Source of the DNA: Ramazzottius varieornatus
Taxonomy: Eukaryota > Animalia > Tardigrada
DNA: 64,000 bases
Assembly: GCA_001949185.1 (NCBI GenBank)
Contig: BDGG01000008.1
Coordinates: 1,776,761-1,840,760 of the forward strand
Reading direction: 5' to 3'
A program made the translations under genes and the position numbers. Under the pieces are notes generated by a model, which saw nothing but the letters and a program-made list of their open reading frames with translations, ran no database searches and was not told the origin of the DNA. Of this stretch, positions 1 to 64,000 are shown piece after piece. How positions within the stretch are numbered: the stretch's first letter is position 1; each line of letters opens with the position of its first letter.

Positions 1-50
1 TCCTCAGCCATCGGCTATACGATTGATTGCTTGATGGGTTGTTTTTCTAG

Positions 51-1322
51 ATGAGCGTCTCGCTGAAATTCTACAAAGAGCTCCAAAGTCACGGTTGCGA
101 CGACCTTCTGAAACAACAGTATGCAGCGTTTCTGTGTCCAACGGAAGAAGGGTACAGCGTTAGCCTGGAATACGAGCTCGACAAGATCGCCGCGTGCAGT
201 CAAGAAGAGATCGACCAAGTGATCGCACAAGCAGCTTTCATCAAGCGCAACTGTTTCGCTTCGGTCTTTGAGAAATACTTTAACTTCTTGGAAAAAGGTG
301 AACTGGGACATGAAAGGGCTGTCATTCACTACCGCGACGATGAAACAATGTAAGATGACTCTTGGAAATATTGCCGATATGGGAGGGGGGCTGTGGGAGC
401 TCGGCATACAAACTCGACAAGATTGTTTTCTCAAGTGAAGTGGCGCACGTTTTTAAAGGTGTTAATCGAAAGCGTGCACCACTTGGAGAAACGATCTTGT
501 AGAGTATGGTCCGGTCATCACTGACGGCGTTTTATATTCGTTTGTAGGTATGTCGAAGCGCAGCATGACCGAGTGACGGTCATCTTCAGCACGGTGTTCA
601 AGAGCGCGGATGATATCGTCATCGGGAAAATCTTCTTGCAAGAATTCAAGGAAGGCCGCCGCGCTTCCGCCACAGCGCCACAAGTTCTCTTCTCGCACAG
701 AGACCCACCTGGAGAATTACAAGGAACCGACGCTCGAGTTGGTGAGAATATCGGATATATCACATTTGGTAAGTTCACAATCCGTTCGGTGTGTATGTAC
801 CCCAGATACCGCCAGAAAATACCCTGGAGTTTCTTTTGGGGCGTCACAGTGTTGTTGCCTCGCCACATCAACAAACAAGCCCGGGATAACACCATCAACC
901 TGATCCACACAGTCCGTGATTACATTCACTACCACATCAAGTGCTCCAAGGCCTATATCCATTCACGGATGCGAGCAAAGACTTCCGAGTTCGTCAAGGT
1001 CTTGAACAGGGCGCGACCAGAGCCTAAAGACAGGACACGCAAAACTATCACGTAAGAAAGGGGAGGCCGGCAAACGGACTCAACAAGATAGTTTTCTCCA
1101 GTGGCGCACTTTTCAGCATTATCTGTTGAATGGGTGCGCCACATTGGAAAAACTATCTTGAGTTCATTTGCCGAAGGCCCCAAAACATCGGATTCGGTCC
1201 TTTATAGTTGGTTTTTCTTCCCGAAGGATGGGCTGACGTCAGTTTTGACCCGACTACATCATCTTTCTGACTTTTGGTGTTTTTTTTCCAGGGGCAAGAC
1301 CTTCGTCCAAGCTGAATACTGA
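51..1322 (+). CDS. ARPC2: Arp2/3 complex 34 kDa subunit, 3' exons (5' end probably lies upstream of the window). Exons approx 51-349, 548-768, 850-1051, 1292-1322
   Basis: Spliced translation contains diagnostic ARPC2 stretches: [110 protein letters not shown] junctions restore the frame, and position 51 follows a ttctag acceptor. Confidence 0.95.
417..500. repeat. Short (about 80 bp) palindromic hairpin element in an ARPC2 intron; further copies at about 1084-1160, 8194-8262, 8884-8961, 10110-10190, 26995-27073
   Basis: Arms ACAAGAT(N)TT(C/T)TCCAAGTGGCGCAC ... GTGCGCCACTTGG(N)ATCTTGT around a variable loop, read directly at each site. Confidence 0.8.
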
Positions 1323-1703
1323 CACATACCGCTGAAACACCAATGCGCTTCTATGGTTCCTCGTTTCCAGTTATCTGCAGCTTCAAAGTCTCAACGGTCG
1401 GTCGCTTCGATTCGCCTTGTAAGTTTAACTTTTACTTCGATCAATAATGGTTGTTGTTCCAGTTCGCAGTTTGCAGTTTTATTTTTTATACATTCGTAAA
1501 TGTGAAGCAACACTCACGACGGTCTCGTCGTTTCGGAGTCTATGAAATCAAGGCCGAAAAACCACAAAAAATGAACATATCGAACATTCCTGTATACGAT
1601 ACGCCAAGCAACTGCTACAAAAGTTCAACGTAAGGCTTCGGAAACGTAAGGCAAAGAATACTGAAATGATTTTGTCGATGTTTGCCCACGTCGACGTCGC
1701 AGG

Positions 1704-3597
1704 TCAAAAAGACACTTCCGTTCCAGCTCGGCTGTGATACGGTGAAACGCTTCCGGGCATGTACACAGGCGCTCGTGGGGCAGGACTAGGTTGTCTCGTT
1801 CCACTGTGACCGTAAGCGGCTTCCACCGCTTGCGACGTGTTCGAATCCATATTCACTCCTGAATGCATTCCCGCATTCAGGAGCGAGCTGACTTTCGACC
1901 CAACACCACCATCCTTCGCCGGCGGTGCTTGCAGGTGCTTGTATGCCCTCACGTTATCCACCCCATTCAACAGCCCATTTACAGCGTGACCATTCCTCAT
2001 CACGCGATAGATAGGGTCGTTTGATGCGTTGCTAGAGTTGTTGTAGATGGACGAAGGTCGGACGGAAGTTCGCCGTGTGGACCCAGCTGGTAGAGGGTTG
2101 TTCCGGAGAGGGTTAGACGGAAGAACTCCGTTAGTGTAACTGTTGGACTGGTTAGGGATTGTGCTGGTGTAGGGAAGATCGTTAGGTTTGATGGACCTTG
2201 AGGTTGTTTCATAGGTGGAGTTTCGGAAGTTGGACAGGGTGGTGGGTTTGGTGGAGATACCGTAGAGCTCGTCGGGAGTACTGTGGTCGGTGCTGGATGG
2301 TTTGAGAGTTAGGGAATAGTTGGGTAGTGGGTTGGATTTCCGATCTTCGAAGCAGGTGGCATCTAAAGCGAAACGAAGAGTTCGTTTCTTCTAGCTGAAG
2401 GGAAAGTTTCCGCTTTCATAAGGCTTTGCTTACCTTTCCCTCGATAAAACACAGCCAGGAACCCTCCGCTGATGAGTGCGAAAATCTGTAGAAAAAGTCA
2501 TGGGTATAATTTCTGGTCGGTAAACAAATGTCATGAGTCCTGTCTCGATAGCCACTCTCGATGAGGTTTGGTGGTTCTTCCAAATCACATCGGGAAGCTA
2601 AAACCATGTGCAGTGTAGCACACTTCTTTTAGGGTCTTTGAGGGAAGGTCTATTTTGTGCTCTGCTTTGACGTGGAACTTACGCTGAGAAGGATCTGAAT
2701 GGAAGAGTGCGCCACTTCCACGTATTGATAGTCCAGGAGGCATTGTTCCACACGGACGATTTGTGGCTTGAAGGAAATGGGATCGATGGCGGAAAAGTTA
2801 TACGTAGGCATACATCCGGGTCCGTTCGCTAGCCACCAGTTCGACGTCCTCGTTCCCAGGTTCAGTACGTGCATATCCTGTGCGGAGAACTCGAACGTGG
2901 ACGAACTGGTATAGCTGGATTTCGCGAATACGTACCGTGATTGAGTTGATTTTAACTTACTTTTCGTAGTTCGCCAACGTCCAAATGCAGGCAAACGACG
3001 AACGCGTTCCAGCCGATCCATAACAGGTTCCACACAACAGCCTGTCAACAGCCAACAAAATCATGACAGTGAGCAAACAAAGTGCTGACAACAATAGCTC
3101 TGAACAAAGTTCATCTGAATACCATTAGAATGTTTTTGGGTTTGTTCGAGTCAGAAGAGCATGCCAAACAAATTTCACTCAGAATAACCAACTGCAAGTT
3201 TACGATTGCATTCGCTTTTACAAATCGGCATGAAGCAAATTCTCTTGTTGTAACTCAGTATAACACCTGTCGAAATTTTACATACCAGGAGGATGTACCC
3301 GCAGCGGTACTGGAGGACGCCAAAAATCCCGAGGATCACACAGATAACATGAAGAAAGTTTAGTCCAATGGACAGCCACATATAGCCCATAAAATCGAAA
3401 ACTTGTCTTTCGAAAATTGCAATCTGAAAATAATCCACATATTTGAATAATCAACGTGAAAAGATGGATCGCGAAATGCGGAATTTGTGCAGACAAATGC
3501 GGAAAGCGTTATCAACAAGAAACTAATTTTCCGTACTTACCAGCTGAATAATGCTGACCACCAGATACAAAGAGCGAACTCCGCGGTGTTGTCCCAT
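1704..3597 (-). CDS. NKAIN: Na+/K+-ATPase beta-interacting protein (NKAIN family) with a long low-complexity C-terminal tail, multi-exon
   Basis: ATG at 3597 (MGQHRGVRSLYLVVSIIQL, then gtaagt). Later exons give ERQVFDFMGYMWLSIGLNFLHVICVILGIFGVLQYR, NWWLANGPGC and CLLDYQYVEVAHSSIQILLS, matching NKAIN family motifs. The last exon (about 2363-1704) is open to TGA at 1704. Confidence 0.88.
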
Positions 3598-5862
3598 CTT
3601 GCGCCGAATACTCGTTGTTTTTCAAATTTTTCCAGATACCGCAAATTCAGTCGGACGATAACCACACTCGGTCTCGATGGTGTAATATGGAAGCTTATCA
3701 GCTAATGATCACCGTCCGTCCAGCGCTACCACATATTTTAGAATACATCCTCCTCAAGGTTGTCCATTGTCAAGTGCAGCTGAGCAGCCAACCTGTAATT
3801 AAACGCAAAAGAGTGGTCCAGTTGTATCGGCGTACCAGTACTGAACTGAGATCAAGAGCAAGTCTGGGCTTGATCGACCCACGTAAACGCCAACGTTCAA
3901 GTCGGCTGATAACGCTGTATTAATTTGTCTCGCTTGCCTACTCCCGAGATCCTCCATTATCAGTAGCTTTGTTAGCCTACCGGTAGAGCTTGATGTCTAA
4001 GCCTCTTTTAACGTCACGCCAGCTCTTGGCAGGCAGGTATCTCAACCCAACCACATTGAAGTACGAGGTAAACGACATAATTTGGGCATATCAATTTTCG
4101 CACCATAATTCGGGCAACGCGAAAGGTTTGAACATTACCTTCAACGCTTGATTCATCTCTCATCGTACGTGTGTTGATACAACATTACGCTTTTTAACAT
4201 TGGACAGACCCATCTCTATCCCAGGCCAAATTCCCGTAATTTACAACGCTTTCCCGTTCTCAAACCTATTTAAACCTCGAGGAGATGGATCAGTCTACCT
4301 CGGGAAACAAGAAGCGGTTCATTACGCGCAGCAGGAGCTGAGAAAAAATATGCCCGAATTACGAGTGAAAAACCCCTATGCCCGAATTATGTCGTTTACC
4401 TCGTACTCGTGCCTGTCGACTTACCGTCTGAAGCTCACTTGATCGACTCTGCATATCAAGCAGAGCTTGATTGAGCTGACTGGCTTACATTGACAGAAGA
4501 TCGTAGAGCTGACTTACCTGTTGCGACTTGAACTCAGATTACACTTGGTCGTACATTGTTGAAAGAGGTTTATGTAGAAAACAATGTGACGAACTTAAGA
4601 TTACATAATGGTGGGAAGGATCCGTGGGAACTGGTTCAGCACACTATGTGCCTGGTCGGCCGTTTTGATAAGACTTTTACCACTTTGTGTAGGATGGGGA
4701 CAGTGAGGAGAAAATGAGCGAGACAGCCAGCTGCGTGATATTCTCCGGAAGGTGGTAAAGGTGGCAACAATGTTTAGCTTGCGCCTCTTGTTCGCCGATG
4801 GACACTGTCCACTTTTGAAGAGAGCATATGGTTGAACCAGTCAGTCTAAGCATGCGCAGGTGCCTATGGAAGGCTTAAAGAGAGAAAGGAATTCAGAATA
4901 CCGAAGTCTGTCCGCTGGTCAGGTTAACGGGAGGGTGATCATTATTGCTTCCGCTCGATAGGTGGCGCTGCGCGTACAGTATATAGGCGGTAAGCCCGAC
5001 CACCATCATGAGCTCTGAATTTCAGAAAGATCGACGCTGTCTGCAGACAGGTTCATGGAATCTGATCGTATGATAGTACCAAATGACGCAAAAATTTGTG
5101 AGTCGTGAAGGATTACCATCTTGGAGATGGACATGTACACAATGACAATCACCATAATGCAAGGTTCATCGATGTTTATCGTTGCTCGCCTAAAGCTTGA
5201 CAAATATGTGGTTGCCGTGTTGCGCCCTTTCGATTTCTTTCGCACGCGAGCAGGCTTGGCCACCGGCACAACCTATTTTCCTCGTATTTTGTGAATTCCT
5301 GATCGTTCTCTCCTGTTGTTCGTCGCTCGCTGTTCGAGGAAGGTCCGTCATCGAGTTTTTGGAATATTTGATCGCGGTTATACAGAAACTGCAGCTTTCA
5401 GCGAACCAATTGTTGCTCGCACCAGCCAGCCGCATGTCCGGCATACCGGCGAACATTTGCGCTATTCTTTCACTCTAGGCATCGCTGATTCATTTCTCCA
5501 AGTACGTACTTATATCGTACCTTTTCTCGCTTTATGACGTTTATATTTTACTGGTCTGGCAAAGAAAAAAGCGCATGCGGATGTATATGTGAGCAATTTG
5601 CTGACAAAGCACCTCTTTTCTTACCGGTTAACAACAAGTCCACCGCTCAAAGGCGCTTGAATTTGTTTGCAGCGGCAGTTTTCATACCGGATCAAAACAG
5701 TTTATTATTCCGCCTGAAACCATATTTACAACTTTCACGGTATCTGCCACATCAAATATAGCTACTTTCACCCCTTGCTTGTCTCCAGAATTGCTGTTAG
5801 TTCCGTCGGAATAAACTATCCACCATTTGACCAGCCAGTCTTTGCGTCCTGCGCGTGTCAAC

Positions 5863-8800
5863 ATGGGAACCACGGGTTGGTTGTCCCTTCTAGCGTTACT
5901 CGTTGGAGCAGCCGTTGCAGAAAATGATGCCACCATGCAACTTGTTGATCTTGTCCAGGATGTCGACTTTACTCCACCTCCGTAAGCAAAATTTAACACA
6001 GATCAAATGGGTGACCGCCAAACAAACGGGTGTCCGCAATGTCGAGAGGATCGTTGTCTCAGCTGGCGCGTTTTTCGGTGGAACTGGCTGGTAATGTGCG
6101 CTAGTTGAGGTGACAGTCATTCCGAGATTGTTTGCCGGCCACCCCAATTTTTTTTTCCTATTTCCAATGTTTTTATTTCTCCGACCGGTTATTAGGATCG
6201 TGTATTATGTGACTTCGCCGAGGGTAGTTCGCAATGCTCGTCCCTATCCCGTCTCGGTGACCATCCAGAACGCTTCGTCGCCGGTTGCAATCAGCATTCA
6301 ACTGATGGAAAAGTTTACGCCCTTCTATCGATATGGGGATGCGTTAGAAACTGACTATTCCGAGAAGGAAACAGTTTTGGCTGTCATCAATGGAACGGTG
6401 AACCCCAGAACCACGCAAAAGTTTACCCTTCCCGTAAGTACACGTGCAGTGGGGTAAACGAGCTGGGTGAACGAAACCCACAAGATTGTATGCTTTGACT
6501 TTGCTTAGGTTCCGGCAGTGGGAAAGGACTTTGGGAACCGGTGGGGGAGAGGCAGCTCAAATCGTGGACTGCGAATACAAGGGCGAGACAGCAACGGAAA
6601 CAGTTTCACCGATGAGTCCTACCAGATAAACATTGAAAAGAAGAACAATCTCATCTTCATACAAACCGATAAGCCCTTGTACAAACTGGGAGACAGCGTC
6701 AAGTTTCGTGTTATCGTCGTCGATCTGTCCTTGAAGCCGGCCAGAGTGCCGGTGGATATCAAGATTTACGTAAGTCACACCTTTCTGACTGCCGTATTTT
6801 AATCCTTACAGCTACAGTATTCCCTACTATGACGTCTGTGCTTGAAAAGTGAAAAAAAAAGATTTCGTCTTTCGCAGGACCCACAGAGAAATTTGATTCA
6901 ACAGTTTCTCCAAGTAAACCAAGCGAACGGTAAGAGAGCAGTAAGCCCACGATATTAAATTTTGACCATTTTGGTACAATATATTTCAGCCGTTGACGTT
7001 TACAGCTCCTGCCGACCAGCAAGCTGGATTCTTCGCCAGTGATGTTCAGTTGGCTTCCGAAGCGCCGCTGGGTAGCTGGTCGATCGAAGTTTCCGCCTCG
7101 GAAGACGAAACACAGACCAAGAGCTTCCCAGTTGAGGAGTACGTCTTGCCTCGGTTCGACGTCAAGCTTAGCGCCCCTGCTTACATTATCCCGATCCAGG
7201 ACTCCTTCGAAGTCACACTGACTGCCAAGTAAGTCGCGAATAAGTATCGACAGATTTTCCAACTTGCCCAAAGTCGCTGCGGAGGTTACAGTTAGACATT
7301 ACATTGCAGTTATACTTTTGGCGAGCCCGTCAAAGGCAAAGCTGAGATTCGAGTCAGCGGACCCGGAAAATGGGTGTATGAATTGCGTCGGGAACTGAAG
7401 AACACCCGTAACTTCACCATCGATGTAAGAATAACCTTCGAGAAAAGTTACGTCCTCCCTCCGACTACCTCCAATCAAATTCGTTCGCGACTGTATTCCA
7501 CTTTTTGAGAATATATGAGGAACCATATCCAACAATACTATGGGCAAAATTCTTGCAGGATTTTAATGGAACCGCAAAGGTGCGCGTCTACGTCCGCGAT
7601 CTAGTCAACGACACCAACGAATTCTCGGACTGGAATGCCATCTCCATCGTGGCCAACGTGACCGAAGGCACGACCCAGTTGGAACGTCAAGCCAACACAC
7701 AGGCCGTTACCCTCAAACGCCAAGCCTACAAGCTGGACATTGTCAAGTCCACCAATACCTTCAAGCCCGGCTTCCCCTACACCATCTATGTCACCGCCAC
7801 CCAACACGACGGACGACCCATCCCACCTACCACCAAGAAGATGGTGGTCAAGATCAGTTCCAGTGGCTCCGCCTTCTCCAGCGGGTACTTCGATGACGAG
7901 ATCAAGACTTTTGCTGTACCGGCGAACGGCAGCGCGATGATTACGATCACGCCTGCAAAAGAAGCCAGGAACATTTTCTTCACCGCCAGACTGGGGAAGG
8001 TGTCGGCTACCACCAGCATCGGCGGATTCGACTCGCCCAGTAACTCCTTCATGCAGATTTACCCGATCACGAAGAACATCTCCGTGGGACAGACCGCCGT
8101 GTTTGATGTCCGCTTGACCAACCCGTTCACTCTGCTAAACTACACGGTAGGTCGAGAATAAACTGGAATCGCGTAGGCAAATAATTTCACCCGGATCGTT
8201 TCCCAAGTGGTGCACGTTCTCAGCCAACAACAATGAGATCGTGCGCCACCCTGAGACGAGAATTTAGGTTGCGTCATTTGCTGACGTCGGTTATAACAAA
8301 GGATGGCTCGCTACTTCTAACAATTTTTTAACGCTTTTTCTGCCACAGGATAGTTGCTTGACGAAGAAGGGTTAAGACCAAACCAAAGGCTGTTTTCTTT
8401 CTAGATGGTTGCGAAAGGACAAGTTCTGATGGAATCTTCCGTGCCGGTGAAAGACACCTCCGCCACCATTACGATACCAGTTACGGTCCAGATGGCACCA
8501 CGAGCACGCCTGCTTACCTTCTACATGCGGCCGGACAGCGAAGTCGTCGCCAACGTCATTGACTTTGAAGTTTCCGGCTTACTCCAGAACAACGTACGTT
8601 CCAGCTCTGTTTCACGTTTCTTCTCACTGTTGGGCATTCCGTCATTGAAGTTTCTGAACAGGTAACCGTCTCTGTCAGAGCACAGAACCGTACCGAATAT
8701 GCCGAACCCGGCGAGTCTGTTTCCGTACGGGTTGAGACTGCACCCCACTCTTTCGTTGGTATGTTGGCCATGGACCAAAGTCTTCTGTTACTCAAATCCG

Positions 8801-11800
8801 GAAACGACATCACCGAATCAGATGTGAGTATTGAAGAGTGCGTTACATGGATCTCAACAAGTGGAGCTCGGCCAACGAACCCAACAAGATTGTTCTCCAA
8901 AGTGGCGCACACCTTCAGCTAACAGTCCTGATAGCATGCGCCACTTGCTGAAAACAGTCTGGTCGAGTTTGCTTTCCGTGCTCTCAAACGTTGGATAGAG
9001 GTGAAAGTGATTTTCCCGCATCGTGTCTTGAATGCACGAAATCGCGTGATGCTTGAGGTGATAAGTAGTGGAACTTCTAACGAGCGTTTCGCAGATTACT
9101 GGTGCCGTGAGTGGCTTCGACACTGACAGTTGGTCTTTCGACGACGCGTTCGGTTCGAGCAAGTTCAAGTTCCCCGATGGTCGATCCGTCTTTCGTTTCC
9201 TCGAGGTACACACTTCTAACTTACTTAAAGCATCGTACTTCGTTTCAGATCATTGACAACGACGGGAAGATAATGAAATTGTTTTCCTTTTCTATTACAG
9301 CAAGCTGGTCTGGTGGTCATGAGCAATGCGGCGATTCCCGGTAACCCCAAGAACCCTGATGTGGATAGCAACTTTGGTGGACGACCTCCCGGTGTTATGT
9401 ACTCAATGGGTGGGTCTCACAAGCGCAGCAGATACCGAGCAAACGGTACCGTACACTGTTTTTCTCGTTGGGTGCAAACCACCCCAGCAATCTTTTACCG
9501 TAACAAATTCTTTGCATCCGTCTAACCACAATGGAATATCCGAACTAACCTAACAGTGGTGCTAGACTAACAGTTGTACGTGGACGGTATCCATAACCGC
9601 TCGTCGGTATCTGTCTGCATCTTCCCTTCTTTCTGACTAACCCACACTAATCCGCTGGCAACCTGGCTTCTGTAGGCATGAGTGGAGTTGCGAATGCTGG
9701 TTTTGGAGGTGCTGCCTTTGCAGGGGCAGCGGAAGCCATGCCACAAGTCGCCTTCGCAGCGGCACCCGTCATGATGGATGTTGCCACTTCCAACCGGGCT
9801 GTCGCGAAAGGAAGCGCAGGTGGCGCTACCGAGGAACCACGTTTACGCAAGGACTTCCGAGAGACCTTCCTTTACGAGACCTTCCCCAGCGGGTACGTAT
9901 CCCCGACAGGAATCCAGCCGGTACGTTGCTCTTCATGAGTTCCATTTGCAGGTCCAGTGGAGTCGTCGAGTTCAGCCGACCTGTGCCAGATACCATCACC
10001 AGCTGGGTATGCTCCGCCTTCAGCCTCAATGACGACAAGGGTCTCGGTATCACCAAAGACGCCTCCCTGGTAAGAGGTTGTCATAAATGGGTGCTGGGCA
10101 CACGATCCTTACAAGGTCGTTATCTCGAACGGCGCACCCTCTCAGCCAGTACCAACGATGTCGTGCGCCACTGGACTTAACGATCTCGTACGCTATGTTT
10201 ACCCAGCCCCCTCATCTCCGATTCAAGCACCGAGCTTCTTTCGTTGAAAAATCTGCTTCTTCATGTGCTTTGTATTCGTGCTGTAACATCGTAATCGCAA
10301 AATCCAATGACATGGCTCAGAACGGCTGAACAGCATCCAAGCACACCGCACATTTTTCACGAGAGTTTGTATGGCTGATCTGACCAAATGTACATATCTG
10401 TCTCACTCTGTAGCTGAAGGTATTCCGTCCATTCTTTGCCGTCCTTAACCTTCCCTTTGCCATTGTCCGTGGTGAGACTGTCCTTCTGGAAGTCCTGGTC
10501 TTCAACTACCTCGACGAAGACCAGACCGTCCAAGTCACCCTCGACATCACCGGTCAAGACAGCAGCGGCAACCAGTTAGCCACCGTTCCCCGTAACAAAA
10601 CCATCACTGTCAAGTCTAAGGACTCCACCTCGGTCTCCTTCCCTGTCAAGCCGGAAGTGGTCGGTCAGCTTTTGATCAAGGCCACAGCCATCTCTTCCAT
10701 GGCTGGTGACTCGCTGCAGAAGACCCTCCGCGTCAAGCCGGAAGGTATTCGCCAACAGTTCAACGCTCCGCTCTTCGTCGATCTCCGCAAGCAGAACACC
10801 TTCTCTGCTGATGTCCTCATTCCCCTACCTCGTGCTGATATCGTCCCTGGCTCGGAGAAGATAGTGTTCACCGCCATTGGCGACCTGCTTGGACCAACCA
10901 TTTACGGTAAGGTGATCGAAAACTAATTTCAACAAATTTATCCCTGACTGCCCCGCCAAACTAGCGCACTGCGCCATCGCGAAAGTGATTTTCCTGTGTG
11001 CTAGAATTTTTTCCCACTGTCTCTATATAGTGGATAAATTTATTCTACTGAGATGAATCTATCAAGCTGCATAGTTCTTCACAATGCTCACGAAGTACGC
11101 AGTATTGCTTATTTTCTACAGGTATTGACAGCTTAATCAACATGCCCTACGGTTGTGGTGAGCAAAACATGGCCCTCTTCGCCCCCAACGTCTTTGTCAT
11201 GAAGTACCTCGCCTCCGCCGGGCGACTCGACGATGACACCAAGCGTCGTCTCCTGCGCAACCTCCGCGCTGGCTACCAGCGCCAGCTGGTCTTCAAGCAC
11301 GCCGATAACTCCTACTCAGCGTTCGGTGACTCAGACTCGTCAGGCTCCACCTTCCTCACCGCCTTTGTCGCTCGCACCTTCAACCAAGCCAAAGACTTCA
11401 TCACGATCGACCAGGCCCTCATCGACAACGCCCTGACATGGCTGGTGAACCAACAAGCACCCAACGGCTCCTTCCCCGAAGTCGGTAAGGTCTTCGATCG
11501 AGAACTGCAAGGTGGAGCCGGTAAGGGCACGGCCTTGACAGCCTACGTCCTCATCACTTTGATGGAGTCCGCCCAAGCAGCAAACTTCTCCGAGCACATA
11601 CGCAACGCCACGCAGTTCTTGGACCGACAAGTGGCGGATGTCTTGAACGATCCGTACGCTCTGTCCATAGTTAACTATGCGCTTCAGCTAGCCGGCTACA
11701 GTTCGAACACAGTCTTGGCCAGTAAGCTGAACTCATTGGCTATCATCGCCAATGGTACCAAGCATTGGGCCAAGGAGAGGGAAGTGGAGACACAGACGTA

Positions 11801-12940
11801 CGGGAAATACGTGTGGGAGTATAAGTTACCGGCGAAGGATATTGAAATGACGGCCTATGGGCTGTTGGCCGCCGTGAGGAATAAGGATGTGGAAGGTGGC
11901 TTCCCCATTCTAGCCTGGCTGTTGACCAAGAGAAACCAACAAGGCGGCTTCCAGTCGTCGCAGGACACCGTCGTGGGGCTGCAAGCCATTTCAGAGTTTG
12001 CTCGGTTGACGACCACTAAAGACAGGAACATCCAAGTTAAAATTCAGACGGATGGGTATAAGAAGGATCTGACCATCAAGGAAGAGAACGCACTCGTCCT
12101 GCAGACCGAGGAGGTACAGTAAATCTTAAGCGTACCATCTGTAGTCCACTCCTTGAACTTGTCCATTTCGAGGCAGAGGTTCGCTACGAGATGGAAACCT
12201 GACATTCTTCCTACGATCTTTCTAGCCGGATAAGTTTTACGAGACCGTCCATGTTGCTGCTTCCGGTACCGGTACTGGTTTGGTTCAGATCTCCTGGATA
12301 TACTACGTGAGGAATTCCACGGACTACCAGGGTTTCGCTGTCTCGACCAATGTCCGAAATGGCAACACCGACCTCACTCTACAAGTCTGCTCGAAGTAAG
12401 TCCAGAGCACTTTCTTTCAAGGTTGATGATGACTTTCTTATCGGATATGCTGAACTAAGCGCACCATGTGCTTTTTAGCTATCAGAAGAAGACGCCGAGT
12501 AACATGGCCGTGATGGAAATCTACATGCCATCGGGATACCAAGTGGACGAGGAACAAGCCAAGAAGTTGATTGGTCCCACACCTTATCTGTCCCGAGTGG
12601 ACGTCGAGGATGAACAAACCAAAGTCAACTTGTATTTTGACAAGGTACGGAACTTAGATCAGTACTGTTTTCTGGGCGATATCAATGTTGTTCGGGATCG
12701 TTAATCGCGGTGTTTCCTTCCCAGATTTCGGAAGATAGGATTTGCGTATCGTTGATAGCCTACAGGATGTTCACTGTGAATGATTTGCAAGACGCCAACG
12801 TCGTCGTGTACGATTACTACAACCCTATGGACCGAAATACCGTAACTTTCAACGCCAACAAGAAATCATCGAATCCGCCAGAGACAGATTTCCTCATAGG
12901 CGATACGGATTCTGTTGCCATCTCACAGTCCACCGAATAG
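5863..12940 (+). CDS. Thioester-containing protein (TEP/CD109-like, alpha-2-macroglobulin superfamily), secreted, multi-exon
   Basis: Signal peptide MGTTGWLSLLALLVGAAVA from ATG 5863. Family motifs: IFIQTDKPLYKLGDSVKFRV, VEEYVLPRFDV, RLRKDFRETFLY, VPDTITSWVCSAFSL, thioester MPYGCGEQNM (11142-11171), GGFQSSQDTVVGLQA, receptor-binding-domain SNMAVMEIYMPSGY and VYDYYNP. Stop at 12940. Confidence 0.95.
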
Positions 12941-13150
12941 CTGCGGGATGGCCACCGAATATTAAACCTTTTGGTACCAACTATACGTGTTATCTTCTCC
13001 AAACTTGAAATGTGCACGAGTTTTAACTATTATACATAGACACAAATTAGCACATGATCTTTCTGTACCACGCATGTGCGTCAGGTTTCTCGTTAGATAC
13101 TTTGGGTCTCGGAAACCGGACTAAAGTCTTGTCCGTAATAAAACAAAGTA

Positions 13151-13355
13151 CTGTATTCCCTCGATAGTTCTGCGAATCACGTGACTGTTCCGGTAAATGT
13201 TACCCGGCGGGGATAGAAAATATTCATGCATTCAATCAAAGATTGCTCGCCAATCAAGTAGAGTGACGGGCGTCAATCAAACAAGCAGTGATATCACTGC
13301 GGGTGTAATATACTGGCCTGATGACGTAGTTCGCAGAACTATCGAGGGAATACAG
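13151..13355. mobile_element. MITE, Tc1/mariner-pogo type
   Basis: Perfect 26-bp TIR CTGTATTCCCTCGATAGTTCTGCGAA / TTCGCAGAACTATCGAGGGAATACAG, flanked by TA on both sides. Confidence 0.9.
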
Positions 13356-14059
13356 TAACAATGAGCAATGACGAGCTTTCATGGTCGGAATGTGATAGAG
13401 GCAGCTGAGCGCGCGAGCGCCACGACCTGTTTTGCCAAGATCAATTACGTCGACGTTTGTTGCGAAAGCAATGGAATGTCATTTCAAGTTTGTTTTCCAA
13501 CCGTCTTCGTAGTACTTCCTGGTGGGCATAGTGTTAATGTCTCGCACAATTTATTGTCAACATGTTTTTGTCACTTGTCAGTAGTGTTGTTCTGCGTTTG
13601 GAATGCGACAGGCATTGTGCTCGCATGATTGACCTTCCCAGAAACCAGATTCATACTATTGTAATAGTCACCAGAACGTCAGCGGCGGAAATACGCACGG
13701 AAAACCCCGCGCCCTGAATTAGAACATATTGGCACCTTTATCCGCAATGATGAAACTGGTCTCAACTTATTGCCTGGCTGATAGGTCGATCGTTGATCGA
13801 CGGTACTGGCACTAGATCCTGCGACTTCGGAACAAAGAAGAATGCTGCTCTTTTTACGCTTTTGACCGGTAGGCAAAAACTGGCGCACAGTAATGCTCGA
13901 GCATCCTTCATTTCGTCTTTTTGTGCTACTAGACTTTCAGACTTTGGTAAAGTTGGTCGTGAAGATGGCAACTTTCAACATCGGATAGAATGCACGCCGT
14001 GTTTTGCACTACATTAACAGCTGTTTCAGACATCACTGTTGGGTAATACTATCAACACA

Positions 14060-15561
14060 TTACTGTTGAGTTTGGTCAACCTGGTCTTGTCCAGAGGTGA
14101 CTTCGAGGATACCAGTGTTGGACCCAGCCTGGGCGCTACCAGCAGCGAACGAGCGACCTTGCTGTTGGACACCAGCGGCACCGGTCTGTCCTTGGTTCAA
14201 GTCGACACCCTGGACTTGCTGACCAGCTTGCTGTTGGCTGGCACCCACGGATCCGACGGCTCCTGCGCGGGCACCGATAAAACCGCGGCCTCCTTGCTGT
14301 TGAGTACCTCGGTTAGCCTGGACTCGAACTCCCTGGGTTTGGGTTTGAGTTCGCCCTCCCTGGGTCTGGGTGCGGATACCTTGGGTACCGGCTCGGCCTC
14401 CGGAGACTTGTGTCCGGCCTCCCTGAGCTTGTCCTTGCTGTCCCTGAAACAGCTGGGCTCCCTGGACGTTCAACTGTTCTTGCTGTTGTTGGGCGAGGAG
14501 TTGGCTGGGGGCAACATAATCAGCAGGAGGGGTATCTGTATTACAGCAAGAAGAAGTCAATAAGTGTTTCTGGTTGTCTCAGAAACCAGGCAGACTCACC
14601 GAACAGTTGCTGGTCAGTGTACAGGCGAGAATTGGCGAAGTTGGCGTACTGTTGGCCACTGCAAGCACACAACAATGGGATTGGATTCCCGTCAGTTGTA
14701 TAACCGAGATTTAAATTACGGTGCACGCAGGACGAGAAATTATGGTACAGTAAAAATTATGGTACAGGCGTTATCGCTACGGCGGTACGGAAGCGCGTAC
14801 GTACGCGACCGATTCACAGTAATACACTTTTCGACACTTTGCTACCGTCGAATTTCCGTTTTGCCGTCCTGTCCGCATGTCCCTTAATCTTTATTGTACC
14901 GTAATTTCTCGTATTGCGTGTACTTTATCTGTACACGCACGACGGAAAATTATGGGGCCAGTAAACATTATGGGACGAGGCGGAAAAGACGGCAAAATGG
15001 GAATTCAAACGTAGGAAAACGCTGAAAAGTACATTAGAGGGAATCAGTCTTGTGCGTGCGTGCTTCCGTACCGTCATAGTGAAAAGGCCTGGTCCCATAA
15101 TTTCTCGTCGTGCGTGTACGACTAATCATAAAGGACGACTTACCCCTGGCAATCAACGTTCCAGAAGTAATCGCAGACCAGGGTGATCTGGTTGAAGATG
15201 GTGGTGTTGACGCACAGGTAAGATGTCTGGTTTCCGTTGATGTCGCACCTGGAATGAAAATAAATGGAAATCTCTAGATGGTCCGAAAATGGTGGATAGG
15301 ATGAAGGTCTTACCGATGGAAGACCTGGCATTGGGCGTTGACGTCAGCGTAGAAACCGGGTTGTTGGGGACACTGGAAATTGGTCTGGGGGATCTCGGCG
15401 TAGTTGGGGAAGGACACTCCGGGCTGGGCGTTGATGAGGAGATCGACCACTTGGTCAGAAGTCAGCGAAGGCTTCAATAAGTCCCAGACATACTGACCCC
15501 GTTGTCCACCCTGGGCCGCGACGCAGGCTACCAAAACACCGAACAGGATAAAGGAGCGCAT
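14060..15561 (-). CDS. Secreted chitin-binding protein (single CBM14/ChtBD2 domain) with Gln/Gly-rich tail, paralog 1, 4 exons
   Basis: Signal MRSFILFGVLVACVAA. Domain FPNYAEIPQTNFQCPQQPGFYADVNAQCQVFHRCDINGNQTSYLCVNTTIFNQITLVCDYFWNVDC has the six-Cys CBM14 pattern. Exons approx 15561-15314, 15248-15144, 14668-14600, 14535-14060. Confidence 0.88.
14721..15119. mobile_element. Two copies of a ~190-bp MITE (TIR CACGCACGACGAGAAATTATGG, TA flanks) in inverted orientation inside an intron (14721-14923 and 14931-15119)
   Basis: Each copy has its own TIRs and the internal sequences are reverse-complementary homologues. The same family occurs at 49133-49317 and 62402-62890. Confidence 0.85.
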
Positions 15562-15967
15562 GTTGAGGCGAGGAAGGTTCCCGGAAGAAGGTTTGAACGA
15601 GAAGTAAACTGAAAAAACGTGTTGCTTTCCGTTCCTTCTGTTACGGACTTTTATATCGAAATCGACAAGTGTGGAAAATTTATTTGCTGTTGGAAGTCGG
15701 CGTCCATGCGTCACTCACTTTCAGGTCTAGCTTGCCTAATTAATTTGGTCCGCGTCTTTGTTCCACTGGTTTTACCACTCTCGGTGGCGTGAGCACAATA
15801 GTTTTACCGAATGGAGTTCTTCCGTGATCGGCACTACGGCTTCTGGCCAATTATTCTTAAGTACTTAGATTCTCATTCATCGGACTATGACACGTGTCTG
15901 AGACTGCAGGTGATAGGTCTTGTTACGTAACGACTGTGTGATTCCTTCTTCCACACGAGGTGAACAT

Positions 15968-16301
15968 AGCGGACTTGTCAGTGCAAAATCGCATGGCGAA
16001 ATTGTCAGCTTTTAGGCCGCGCGGGGGCGAAACGTCCTATTGCCTCACCTACCGTGACTGATGAAACGCGACACGCACGCCCCAAGCGGCTCTCCGAAGA
16101 ATTTTCCCACAGGCTTACTAACATTGGAGAAACCTCTCTTCCTCTAAGCCCCGGCAAGAGACTCCTTGTATCATCCTTAGCTTTAAACCAGTACGATTGG
16201 ATTCAGCAAGGTTTTCGCTATGTATGGAACCGACAAGAAGCAAAACGGCTAAGTACTTAGTGAAATCCAACGCCATGCGATTTTACATTGACAAGTCCGC
16301 T
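15968..16301. mobile_element. Non-autonomous TIR element (MITE)
   Basis: About 31-bp imperfect TIR AGCGGACTTGTCAGTGCAAAATCGCATGGCG / CGCCATGCGATTTTACATTGACAAGTCCGCT. No clear TSD. Confidence 0.7.
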
Positions 16302-17750
16302 GATTTCTCCTCGTAGTGCTTTTGCGCTGAGTATCCACATCAAGAAAAAATGCGCCACGCAGAAAAGCTTTTAGCTAAGGAATAACGTTCCTCTGTTGAA
16401 CTTTTCATGTACCTTGGACAATAGCATTTAATTTTTACCGTTTTTGTACTTTCTATATTTTTTTCCACCGGAAAATTTTTGATGATAGATTTGTTTGCTG
16501 ACAGGCTGACACAGCATGCACGGCTGATTATATCAGATGGCAAAATCCCCACCCGCAAAAGACTGATTTATGAATGTTAAAAAAAATGACTGCCGGTACC
16601 GCTCCTATTTTCCTTTCGTGCTAGAATGTTAATTGCCGTGTCATGGCTATTACGTAATCCCTTCGGGGGATCTCATTCTTCCGGACCATTCGAAGAACTG
16701 CTGAGATACCACGTGCAGCACACGTTCGCGGGCCCAGCAGTGTTAAACTAATCTTCAAAGTTTTTCAACGGTATCTGAAATGTGCATACACAGTACCTCA
16801 CAAGCACAAACCGGCTAGAGCTTACTTTTAGCTAGGGATCAATGGCTCCGCAGGGCGATATTGGGCTGATTGGCGATCGGTACCGAGCGACTCAGCACCG
16901 GGATCGACAAAAGATGTTAACAGAACGGACCAGTCTATCTAGAACTGTAACAGATAATATGTCTTCGAGGATCTTTTCTTATTAGAAAATCCGTGTTGCG
17001 ATTTTCCAATTTCTGATTCAAAAAAAGAAAGGAAAAAAGAAGCTGATTTGCACCAATGCATTCTCTCCGGATTAGAATATGTTTCACTGTCTTAGCGATG
17101 GAACACGACCCAAGTATTGAAAAAAGGATATCTTGTTAGTTGTTGCGGCGCGCCACCGTTTCTTTTACTGTCATCGTAAGAAAATTCATGTCCATTGGGA
17201 AGGTCTAAAAAATAGATGTTATTAATTTAGAGAAGGCAAAGTATTTTCTAACATGTCCAGATCACTTGAAACTCATTTCCGTTGAAAGCTGAATACAGGC
17301 ACCACTGCATCTATCATGCAGCTATGCAAATGTGTGGTAACGGTGAACGCATCCTGAAATTTTTTTGCAGACTGTCTTATCATGTTGGAAGTGGGAATCA
17401 TATGACATGATATGGTAAGTCTATTGCACAATTCTTTAAGCTGTCTGCAAAGTACTGTAGTATTGCATAATAGAGATACCTTCGGCGATCGACAAATGAG
17501 ACAGTATGGCAGTGACGTATACTTGACCCACATCGAGTAACAAACAATATTTCTCTTTGTTAGTCGCGACATGAGAAACAAAATGAAGGCAAATTTACCG
17601 CGTATTGATGGTTACACTGGGTGTCGTAAATCAAACACATTGAATCTTAGGATGACATTACTTGAAGCTGTACACAAGTTTCTTATGATGGTAGAGATGG
17701 CAAACCCTTTTGATAACGAACCATACTATCTTAAGTATCGATGTGGTGGA

Positions 17751-18195
17751 CTATGTCAGGGTGGGGTTATAGTGGCCTAAGCTAGGCAAGATAGCGCTAA
17801 CGAGACGCCGGTGAGATGTCAGCATGAGGCGCCACCAGTCTCCAGCTGGGAAGGCACGTAGAATGATTAAAACAGTAGGGAAAGGTAGGCACTTTCGTAC
17901 TTTCCGCTCGTTCTGACAACTTTTTTCGGACGGACCCACGTTGAAGAACTGGAGAATTTTATGCTCGAATTTTTGTGATCAGTCACGCAGGAATCGGGCG
18001 GTTGTGAGATTTTAAAGAAATTTCTGAAAGCGCCTTGCGTGCCTGGATCCATAGCAAAAGTGACGTCAGGGCATCGCGAATCAACTACTCAACAGGTCAT
18101 GTATGCAAGTGTGGTCACGTTCATCTCACCGGAGCCTAGGTAAACTGGCAAAGGCCTGAAGATAGACCACTATAAGCCCACCCTGACTATGTCTA
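17751..18195. mobile_element. Probable non-autonomous TIR element
   Basis: Inverted repeats TCAGGGTGGGGTTATAGTGGCC / GACCACTATAAGCCCACCCTGA. Confidence 0.6.
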
Positions 18196-19073
18196 CGGTA
18201 AGCAAATATACACAGTATTTTCTTTGTCTTCCAGAGGACATATCTATAGACACCACGTACGACTGCAACTTCGTCGAAACTTCGGTCTCATTGTGCTATA
18301 ACGTGGACGAGTTACAAACAAACCTGCTTAAAGCGGCAATAAGATGAGCCGGGTATTCAGATGAAGTTTGACAAGAGCATCTCGAAGAGCAGAAAATATA
18401 CCTTTAGGTCCAATTACAAGTACGTCAGGAAGAGTTTCGTTGCTCTGAAACAAGACAAAGAAGTGGCGTTCTTGTGTCGCCTTTGGTCGAAGAACAGTCT
18501 GGTTATGCTGGAAGCTGGGGAAACCTGCATGAGTCGTACAGTGTACAAACTGCATCCCTACTCATGGTCAGTAAGCCACGGGTTACCGTGGCTTGATACT
18601 TTAAGATCACGTGACCACGAGCAGGGATGGGCGCCACGCCCATATCCTACGCCTGCTTCTCTCTTGGTCGGCACCCTTCTTACTGCTCTCGTATTTTCGA
18701 ACAAGGGATTCACGCCAGTCTGTCCACCCTGATCCTCAAACCAAATCCTTTGTACGCTTTAAGTGCAACAGTGACTATTGAAGCATTTTATGGAAACTAG
18801 GGCATTGTTAGATTCGACTGTCAGAGGTGTTCGTTACAAAAGAGAAGAGTTTTGAAAGGAGGAGTTTCGAAAGGTAGTGAAAGGCGTGGGCGAAGCCGGT
18901 ATAATTTGGGTTTGCAGATGGGTGAAGAGAACATGAGGGGTTAGTGGACCAGTGTTGAAAGTAAAAGCGGCTTAATTGTGGCTCCTCGTGCACGAAACCA
19001 GTGTTTTTAGTAAAGGCTCAGAAATACCCGATAAGCTGTAAATTTACTGCTGATCTTCCTGGTTTTGCGTAGT

Positions 19074-20639
19074 CTATTGTTGGTTGGTGTTGCGGTTGTT
19101 GATGAAGCGACCGCTGGATCCCCCTTGTCGAGAGTTGGAGGACTGGGCACGGCTAGACTGTTGGCTTCCATTGTTGCTTCCCTGTTGGTTTCGACTGTTC
19201 TGGGAGCTGGACAACTGGTTGCGCCGTCCGCTGGACTGCTGGGTCTGGTCACCTTGCTGGCTGATCTGACCACTCAGGCCACCTTGTAGAGTGCTCTGAC
19301 CGCTCTGATTGCTTTGGTCTCCCTGGGTCTGGTCGGAGCCTTGGTCCTGGCTTTGGGTTTGATCTCCTTGGCTCTGGTCCTCACTACCCTGTTGCTGGCC
19401 GTTCTGCTGGCTGAACTGCTGGCTCAAACCTTGTTGCCTTCCCCGCTGCTGTTGCTGTCTGCGTTGCTGTTGACCACTCTGTTCGATTCCGCTCTGCTGG
19501 CTATCGAAACTCTGTTGGCTACCCGAACTTTGCTGGTTGTTTCCCTGGTCCTCCTGGTCACCTTGTTGTTGTTGGGTGTTCAGTTGGCTTTGTCCATCGC
19601 CAAATTGCTCCTGGTTTCCTCCTTGAAGACCAGCGGATCCTTGGGCCTGGTTCTGAGTCGTGCTAGCGCCGAAGCTACCGGCACGAACGGCGAACCCATC
19701 AGTTTGCTGTTGCCGGCCTCGGTTTTGGTTGCGAGATCCTTGAGTCTGACTTCCGGACTGCGCGCGGCTCAGTGTCTGCCTTTGTCCACTCTGGCTTTGG
19801 CTTTGCTGTCCCTGGCTCTGTTGTCCTTGCGATCCTTGGGAAGATCCTTGGGCAGATCCTTGGGCGTTCAGTTGCTCTTGCTGCTGTTGGGCCAGAAGCT
19901 GGCTTGGAGCAACGTAATCAGCGGGAGGAGTATCTATCACAAGTTAATAATTAGCTGGAATTACCGTATTCGGAACCGTTCGAAGGATGTAGAAGACTCA
20001 CCAAACAACGGTTGGTCAGTGTAGAGACGGGAGTTGGCGAAGTCAGCGTATTGTTGAGAGCTAGATGATTGGAAGAGAGGCATGCGTTTTTAGTGAACGT
20101 CACGACTTGATCATGGTATGAGGAGAGCAAAGACAGTAAAAACAAAAGATATGTGGCGAAGAAGTTATGGTATGCTACTGATGCCTACCTTTGACAATCA
20201 ACGTTCCAGAAGTAATCGCAGACCAGGGTGATCTGGTTGAAGATGGTGGTGTTGACGCACAGGTAAGATGTCTGGTTTCCGTTGATGTCGCACCTGGAAT
20301 GAAAATAAAGGGAAATCTTCAGATGGTCCGAAAATGGTGGATAGGATGAAGGTCTTACCGATGGAAGACCTGGCATTGGGCGTTGACGTCAGCGTAGAAA
20401 CCGGGTTGTTGGGGACACTGGAAATTGGTCTGGGGGATCTCGGCGTAGTTGGGGTACGACGCACCAGGCTGGGCGTTCAACAGGAGGTCAACAACTTGAC
20501 CTGCATCCAGCGAAGGCTTCAGAAGATCCCAAACATACCGTCCCTGTGTTCCTGTCTGAGAACCCTGATATCGTCCTCGCTGCTGGGTCTGAGCGCTGCT
20601 AACAGCCACAAGGAATGCGAGAAGCACGAAGAACTTCAT
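19074..20639 (-). CDS. Secreted chitin-binding protein (single CBM14) with a very long Gln/Gly/Ser-rich tail, paralog 2, 4 exons
   Basis: Signal MKFFVLLAFLVAVSSA. CBM14 domain is identical to paralog 1 and the linker DTPPADYVAPSQLLAQQQQEQLN is shared. A Q/G/S-rich last exon of about 285 aa ends at TAG 19074. Confidence 0.88.
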
Positions 20640-23600
20640 GTTGATGAACAACCTAACACGACGGACTGAGAGTTCGGAAGTAAACGGACGCAATCGAAAA
20701 TTCGGAAAGTCCGTCTTTGTCTTTGTTTTATATGAATTAATCAGATTTAAAAACTGTAGTGGGAAAACTCAGAACAATACATCATTTTTATTCGAACTAA
20801 CCTGTCAGTTTAATTATATCGGAAGTGTGTTGTTCTTGCTGCATTTCCGCTGATAAATTAGCGGTAATTGTCGTTACATGCAATCAATCATCGTACGGAA
20901 GACCTTACAGGAATCATTTGAACGTATGTAGGTGTCATTTGTTTGATTCTTATTGACGTGTACTGTACTCTCACGCTTGTACCGTGTGTCGAATGTTACG
21001 TGATAACGAGTGCTTTTGTACACAGGTTGCCGGATGGGATTAACACATTGATAACCGCAAGCGGATAACCGCAAGCAGCTATTACTGGGTTAATTCCATC
21101 CGACAGCCTCTATTCAGAAGCACCCGTCATTACGTAACAATAGCGAAATTCTTGGCTTCTCAGTTTTCATAGTGTCAGATTGAGCAAAGGAGCAAAATAC
21201 CGTTCAATGAACGGGAAAGCAGTGACCAACATGAGCAGTGATAATTCCTTTCGACAGCTTTTCGCACCGTATTATGGCACAAAGAAAGTCATCACACTCG
21301 ACTTGAATATGGTGTTACGTGTGCGGTGTCACTCAAAAGCTCGCACGGAACCGCGTAGTTGGTGCAGTCTAAGCCTCCTTCTCATATTTGCAAACTGTTT
21401 GTCGGTATGTTTGGCATAATGGAGGAGTTGGAGCAAGAGAACGGAAGTCCGAGGACGGACGGACCATTTGTCAGGACTAAGATTAGCGGCAATAAATTTT
21501 GAGACACAATGGTCGAACGAGGTAATTATTTGACCACAATTAATTACACGTTAGATTCATGATTCATGAAGCACTCCGGTAAACTTCACTGTGAACTTTG
21601 ACTACGGTATTCATAATTGACTATTGGACCTACTCAGAACCTACTCAAAGTTTCTTCTGATCATAGTGCCGAACCATTGATATCGCGAAGCCGACATCCC
21701 ACTTTTAGCTTGGCGGTCCATGCGTCCAGCTGACGTGAACACTGAGTGCTGACAACGCCAACTCTTTGTTGCGCTTGTTGGTGCACTGTCGTGGGTCTAC
21801 ACTATGCAGTACTGTACATATGCGATCGGTCAGTGTTACTGTAAGCTCTCAAACTCCCTAGTGCGGACAACTCCAAATCTACTTATTTTCATGAGGATCA
21901 AGTTAATGCGCTAGTTCGAAGTAAATTATATCTGACAGATGGCTGGTAAGGAAGATAATCTAACGTTTTGTGGTGGGTTTCCAATGCCGCACCACAAAAA
22001 CATTGCACTAACCGGTGAAGACTTTGAACTTGGCTGGACGTACAGAGAAAAACCTGTGCCTGTAGTTTCAATTTCTTTTGGTAGCATTATCATCCTCAAT
22101 GTCACTCGACTTCAAGAGGTCAGTAGGCCAGGAGACCGAATGAAGTAATTTGATCCAGTTGTTTGGTCGTTGGGCACGGCCAAAAGTAAAACTATCAGTA
22201 TCGGAGGACCTCTAATAGAGCGATGTCCCGAGACGCCCTTAACAAAGACGAGATACTGGACAGATGCATCCTATTGGTTTCGTGGGCTCCGAATCCGGAT
22301 AAGCCGATACTGTTTCATTCGAGGGTGTGCACCATGGAAGGTCTGAGTGAAGGAAAACCAATGGTTTGTTAACCGTAGATCGCCGATCAGCTGGTAGATG
22401 TGGGTTCGTGAAAGACATACGAAACACCGTTGTTATGTATAGCCGTCTAGTCACAGGTCACGACGAACGTCCGAGAACACACGGAGGACGCAGTAGCCAT
22501 GCGAGATGTTCTCACGGAAAGCGGCTATTTTTCTCTTTTGTGGACACTTGCTGACTGCACTTAGATGAAAGATCAAAATTCGAGTCAAGGTTGTGCGAAT
22601 TTAGTGTGAGCGGGTATCGACATGTGGACTAGCACCTCCGAGTTTCTGGATTGTTCCCTCGTGAAGTTTTTGGTCAAAGCACGCCTGAATTAGTGCTTCT
22701 ACAATCGCTAAAGCTACACCCGCTCCCATAAGTGATCTGGCAACCTGTACCTCATTCGAAAATTCATAAGTTCCTTCGTTGTGGACCGATTGTGGCATTT
22801 TCGGGCTTCTTTGAAATGTCAAAATCGGTACACAATGAAGGAAGTTATGAGTTTCCGAATGGCGGTATAGGGAGGCCAATCACTTATGGGAGCTAGTGTA
22901 TATACGCATAGTGCATATACGCATCACTTGGGAGCCCATGGAGAACCGGACGACCCTAGGATGTGGACTGCATTGTGTTTTAATGTGGGAGGCAGTTCCG
23001 TGTTAGCTCATCCCATACTAGTGGCCATGCTCTTTAGTTTACATCCTAGCTTGACATGACATCCCGTATTTAAATTTCCCATACTTGTCCCGTCCATACT
23101 GTAATAAAGTGTAATCCCATACTGGTTGCGACCCATATTCTAACCATAATGGTCCCACGCTATGGTGCTGCCACATACAGGTGCTACGTCGTGTGGCCCG
23201 TACTGGTTCCGCTTTAAGAAACAAGCTGTACGGTGACGGTCCCACATTAAATCCTCAACAGACCCATACTGCAGTGCTGCCCTCTAATGGTGCGACGTCA
23301 CTAAGTCCCGTGCTGGAACCGGATTAAAGTACATGGTAGTAGCGGTCGCAAAGATCCCGCTCTGTTCCCATTCTATATGATGATGTACTTCCGGAAATAC
23401 GCCAAAACAACCATACTGGACAGCTCGGAAGATGAAGATACAGTGGAAGAACCATCGCTTGAAGTAAAGACGAAAAAAGCTAGGGAGCGTTTGGAAAAGC
23501 TGACTCCAAAGGCAGGAACCAAAGGGCAAATAACTCGAGTAGCGCGAATGCTGGAGTTGGATACTCTGAATATGTTCGTCAGTCCGTCGGCCGGGCAAAA

Positions 23601-24474
23601 GCGTTCGCTGAAAGAAGCCATGGGGGAACTTGGTGGTCGCGGCGGAAGTTCGGGAAGTGGTGGCAGCCAAGAGGACAGAACTGGTGGACCCAAGAACAAG
23701 GTGCAGAAACCATCTTCCAAAAGAATTACGGACATCGAACAGTCGGACGATGAATAGACCGATAGCTCGCGGGAAGAAGTGCCAGAAGCTGAAGCAGATT
23801 AGTACCTGTTTCTTCCTATAATCCTCTCCATTTGTTTTGTTAAACATGCGCAAAGTCTGAGGACTCTTTTCTGGCCAAACTCGAACTCCTTTAATTTTCT
23901 TAACATTTGTTACTTGTTACATAATGTTATCTGTTGGTTTTATGACGGTTCCCGGCATTGTTGGAACTGTTTAGATTAAGCCTTTTGGTGCATTTCACTC
24001 TGGTGATGTCCAGCTGTTCCTGGCTGATGTCTTCCAGATGTTTTTCGTCCGTTTAATCCTCTTTACACCTTTGAATAATATTTTGTTACGGTATCAGTCT
24101 CTTTTCTGGCGATCAACTTCAATGTGGTACCAAACATGTTTTAAATCGAAAAACAGTAAGGCAGCAAAATGCAACGAGGTTGTAACGCAGTATGTTCAAG
24201 TAAATGAAGCTATTGCGGTACCTCTATCACCTCCAACAGGTTACAGTAGCGATACAGAGACTGGTACCAGAATGGCAACACACTTACTGAGTTGAACTGT
24301 AGCATGTCTTTACGCTTCCATCAAGACTGTACTGGGTAAGGTAACAGTATGGCGACGGGGTTGGTTGCAGTCCGGAACAAGCACCTACAATAACACCATG
24401 TTCAGTGCGTTAACAAAACGTCCGCAAGATGGACCAAGCATGGAACCCAGTACGGGATTTTCCCGGCGGGGCAC

Positions 24475-26695
24475 ATTATCCTCTAACTCGAATTTCCCCT
24501 AAACGTTGCTCCGAAGAACCTCGAACTAGAAGAAGTCTTCCCCTAAGGGCTTCGTACTCTAACAGCATCTTCTCCTAAAATATGTCCATATTTTCTAACG
24601 ACTTTGACCCCGAAGAACCACCGGCTCGAAGAGCTTCGGCTTCTAAAAAACCCGCGCCCTGAAAGCTTCGCCTTCAATGAACTATTTCCCCTAAAACCGG
24701 TTTTTGTCGTCTCGTGTCGACACGGCGACTGTCGACGCTTGACATATGCAGACAATTGACAGTACTTATTCAAAAGCCGGAACTTTCCCGTTAATCCATC
24801 GATTGGTCTGCAGTACATGCAGTTCGAAATCGCAGTACGAAGAGTGCAGTTCGAATCAAGCGCCAGGCAAGCGAAGTACCGCCCCTCCTGAACGAAGAGC
24901 CGTTGCATCGGTCGAATCGACGCATGTAGCGCCAAACACACCTGAGGAATCTTTCGAACAGCTTTCCGTTTGTTTGTCTGATTGAATTCTGTTTCTCTTC
25001 AGAACATTGCAGAACGTGTCTAGCGTTTTCTTTGCAACTTTTGGGATTTTTTTCAGTCTAGAATCGGCTTACTACGGAAGTGACGATCCCTACTATGGCA
25101 AACGAAAGCATCCACGATATCATGGTGGCACTGGATGAGACTGGCTTTGTTTCTCTAGCAAGTAACAGTCCTACCGTGGTGACATTTATCAAGTCATCCA
25201 GAGGAGGGAATATTGCCATGTATAGAAGTCACACCTACACCAAGAACAGGAACTTGCCGCGCGAGCGGTCTTATTGGAACTGTAGAAAGAAGGACAGTTA
25301 TGACTGCAAGAAAACTGATTATACTGGATTCTTCTAATAATGTACTCTCAAGCGCTGAGCTCAACCACGTAGCCAACGTGAACGAAACCAGGGCGGAAGA
25401 AGTCAAAGCAAACTTACGTGAACGGGCAAGAAAAAGCTTGACGAAACCTCGGCGACTGCTCAGCGATCTTGTTCAGAATATCCCGATCGAAGTAGCTAGC
25501 CGTCTCCCTTCGCCCATAACTTGACAAGAATGGCGCGTCGGCAGCGACAGGTTCAGATGCTAGCTCCCGAGAAGCCGGAAGATATCGATCTCAACACCTA
25601 CCTGGAGAAGAGTGAGCTCGGATAGGATAGCGTGTTGTTTGACAGCGGGAGGGCTGATCCGCAACGCATCATCATTTTGAAGGGAGAGGACTTCCCGTAC
25701 CTGCGCTTGGCTAAGACTTGGATCATGGACGGTACTTTCCAGATTGTTCCCAAGTTGTTTTATCAGCTCTGCACGATTCACGTTGATCATTTCGGCGGAG
25801 TATTTTCAGTGCTGTTTGCCTTGCTTCGCAACAAGAGCAGCGTCACCTATGGAAGACTGTTTCGTGCAATTCGCGACGAACTGAAGGCCATGCCGTTCCG
25901 ACTCGACTTGGACGAAGGACCAAAACGCAAGAGCATCGTTATCGACTACGAACAGGCGGTTATCAATACGGTAGGCAAGATTTTTCCGCACGCCCGTGTT
26001 CAAGGTAGAACTGCGCGCTCCTTAATTTTAGGATTAAAATTTTTATAATAATCGTATTTCGCTTCTCTATATGGGCGGTTTACAGGTTGCCACTTTCACT
26101 TTTCGCAAGCAGTCTGACGATAAGTTCAAGAGAACGGGCTCGTTGTTCAGTACCCGTAATGACGATGAATTCAGTCGCTCGATTCGCATGGTTCTCGCTT
26201 TGGCTTTCGTTCCAAGAGAAAGCATTAAGGATGCCTGGCAGACGCTGCTGCATTTGGAAAGCTTCAATGCTGCTCGAGATTAGAACGGCGGCAAAGAAAC
26301 GCAAAGCTGACACCGATGAGTAATTTTGAATTACACTAAGACCTGACTTTGCTGTAATGAGTTTTTTCGTCTATTGTCTGTTGCCTTTGTTTTCAGGAAA
26401 ACATTAGTTTTGGGTCCAGTAAATTTCCGAGATGTCTCACTAGTGGTGTCTCGCAAAAGCATTTGTAGTGGAAAGAGTTCTTCGGGGAACGAGGTCTTTG
26501 GGTCTGAGGCTGTTCGGGTCCGAAGTTGTTCGGGTTTGAAGTTGTTCGAGGCCGTGGCTCTTAGAGGAAAGTGTTCTTCGGAGCAGTCGCCAGTTTTTAG
26601 GGGAAAGATTTCTTCGCATTAGAGGCTGTTAGGTTCGCGAGTTAGTTAGGGAAAACGGGGAAGAAGTATGTTAGGGGAAAACGTTATTAGAGTCC
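24475..26695 (+). mobile_element. Degenerate Mutator-like (MULE) DNA transposon with FLYWCH + MULE transposase pseudogene (about 25095-26280)
   Basis: FLYWCH-like IKSSRGGNIAMYRSHTYTKNR...YWNCRKK..DCK. MULE DDE motifs TWIMDGTFQIVPKLFYQLCTIH, VLFALLRNKS, IVIDYEQAVIN, then (G)CHFHFSQAV after an intron. Frameshifts and in-frame stops are present. Subterminal arrays of TCCCCTAA/CCGAAGAAC motifs lie in inverted orientation at the two ends. Confidence 0.88.
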
Positions 26696-27788
26696 CAGGT
26701 ACGGAGCCGATTTTCCCATACCGATCCACATTACAACACATTCTAATCCCACCTACGAACTGAGTGTGTTATAGCCATGTGGACCAGTAGGGGAAGCAAA
26801 ATTTTACACTGGTTCACAAGCTCATACTTACCGTGGAATGGGCAAACGCCGGAATGGTGGGACCGCCATGTTGGCCAAAGTGGGATCTTCTCCATGGGAG
26901 TCTTGCTGACTTGCTCACCCGTAAACACTTTGGCGTCGGTGAGTCTCGATGTCTTCATCTCCGAAGAATATTTGGGACGTCGGCAAACAAAATAGATATT
27001 ATTTGCGTTCGAAGTGGCGCACACTTTCATTCAAGAACACTGGAAACATGCGCCACTTGTTAAAACAATCCTGCCTATCTTTTGTAACAAACTGTCCCAT
27101 TTTTGGAGAACCTAGATGTGTTTCTAATCCAACCTCAAATTTTTTTAACTCTCTTCAGAGCTGAGCCTGAAAGAGCTGGAGGAAGAGGCGCTTCGAAGAC
27201 GTCGGAGCTTTCACGAGAAGTTCTGACAGCTATGGGCCGAAGAGCTGAAATTGGTTCCGGAAGGTCACTCACGAACGGAGTTGCATCAGGGTTTTCAACC
27301 TGCGCCGGCAACATCTACACAGACCGTGGAAGAGGCGATCGAGAGCCCCCCGAACGAACCTTTACTCACCATTAAACAAGAAGAGCAGCCGTCCGGGTCC
27401 AGCCATGCCCGCTACAACAAAACTTCCTCTCATACCACAATCCGTTATGGTGCGGCGGGTAATCCTGTAGTGGCACATGACTCATATGCATAATCAGTCA
27501 GTCCAGCCTGTACTTGCTGATGAGTCACGCTCAACTACGGAACCACCTGCCGCTCCATAACTGGCTTCAATGAACTATTCAGTCTATTATTGATAGGCGA
27601 ACTCGGAAGATTTTGTTTTGGGCATGTTGAGGTCGTCTGATCGCATCCATGGGTGACGTCAATACAGCTAGACACGAGGTGGCACACAGTCTGGGTATGG
27701 TACCAAGGAGGAAGTGACGGCTTGTTGCATCCGCTTTCCACCTGTTCCTCAGAGCTGCACAGGTCCCGTTAGCAAGCTCAGTGACCCC

Positions 27789-28404
27789 TAGTGCTGGCAA
27801 AAATACGATAAAATTCGATACGATATTTTTCGATACAATATCGGCGGATTTATCGCGGTCTTCGATATTTATTCGATATCGATATTTCGATACGATGTTT
27901 TCCGTCACCGTATTTTCGATGTATTGTATCGTATCGCAGCGATATATCGATATTCCTGGAAGTTTAGTTCTTCAGAATTCCACTGGTTCAAGCCCAAAAA
28001 CTCAAGAAGGCGATTTCCACATAAAGTGTTAGTAAGATCGAAAGCGTCGGATGCAGCAAAGACAGGATTATACCAAGACTTCAAACACATGGAAACCTGG
28101 ACAGAAATAGTACCAGAACTGAATGGGTGGAGTGTGGTCGGTACACCATGGCCCAAACCAAGTTTTGAAATCAACCATGGTCTTCCGTAAACGAGATATC
28201 ACTGGCGAGTTTGCCATTCAGCGAAAAACCGATAAATCGAAAATATATCGATATGGTGCGATACGATATCGCCGAATATTTTATTGCATTATTCGATACG
28301 AGTTTCATATCGATATTTTCGATACGATATCTGCCGTATATTTTATCGCAAAGATTCGATATATTTCAATACGATATCGGTATACCGTATCGTTGCCAGC
28401 ACTA
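27789..28404. mobile_element. hAT-type non-autonomous element
   Basis: TIR TAGTGCTGGCAA / TTGCCAGCACTA with a perfect 8-bp TSD GTGACCCC (27781-27788 and 28405-28412). Dense subterminal CGATA/TATCG repeats. Confidence 0.92.
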
Positions 28405-28528
28405 GTGACCCCAAACAAGAGCCGTTGTCCAGTGTTGCAGTGGAATGGGTGTTCGTCGCAGCCTCTTCGTCAGACTTGAGCTGGTGGTCTCCCGATGATA
28501 CATGTGCAGTGTAAGAGATGCTGGATAA

Positions 28529-29060
28529 TCACAATTTCATGAGCGAGGAGATATGTGGATGAGATATTTTGAGGGCTCGAACCGGCGTGGTCGGCTTCGT
28601 AGTTGTTACATTCTGTGCGGGAATGCCCCGGTTCCTTGTAGATGGAACAAGCATGGATTTAGACACTGGAGCAGGTTCCTTGTTGCATTGGCCATGGTTG
28701 TGCCGGCGGCAGATATTACTCGGTCCCTCTTTTGAGGATATTGTCAGAAACTTGATTTGACCGCTGCGCTGGTCGTGGCCCTCAGTCACGTGCAACCACA
28801 TTTTGTCTTCGTGACGTCGTGGAGCTGGTCAGGCACGTGTGGTGTTTAAAGGTTGTATGGGCAGTAGACCACAGTTCGAGGTTCTTAGGTTGACGAGCAG
28901 CCATAGTACGAAGTCTTGCCTCATAAGCCAGCCAATCGTTGACAGGGTATCCGCGATCGGGGTGCGCTAGTTCGGCCATCCCGTTCAAATTCCTGCTCGG
29001 TAAACAGCGACTTGAGGGGCTGTTCTTGACAGGAGGTAGGAAAGGCGAATCACACAATAA
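28529..29060 (-). pseudogene. Relic of a DIRS/Ngaro-like retrotransposon gag
   Basis: NDWLAYEARLRTMAARQP..LWS, then ICRRHNHGQC and, after a frameshift, HACSIYKEPGHSRTEC. This resembles the W..Y+..FR..AA segment and C-terminal zinc finger of tyrosine-recombinase retrotransposon gag. No RT or YR could be recognised. Confidence 0.5.
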
Positions 29061-30307
29061 TTCATAGTCAGCCTTACGAACGTTTCGAATTCCTACGCGG
29101 TCGTGTACGGGTCTTTTCCTGATTACGACATCGTCATCAAACCCAGAGACTTAATCCTCGTCGTTGCTTGACTATTCAGTTATGGTTCTGAGATCAGAGG
29201 CTGGCCCTTTGTCGGAAAACTGGGAAGTTGATGGCTGGGAATTTTACTAGTGATGGGAAAAGAGTTAAATTTTTTCAGTTGATCCATCACTTGACCGGTT
29301 TTGTCGTCCTTCGACTGTTCTGTTGATGGGTTTACCAAGACCACCCCGGAGCAACCTTTGGGCGAGGGAGAAGTATTGAACGGTGGAGTACATTGTTTAC
29401 CGCGGTGTCTCGTGTCTGAGGGCTTGGCTTTCTGGGTGTAACGCTTGACAGGTTTAAAGCGCGGAGAAGTCGATGCGCCACTGACTGCGGCTATTGGCGA
29501 TAGACGCCGTTGCCGGTCACAGGTGGAAATGTTGGAGGCATGGTGTGAGAAAAGAGTAATAAATTTCCAGCGAGAAATGGATGATTAGGATGCATTCCAA
29601 TAATCCAGTTATTCCAAGGGATATCAACCAGCAAAGAACAGATGTGGGTAACAGAATCATAGACACTGGCCGCGGTTGCAGCATTTGCAGAATTCCCCGT
29701 CTATGGCGAAAGTGGTCCGAAAACGCTGGTCGAATGTCTCAGTCACGCGTTTACTGACTTTGAGACCATGGTCACGTGACGTAAAGGAGCCAGGAGCGTT
29801 GGTCGAGCAAGTACGTTGTTTGATGTATCGGGCGAGCATGCAGTGATGGTGTTCGGATGTAAAGATGAAAAATTCCCGAGATGCAAAGAGCGCGAATGAC
29901 CATGTGTATTAAGAATGTTCCGTCGAGAGAACTTCATTAAAATTTTCATGCGTGACAGTCTCTGCCGGACAGCAGGAGGAGCTAATACCCGGACACGGCA
30001 AATTAGTGGGGGGATTTAACGAACAACGAAGTAAAGTGAGCTGACCAGAAATGGTTTCTGAAGGACTTTAACTTCTGTATGCGAGGGGCAAGATGGGCCT
30101 ACGTCATCATTCTTTCGACCAATCAGAAAAAGATTCTGTGCATACACGTACCAGAACAGTTTCGGAAGAACGCCATGTCCGGCTAAAAACTCTGGGAAGT
30201 GAATACGCTTATCATTCAAGAACGTTAACTACAATTATCGCTAAAAATAAAAGTTTTCAAACGGAGTCACAGAAGTAAGAAATTTTACCGTAGCAGGGAT
30301 CGCTGTT

Positions 30308-30632
30308 CCCTGTTCGGGCGAGCCTCCGATCCGTTATGCTGACCATATAACGTTCAGGATCAGTCTTTGTTTGGTCCAGAGAATTCTAGAAGAATTTTGG
30401 GTTCAGTAAAGGTTCATATATGTAAAACATGTTTATGGGACATGAATATGACATACGTGAGCCAAACAGTACCTAAACCCGTTATGTGACATTCATGTCG
30501 CATAGGCATATATGTCACATATGTGATCCTTTACTAAACCCCAAATGCACCCCACATGCTCTGTAGCAAACCAACACTGATTCCAAATGTTATGTGATCA
30601 GTATGATGGATCGGAGGCTCGTCCCAACAGGG
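30308..30632. mobile_element. Foldback-type MITE (degenerate palindrome over nearly its full length)
   Basis: Ends CCCTGTTCGGGCGAGCCTCCGATCC / GGATCGGAGGCTCGTCCCAACAGGG. Internal arms also pair (CAGTAAAGG..CATATATG / CATATGTG..CCTTTACT; GACATGAAT / ATTCATGTC). Confidence 0.75.
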
Positions 30633-33112
30633 GTCCAGACCACCAAGTGTAATCTTCTGTGAAAGGTTTGTCCAAAGCCTAGGACTGATGACACGAACGA
30701 TCACCTAAGTTTCCGAAACAAATATATTAAACTGTATAGTTATGTCATAATCTTCTGCAGGGTCTTTAATAGACCGGAAATTCTTGTCACATATATATAA
30801 TAGATTTTCACGAGCAGGCAATAAATGTAGCCTTTCAACGGCAATAAATTCGAGTGCGCCACTGGAAGCCGACACCGAAGTTGACCAGGTTCATCAATCC
30901 ATCGAAAACCGATCGTACATCAATTCAGCGACGACAGATTGGCGAAACTTTCAGAATAGGTGTTAACGGAGTCAACGTAACACCTTCAGAAAGCAATCGT
31001 TCCTTCTACAAGTTCAGTGTTACTCGACAGGTGCTCGGCTCTGCTCCGACAGACAACGAGGCTCTCGCCCTGTGACCGCAGGTATTCCTCAACAGGAAAC
31101 AGGCTCACTAGACTAGGCTTCGCTGGACGAGGATCTTTCACCCCAACTAACGACCGATCCAGGACAGAAGGTCTTGCACTTCGAGGCCTGGCAACTAGCC
31201 CCGGCAAGGAACACAAAGGATTCAAACCGAAAGTGGATCAGACTTCTACCCTATCCTGAACAGGCCTCTCAGAGACGCCACCAGCGAGCTCAGGGCGAAA
31301 ACATGCCTCGCAGAGATGCCACAGCAAGCGCAGGGCGAAAAGGGAACACGGAAGCAGGACGGAACACGGGGAAGATATTACATCCAAACAATCGACATGA
31401 GTCAATCAAGAGCAAGACCGTCAGGTACACGCTAAAGAGAGAACTGACTTGTGTGCTTCTGGGAATGCCCAGAGGCTCTCTTGCTACATGCTTACCTGAC
31501 ATGGCATGACTTAACATAACACCGAGAGTCGCCACAGCCACTCCAGTGACACAGGTATGCACTGTGGTTAGTTCAACTACTGTATACCGCCATAACGCTT
31601 GGGCTAAACTTGACTCCCTTCGAACCCTGAAGCGTAACCATCGACATTTACTCATGGCGTTTAAAGTTCTCGTTCGCGCTTAGACATGTCTCTGTTCAGA
31701 TGCTCAAACAGGAACCATCCCGCCAAGTACTCCGAACAATTGAGAACTCGGCTGGACCCGTTCAGGAGCCACGTACTCCTGTAGTGAGAAGTCGTCCGAA
31801 TGGGACAAAAGGTAGAAGCACCTCTTTTGACCCCTCTTTTGGCAAGAGGAGCCGGACTGAATCTGTATTCAGTCCGCATACTCTGGCGGAGTATGCTTAC
31901 GCGTGCGATGACTTCAGTTCAGACTACGAGCCATCATTTCGCAAGAAAAACGCCTCCGACGGCCTCAGATTCAGTCTGGGAAGGAAAAGATCCGCAAAAC
32001 CTTAGGCATTTGTGCTGCCGGGACGTGCGTAACACGTGCAGAGTAATGATACGCAGCTCTCCCTTTTCTTGGGAATGTTCGCCGGTTAAGTATGCTACGC
32101 AACGTGTAGTTGCCATTTCTAGGCTAAGTCATTCAGAGGTCGTTGTATTTCGAGTCAACAGTAACTGCATTCTAAATTGAAATGTGTTTCCTGAGTTCAA
32201 CGAAGTTCGAAAGGGATATGTATCTGTAAAGGTTGACCAATTGTCCACTCGCTTACGAAAAATAATTGTGTTCGATGCGCAAAACCCATGTCTCACCAGA
32301 AGTCTTGACGAGTGCTTCTCGAAAGTTTGAACGGGCGCAAAACCAGAGTGCTCATCTCGTTTATTTTTGATAAGCCCAATAGACTCCAGCTCTTGAGCAA
32401 TTTCATTCACTTCCATTCCCCCAGTCAATGAGCGAGCCGACGGCGAGTAGCATGCTTCTTGTAATAATGTTATTCGGACGTTTTCGGCTCGCATGTTAAC
32501 CAAAATTTAACTCGATTTAATTTTGGTTAACGTGTGCCGACCACCGTTCTCACGGCACCACACCTTTTTTCCTGCCTTCTCATCCAAGTCTTACACTGTC
32601 CACGCTGCTTCTTATCGCTATGCATCACTGGTTTTTCGCACTCGATACTAGGTTTCTTATCAGTACTTTCATCCTCTCTGTACAACACAGTCTACATCCT
32701 CCTCGATCATGTTCTGCGCCGATGGGCAAACTTCATTTCGTTCGTTTTGCTTCCGCGTTCGTTCAGTAAGGCACACGCTAGTTAATTCAAGGCTTAAGAA
32801 TGCACGAGGAGGAAAGCATTGAGATTCCAAATGGCTAGACGGGTGTATATTTATCCGCGAAGAAGTTGACTATGTGGGTGAGACACACCGTCCCATGAGA
32901 CAAACGGTGTTCTGTCTTGAGTTCAACGAACACTTTGTTCAATTACACACAGTGTGTCACTGGAAACAAGTCTACGCAGCCAGTAGCGCGCCGCGCCGTT
33001 TTTTGCCTGTTCGATCATCTACGGTCGACGTGCCAGTTCACGTTGAAAGAATTATTTCAGGAACAGCGGAGTCTTAGATCCTAGTTCCATGAATCATGAT
33101 CCATGTCTCCGC

Positions 33113-33294
33113 CAGCGGTGACAGGGGAAATTCAGGGTCTCGTGGTCCGATTTAGCGCCCTCTATCGGTCTACGGTAGTCTTGTGGAGTCCGGGCAATCA
33201 ACTTGCCTACTTGTGGGACTCCACAAGACTACCGTAGACCGATAGAGGGCGCTAAATGGCCCTCAAGACCCCTGAATTTGCCCTGTCACCGCTG
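33113..33294. mobile_element. Palindromic hAT-type MITE
   Basis: About 80-bp arms starting CAGCGGTGACAGGG, including a long perfect stem ATTTAGCGCCCTCTATCGGTCTACGGTAGTCTTGTGGAGTCC. 8-bp TSD GTCTCCGC at 33105-33112 and 33295-33302. Confidence 0.92.
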
Positions 33295-34799
33295 GTCTCC
33301 GCGTTCGTTTATTCCACCTGATCTGGGCAATGAACTACCACACTATAGGCTGCGATCAATCGACCGAACCGATCTACTTTTCAAGCATGAACGCCAGATC
33401 GAGAGCTGAGACACGACAAGTGTCATGGATCGTACACGATTTTTGCCAAATTAAAATACATGACTTGAAACTCTATAACTATTAGGTCTGTCAGTATGAC
33501 TTTGCGGTTTTTCGGAGGGAAGTTTTGAAAACTGATATCCGTGGCTTTTAGCGAAATTTCTCGCTTCTTCTTTTCGTAGACAATAGTAGATACAATAGCC
33601 TTCTTTACAAGGTTTTGGAAACCCTGATCCGTGCGTTTGTGCGGTATTGTACGAGGATATTCTGCGATCGCAAATTTTCAAAAGTTACCTCCACCTGGAA
33701 TTCTATTTGTGGCCCCAGAAAGACAGCTAGAAATTCAGATACTACGGTAAACAAAACTTCAACAAAGACGCTTTCAAATGATCGTTTCAGTATAGGCAAG
33801 AACAGTCTACTCCATAAGAAAACCAGGTGGGAGAAAACGCTTCGAAAAACTGACATCGGATAAAACAAAACTACCTGCTCTCAAAGCCGGACGAAAGCAA
33901 AACTTTCCAAACTCAGAAAATGGGTAGCAAATACATTGGTGTACTCCCCAAGAGCTCTGACTCTTGGTTTCCTTCAGCAGTGATAGAGACAAAAACTGGG
34001 AAGTTCTCACCTCACTAAAGTGGCGCACGTCGACAACCGCAACTTTCCACCCTGTTTTGCACAAAAGTCCTTTTCCAAAATTCTCAAAGCATATCTTTCA
34101 AGGTGTTTTTCCTGCAGTTGACAGACCATCCTTAGTACTGCAAAACTGTCCTATCATTCCCGAATTCAAAGTGCGTGTTTCGCACGAAAATCTTTTCGAT
34201 ATGCTTGTGTATAGAACCGAGCCTCGCTCCTTCCGATACTTTTGTTGTTTCCTGTTCTCATTGCATTGGCCAAAATTTGCTCCTAACAAGTCGACAAGAG
34301 TCTGCTGCACAGAAAGGGCATTAGCTAAGTCTTGGAAGTCTGTACACGCGCTGTGAAAATATGTTTGAAAGTCTTTTGTTGAAAACCGCAAAGTCATACT
34401 GACAGACCTGATAACTCCGCACCGATTCCCCTGCCTTCATATTTCATCCTCGGAAATCTCGAACACTAGCAATTGTTTCTTTAATTTTTTACGAAGATCG
34501 CGCGTTACCCAAAAAATACGTCATTACGATATCACGTGATAACTTGTCGTGCTGCAAAGCGGTATTTTTGGCTTTGACTACTGGATTACCTCCCAAAATT
34601 CACGTACGTCACAGAAACTATTTTCTTCACGGAGACTGCAGATCGACGACTGGCATACCTGATCACGTGAGCATATTACGTCATTTCGGATCTAAGATGA
34701 TTTAACTTCGCCGTCGATTCTAATTCCTCGGACGATTCTTTGTCTTTCTGATGTCTCAAAACACCAGGCGGAAGTATCAGATATAGGAGAACCTGGAAA

Positions 34800-35847
34800 A
34801 ATTGTTATCGAACGCAAAATCTAATATCATACCGAAATATCGATATGGACGCAATATCGCTGAGCGGAATACGATAAATGAAAGTATCATATCGCGGTAT
34901 ATCGATATATTTCTGATATATCGATAAATCACAAACCCGTATTTGAGAATCGGAACTTCGAAAGTCAATACTCCGGTTCGGTACCGCGCAGAAAGCGTAG
35001 CCTCGCCTGTAATGTATCGCGCACATGCATCCAAGCTGACTTCGGAGAAGTGAACAATCAGCGTACCTAGGTGCGTAACGACAGACCTTGATAGATTGAG
35101 CAACGAACACACTCGCGTACACGAAGAGATTTGACTTCTGTTTTGACTCAAACGTAGTGAAGATACAGTGTGAGGCTATTACGTAATGCTCGCAGAGCTT
35201 AGTAAAATAGCCTTGCATGCGATTTCATACCTCATGTTATCCCATGTCAAACCATCAGGTGGTCTAACATGGGATTTTTGGGCACGAGCTGTCGTTGCGA
35301 AGCTGGTATCGTTCGTAAGTTTGTGTTTGAACCCCTCTGCTAAACTTTTTCACTGGGCAAAGTACAACATTAGTGGAGATAAGCTTGTGAATGGAATGTG
35401 ACTGAGGAGAAGCGAAAGTAGGTCACAGAAGAAGGAGATAAGGCTATAGCATCGCGTTCTGAATCACAGGGAGTAATTCAATGGTTGGGAACTTGGGATA
35501 CGCGCTGCCATCATCCCAGTTCCCGTTTTCTTCCCTTTTAGCCTCCCTCGGCGGCAACAGTACCCGTTAAGGTACCGCCCCGCGCACTGTTCTGACTCAA
35601 ACGTAGTGAACGACAGCCGTTTGGTTTCTCTGTGGCTCTTTCTTGATTTCGATAGTTTTCAACATGGTACTGGCTTGCTATATCGATATATCACTGCAAT
35701 AAAATTTGAGTAATCAACAATAAAATATCAGAAACGTATCATATCGAAATATCGATACGTGGTTGATATCTAAAACGAAATATAAATATTGAAAGATATT
35801 CATCATAAGGTATCATACCGTATTTTATCGTATTTATCCCAGCACTG
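34800..35847. mobile_element. Degenerate hAT-type element related to 27789-28404
   Basis: CGATA/ATATCG repeat clusters at both ends (34805-34925, 35680-35830) and a right end CCCAGCACTG similar to the TIR at 28393-28404. Left TIR not recognised. Confidence 0.55.
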
Positions 35848-38527
35848 TCAAGATGTGAGAATTATAAATTTACTACGTAACATCCACTTTTTGTCTTATA
35901 GTGCCAATTCGTCAATAATTTTGCACGCCATAGTATTAGAAAGTTGTCGATTGTTCGTATTAACAGCGGGTCGGTCTTATTAATCAATAAGAACGAGCAG
36001 GAAACCAATATATTTGTCTCTAGTACCGTGCAGCTAGTTACCCGCCGGAAACTTCCTGTGCTGCAAACGGGAAAGAAATCGAAAAGCAACCAGGAAATTG
36101 CTTTCCTCTTGATGGTTGTGCTCTCGAATAGCTAGCTGATCTTTCTTTACCTTATCGACTATTTACTGACAGTCGGGCTTTTGATTCGTGTTAAATTGGG
36201 ATGATGGATTCTTACAGCAGGTCTTTTCAAATCGCCCTGGGACGTAATTATACATTATTGTAACATATGAGCCAGATATGAAACTAATAAACGGATATGA
36301 CTGAACGATCGCGAAGAATTCTCAGAATGTCTTAAGGATGCTGGCCTTTATTCACCAACCTAGTCCTCTCGCAGGAGCGCCATTGTAGTACGTGTGATGA
36401 TCGATTACAGGTAATCAGTAATCGTACGGTAAACGTACCGTAACAGGTGCGGTACAGGAATTCGATATGCAGTAGCATGGACTGGATAATCAGTCTAACT
36501 TATTGATGACGAGATGATTCCGACGGGGAAGTGGGTAACCTTGTGATATGGATCGTGCTACAAATCAGCTTATCAAGGGATGGGTAATTGTCAGTTTGAG
36601 CACAATCGGGCGGTTATCCGTCAATTGAAGAAATGACCGGATTGTCACGCGGTGAGAAAGTTGCAATCTTTCTCTACAAGACACATTTCAAATTACGGAA
36701 ATTGGACGACGTGTTCGGGAAACACAAGGAAGCAAAGTAAAACCGCGGGTGCCCATGACCCATGAGAGTGACTGTATGCAGGTGCGCTCGATAAACAGTA
36801 GCAAAATGGGCAGCGCATGGTAAAACAACGAGATCAGTGCGCAGTTGGGTTTGAACAAGGGCCCAAATACCAATCTGGCACAAATTTTTCCCCGTTGTTT
36901 CTTGTAATAAAACTAAAATTGAAGTGTTTCAGAAGCCTAGTTAATCGAAAAAAGTTTCAATTTGATCCTTTTACTAATCTCAATTATGTAACAGTTTTAC
37001 TTCCGCGATCTCGAGGTCTCGCTAATCAAACTTGGAAACGGTCGCTCAGCGGAATCCACTTTAGTTATCGTCACCCACTGGAATTGAGAATTAATTAGTG
37101 GTATTCACACTCAGTAACGTTACTGCCACCGAGTTTCAGCAAAGGCTGCTATCTGCAAGGTTTCATTCCAGTATCACGTGAAATAGTAGGTTTCCACCCC
37201 AGAGTCCAGCAACAATCAGACGGATATTACTGTGGACCGCATTCTCTTGCGATCTAACTCTGTCCACTGGCTAATACTTTGGACACTGCGTCATAAGGTA
37301 GTCGTGGCCACTTTACGCTTGTGACGTATAAGTGACGTAGTGTACATAGTTTTAGCCAGTGGACAAAGTTAAGTCCACTTCCTTGTACTGTAATGTTTCT
37401 TGAACTTCGCGAATTACGGCATAGCGAGCGTGTGCAGTATGCGTCATCATCCTCAAACTTCACGCTGACTGTGACGTCAGGTCGCGAAGTTCAAGAAGTA
37501 TTACAGTACGGCGCGACAAGCAGACGAATAATTCGAAACACCCGTGCAGCCCTGCGCCGGAATGAGTGGTTGGCGTTTTTCTACATCTGTACCAATCGGC
37601 GTTGAGGCCGTTGTTCAGCGTATTTGATATCTGAGTATCTTGATACGAGAATGCGTCCAAATGGTATCTGACCAAATTGTTCAGGAGACCATTTTAAAGT
37701 TCCTGCGCCCAGAGTTAAACTCAAACTCAGACGTTCCTCTCCATCAAACAGACCCCGAGAAACACCAATCCGAAACCAGAATCAACTTTAAACCACAAGT
37801 TAGCACGTTATAACGAGCGAGGTGGAAGCAGCGAAAGCATTGGTTCTTGCTCAAATCAGCACGTGCTCGGTCTCATACGCAGTGCGCAATTATTTTGATC
37901 CACTAATCAATCATCAAGATTGTGGAGGCACCGCGCACTGCCAGTGCTCGGTGGTGCGCGTCTCCAGCAGAAGCTTGTTGCTGCTGCTGCCAAGACTGGC
38001 TCTGAAAACCGCTGTATTGTTCAAGTTGTAACCTCAAATTCTTCAGCCACTCGTTTCGGTTTCATCACTACGGCAAAGTGCGGCAAATCGAACCCGTGGT
38101 ACAGTTCAATATTTCAAACGACTTGATGTTGTAAAAGGCATTTCGGAGAGAAAACACTTTAAACGCATTCTCGTATGCAGACACCCATTTATGCTGTAGA
38201 CGTATTTTCCACTATAGTTAACCCATACTGATCTCAGTCAGGCATAAGAGCAGTTACTGCCTTCCTGCTCTTTGGTCCCCATCTCAGCGCTACGTTACCT
38301 TTCCGATTCTCCCTAACTTAACTCCCTCCAAAATCAAAGGCTGTTGCAAAGTCAGCCTGTCTACAATAGTTATACTCGCCTGAGTGCTCTATTCATTCCC
38401 AGTCACATCATTCCTACTTGTTCGCGAGCCGTCAGTCTAAAGCGACATTCCACAGAAGGAAACTGGTGAACAGCGTCTAGACTTAATTCACGTCTAACTT
38501 TAACTCGTCCAACCTCAGTCTCCCAAC

Positions 38528-39574
38528 ATGAACGATACTATCGGCGGTTTTTCCGTCTCGAACCTTACCATCCCCATCGACGCCTGTGCATCTCCTTCCT
38601 TTGCATTTACCTCTCCTCAACGCCTTGCCGTCTATATTTTAGCCATCCCCCAAACCATTCTTACCATTATCATGAATATCTTAGTACTGCTGACATTTGT
38701 TTTCAACAAAAACCTACGCACTGCCCAGCATTTTAATTTCCTTAATCTGGCTCTTTGTGATTTCATCATTGCATGTGTGGCTCTCCCTTCCCGCCTCACT
38801 CTGGATCTGCACGGATGTTGGCCTGCGCCTTACGCATTCTGTCGGCTCTATAAGCTCCTTGACTGGATCACCACGTCGGAAGCAGCTTTTACCGTAATCC
38901 TCATCGCCGTTACTCGTTACCGCATGATCACACGTGGCGCTGTGTACAACCAGGAAGAGACTTCGAGGAAGGTAATCAACCGGATAATCCTTACCTGGAT
39001 CATCAATATCCTGCTCTACGGACCTGTTCAGTTCGTGGATAAGTACACGCGTATTAGCATCACCGGAGTTGGCCAATGCAGTACAGAATTCTTCCAAATA
39101 TCCTGGTTGGGAAATTTATTGGTCTTTACAAACAATATCCTTCCGCCGGTAATCGTGGTTGTCATTTACGCCTTCGTGTTCCACGCCTTACGAGGTCGAA
39201 CGAACCAGATTGCTGCCAACCCGTCTAACGCTCAAAGTGCCGCTAACAGCACGAGACCGAAAGAGAATCGTGCTGCGAAGCAGGGAAGAGCTCTGATGTT
39301 ACTGACAGCGTCTTTCCTTCTAACATCGTGCCCTGTTGGGATAATCAGTATCGTCATGTTCGCTAACGACTCGCTGACGATCTTCCAGGTTTACCTGTTT
39401 CTCCTTTACCTGCTTTACTTCAATAGTCTGATGAATACACTTGTCTACACCAGTAAGGTACCTGCGATGAAGACGGGAATGCAGAAGTTGCTGTGCATGC
39501 GTCCTGGCACAGCCATGGACAGAATGGCTCGTGGCACGATTACAGCTGTCGAAACGAAGAACGAAAACTCCTAG
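38528..39574 (+). CDS. Intronless class A (rhodopsin-like) GPCR, orphan, aminergic-like N-terminal half
   Basis: 348-aa ORF with seven hydrophobic segments and N-glycosylation sequons NDT and NLT at the N-terminus. TM1 MNILVL, NKNLRT, TM2 NLALCDF, ECL1 WPAPYAFC, TM3 TRY, TM4 W, ECL2 Cys (QCSTEF), TM7 NSLMNTLVY. Confidence 0.9.
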   Translation: MNDTIGGFSVSNLTIPIDACASPSFAFTSPQRLAVYILAIPQTILTIIMNILVLLTFVFNKNLRTAQHFNFLNLALCDFIIACVALPSRLTLDLHGCWPAPYAFCRLYKLLDWITTSEAAFTVILIAVTRYRMITRGAVYNQEETSRKVINRIILTWIINILLYGPVQFVDKYTRISITGVGQCSTEFFQISWLGNLLVFTNNILPPVIVVVIYAFVFHALRGRTNQIAANPSNAQSAANSTRPKENRAAKQGRALMLLTASFLLTSCPVGIISIVMFANDSLTIFQVYLFLLYLLYFNSLMNTLVYTSKVPAMKTGMQKLLCMRPGTAMDRMARGTITAVETKNENS

Positions 39575-40200
39575 ACCGACTGAATTAGTTCGAGACTTGT
39601 TACAGCGAAGACTGTGCCGAGGCTTTTCACCTGAAACTAGCAATGTGGTGCCACTCTCTGCAACTTATCCCTGTCACTTAGCAAACTGGAAGTAGGGAAG
39701 GTTCGGTGCGGTGCAGTGATTTAAAGGGTGTTTCCGCCAAGTGGCTACCACTTCGTAATTTTCATGCTCTCTCAAAGCAGTGCGTGTTCGTCGTCACGAC
39801 ACTATTTTGCTGGTCGAACTTATGCTACCTTTGAATAAAAACTTGGCCTGTAAATATGTCCATGGGAAGTCAAGACTCAACCCGAGACTGGGGAAAGTGC
39901 AATCACGTAGCTGCTCCGAAGCGAACTTTTCGCTCCTTCTCCCTCCGGAGAAAATCTCGTCTTACTCATCCACACTTCTGTATTGAAACCGCTCATTCGA
40001 CGTTGTACAACCATGATTTAGCTCTTGAAAAAATATGCTGCGTCATCGTACCATCCGCCGATTGAATGATGGAACAATCATTTAGTAGAATCATGCCGAA
40101 AAATAACGCGAACGCCAGAAATAGTTCTCTCGAGATGGTTTTGGTCATTTACCGACATTCAAAAGCATGGACAGGTAACCAACTTTCATCTCCGTGGAGG

Positions 40201-40286
40201 ACGGTGAAGAACAGTGAAGAACGGTGAAGAACGGTGAAAGCCTTGAAAGTGTACTATCAATCGACTGATTGACTGATTGACTGATT
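40201..40286. repeat. Short tandem repeats: ACGGTGAAGA x about 4 and GACTGATT x3
   Basis: Read directly at 40201-40240 and 40263-40286. Confidence 0.8.
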
Positions 40287-41591
40287 AAGATTGTTATATC
40301 AGTGCGCGCAAACATTCACCGAGTATTCTGACGTACTACTGGTCACCGACGAGCTTTTAAACCGAGCACTGCTGAGTTGATTGACAATTTACACTGGGCT
40401 GGGTGTTAGAAGGAGCGAGATGGAAATGGCCAATGGAATTTGCGCATGCGGCGAATCAAAACCGTTATTGGTCGTAGGATAATTAAGCTCCCGTTTAATT
40501 GTCACGCCCATTATCGACGGTTAATTTTTTGGTACACTGTAGCATCAGGATACTCCCCTCCCCCGACATTAGATTTGATTGATGTGTTCGGCCACAATAC
40601 CGCTTCAGTTTGGTACTCGAGCACGCCAAAAAAACAACCAAATATTACTGTAGTGCTCATAGTTCATCGCGCACTCAACCACGTGATGAGTCATCATTAC
40701 CCCCGTGTGATCAGCTGTTTAGATTAGGTGTACACTCCCAACCGAGCATCATTTACTGATCCTGTGGTTGAGTGCACGATATCAAGACGGAAATATTACA
40801 ATCTCGACGAATGCGGAAAAAATGTTCAGTTCGCTAAAAAAACACTATCTGTATGTGTCGTATCTTTCAGCCCAGTTTGAGTTTGACTAGTCCGGTATAT
40901 GACCGTGAATCGCGCGCTGCCAGCGCCGGAATTCGAAGTACGTCATACAGGGGCTCTAACTTACCCGCTAGGTGGCAGGTATTACTAGACTGGTTCAATG
41001 CTTGTCTGGAACACACTTTTCGTAAATTTGCTGCGTCCGCGCAGTACGTATACTTACATAACGATGCACTCCCGTAGGGGGTTGCACAAGCAGTAAAGCC
41101 GGACCGGAGCTGTACTTCCCGTATACGATTAAGTGCTGGGCGGACGCAGCGAACTTTTACAATAGTTGAACCTGCACCAAAATGGACTTTTACACCTCAG
41201 TATACGAGTCAACCTGCGACTGTTACGTACTACGGTGACGTGTACGCATAACTGCGAATTAAAAAACTGTAAGGCAATAAATAACTCGTGAAGCAAAAAC
41301 TGATGGTCTTACCGCTGCCAGCCTTTCTGGAGAGCTGATTCGACACCTTTATTTTTTGAGGGCAATATCACTGGAGCTTTTGCACGTTCGAGGAACACAG
41401 ATTTGATCGAGATAACAAAATACACCGCTACAATATCTGCAGCAATCCAAGCAGTCTGTAGACAAATATTTCTCAACCTTAAATCGTACAATTCATCCAA
41501 GTATTACGTGACTCCATCTTGCTCCTTCCCGCTTTCGCTTTAATGGTTTGTGCTAGGGAATGGTAACGAAGATTTTCCGTCCACATCGTCA

Positions 41592-42635
41592 TTAACCAAA
41601 CCAGGGTTTCCTGGTCGTATCCATGACTGTACCGTCAGAGTTAAGAGCAGCTTTTTTCGCGTCTTCTTGTTTCTTGTTCTTCAGGTATCCTGCTCCGGCT
41701 CCAACAGCTGCTCCACCAGCAATACCTTGCTTTACTGAGACCTGCAACCAAAAACCGTGCTCCAAGAATATCAATCCTTTGGACCATTTTCGTATCGAGA
41801 AGAACGCAAAACTTGCAAATCCATGTATTCGAGCATCTGTACTTACCCCAGGGATAAATATGGCCGCAATACCTCCTCCAATTGCACCAAGAATACCACC
41901 GCTGACTACACCGGCACGCTTCACTCTCAGATTTTCTTCTAATTCAACCGGTACGCAACCTACGAGTAACATAAGGGATCAGACTGTGTTAAAATTACAC
42001 CCGCACCACAAAGTTTTAACACGATGAAAGATATTGATTTGCCTGATCACGATACTAAGATATACGGGTAGCTGCGGCCCATTCCCAGTGCAACCAACCT
42101 CTGACCAAAATTGTTCAGGAAATCAGTTTTAAGTTTTAGGACCCCAAGGGCAAAGTTGAATTGCCAACGCTATCTTACGCAGCAGACATCGCGGAACACG
42201 ATGGTGAAGTCCATTGGGCCGTCTGACCAGTAGTCAGATGGCTACGTTGGAAAAGTCTGAAGGGGTTAAGTATTTTTCACTCAGAAAGTTTTGAAGTTAG
42301 GATGGCGTCATGTAGCATGAAAATGCGTAGGTAGTCGTTCTGGCATACAGCCCCCTGAAAGGGGTTTCACTTAGTGATAACCCCTGAAATATTCCAGAGT
42401 GTCTTCCCAGAAGAGCGAACATTTCTCAGAGACTTTGAACCACGGCGAGGTACGGTAAACTTACCGCACGATGCCCCTTGATATTCCCAACAACTTCAAG
42501 TCAAAAACGCCACTTCGGAAGCAAAATTGATTGTACTGGGAATGGGCCGCAGCTACCCATATGATGACAGGGACACTTACTGGCTGATAAAACGAAACAA
42601 GCGAGGAAGGCTATACAGATCTGGTAGGCTTCCAT
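41592..42635 (-). CDS. Secreted glycine-zipper prepropeptide A (exons 42635-42581, 41959-41847, 41741-41592)
   Basis: Spliced: MEAYQICIAFLACFVLSASCVPVELEENLRVKR|AGVVSGGILGAIGGGIAAIFIPGVSVKQGIAGGAAVGAGAGYLKNKKQEDAKKAALNSDGTVMDTTRKPWFG*. Canonical gtaagt donors and pyrimidine-ag acceptors keep the frame. Confidence 0.8.
42065..42559. mobile_element. MITE in intron 1 of glycine-zipper gene A
   Basis: Perfect 24-bp inverted repeat GGGTAGCTGCGGCCCATTCCCAGT / ACTGGGAATGGGCCGCAGCTACCC with TA just outside each end. Confidence 0.85.
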
Positions 42636-43633
42636 GATACCGAAAAGTAAGACCGCTGAATGAATCTCACGATGAGATTTCAATAATCTATCTACACGTC
42701 ACCACGTCTATCTATCGTCACGAAATTGCAGAAGGGACTATTTTAGTTTATGAAGTGAGAGATTTAACTGTCTGAACATCAACACACGAGCTGTACAAAT
42801 GTTATTTTCTTATGTTCGCTGCGTACTCCGATCGGCAAGTTAAGACGTCACAAAGAACAATAGACAGATGGGCGGAACTATAATGAGACCTGTTTTTTTG
42901 AAGTACTTGGCTGACTCAATCGATCGCGACTTGCAGCAAAACTTAGTAAACGAGAAGCAGTTAACGAATTCAGAAGTTAACAAACACCAATTTTAGTGTA
43001 TTGATTCAGTTGCAAGTACTTTACCATGACTCACACCAGTTTCCAGGTACCTGTTGCTTCCCCATCAGGTGTCTTTCACTGCTGAACAGCAACGCAAACA
43101 GACGTAATCAGAATTTTCTTTGGCTTCCGCATGGAAGCCTGTTGAGGAAGTAAACAATACATCACTTGAAGAACCTCCTACTTCCTACTTCACCACAAAG
43201 TAAGTCTGTTTGTCAAGAAACGCTGACAGTACGTGTACCGCCTCGCCCAGTTGCACTCAATCAGAAGTTGCTGTTTTTTCACCTCGATGAATCGCAAGTC
43301 ACCTTAGTCAAGTGCACGGAAACACTCTCTGAGATCTCAAAACTCAAGTGCCTCCAAAAAGAGAATTCGAAGCAGATATGTAAATAGGTCGTAAATATTC
43401 AGTCAGCGTATTGCTCCAAGAGCGCTAGCTTTCCATGCATTCGCAAGATGAAACGGATTACAAGTCGTAAAGCTCTGAGTATGAAGGAAGGACAATGAAA
43501 ACAATTTGGCTACCGGAGAAAAAAACAAAATCCTGTTGGATAAGCCAGGACAGCGACAGGAGTGAAATTTCCGTAGGTATTACGGTTAGGTTTCTGTGTA
43601 TGCCGCCAGCCATCGATGATTTTGGCAGATGAG

Positions 43634-44273
43634 TTATCCGCCGAAGAAGCGCGAACCGCTGGACTGATAACCCTGATTACTTCCGTACATTGATGGAGAG
43701 CCTTGATAGTTACTGGCCATGGAAGGCCTGTTGTTCTTCCAAGCAGTCGAGAGGCCTCCAATTCCGGCTCCCAAGGCAGCACCTATCAAATACCAGTGTT
43801 CAATGATGCACCACGTCAATTATGCGCCACCATAAAGCGGATGAAGTTCCCTGAGCTATCAGTAAGGAACGGCTGACTTTCTGTACAACGTGTGTTTGTA
43901 AATATCCCAGAGCTTCTCTTCCTAGCCTTGAACTGTATTTGAAGTATACAACAGTACTGTACCTTGTTTCCAGGACATTCCTGGAATCATCGCACCTAGC
44001 AGTCCACCTCCAATCGCCCCTCCGCCGATACCTTGCATGTAGCTTGCTCGTTTCTCCCGGAACAAATGGACGGGCCACGCGGCGGGCGAGCAGCCTGCAA
44101 AAAAAGTCACAATCGTTTTGCTATTCGACCTTCGAAGGTCACTCTGACAACTTTCTCAGAGAGGAACCCAGAAATCCTTGTCGGAATCTCAGTGCGAGAT
44201 GCTTAATGTAACACTTACTGATTGACAAGACACATGCGGCAAGAACAAGGATGTACACATGGCAGCGAGCCAT
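43634..44273 (-). CDS. Secreted glycine-zipper prepropeptide B (exons approx 44273-44219, 44094-43963, 43782-43634)
   Basis: Spliced: MARCHVYILVLAACVLSISCSPAAWPVHLFREKR|ASYMQGIGGGAIGGGLLGAMIPGMSWKQGAALGAGIGGLSTAWKNNRPSMASNYQGSPSMYGSNQGYQSSGSRFFGG*. Confidence 0.8.
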
Positions 44274-45194
44274 TCTAGAAGTCCGAAGCCGAAAAACAGC
44301 GAAAAGTCCAACCTCAGCGGTATTGGTTTTGGGAAAGGAAGTTTTGTGTGCGGGTTGTGAACGACTTTGCTTCAATACTTGGGATCGTTTAAATATTCTC
44401 CATAGGTGGATTTTGGTGAATTTGTTTACCGTTGTTTTGAAAAGATTTCGTTCATTCGTTACTTCATCCTTGACCCTGACGACGGCTCATCAACTTCGGC
44501 AGTATACGTCAGCAAAATGGAACTAAAAGGTTGGCACTTTCCTAAGAGTACCTGTAAAGTAATCCTGAGCTTATTGTTTACCATGTAACAAACACGGCAT
44601 TGATTCGGACCAGCGCAATCGATCAGATAGCACTCAGCATTCGTCTCTAGCGAGGATAAAATACACTAGTATAGCATTTGTGTCCGGCATTCGCACTGTA
44701 TTGAGATTTCGCACAAGGATTACTCTCTGCTAATGATCTTTCCTCACAAACCTCTCGCGTTTTCTGTCGTAATGATTACCTTTGAGCTTGCTGTGGTTGT
44801 ACGTTAGGCTTGTTCCGAAACCGTAAAGCAACGCCGCTTAAGCCGGTTTCTCAGCATGACTTGCAGATGTTTGGTATTGGCATTGGCTAATAACTATTGT
44901 TGTATTATGGTCATGTGATTACCGGTAGCCAAGCACTTTCTTTATTGTGTAAATCGTGCAGTGTTTTTTGTGACTTTGTGACCCTTGAGTATGCATGGCA
45001 CGAAAGGTGTAACAAGCTTTGCAAGGAGGAACAAGCGTTTCGGAAAAAACAACTCAATCAACAGCCAAATAAAATTGCCGGGGGAAAAATCCAGCACGTA
45101 AACAAACAATCTGGCTCAGTAAAGTGTAACTGCTAAACTACATGATTTGTCATGAGCGTAAATATCAACAATTCCTTGCATTAAGATGAAGAAG

Positions 45195-45748
45195 TTAACC
45201 CATTATGCCGCTGAAAAAGCCTTTCTTTGTAGTCGCGCTTCCGTCGTCGCTGGTAGAAATTGAGGAGTCCGTCACAGCCTTGTTCTTGCTGTTCCTTCCA
45301 GCCAAGAATCCGGCACCACCACCTATTAACGCTCCGGCAGCGGCGCCCTTCTTGGCGTCAAAGTTTGGGTTGAACTTCTGTCCGAAGTGACCGATCAAGG
45401 CTCCAAGCGCTGCTCCACCGAGACCTCCAGTGATGGTCTGACTTGCCTGACGTTTTTCTCTCAGCTCCGAATCGACCGGAAAACAACCTAGAAATACGAA
45501 CAGGTCTAGTCCAATCGAAATACAGATGCCATACGAGGCCGGCAAACAATTTGGGACAATCGTCATTTCAAGTGGCGCAAGTTTTCACCAAACGACAAAG
45601 AAAACTACGCGACTCAAGACAGCAATCGTTTCGAGGTTGTTTAGCGGCCTCCCAGATGCTTTTGGATGGGGTGCGGTGAAATCTTGAACTTACTGGCAGA
45701 GATGACGAAGGTGGCAAGGAAAGCCATGCAGATCTGGAACGTATTCAT
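45195..45748 (-). CDS. Secreted glycine-zipper prepropeptide C (exons approx 45748-45694, 45487-45195)
   Basis: Spliced: MNTFQICMAFLATFVISASCFPVDSELREKR|QASQTITGGLGGAALGALIGHFGQKFNPNFDAKKGAAAGALIGGGAGFLAGRNSKNKAVTDSSISTSDDGSATTKKGFFSGIMG*. The signal exon is clearly paralogous to that of gene A. Confidence 0.82.
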
Positions 45749-46499
45749 TTTCAACGGGAAGGAGGGTGGGAAGCGGTGGTGCAAACTTGGGCAAGGTAGT
45801 CGCAACGATCGAGCAGGAACAAAGGCAGAGTAATACCGTGGTCGAGGTGAAAACTCGAGTTGCTGAATACTGAATGAGCTACGGCCACTGCATGATGAGG
45901 AAGTAAGTGTTTGTTGGCCAAATTATATATCACGAAGTGGTTTGACAAAAAACGTCTCGGCCAACCTTGGATAAACAATTCCGGTCTTGTCTTGTATTGT
46001 GCGTCACTGTCGACAGGTGAAGACGCGGAACAGGTAAGTCGACTTTCCGCTACCTAGCCTACGTACCCGCAACTACCGCGAAATGGACCCCAGTGAGTCA
46101 TGCCCACTTCAAGAACAACCGTGCGTTGGTTCGAACAATGAGATAAGTTCGTGAGAGTACGCTCCACTTTCGCGAGCTTCTAATAACTTAGCATAGCCAG
46201 CACACAGACACTCGAGAAATGGCTTTGTGGCAGAATGGCGCGCATGCATTCCAGATCTGAAGGTGGATTGATCATCGAATTTCTCTACAGTGGACAGCCG
46301 GTAGACTTGATGTTTCTTCGTTTTTACATAACCGAACTCAAAGCACAGAACTGAGTGGAGCCTTAGAAAACAATATCGAACGAAAGAAGCGTTGCGCTTC
46401 TCCAACTAGAGAAATGTGAAGAGCGCCACCTGTCGCTATCAGCCTCTGACGCGGAAATTGAGAAAGGGCTTCCGGCACCATATTATAGTAGTGTCCCTT

Positions 46500-46716
46500 T
46501 CTAGAACTGGCTAGTGGTTCTGACCATTGGAAAGGCCGAGCAAAGGAGGCAAACCATTGTAGAGCGAGCACTTTTACTTGTGACTCACAGTACGGTTCCC
46601 CAGTAAAATTTTTAATCGCCCCGATCAACTGGCGTGTCTTTTTTCAGTACTGTGTTTGCGATATCTGAAAGCTCGAAGAATCTGATCGTCCATTGAAATC
46701 TCGACAGACTTAAAAA
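46500..46716 (+). repeat. Dispersed direct repeat, second copy at about 50303-50478 (probable TE fragment)
   Basis: Shared blocks TGGTTCTGACCA(T/C)TGG(A/G)AAGGCCGAGCA and CGATATCTGAAAGCTCGAA(G/C)AATCTGATCGTCCATT(G/C)AAATCTCGACAGACTTAAAA. Confidence 0.8.
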
Positions 46717-46856
46717 ACACCGAACAATACTGACGTTGCTCACTTCTAAAGACCATACACTCGCTTTTCCTGTTGAACACCGACTTCGTGTGCGTTGTGT
46801 CCAATAGATCGTATATTCTCTCCAAATCAACTAGAAAGTTATATTCCGGATACACT

Positions 46857-47660
46857 ATGAAGACCGCGATCTTTGCACTATTTCCTAACATCGTCTCTGT
46901 CCGTAAGTAAACAACTTCACATTGCCGAATACCTTTTCAGGTGCTGTTTCCCGTCTGTCTGGCCTATGAGTCCATGAAACGCATGGCCGACGCGGCCTGT
47001 ATAAAATGTATTAAAACTGACGCACGGTGTCATGTGAAGCGATCAGTTTTGCCCTGCGATTGGCCCAAGCCAGTAACGTCACGCTGCCACTGTGGTACCT
47101 TCAATACGAGCCGCGTCGGCCTTGACGAAACAGGCTTCGTTTTCGAACATTAGTTAGTCTGTCCGTGAACCATCACGCCATCAACAAGAGGAAAAGTAAC
47201 ATCGCGGTCCTGTCCACCAGCAACGAAGCCTTACCATCAGCCGACCTCCCTGTCAACAGCGCGGGACCCACTAATGCAACCTCTGCTGTCACAAGAGGTG
47301 TTGCACCCGGTCAATCAGCCCGCTCGTCGGGACCCCTAGTTACTCCTGTCGACCAGCCCGCAGTGACGGTTGTTGCGTCCAACCCACCTGTTGTTGTGGT
47401 ACCTACTGCTGTTCTGCCTGTTGATGCTGTGCCCGTGGCACCACGCCACCCGTGATTACTTTGGCAAACGCAGCTGCCCTTCAAGACCAGGTCGACACTG
47501 CCCATGGACTGCCTGCCGCAGACTCGCGTTTGAATGTCGGAATGAACTTAGCTGCCGCTAGCGAGGCCTCCGTCGTCGACCATAACAACGCAGTCATTAA
47601 TGCGATAACCAACTCGAGACCAGCGGCAGATGCGGCACCGCCGCTGGTTATTACAGTACG
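46857..47660 (+). pseudogene. Disrupted secreted Ala/Pro/Val-rich prepropeptide gene
   Basis: ATG 46857 exon ends in gtaagt, with an acceptor at 46940. Correcting a 1-nt frameshift and removing an insertion bounded by GTCC(A/G)TGAA repeats gives MKTAIFALFLTSSLSVLFPVCLAYES(M/V)NHHAINKR|KSNIAVLSTS...PPVVVVPTAVLPVDAVPV. A second frameshift near 47450 joins the 47452 ORF. Confidence 0.55.
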
Positions 47661-47931
47661 AAAACCGGGTTCTCCTTTGAGCACATGCAATCAACTGAGC
47701 CTTTCATTCTGGTGGAACATTTCGAGCCTGTTAAGTTAGCCAAACTTTGCCGTTTATGTGCGCCACGTTCGTTATGTTATCATTCGCGTTACTTTCTCTC
47801 GATCACGTTCCCAAGTTTTAATTGTTGGGACGACAAACCAAAAAGTAAAAGGCCAGAAAAAGAAATGGATACTTTCAGCTTGATCCAAATATCAAGTACG
47901 ACGCTGCTGGAGGTGAATAAGAAATACTTCT

Positions 47932-48491
47932 TTACGCACTGGTGGCGGATCCGCTTATGGTGGGATTAACCCCAGTAGCCTCTCCAGAAGATACACGTAC
48001 CCCTGCTACAGGGACCACTACTACAGGGACAGCTGTGGCGACGTCGACGGTGGCAGGTATCACAACGGCGGGTGCGGCAGTGGCCACCACCACCACCGGC
48101 GCTCTCGGTGCATTAGTTATCCCACCAACCGGCGCACTTCGAACCCCGTTAGCAGCAGACTCCTGGTTGGACTTGTGGACCTCATGACCGATGAATCCAC
48201 CGATGATTCCACCTACCACAGTTCCAACAGGCCCCGCTACTACAGTTCCGGCCGCGGCTCCGAGAGCAGCTCCACCAAGTGTATCGCGCTTCTCGCGGAC
48301 CTCTGTCTGGGATTCCAAGCTCGATACAGGAAGACAGTCTGAAAGCGTAATATACTGTATTGGGAGCGAATCGAATCAAACTCAGAGCGTGTAGAGCGCA
48401 AATGAAGAGCGCTCCAGTACTGCGAAAATGACTCACTGCAAGTGGCGATACAGACAGCGAGAACCATCATCTTCACTTTTCCTGAACCCAT
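47932..48491 (-). CDS. Secreted glycine-zipper prepropeptide D with Val/Ala/Pro-rich tail (exons approx 48491-48437, 48338-47932)
   Basis: Spliced: MGSGKVKMMVLAVCIATCNCLPVSSLESQTEVREKR|DTLGGAALGAAAGTVVAGPVGTVVGGIIGGFIGHEVHKSNQESAANG...APVVVVATAAPAVVIPATVDVATAVPVVVVPV...SATSA*. Confidence 0.8.
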
Positions 48492-49132
48492 GCTGAAAAC
48501 AGATGTGCACTTCGGGACTTGGAAAAGAGAACTCTATTGTGAAGTGGAATAAACTACGTGAAAAAATCATAAGCTTGTCTAATTTCACTGGTGCACTATG
48601 TCGATTAAATATTTGTTGAATGTCATCTGCAGGTAAGTTCGATTCAGTTATTGCGTCATAAGTTTTGGTCTCAGTTCACATGTATGAATCTCCCGCTGGG
48701 CTCGCATTTTAATTTTTCTGTCAGCGGCTTGTGTTATCCAGTGTTACCGCGCATCAAAGGTAGCCAACTCGGCAACCCTCTCTATACTGCTATTTCCGCG
48801 TTTCCGGTGTGGTGACCGGTGTTTGTTAGCTATAGCTCGGGATATGCGACAAGACTTCCGTTGTGTTCATCTTTAATGCTGGTTATAGTGATGCTATTTT
48901 GTCGTGATCGCATTTCGCCAAGCTTCGTCATACGTCCCTTTCAACCGCAGCAAGGTGTTACAAACCCAAAGGAAACAGATGTAGAAACGGTAAAATCAAC
49001 CCACAACTTCATCCTGTTGAACGTTTCTCTCATCGTTCGGCAGCTTCATTCCCCCTATCATTGCTGGCAGCAATAAAATTACCAACCTACGGTCTGTATC
49101 TACTGACGTGCGAGCTCTCAGTCTAATAATCA

Positions 49133-49317
49133 GTACACCTACGATGAGAAATTATGGGACAGGCCTTTTCGCTATGGCGGTACGGAAGCACGTACGCACT
49201 CGACCGATTCACACTAATGTACTTTTCAACACTTTTCTACGGCTGAATTTCCATTTTGCCGTCCTTTCCACCTGTCCCATAATTTTACTGTCCCATAATT
49301 ACCCATCTTGCGTATAC
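49133..49317. mobile_element. MITE, same family as 14721-15119
   Basis: TIR-like ends GTACACCTACGATGAGAAATTATGGGACAG / CTGTCCCATAATTACCCATCTTGCGTATAC. The internal sequence aligns with the 14.7-15.1 kb copies. Confidence 0.85.
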
Positions 49318-50835
49318 TAGACAACGTAACCAGACTATCCATTTACTGTGATGCCTCGTAGATATAGCGCACCACGATGTGGCCGCGTGTGATCATCAAT
49401 TTTGTTTCGCAAACAAGGAAGTTGGCCTACAAACGACAGCAGAACGACAGTTAATTACAAATATAGCTTGGTTGTATGTACTCGCGCTTGATATTTTATG
49501 AATACCCGGCCACGGCGCTGCGGAATTAGGCGTGATAACGCCTGCAAAAGGAGCATGGAGCGATCAACTACAATATGATATTGCTCGTAGAACCGAGAAG
49601 CAGCGACTTTGATATAATACATCAAAGATAGCCGGATTTTCGTCGCATCTATCAAAAACGTGAATTCTCATTAATATGAGCGGAAACTTTCGTAATAGAG
49701 GAATACATGGAAACGATACTTGGTCAGTGAGCCCGAAATCCTACTTGAACCAAGACAACCACGATTGTATCTGAGTCCTGTCTGTAGTCGGCTCTGTTTG
49801 AATGTTCTAGACCAAAGAGCTCCAGCGAACTTAGGACTCGTGAGAAAGTCCAACGGGATATTGCGAGAAGCTGCCACTTTTGTAAGGCGGTTGACTGCGT
49901 CTGAGCAAACGAAACATGGCATTGACTTCAGCAAGTAGAAATAAGAAAGAGGGAAGCAGTGGTCGCTCTCAGTTTTGTTTGTGGGAGAATAAAGAGCCAT
50001 GATCCGACTTGAGCAGCAGCCATGGCGCTGCGCGATAGCCAATGTGACAAACAGTTGGTGCTCGTATGTGCTGCCCGTCATGCAGCCACCGGCTTGCAGT
50101 CGGGTCGGTTTATCTGAGTTAATCCGGTTTCCGCTTCGTAACGGCTCTATGGGTGCAGCGTACGTACACGCCGAGCAGGCCGCTTGAGTCGTGACGTCAG
50201 ACCCAGCATTGCCGTTCCCCAGATGTTTGTCACATTTGCGCTACGGCTGTCAATACCTGCACAGGTTTGAATGTTGGTATGACAGCATACCGGTAGAATA
50301 TCACTAGCTGATGGTTCTGACCACTGGGAAGGCCGAGCAGAAGCAAAGAAGTACAAGTTTTGCGAGTAAGAACGTTTGCTACTCAGATCAAGTTGCGCAC
50401 TTGTTTTCAGTACAGAGGTTACGATATCTGAAAGCTCGAACAATCTGATCGTCCATTCAAATCTCGACAGACTTAAAAGGGCCAGGCTTCGCTCGGCCTG
50501 ATCAGTTACAATCGCGGTCTTTTTGTTTCACCAAAGCCGAAAACACCACGTCTGACGCGGATAGACCTATTCTAATCCGGACGGTCTGATCCAGACGGAC
50601 AGGAAATCTGATCCAGACGGAAAGCTGATCCACTCGTCTGTCGTCACCTTTCGTCAAACCATCGACGGAAAGGCGGGTCAGCAACGAGCGGCTGGCAAAG
50701 CCTTTCTAACTTAGTAACAAGATGTGAGCCTACGTCAGAACGCAATAGGATAATTTACTACGACATTTCACATTTCACATTTCACGTAGAACTACATACA
50801 ACATGGTAAACTAACGCCCCATCTGTGATGAAAGA

Positions 50836-52816
50836 CTAAGATCGATAGATGAAAGATGTTCGAAACGGTTTGGGTGCATTGACTATTCTCATCAGTGTGT
50901 GCCCGGGGGTTTCAGCTCCTCCAAGTAATGGTCCTAAGGTGAAGTTCCTCGCTAGCGTAACAAAGAAGAGGAACAGTTCCATCCTTGCCAGCGATTCACC
51001 CAAGCACTGACGCTTTCCTAAAGGATATAACAATGGCTATTTTCCTCCTTTTGCAGAGCTTCGAACGAGATAATTGTGTCACGCTTAAGACCCACCTGAG
51101 CCAAATGGCATCAGCCATTCAACCTTGCTAATAAACTTTCCATCCGCATCAAGAAAACGCTCTGGCTTGAACTTCATGGGTTCCGGAAAGAGCACTGGGT
51201 CTTCGTGGACAGAAAATATCATCGGGGCAATCTTTGTATCTTTGGGAACGATGAATCCACTCAACTCCACATCTTCTACGGTTTTTCGTCCCGCAACTGG
51301 AACCAAGTTCCCCAAACGCAGAACTTCCGTTATCGTAGCTTGACAGTATGGTAGTTTTTCTGAAACCGATACTAACATGTACCAGACAAAAGTCACGAAA
51401 TCCGTTCAACTGAGCGGCGAATACAATAACGGAAATGCTTGCGTGCCCTTGATCATATGAGACACAGCGTCAATCAATGCCTTCAATATCAATACCAATG
51501 TCAATGCCAATGTCTTCAGCGTCAATAACTTCAATGGTAACCAGTGAACACGGGTACGCAAGCATTTCCGTTATTGTAAAATTGGCACCGCGAACCATGA
51601 TTCACCTTTGTCTTCCAGAACAGGAAACTGCCGATCTCCAAGGACGCTGTCGATTTCTTTTTGCACATTGGCTAGAACTTTTGGGTTTTCTATGAGATAA
51701 AGAATAGCCCAGCATAACGAAGTCGATGTCGTTTCGGTCCCCGCAGCGAAAAGATTATGGATGGACATGATAAGCTGTCGATCTGCATCAGAAAAGAAAG
51801 TCACCCTGTATGTAACTACTAAACGTAAACTGAGCTGACTTTAGACATGAACCTGTGAATGTAGAGGTAGGATCGTCCCTTTGAGTATATTGCTGTTTCA
51901 AGAACGCGTCAATGTAATCCGACGGGGCGTCAGCACTGGGTCGAAAGACCTTCCTGTGTTCGTCGACGAGGTCTTGCAAGAACCGAGCGATCTCTTCGTT
52001 GTTCTTAGTGCACTCCTTTAGCACCGTACTGAATTTCGTAAACGGGATGTGGCGCAGGAAGGGGTAGAAGTCCACTGGTTGGCCTTTTGCTGTCAGAGTA
52101 AGGTTTTTACCAATAAGTTCGGTCAACCGACGAAGCCGGGCGTCCTGGTGGCTAAACCGCTTGCCATACGCTATGCCGCAAATAACGTTGTTGGCACATG
52201 GCGTTATGACTTCAGTTGGATCGATCGGGTTTTCTTTGAGAGCTGTGAGATCGTCGACAAGCTCTCGAGCTTCGTCCAGTATCATATCTTGCAACCAGCT
52301 TTTGCCCATGCCAAAATCTCGGAGTGTGCTAAGAGCGAACCTCCGATGTTCTTTCCACAGATATCCTTCAACAAATAGTATGCCCTGTCCCCGAAAGAAC
52401 TCATCACGCGTGAAAGATTTTGGTCTTCCGGAGAACGCATCATGACCGAGTGCATGTTTGATAGTCTCGTAATCTTTGATGAATACAAACCGGTTGTCTT
52501 TTCCGGCGCCCAACTGAAGAGTCGCAACGCCATTTTTGCCATACCGGTCGACCAGCTTGGCCATATGACGCAGTCTGTCAAATCCGCTCCCTCGTAGTTG
52601 TCCCAAGTTTCCTATCAGCGGAAAGCCTACGATCGCAAAATGACTTTGGAATTCAGCTGCGTGCTTTGAAAGGAATTTAGTTGTGGTCATGAATGAATAC
52701 GTACATGCGGGACCGGGAGGAAGGTTAGACGGTTCTGCTCTTCGTCGGCGGTAGTATGCCAACAACGAAACAAAAAGTATCAGACCGAAACTCCACCATA
52801 AAGGAATTTCGATCAT
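50836..52816 (-). CDS. Cytochrome P450, CYP2 clan, multi-exon, apparently intact
   Basis: N-terminal TM anchor, [33 protein letters not shown]-helix [14 protein letters not shown]-helix EVLR, FKPERF, heme motif PFGSG|[17 protein letters not shown] split by an intron. Confidence 0.95.
51424..51576. mobile_element. Tc1/mariner-type MITE in a P450 intron
   Basis: TIR CAATAACGGAAATGCTTGCGT(G/A)CCC with TA flanks and an internal TCAATG/CCAATG hexamer-like repeat. Confidence 0.85.
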
Positions 52817-53442
52817 TTTTGAGCTGCTTAATGCGGTTCCCGCGTTTCAAAAATTTGTAGGCGCTAAGCAAAATATTTGTAAAGCTTGAAAAAGTCTTAA
52901 TGGTGACCACTGTTTGATTATATGAGGCTGCCAACTCCGTTGTGACGGAATCAAGGGACAAGAAGGCTAAGGCTTCGCTGATTTCCTTATCAGAAAATAA
53001 TGTCTGGTTTACTGAGGTAGTTGACTGAGATACAGTATTTTCGTAGACCCTTATCACCAAACGTACTGCGACCGTGTATACAAGAACAGGCGATATCCAC
53101 TGTTACCCTTTGAACCCAGAGCGACCCTTGCCGTCTACCAGAGTAGGGTTTGTCACTGCCGGGAATTTACCATATGCAGCCAATGCAAGTTCTTATCGAG
53201 AATCTTGGCGGGGATGTAATCTGGGTTTTCATCCGTGTCTGGAACGAGTTTTACCAAGGTACTGCACTATCGGTGTGTACGACACTTTTCTTGTTCCTGA
53301 TTTGGTTCGAAATTTGTAGTCCATGCGGTTTGAGTAGCTTGTATTTACAGTGCGTCGTTACGATGCTGGTGCTGAAACTGAGGACTATTCAAAGAAACGT
53401 ATTACGAAGGCAGAACAAAAACGAAATGCGTCATCCAGACAC

Positions 53443-54688
53443 CTATTTGGTTCCGGTGGCGACCTGAGCGGCGTGTTGCTGTTCGACAGCGGTGGCGGGC
53501 ATACCCGAAGCAACCTTCTGTGCATCGGTTTCCTTGTTGTGTTGATGCAGCAAGTGTCCGCCAAGGGCTCCAACTCCGGCTCCAACAGCAGCACCTAACG
53601 GTCCCCCAATAACTGCTCCTGTGGCAGCTCCGGCCAGAGCCCCAGTCTTGGTACCTGCTCCCGATCTTTTGACACGTCCTTCCTCAGCCTTCTTTTCCTT
53701 CTGGTGTTCATGCCCAACGAGGGCACCAGCCACGCCACCAACAGCGGCTCCGACGGGTCCCGCTGCCAAACCTCCAGCGGCAGCCCCGACGGCAGCACCG
53801 GTCTTGGTTCCAGCACCCTCCCGTTTGGCTCGCGCAGCGGAAGAGCCGTTGCCGGAGCTGGCGTGTTGCGAGTGGGTGTCGCCAGGGGTAACGTTGACGT
53901 TGCCGTGGTCAGTACCAGCTGTGGAACCAGCTCCCTCACGCTTGGCTCGGGAAGCAGAGCTGGCATCGGCGACGTTACCGGTGGTATGCTGTTGTTGGGT
54001 GTTTGTGTTGTGGCCGTGAGTGTCAGAATGGCCGGCGTTGGTGTTGGAGTGGCCGGTACCAGTCGTGGAGTCAGCTCCTTCACGCTTGGCTCGGGCATTA
54101 GCATTAGCGTTAGCGGCATGAGTCTCAGCATGGTCGGCTTTGGCGTTAGCGGCAGCAGCCTGCTGTTGAGCTACCCCGGCTTTGGTGTCGGTTTTGGCCA
54201 TCTCGTGTCCAGCGATACCGCCACCAACCGCCCCAACTGCAGCTCCTATAACAAGACAGCCCCAACAGTTACACCTTCGTATGACTTGTATTACGAATGC
54301 CCGCTCTACAGTGTACAGAAAGACGTGTGCAGTCTTACCTACGGGTCCTGCGACCAATCCTCCGGCTAAGGCTCCAGCGGCGGCGCCACCGACGGTGCCT
54401 CTCTCGTGTCGTTCAAGAGGAGTACACTCTGCAAAGAGAATGAGCTACTAAATCGGACCTATAACTATGCAAAAGCATCTCAAAGGATTGCAGGCGATGC
54501 AACGAGTGGAGAATTATTGTTGAGAACACGTTTCTAGCGAAACTTAATTCTCCAGAATTTTCAGTGACCACTGTTCACTGAAATCGAGAGACATGGGCAT
54601 ACTGTATGGTATATACTTTAAGGGATATAGACTTACGGACGGCGACTGCCACGAGACCAAGAAGAACGCATATCCTTAGGGATGCCAT
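53443..54688 (-). CDS. Secreted glycine-zipper polyprotein E with five R-x-x-R processing sites (exons approx 54688-54637, 54428-54339, 54248-53443)
   Basis: Spliced: MASLRICVLLGLVAVAVQCTPLERHER|GTVGGAAAGALAGGLVAGPVGAAVGAVGGGIAGHEMAK...RAKR|EGADSTTGTGHSN...RAKR|EGAGSTAGTDHGN...RAKR|EGAGTKTGAAVGAAAGGLAAGPVGAAVGGVAGALVGHEHQKEKKAEEGRVKR|SGAGTKTGALAGAATGAVIGGPLGAAVGAGVGALGGHLLHQHNK...GTK*. Confidence 0.85.
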
Positions 54689-55570
54689 GGTCGAGTTGGG
54701 TAAGATTCACAGCAGAAAATAAATGAAGAGAAAGCAGAATTCGGGAGGAAAACTTTTTTGGTGCAAGACCCGAAAACAAGCGCCGACTTTTTGTAGCAAA
54801 CCAAGGAATTTACCGTCAAGGTCTAAGACTCATACTTATGGGAAAAATGATTGAAGGTACGATACGCCTCGAATCGTCGCGATAACAGGCTGTATCAGAC
54901 AAAGAATCGGACCTTCAGAACTGATAGCCGGGACAGCCCAGGAAAGCTCTGCTCTGAGGCGTAAAGATTTCTATCTCTTGGTCATTCCATGTGGAGAAGT
55001 GCATCGCGCAGCCGTATACTTGCAATGTTTCCTCACTTGGGAACAAAGAAGACTTCAGGCTCAGGTCAAACAAAGAAGCTGTCTAACAAAGTAGTCTGAC
55101 CACTGTCCGAGTGAGTGTACAGTGTTCACATCAAGCTTCGTTTCATATCACTGTCAACGAAAGTCGGGACATCAACGATCTTCCGTTTGGCCTGTGTCAT
55201 CGTTCGATGGGGGATTTTTCCCGTCGGTTCCCGCGAACTCAACCAACTTCCCTTGTTTACTACAGCCGATGACACACGCTGTTTGTTTGCACTTTCACCT
55301 CTTACTCATGAAAATTCATACAATGTCCAACAGTGATCGCCGGAAAACTAGTGAGGAAAACACAGCACAATCACAGAACAGAAACAAAAAAATACAGTAC
55401 TGCAGCAGCAATGTCAGTAAAACCAAACACCAAAAGCGATCGCGCGAAAGAAGCATCGGCTTCTCCGTCACATCAGCAAGCCGAACTGAAAGAAAAAACT
55501 GCATGAAACGGGAATCACATGAATGTACAGTAAAACGCGTTAAAAGAATTAAACAGTCAATTAGAAAAAT

Positions 55571-56599
55571 TTAAAAGCGAACTAGATCCAGGTCAGTTTG
55601 ATCGACAGCTTCGTCAATGCTCTGGAACACACTCCCCCCTATTTCCGTCATCAGCTTCTCGCTTTGCATCCTTTCCTCCGCCGTCTCGGGAAGGACCACT
55701 TTCAGGATCACCGTCTTGATGGCCATCGCGATGTCATGGGCGCTGAAGGGCTTGTACAGCGGGGGAACGTGGATGAAGAGCGTAGCATTGGGGTTGATTC
55801 GGAGGCTGGTGTAGTAGATGAACTCACAGAGGTACCGGCCGGCGTCTGTGGACAGCTGGCACACCGGAACGTTGCAGTAGTTTGTGTAGGACCTTGCGGA
55901 GTTGGTTGTCCACGTGTGACACTTGTCCACGCAAACATTCGTGGACAGGCAGCGTTCTTCCTCGTCCGAACAGTACCGTCCACCTTCTGGAATCTGACAT
56001 TCCACATCTGAAACACAGGAATCTGTCGACACATACAAAGACTGCAAAGCTGTGAATCTGCCACAAAGGCAACGGCCGAGATTTGCCTATCTGTGACGCA
56101 GCACGCAGTAGGCTCAAGGCCTACACATGAAATTCTCCTAGTAGGAATTTGTAGCGGTGACATGACATGATATGCCACGACATACCAGCCTTACCTGGTC
56201 TATGATATCCGTGACTGTGCGCGTGGCGTTCAATCTGAATGGCACTCTTCCATGCCAGCAAGGAAGAAACACCACAATGGATGACCAGATCGGGATCGTA
56301 CTTCTTCCAGAGTTCAGGAACGATCGTGGTGACAGCCGAGTAGGCTACAGGAATTTCATGGATGATGAGATCGACTTGCTCCGTCAAGTCGTTGATGGTC
56401 TTCAGCTGCTGCACTGCTTCCCAGCTGGCATTGATCGAATGCTCTCCTAAATCCACGTTCAAAAAGCTAAAGGATTCCAAGGAGGTACGGAAAAAAAGGG
56501 CGACTTACCGAATGGTCCAAATCCAGTGACAAGAACACAGGGTTTAGCGGAACGACTGGTCTGACGCTCGATGCCATTTTCTGCCCGGATATCTCCCAT
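55571..56599 (-). CDS. PGPEP1: Pyroglutamyl-peptidase I (peptidase C15), 3 exons
   Basis: VLVTGFGPFG|EHSINASWEAV, PDLVIHCGV, catalytic Glu (IQIERHA), catalytic Cys (STDAGRYLCEFIYYTSL), catalytic His (FIHVP). Confidence 0.93.
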
Positions 56600-57194
56600 C
56601 CTTGCTTCACTTCCGTCGTCCACCGACCACACTGTTGGTTCCGGAAAGAAGCTGCTCGATGCACAACTGACAAAAGTTGATGCTCGAAGTAACATAAAAT
56701 ACGCAGCTGGTAGTGCTGGTTAGTGATGAGACCGATTCCACGTGCAATAACCCAGCTCAGGGCAATAAAAACGTAAACATATTGCTACTCAGATAAGCAA
56801 AATTGAAAATTCGATGCTCATCAATACTGCGCTGCAGTAAATTATCCCCATCGGAACTGAGTGCAATGCTACGCATTGCTGAGGTGGAAAAATACGCATT
56901 TGATGAACCATGCGGCCACACCAATCTAGTACCCCCAATCAACCGGTTTCTCGTGCGATGCATTGGTCGACCTCGAACACCTTTGTCGGCTTGAAGTACG
57001 AGTACCCTAAGGGAGATAACGTATCTTCATTTCCGGGGACCTTTTCAGTTTCGATGTTGAGGGTAATGTGGAAACATGAACAATGGGTGAGAACGAACAG
57101 CTTGCAAACTGACACGTGCAATTAAATTAAGAGGTCGATGTATTTCCATCAAAACGCCGACATAAGAGATCGATTTCCAACTTCGAGGTAGCGG

Positions 57195-60100
57195 TTATAG
57201 TGTTCGAAGAAGCGATGAAATGGTAAATGAAACCGAGAATATCATACAGGAGTTTACTAGGATCATGTTCCTTCCAGCTCCACTGATTGTGACACGAAGA
57301 ACCTCCACTGGTTCCGCAGCTATCGTCACATCGTTCTGCATGCCATAGATATCGGTAGCGTCGGCGATGACATCAGACTGAGGCTCGACGGGTTCCACTG
57401 GGCGGTTGATCGATACTGTGGTGGTTCTCATGTCCGCTGTGGTCTTGGTCGATGCCGAACTGGCTTCCACCCGTCTTCGGTAGCACTGTTGAGACTTCCG
57501 GGCTGGACCGATGCAGGCGGAGTAGGCCATGACGTATGCGAGTGCGTTTTGTTCCATGACGCCGTTCACCAAATGAGCCATGGGTCCTTGCGAGTAAGCG
57601 AGAACGTCTTCGCCGTCATGGGCAGCTGATGAAGCTGGGACTGTGCTTTGTTGCCTGTAGTGCTTCTCCTCTGTAAAGCAAGATTGTTGCACAATGCACA
57701 GGATTTCTAGAAAATAACGGATGTTTGATTTGCGCCGTACTTATGGGCTTCTCGGTTATATTTTCTCGGCCTTCCGAAGACTGTACAAAACCAGGCCCAA
57801 CAGCGTACATGAGCGTTGTGTACGGTTTGGCGTCGACATCAGACCGAGTTCCCGCTAGGTCTGCAAAGTCCGGGAAATATTTGTCAGCAGAAAGATTCTG
57901 TCTTTATGGTTCGTTATGTGGACCAGCCTTACCTAAAATGGGGTGCCCGCGATTTGAGTAACCTAAAGAGAAAAAAACTTTCATTTGTAGTATAGGGAGC
58001 TTTGAGAGGCAGCCAGGCTTGCGATCTTCCTGCGGGATGCAATGGCTTACCGGAAATGGCAAGCGAGTGAGCGTGATCAGCCGTGACTAGAGATCAGAAA
58101 GTTCATGGGTAGTTGTGACAATCTCGAGAAAACACCTCACGACTAGGTCACCGTGGGTTGTAATATGGTACTGACCGATAACCAGAGTGTCCTCCAAGTT
58201 GATCATTTTCATGGCCGTCGAGACCGCGCTCGAAAATGCTATGGTGTCCTCCAGGGCGTAGCGTGCATGGTTCTCATGATGGGCGTGGTCGATCCTGCCG
58301 CCTTCCACCATCAGGAAGTATCCCTTCTTGTTCTTCTGGAGGATCTTCAGCGCGGTATGCACCATGCGGGAAATGGAAGGCTGACCATCAGGGCCAGTGT
58401 CGCGATCCGAATCGTATTTCATGTGGCTATGGTCGAATAGCCCTAGACAGTGAAGTTTTAATGTTCCTCAGAAAACGGACATTCCGCTTAACACTTAAAA
58501 GGCCACGCAATTCCAAGCTCTGGGAGTACAAGGGGAGGGGGAGGGGTAGATCACCTTCCAGACGAAATCTGGCCAAAAACGGAAAACTTTCTGGAAATTT
58601 CCAGAACGCTTCCAACTAGTACCCGTCTCCTTTGATTAGTAGGAAAAAAGTTTCTGAAAGCAAAGGTGGAAATCCGAGGCGAAAAGGTTCAACAAGAACC
58701 ATTCTGCAGGGTAATTAGGGTGCGCCAGGCAACCGGGGTACCCCCTTGGTCTTTTAAGTGTTAATTGCCACCATTAATCCATTTAAACGTGGGCGTACTG
58801 GTACCCGGCAGAAAGCTCATAGCCTGTTCTTACCAAGAAGGTAATCGGTTTCTTCAATGTCAATGTCGTTGAATTCGTCATTTTTATGGACGTAGTTGTA
58901 GGCGAAATTTCTTTTAAATTTGTCAGCGACCCAGTCCTCGACCAAGTTCCGTCCATCCGAACGCCGCCCTGTTCGATTGGCGTACTGAATGTCGGTCAGG
59001 TCCTTTGGGAAAAAGTGACGGCGCCCTCCTCCTAGGATCACCTAGAACAGAAATGCGTAACGTTTTGCGAAAATCAGCCTACTTGAGTTTGGGTTTATCC
59101 GTTACCTTGAGATCTCGACCAGGAAGTTCCTCAACCAGCTGCTTGGCAATGTCTTTACAAGCGCCATGGCCTTCAGGGATAGCGCTATCGTCTTCCCAAT
59201 CTCGGTCAGCTGCATGAGCGTAGAAGGCCGCCGGTGTCGCGTGCGTGATCCTCGTGGTCGTTACAATCCCCGTGGACTTCTCCGCTTCCTGCGCCCATCG
59301 CAGAATATTGGACAGCTTTGAGCTGTTCGTCACTGTCGAACAGTTAGCCAGCAGCACCGAGTCATCCAGGCCCAGTACTCGTGATTTAGTTTTCACACCG
59401 GAAGCCATTGCCGTGGCGGTACATGCCGAATCAGGAATTTGCTTATTCGTACAGTAGGTCTGTCAAAGTAAAATTTGAATAATATTCGGGTCGTATTCCG
59501 AGATTGCATCTTTGATTCGGACTAACGTACGTAGGTTTGGAATGGTCTCTTAAGTTATAAAGTGGGCTTCTCAACAAGTGTAACCTTGTACGAGTGGGTA
59601 CTCGGACACTCACCTTGATCAATGCAGTGTGATCCAGCCTTTCGTATGCCAGATGGTTTTCCTCACCCTTACCGCCGTGTAACTGACCGTCAAGAATGCG
59701 CGCTGCCGTCGTGGTCGCCATGCTGAGTCCGTCACCGATAAACAGGATGATGTTCTTGGCTATCCGAGTGTTGATCTTTTCTTGAAGGTGGTCCTGTATC
59801 AGGGTTTCTGCTTGCTTCTTCCAGAAGTCGGCTTCTATGCAATAGGAAAAAGCGTCTGGTTAAGGCTTCGCCCCCTGTATGTCAGAGAATCGAAGGTGTA
59901 AATTTATAGTAGGAGAAATAACCGGTAGACAAGACCTCCTGAAACGTCCGAACGCTCTTGGAAAGTTGAAACTTAAATAAACGAAATGTCACGCCCCGTA
60001 CAATCCACATTGCGCGTTCCACAAACCAATAGACTTCTAAAATCAATATGCTCAAAAGTAGCGAGCTTCTGGATAATCTTTCTGGGACGAGAGCTCGAAC

Positions 60101-60216
60101 AAGGTTTCCATGAATATTAGTCATACGCACGATTCAAACGTACCCTGACTTCGAACAGGATTTCTCAGCAAAGACACCCAGACAGCAACCAGCAAGATAA
60201 TCCATTCTTCCTTCAT
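57195..60216 (-). CDS. Alkaline phosphatase, signal peptide plus C-terminal hydrophobic (likely GPI) tail, multi-exon
   Basis: Signal MKEEWIILLVAVWVSLL. Motifs: AKNIILFIGDGLS, active-site PDSACTATAMASGVKT, TGIVTTTRITHATPAAFYAH, ILGGGR, FLMVEGGRIDHAHH, TADHAHS, HDGEDV, GVMEQN, YSACIG. Confidence 0.95.
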
Positions 60217-62447
60217 ACTCAAGGAAGCGTAGGGTGAGAGCAAATCAGACAGCAGATCGCGGTTGACGAACCCTTTGAGAAAGATTCTACCGGTCCACCG
60301 CTTACATACGACTGAAGATGCGATTATTGATAAATTTATTTCCACACGCACAAAGTGAGGTAAAAGACTTTCCGCTGAATTCGCCGGACCATCGACAAGG
60401 AGCGGTTGGGTCAGAGGAAGCTGCTCTTCAAGATCTCGTGATGGTAAGACAATGTAGGAGCGCCCTCAGATTGACAAGCAAGTGTCTGTGTAATGAGATT
60501 GACAATGAGAAAAGAGCAACTTGTTATGCGAGATGGTATCGCTTTGTTAGACACTCACAATGGCGCAACAGTTGAGACCAGCCGTTGGACCATACTTTGC
60601 AGGACGTGGAAACTGTCTAAATGATGGACAACTACCCGTGACCATTACACTTTATTTTTCCAATACATAGTCACCACTTGAGAGGAGGCAGATCGCAGTT
60701 CACTAGCCGCGATACTCGAGCCACGACTAGGTGTCACGATATGATACGGTATCGTGTTCCCTGTTACATTACTCGGTTAGGCGGCAGCAACGGTAACAGA
60801 GACCTATAGTAATTCATAAGGCAAATTTATCAACACACACTACCTGTACTTCGTCAGATCAAACGAAGAGCAGTGTGGTTCTACTGATTCTGAAAAAAAT
60901 TATCCAGGTACAGTTTTTCCTGTATTTAGCCGGGGTGATCTTAAGCGCGCTGAACATTTTGATTGATTTGTCTGCAACCCTGAACTGAGCTGCCTTGTGA
61001 CCAGGGCTAGACAATCTGTCCGCGCATGCAGACGGTACCTGCCGGAAGACAACACCTGACTCTCTTGGTTGGTCAAGGTGAATTCAGTACATACTCGTTC
61101 TGCTCATTACCGTGATTTCTACGCGGTTGAAGGCCTTTGGTCGGCTGTGGTATTGGATCTCGCGCTTCAGCCTCGAATTGGCATGATAGGTCTGGGCAGA
61201 CTGTGCGAGCTACGTCACTACAGTATCCTGGAACTTGTGCCTGCAATGGTCCTCGAGAGCCCAAACGCACGCTTACGCTTTTCGGCGTCTCCGAAGACAG
61301 CTCGAATGTTACGATAAATTATAAACAATAACGGACAAATTTCGTACTGCATAGGACTTCGCCTTTGACCGAAAAGCCGCGATGGAATCTGGTGCGAAGA
61401 GGGCAGTGATGAGGCCACTCTGCACTCTTCCGGTCTCGCATCCCCACAAACACGTCGCACTCCCCCGCTCGTCAACGCTCCGCTTTCGAGACGAAGAAGC
61501 GCCTGCAACATCTCGAAAGCTGTCTGAGAAAAACTGCGGATCTGTAATTTCAAAATCAGAGTTTTCTGTCGAAACTCAGTACAGTAATTTTGTTAAAATA
61601 TCAGTTGATATCTCAGTTAAATATCTTCCCGATCGGTTCCAAACAGGACAAGATCAAATTTTTCGCTTTCTGAAATATTAAACGTTAATCTAACGAGAAT
61701 GCCCCCACAATTTTCGGAATTTCAAAAAACAATTTCTGAAGATCTGTAATTTTTACGATCTCTCGGCAACATTGGAGTATCGGCGGGCCAATTTGCGTAC
61801 GAATGACTGCCAGTCAAGTCGTTCAGGAAACGAGTTTGAAGTTTTAGCACCCCAGGGGCTTTTTGTAACTGCTGATGTGATAACATGAAAAAGACATCGA
61901 GGAACACGAATCTGAAGTCAGATCTGATTTCTGACCAGCGGCGTCACCATGACGTCACACAGCACGAAAATGTTTGGGTAGACGTTCGACATCAAGTCAG
62001 AAAAGGGTCGTTCGGAGTCAAAAAAAATCGTACGCAAATTGGCCCGCCGATACCCATTTATTGCGCGTCTGCAACTGAGCAGTGGGCAGAGTAGATAAGT
62101 AAGGCGGGGCTAGTTTGGGAAGTACGGAGCGGAAACAAGAAGAAAAGTATCTTTAGTCTGCCAATCAAGATTGTTCAAGTCACAGGTCTTGTTCCATGAT
62201 TGGTCGTTTGCGGATATTCTTTAATTTCATGCCCCGCTTCATATGATATTATCTGGCCACGCCTTACTGATCTACTCTGTCCACTGCTCAATTGTTCATG
62301 GTGTCTCAAGAGAAAACTGCGGATTTGCAAAGTTTGCAGCCCCGTCCGGCCAATCTCCTACGTCCTTTATGAGACCGTATCTCGGTATAATCGGAAGTAA
62401 AGTACAACGCACGATAGGTAATTATGGGACAGGCCTTTTCGCCACGG

Positions 62448-62829
62448 TATAGCCACTTTTAATAATTCAAAACGCCGCCGTGCCCGCCACGAGTGCACGT
62501 ACATGGTCTGTATCAAACCAGTGTTGTACGACGGCGTACGTTTCTGTGCCAGCAAGCACAGCGCACAGACAAAGTTGCCTACAATCTAGGCAAGTTGCAC
62601 TGAGGGAAAATCCCGGAAGAGCTTGCCAGAGTGCTGTGTGAGTCAGCAGTTTGCGGCGGTATGGGAAGCTCTTTCGGGCACCAGTCCAAAAACTGCGAGC
62701 ATGTATCAGTCAGAGCGATTAAACGATCGCATACGAGCCTTGTACGTCATCCTAAACAGGCGTCAGGCGTGCTGATACGTCACGTTCTGAACAGCCAGTC
62801 AAAAAATCAGCCTAATAAAACCGGCTATA
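62448..62829. mobile_element. hAT-like non-autonomous insertion inside a MITE (host MITE 62402-62890)
   Basis: Imperfect TIR TATAGCCACTTTTA / TAAAACCGGCTATA with an 8-bp TSD CGCCACGG / CGCTACGG. Removing it restores the 49133-type MITE sequence. Confidence 0.7.
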
Positions 62830-62890
62830 CGCTACGGCGATACGGAAGCACGTACGTACCGGTACACGACCGATTCGCACTATAAATGTA

Positions 62891-64000
62891 CTGTACTCCC
62901 GCGATACACACGCCATACTTCCCTCTGTATTAGGAAAAGTAGTACTGCAAGTAAAAAAGTACCGTAGCGTTAACTGAGCTGATTGTCTGATCAGCTTGTT
63001 CTTTTGACCTGTTGAATTTCTGTTTTCTGTGTTTCCGGTGAAAGAGTCTGAACACTGCTTTACTTTGGTATCCTCCCTTGAACTCTACCTTTTTTGCCTA
63101 TCATAATGGGGACATTTAGAACCCGCTCGGTGTACAGAGTATCGGAAGCTGTAAGGAACTTGAGAGCTATGGCGGAAAGCGGGATGTCGATGTGGTCTTA
63201 CGCGAAGGTGGTGAAAATTCCAAGGACAACGATCAGAGATTGGAAGTGAGTGACTTCGATGATCAAATATTTTGAAATGGAGTTGTCTCTTATGATGACA
63301 ATATTTCAGAAAAAAGCTACCGGAAGGAACTTTCAAAGGCCGCAGAAAACTCATGTTTCAAGATGTGGAAAAGCGAGTGTAACACGAGGTGATCAAGACT
63401 AGAAACGTCAGCTTACCTGTACGCGACTCCGACCTTCGAAAGTGGGCAGCGCAAATCGCGAAAGATTTGAACGTGAAAAATTTCAGGGTATCAAACGGTT
63501 GGATATATAGCCTGAAGAAGCGATACCGTCTGAGTTATCGGGCAACAACAAAAGTGAGCAGAAAAACGACGAAGACGGCAGCGGATGAGGTACAACAATA
63601 GTTTGCTTTTGTACCAAAATCTTGATGTTCTGTCAGGCTTTCTTATTTTCGAAATTTAAACGTTTAGCTGAAGATCTGTTCTTACAGCTTGAAGAACATG
63701 TCTTCATGGAACGCGTAGAGGAAATTGTTGGCGTAAACAATACTCATCCTAGCCGGATCATCAACTTCGACCAGACAAGCGTTCTTCTGCAAAATACTTA
63801 CGGGAAGACGTTGTCTCCTATTGGAGTGAAGCAAGTGCACGTCATTCAACCTCCAGGGGAAAAGGAACGGTTTACTGTTGGGCTTGCTGTAACGGGAGAC
63901 GGACAGAAGTTTCCTGCTGCCATCGTCTTCAAAGGCGGCGTGAAGACTGGACAGTTGTCGGCGAACATTCTAGGAAAACTGAAAATTCCTGATAACGTTC
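62891..64000 (+). mobile_element. Degenerate pogo/Tigger-type transposon (CENP-B-type HTH plus start of DDE_1 domain), truncated by the window end
   Basis: LPVRDSDLRKWAAQIAKDLNVKNFRVSNGWIYSLKKRYRLSYRATTK (HTH_Tnp_Tc5-like), then RIINFDQTSV...GEKERFTVGLAVTGDGQKFPAAIVFKGG. In-frame stops lie upstream. Left end TA|CTGTACTCCCGCGATA. Confidence 0.88.

Follow-up and report, generated by a model that had tools for sequence, protein, structure and literature searches.

Bacterial envelope proteins of the OsmB, YiaD (N-terminus), SlyB/Pcp and YMGG types are built in a common order: a signal peptide leads to a Cys and a short linker, a Pro/Gly turn then joins two GxxxG arms, and the tail is basic or His-rich. 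Pfam models the group as Gly-zipper_Omp (PF13488), Gly-zipper_YMGG (PF13441) and Rick_17kDa_Anti (PF05433), and the glycine-zipper domain of the bacterial lipoproteins crosses the Sec translocon. Glycine-zipper toxins and bacteriocins (CdzC/D, Tse4) are small, exported, membrane-acting peptides with GxxxG hairpins. In animals, Drosophila Baramicin and honeybee apidaecin are furin-cut, multi-peptide host-defence precursors, and in Drosophila and C. elegans secreted immune peptides are turned on by irradiation and DNA damage. Antimicrobial peptides are an acknowledged gap in what is known of tardigrades, whose Toll and Imd pathways are reduced (PMC7056985).

The bacterial order of parts recurred, with a predicted signal peptide, in five genes, A to E (Table 1), of the window, the 64-kb stretch of Ramazzottius varieornatus DNA that was analysed. 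All five minus-strand genes (5/5) were present where the preliminary description had placed them and with the design that it had claimed. Signal exons were of 55, 55, 55, 55 and 52 nt in A, B, C, D and E, all in phase 1, and exon 2 started with C-V-P (A), C-S-P (B), C-F-P (C), C-L-P (D) or C-T-P (E). A short, acidic propeptide ended in RVKR (A), REKR (B, C and D) or RHER (E), a site of the form R-x-(K/R/E)-R, and was followed by one glycine-zipper hairpin in A to D and by several in E. The predicted signal exons, of 17-18 residues, had a core of hydrophobic residues (Kyte-Doolittle mean over 10 residues 2.5-3.2), and the residues ahead of the Cys were small. A search of both strands of the window for signal exons (ATG + 40-70 nt + GT[AG]AG[TAC], phase 1, hydrophobic) returned exactly the five A-E exons and no others, so chance was excluded. 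Genes A to E are spliced tardigrade genes, the splicing of E being predicted; their preproproteins have a signal peptide that looks cleavable, a propeptide and one or more zipper hairpins.

Table 1. Position and coding structure of the five glycine-zipper precursor genes in the window.
Gene	Position	Strand	Protein length	Coding exons
A	41592..42635	-	105 aa	42581-42635 / 41847-41959 / 41592-41741
B	43634..44273	-	111 aa	44219-44273 / 43963-44094 / 43634-43782
C (RvY_13333)	45195..45748	-	115 aa	45694-45748 / 45195-45487
D (RvY_13335)	47932..48491	-	153 aa	48437-48491 / 47932-48338
E	53443..54688	-	314 aa (predicted)	54637-54688 / 54339-54428 / 53443-54245

Both A introns, both B introns and the single C intron were found spliced in contigs of four runs (X1, X3, X7 and X11) from four studies, and all confirmed junctions had GT..AG ends on the minus strand at the exact predicted base. 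In gene A, the intron 41742-41846 (105 nt) was skipped in contigs of X1, X3, X7 and X11, and the intron 41960-42580 (621 nt) in those of X1, X3 and X11; the 5'UTR extended to about 42796. In gene B, the intron 43783-43962 was skipped in contigs of all four runs and the intron 44095-44218 in those of X3, X7 and X11, and the gene C intron 45488-45693 was skipped in all four. Once spliced, the C model matched RvY_13333 (P0123, 115 aa) of the protein database at every residue, and the D model RvY_13335 (P0001, 153 aa). Gene E is probably spliced as predicted, because a zipper (…AGPVG joined to AAVG…) that resembles E units 4 and 5 and Hypsibius BV898_14015 is re-formed when a 93-nt GT-AG intron is taken out. 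RNA contigs bore out the splicing assumed in the preliminary description for all introns of genes A to C, and an annotated protein did so for D; for E it was derived from the sequence. No counterpart of A, B or the polyprotein E was seen among annotated proteins, so that they seem absent from public protein sets; A and B were clearly transcribed nonetheless.

The predicted precursors differed in their payloads. Gene A had S-C-V-P behind the signal, a first arm ending in …IFIPG, a second arm opening with VSVKQG…, a Lys-rich tail and the C-terminus …RKPWFG. Gene B had S-C-S-P, the zipper loop …MIPGMSWKQ-G…, a tail rich in Ser/Gly/Tyr/Gln and the C-terminus …SRFFGG. In gene C, S-C-F-P was followed, after REKR, by a peptide starting with Gln, with two zipper arms, a longer connecting loop (…GQKFNPNFDAKKG…) and the C-terminus …FFSGIMG. 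Gene D had N-C-L-P, the zipper …VVAGPVG…GHEVHK after REKR, and then a 70-residue tail rich in Val/Pro/Ala/Thr. Gene E had Q-C-T-P and RHER, and then five units split by RAKR, RAKR, RAKR and RVKR: unit 1 was a zipper with an Ala/Asn/His tail, units 2 and 3 were His/Thr/Asn/Ser-rich and had lost the zipper but began with EGA(D/G)ST as zipper units do, and units 4 and 5 were zippers with GHE/His-rich ends. Zipper arms were of about 15 residues each, Gly/Ala-rich, and the hairpins had little amphipathicity. AlphaFold models were of low confidence (pLDDT about 60). The mature peptides were predicted to be cationic in A, B and C (net charge +4) but not in D and the E units (-4 to +1).

R-x-(K/R)-R directly preceded the zipper in A to D and separated all E units, with RHER ahead of E unit 1. 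This placement was kept in the paralogues, in Hypsibius, in Aphelenchus avenae (RERR) and in the multi-unit proteins P0002, P0121, P0130 and P0286. A C-terminal Gly, the signal for amidation, ended A (…WFG), B (…FGG) and C (…IMG), and was absent from D and E; ends in G, GK or GR were likewise found in RvY_16520, RvY_16579, P0140, BV898_14013 and the L006/L007 genes, and in nearly all A-type paralogues. Convertase P-domains and Cu2_monooxygen (PHM-type) domains were both found in the R. varieornatus genome. In P0130, two identical units were bounded by RVKR…G-KR/G-RR (unit ends …NLG-KR and …NLG-RR) with acidic spacers, which is, as read from sequence, the classic cleavage-plus-amidation arrangement.

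The claim of a true glycine zipper held, with C, D and E passing Pfam gathering cut-offs (Gly-zipper_Omp 25, Rick_17kDa_Anti 24.2); A and B were scanned exon by exon, as an intron inside the hairpin splits them. Gene C scored 27.2 bits with Gly-zipper_Omp; gene D scored 28.2 with Rick_17kDa_Anti and 25.0 with Gly-zipper_Omp; the whole E protein scored 50 with Gly-zipper_Omp, 39.5 with YMGG and 31.3 with Rick_17kDa_Anti, and its units 4 and 5 singly scored 29.2 and 33.2 with Gly-zipper_Omp. The label "bacteriocin-like" had to be dropped: Bacteriocin_IIc (PF10439; cut-off 27.1) stayed at 8-21 bits (13.2 for an A exon, 7.9 for C, 20.6 for D and 20.9 for E), and a bacteriocin GG leader was rejected, the A-E leaders being predicted Sec-type signal peptides followed by R-x-K-R. 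The closest sequences were instead bacterial, namely lipoproteins of the envelope and small secreted proteins (OsmB/YiaD/SlyB/YMGG kind), with identities to individual proteins of 55-65% over 35-50 residues (z 10-15 against shuffles; z 6-8 with glycines held fixed). In NCBIfam, residues 5-74 of D ran along the entire OsmB profile (7-72), with 23.3 bits. Identity as a bacterial glycine-zipper lipoprotein (OsmB/YiaD/SlyB) was nonetheless rejected, with NCBIfam equivalog cut-offs missed by far (OsmB 23.3 bits, cut-off 98; YiaD 34.1, cut-off 175) and with the lipobox, [LVI][ASTVI][GAS]C, misfitted by residues -1 to -3 of the signal ends (LSA-S-C, LSI-S-C, ISA-S-C, ATC-N-C and VAV-Q-C).

The family comprised at least about 15 paralogous loci on six or more contigs of R. 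varieornatus, in tandem clusters, with a common 55/58-nt phase-1 signal exon and 35-50% identity between paralogues. This agreed with the diverging animal (tardigrade) family of secretory prepropeptides that had been proposed, and, as had also been stated, no named or described family was found; the glycine-zipper peptide family of R. varieornatus is undescribed. Members outside R. varieornatus came from Hypsibius exemplaris, the nematode Aphelenchus avenae and metagenomes (multi-unit precursors), the multi-unit homologues having four (P0002), three (P0121) or two units (P0130 and P0286). Named animal homologues were found in tardigrades and the anhydrobiotic A. avenae only.

In Hypsibius, BV898_14013 (P0162) had the signal-S-C-x-P, REKR, …PGISWKQG… zipper and …TGR end of the A-E family, of which it and BV898_14014 are members by sequence. 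After 1000 Gy, BV898_14013 RNA rose from 3,477 to 14,665 (log2FC 2.08; Anoud et al. 2024 supplements, PMC11233135). Its protein (3 peptides, 54.6% coverage) rose by log2 1.10 (IR4h), 1.39 (IR24h) and 2.18 (bleomycin), and was among nine tardigrade-specific proteins whose level shifted under all three conditions (PMC11233135). The tryptic peptides show presence of the protein, not its processing. BV898_14014 RNA rose by log2FC 2.27 (IR) and 3.52 (bleomycin), and induction of both occurred alongside the AMNP-like and TDR1 stress proteins (PMC11233135). Both are unnamed supplementary-table rows, flagged tardigrade-specific, and the paper is silent on domain, secretion, processing or family (PMC11233135). 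What is new here is the membership of these radiation- and bleomycin-induced Hypsibius proteins in the A-E glycine-zipper family. The induction is compatible with a stress or a defence role, and does not tell microbe-killing from self-protection.

The A-E family is tentatively read, with a probability of about 0.45, as defence peptides that are stress-inducible, processed by a convertase, partly amidated and active on membranes. The chain would enter the ER, where signal peptidase would cut beside the conserved Cys, a position suggested because a few members have Ala there, as expected for the signal-peptidase -1 residue. Within the secretory pathway, a furin/PC-type convertase would then cut behind the dibasic sites to give peptides of 45-117 residues, gene E giving three zipper peptides plus two His-rich ones, and the Gly that ends A, B and C (Gly, Gly-Lys or Gly-Arg in nearly all A-type paralogues) would become an amide. 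The Gly/Ala-rich helix-turn-helix hairpins would be too short, and not hydrophobic enough, to stay behind as transmembrane anchors; they would be exported and may act on lipid membranes via glycine-zipper packing, as extracellular defence effectors inducible by damage or stress and most likely antimicrobial. They would then make up a peptide arsenal in an animal without known antimicrobial peptides. Counted for a defence role were the architecture and splicing, the identity of C and D with annotated proteins, the zipper profiles, tandem paralogues, multi-copy precursors and amidation ends, together with the convertase and PHM domains in the genome, the Hypsibius induction, the radiation- and damage-induced immune peptides of Drosophila and C. 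elegans, and the lack of known tardigrade antimicrobial peptides. Counted against it were the near-neutral or anionic D and E, unlike typical cationic antimicrobial peptides, the little amphipathicity, closest bacterial relatives that are envelope-stress lipoproteins and not toxins, the Bacteriocin_IIc scores under threshold, the low-confidence models, and a genotoxic-stress induction equally compatible with a protective role. A search for antimicrobial assays or infection data sets found none.

A protective role is possible, if doubtful: as extracellular protectants, the hairpins would coat the membranes or matrix of the animal itself, or insert into them, and stabilise these when it is damaged, desiccated or under osmotic stress, an animal counterpart of the bacterial envelope-stress lipoproteins OsmB and SlyB. 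The proximity to OsmB/YiaD/SlyB-type proteins and the collinearity of D with the whole OsmB model, the rise of homologues with AMNP-like and TDR1 proteins after radiation and bleomycin, the finding of named animal homologues only in tardigrades and an anhydrobiotic nematode, and the non-cationic D and E peptides all fit protection. However, the bacterial proteins owe their position to a lipid anchor, which the peptides lack, a search for desiccation-induction data found none, and amidation signals, dibasic processing and multi-copy precursors mark bioactive peptides rather than bulk protectants. The same marks (predicted signal peptide, dibasic sites, C-terminal Gly, multi-copy precursors with acidic spacers, and processing-enzyme domains in the genome) would suit hormone-, cytokine- or neuropeptide-like signals working through receptors; this is unlikely for products of 45-117 residues with Gly/Ala/Val low complexity, in a large, fast-diverging family (35-50% paralogue identity) with high homologue read counts in whole animals, and with a hydrophobic zipper conserved rather than a C-terminal receptor-binding motif. 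A structural role, or self-assembly outside the cell into cuticle, eggshell or amyloid-like or elastomeric fibres, is suggested by aggregation-prone Gly/Ala-rich zippers and by the tails of D and B, and made improbable by convertase sites, amidation signals and small size, by a Pfam scan with no cuticle-protein domains, and by stress induction of the Hypsibius homologues within 4 h. That the zipper is a two-helix anchor in the producing cell's membranes, with nothing released, is highly improbable, as the arms are short and Gly/Ala-rich, luminal convertase sites lie between the units of polyproteins and the equivalent bacterial lipoprotein domain crosses the Sec translocon, even if one matched Pfam model is titled "Glycine zipper 2TM domain" and C19orf12, a membrane hairpin, is partly matched.

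Read as defence peptides, the A-E family would offer concrete, synthesisable candidates where no antimicrobial or secreted effector peptides are known in tardigrades (PMC7056985). Unnamed "tardigrade-specific" proteins, among the few induced by radiation and bleomycin as both RNA and protein, are also given an identity by the family, BV898_14013 being now readable as a predicted secretory, convertase-processed glycine-zipper precursor. A bacterial-type membrane motif is predicted to be used as a processed animal peptide, and more genomes could decide between transfer and convergence. Rather doubtfully, an ancestor of the tardigrades (and, separately or jointly, one of an anhydrobiotic nematode) may have captured a bacterial envelope-stress lipoprotein gene of the OsmB/YMGG type; its lipoprotein signal would then have been converted into a eukaryotic signal exon, with the Cys kept, and the gene, having gained amidation and a propeptide cut by furin, would have multiplied into precursors of one or several units, a new class of damage-induced, membrane-active effector peptides of animals; if so, it would possibly be the missing tardigrade antimicrobial arsenal.

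The tardigrade genes depart from the bacterial envelope lipoproteins in several ways: they contain spliceosomal introns, their predicted signal peptide is eukaryotic and has no true lipobox, their propeptide carries a convertase site, and the family shows amidation signals and polyproteins; the bacterial lipid anchor is not possible in an animal. CdzC/D of Caulobacter and Tse4 were likened by description, and the analogy concerns a possible working mode; class II bacteriocins differ in their double-glycine leader and in their immunity and transporter genes, none of which accompany A-E. In C19orf12-like proteins (PF20721), the …GGP.G… hairpin aligned to profile positions 49-77, P0002 reaching 56.9 bits through three repeats, but the match was limited to the hairpin (14-23 bits for the proteins of the window, cut-off 30), and C19orf12 is intracellular, without signal peptide or convertase sites. 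Baramicin and apidaecin have no sequence relation to A-E and were likened by layout: a signal peptide (predicted in A-E), dibasic sites between tandem units, gene clusters, rapid divergence and stress or immune induction are common to both, and in place of a Pro-, Gly- or Cys-rich cationic peptide, A-E carry a hydrophobic glycine zipper of bacterial type.

The five minus-strand glycine-zipper prepropeptide genes A to E (window 41592-54688) were read locus by locus. The first exon began with ATG, measured 55 nt in A to D and 52 nt in E, encoded 17-18 mostly hydrophobic residues and ended in phase 1 at a GTAAGT or GTGAGT donor. The split codon opening exon 2 encoded Ser (A, B and C), Asn (D) or Gln (E), and was followed by Cys-x-Pro, by an acidic propeptide of 6-14 residues ending in RVKR (A), REKR (B, C and D) or RHER (E), and, directly after this site, by two GxxxG-rich arms. 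The arms were joined by …IPG-VSVKQG… in A, …IPGMSWKQG… in B, …GQKFNPNFDAKKG… in C, and …AGPVG… in D and in units 1, 4 and 5 of the five-unit polyprotein E. Gene C was RvY_13333 in the database protein comparison, and the D protein was letter-identical to RvY_13335 of Ramazzottius varieornatus, labelled 'hypothetical protein'. When both strands of the entire window were scanned for the signal-exon pattern, precisely the five A-E exons and no others came out. Across the window (contig 8, 1,776,761-1,840,760) the GC content was 44-51%, and the cluster did not stand out as a compositional island.

Spliced contigs (four runs from four studies, 41550-47549) covered all introns of A and B (two each) and the only one of C, every junction having GT..AG ends on the minus strand exactly at the predicted bases. 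The 'RNA?' label of these runs was guessed, yet intron-less contigs can derive from nothing but RNA. Unspliced pieces were present too, at a contig depth 10-fold or more lower. Contig depth ranged from 160 to 330 in A, from 63 to 318 in B and from 200 to 790 in C, and was about 10 in the adjoining transcribed stretch at 46.8-47.5 kb, depth being a poor measure of expression. The gene model of D is backed by its identity to the annotated protein. Both introns of E are predicted from canonical splice signals and from a zipper that is restored once they are spliced. The shared architecture of five genes in the preliminary description was borne out by the exon reading, the spliced contigs of A to C, the annotated C and D proteins and the window-wide scan, and splicing was confirmed for all introns of A, B and C. 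Intron 2 of A and intron 2 of E, both within the hairpin, have lengths divisible by three and no in-frame stops, so that the ORF track runs through both; if retained, they would add 35 (A) or 31 (E) residues to the hairpin turn. The spliced form of A intron 2 was dominant (contig depth 160-330).

The Cys after the signal was replaced by Ala in the database protein P0130, in the paralogous locus L001 and in a nematode relative. Ala is the commonest -1 residue at signal-peptidase sites, and Cys-x-Pro is accordingly read as positions -1, +1 and +2 of the signal cleavage site, to which it would belong rather than to the product. A C-terminal Gly was present in A, B and C, nearly all A-type relatives ended in G, GK or GR, and D and E had no C-terminal Gly. 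Several proprotein-convertase P-domains and PHM-type copper monooxygenase domains were encoded in the R. varieornatus genome. The reading as secretory precursors, with a predicted signal peptide, convertase cleavage and, for A to C, amidation, is well supported by these signals; processing by furin in particular is predicted from the cleavage motifs. In the alignment of E units, units 2 and 3 opened with EGA(D/G)ST, compared with EGAGTKT in the zipper units, and had lost the zipper; these two resemble decayed products of internal duplication, with a possible use as spacers or as His-rich peptides. The tail of D was compared with the adjacent plus-strand ORF and was unrelated to it, and kinship was rejected. 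AlphaFold2 returned one long helix for E unit 5 (pLDDT 60.6) and, for gene C, helices at 31-57 and 63-93 separated by a loop (pLDDT 59.6), both too uncertain to use. The complex prediction for four copies of E unit 4 scored 0.01, which speaks neither for nor against self-association.

The exons of A, B and E, one at a time, and full-length C and D (database entries P0123 and P0001) were used as queries. A six-frame search of the whole genome (assembly size 55.8 Mb) with single exons and a family profile matched 17 stretches, which lay on contigs 1, 2, 5, 8, 13 and 17. Nine loci were retrieved, and the paralogues had in common a phase-1 signal exon of 55 or 58 nt, followed by (C/A)-x-P, R-x-K/R-R and the zipper. 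Contig 13 carried a tandem trio of them, and a second polyprotein gene was present on contig 5 (L008). Two A-type paralogues, L006:3339-3728 (contig 13) and L007:2161-2868 (contig 2), had one Cys in arm 1 (…LGCILPG, …LGCLAGAVLPG) and a second in the loop (VSCGTG, VSCKQG), possibly a disulphide staple across the hairpin; this pair was absent from A-E. The candidate L005 (contig 9, 360500-366000), with a weak Gly-zipper_Omp match, was rejected, its sequence (partly given as N) being an extended array of tandem repeats that translate to GGFGSELGGGLGSGLRSRLA.

A profile run exhaustively against 1.84 billion representatives, together with word-indexed searches, found weaker relatives and not A, B or E themselves, which are probably unannotated. 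The relatives included RvY_16520 and RvY_16579 of Ramazzottius, and BV898_14013 (A-type; P0162), BV898_14015 (D/E-type, on the same contig as BV898_14013 and two genes away) and BV898_00127 of Hypsibius exemplaris. The relative in the nematode Aphelenchus avenae (AAVH_16267/25151) had a signal, a propeptide ending in RERR and a zipper, and shared its …NKHKHD tail with RvY_16520. Multi-unit precursors occurred among metagenome and ENA proteins (P0002, P0121, P0130, P0134/P0143 and P0286). The most telling of all relatives was P0130, in which one and the same zipper peptide occurs twice; an acidic spacer and RVKR stand before each copy, and Gly-Lys-Arg or Gly-Arg-Arg comes after it, a layout that would fit textbook cleavage plus amidation. 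The ESM Atlas search returned bacterial glycine-zipper clusters only and no eukaryotic cluster.

Shared words were counted in 12 upstream regions of the family. TGACTCA was present in 4/12, compared with 3% of random 500-nt pieces, and AACAAACA in 4/12; neither enrichment was significant once corrected for the number of words tried (for TGACTCA, all 7-mers), and the window as a whole had 13 copies of TGACTCA where 10.8 were expected, which is no enrichment.

Features in and around the A-E cluster (window coordinates) and predicted products
Feature	Position	Strand	Remarks
Thioester-containing protein / alpha-2-macroglobulin gene	7505-12122	+	MG4 and TED domains, GCGEQ thioester motif; innate-immunity type, ~30 kb from the cluster
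Paralogous gene pair	14060-15714, 19074-20693	-	Signal peptide, shared …PNYAEIPQTNFQCPQQPGFYADVNAQCQVFHR segment, long Gln/Gly/Ser-rich low-complexity regions; no Pfam match for one exon
Single-exon rhodopsin-type GPCR	38528-39574	+	2 kb from A
A intron 2	41742-41846	-	105 nt
TGACTCA (AP-1-type site)	42912-42918, 43027-43033, 46094-46100		80-230 nt upstream of A and C transcript contig 5' ends
Candidate repeat or transposon edge	46550-46720		Between C and D; contigs of three runs stop at 46715/46716, then unrelated sequence (GGCCTCGCTTCGCTC…); several base differences at 46562-46638 in contigs
Cytochrome P450	50836-52816	-	Between D and E
E intron 2	54246-54338	-	93 nt
Pyroglutamyl peptidase (C15) and alkaline phosphatase exons	56121-56480, 58087-58422	-	Beyond E
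Predicted products A, B, C			72-84 residues, net +4, charge in tails
Predicted product D			117 residues, net -1, Val/Pro/Ala/Thr tail
Predicted E units 1-5			35-73 residues (precursor 314 aa); net -1, -4, -3, -1, +1; His-rich

In the literature searched, no paper on glycine zippers in tardigrades, or naming A-E, was found, and tardigrade antimicrobial peptides are still to be found (Mapalo et al. 2020, PMC7056985). Anoud et al. 2024 (PMC11233135) list the Hypsibius homologues in their supplements as 'TardiSpe', give no match to them in human, fly or worm, and name RvY_16520 as the best match in Ramazzottius; their main text does not discuss BV898_14013, BV898_14014 or BV898_14015. In these supplements, BV898_14013 RNA increased from 3,477 to 14,665 after 1000 Gy (log2FC 2.08, padj 1.8e-13) and with bleomycin (log2FC 0.97), BV898_14014 RNA increased with IR (log2FC 2.27) and bleomycin (log2FC 3.52, padj 1e-110), and an Acutuncus antarcticus homologue was up with bleomycin (log2FC 1.71). 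The BV898_14013 protein was detected (3 peptides, 54.6% coverage) and rose by 1.10 (4 h), 1.39 (24 h) and 2.18 (bleomycin) log2 units; it was third among nine tardigrade-specific proteins changed under all three conditions, adjoining TDR1 and AMNP-like proteins in that list. BV898_14015 was detected at an unchanged level (PMC11233135). The family is therefore produced at the protein level, and damage induces at least its A-type branch. The RvY and BV898 ids had no match in the supplements of PMC9145152, PMC5531438, PMC8166744 and PMC11413396, which thus gave no expression values for Ramazzottius under desiccation, UV or gamma rays, and the A. avenae desiccation EST paper showed no link to the family.

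The products of A-E would be defence peptides that are induced by stress and act on membranes outside the cell, most likely as antimicrobials (probability about 0.45). The precursor logic (tandem genes, polyproteins, amidation and rapid divergence), a payload that seeks membranes and the response to damage argue for this role; the non-cationic products of D and E argue against it, as does the fact that the bacterial relatives are envelope-stress proteins and not toxins. The latter, together with the link to anhydrobiotic animals, favours the main rival, an OsmB/SlyB-like protection of the membranes or matrix of the animal itself, which we consider rather unlikely. Signalling peptides and structural material are each improbable, and membrane hairpins that are not released very improbable.

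The glycine-zipper payload was verified for C, D and E, which exceeded the Pfam gathering cut-offs of Gly-zipper_Omp, YMGG and/or Rick_17kDa_Anti. In every scan, Bacteriocin_IIc stayed below its Pfam cut-off. The interpretation in the preliminary description is supported in part: its family, secretion signals and zipper are real, and its terms 'bacteriocin-like' and 'antimicrobial' are unproven. A sequence search of the PDB returned a phage tape-measure zipper (E 0.0015), an OmpA-family protein and nothing else. Against NCBIfam, whole preproteins, signal peptide included, aligned with the N-termini of YiaD-family lipoproteins, and D spanned the entire 72-position OsmB model, in both cases far below equivalog cut-offs. 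D and the bacterial P0165 shared …TLGGAA.GA..G.VVAGPVG.VVGG..G...GHE..K, RvY_16520 and the lipoprotein P0306 shared …GAIAGAVLPGVSA.QGA.AGA.LG…, and C and P0297 shared both arms. In score, the bacterial alignments exceeded fully shuffled sequences by 10-15 SD and sequences shuffled with every Gly fixed by 6-8 SD. In species-representative bacterial genomes, E unit 4 matched one Armatimonadota locus (54% over 31 residues).

Bacterial contamination was ruled out by the spliced introns, the host-like GC and the surrounding animal genes, and no near-identical copy was found among the species-representative bacterial genomes, which leaves no sign of recent transfer or contamination. The bacterial similarity does not prove transfer, since no such copy exists there, since the matches are a selection out of 1.8 billion proteins within a very small sequence space, and since each of the two hairpin subtypes has bacterial look-alikes of its own, while signal exon, intron phase and propeptide are common to both. 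These common features indicate divergence inside the animal lineage, and two separate transfers for the two subtypes were rejected; that each subtype recalls other bacterial proteins is more likely due to a zipper sequence space that is small relative to so many proteins. The family may have arisen by old transfer, by convergence or by descent, transfer being kept alive by the patchy animal range (tardigrades and one nematode among the named matches). The finding is an animal prepropeptide family that carries a bacterial-type glycine zipper as its payload, already partly visible in databases ('glycine zipper domain-containing protein') and in the supplementary tables of one paper.
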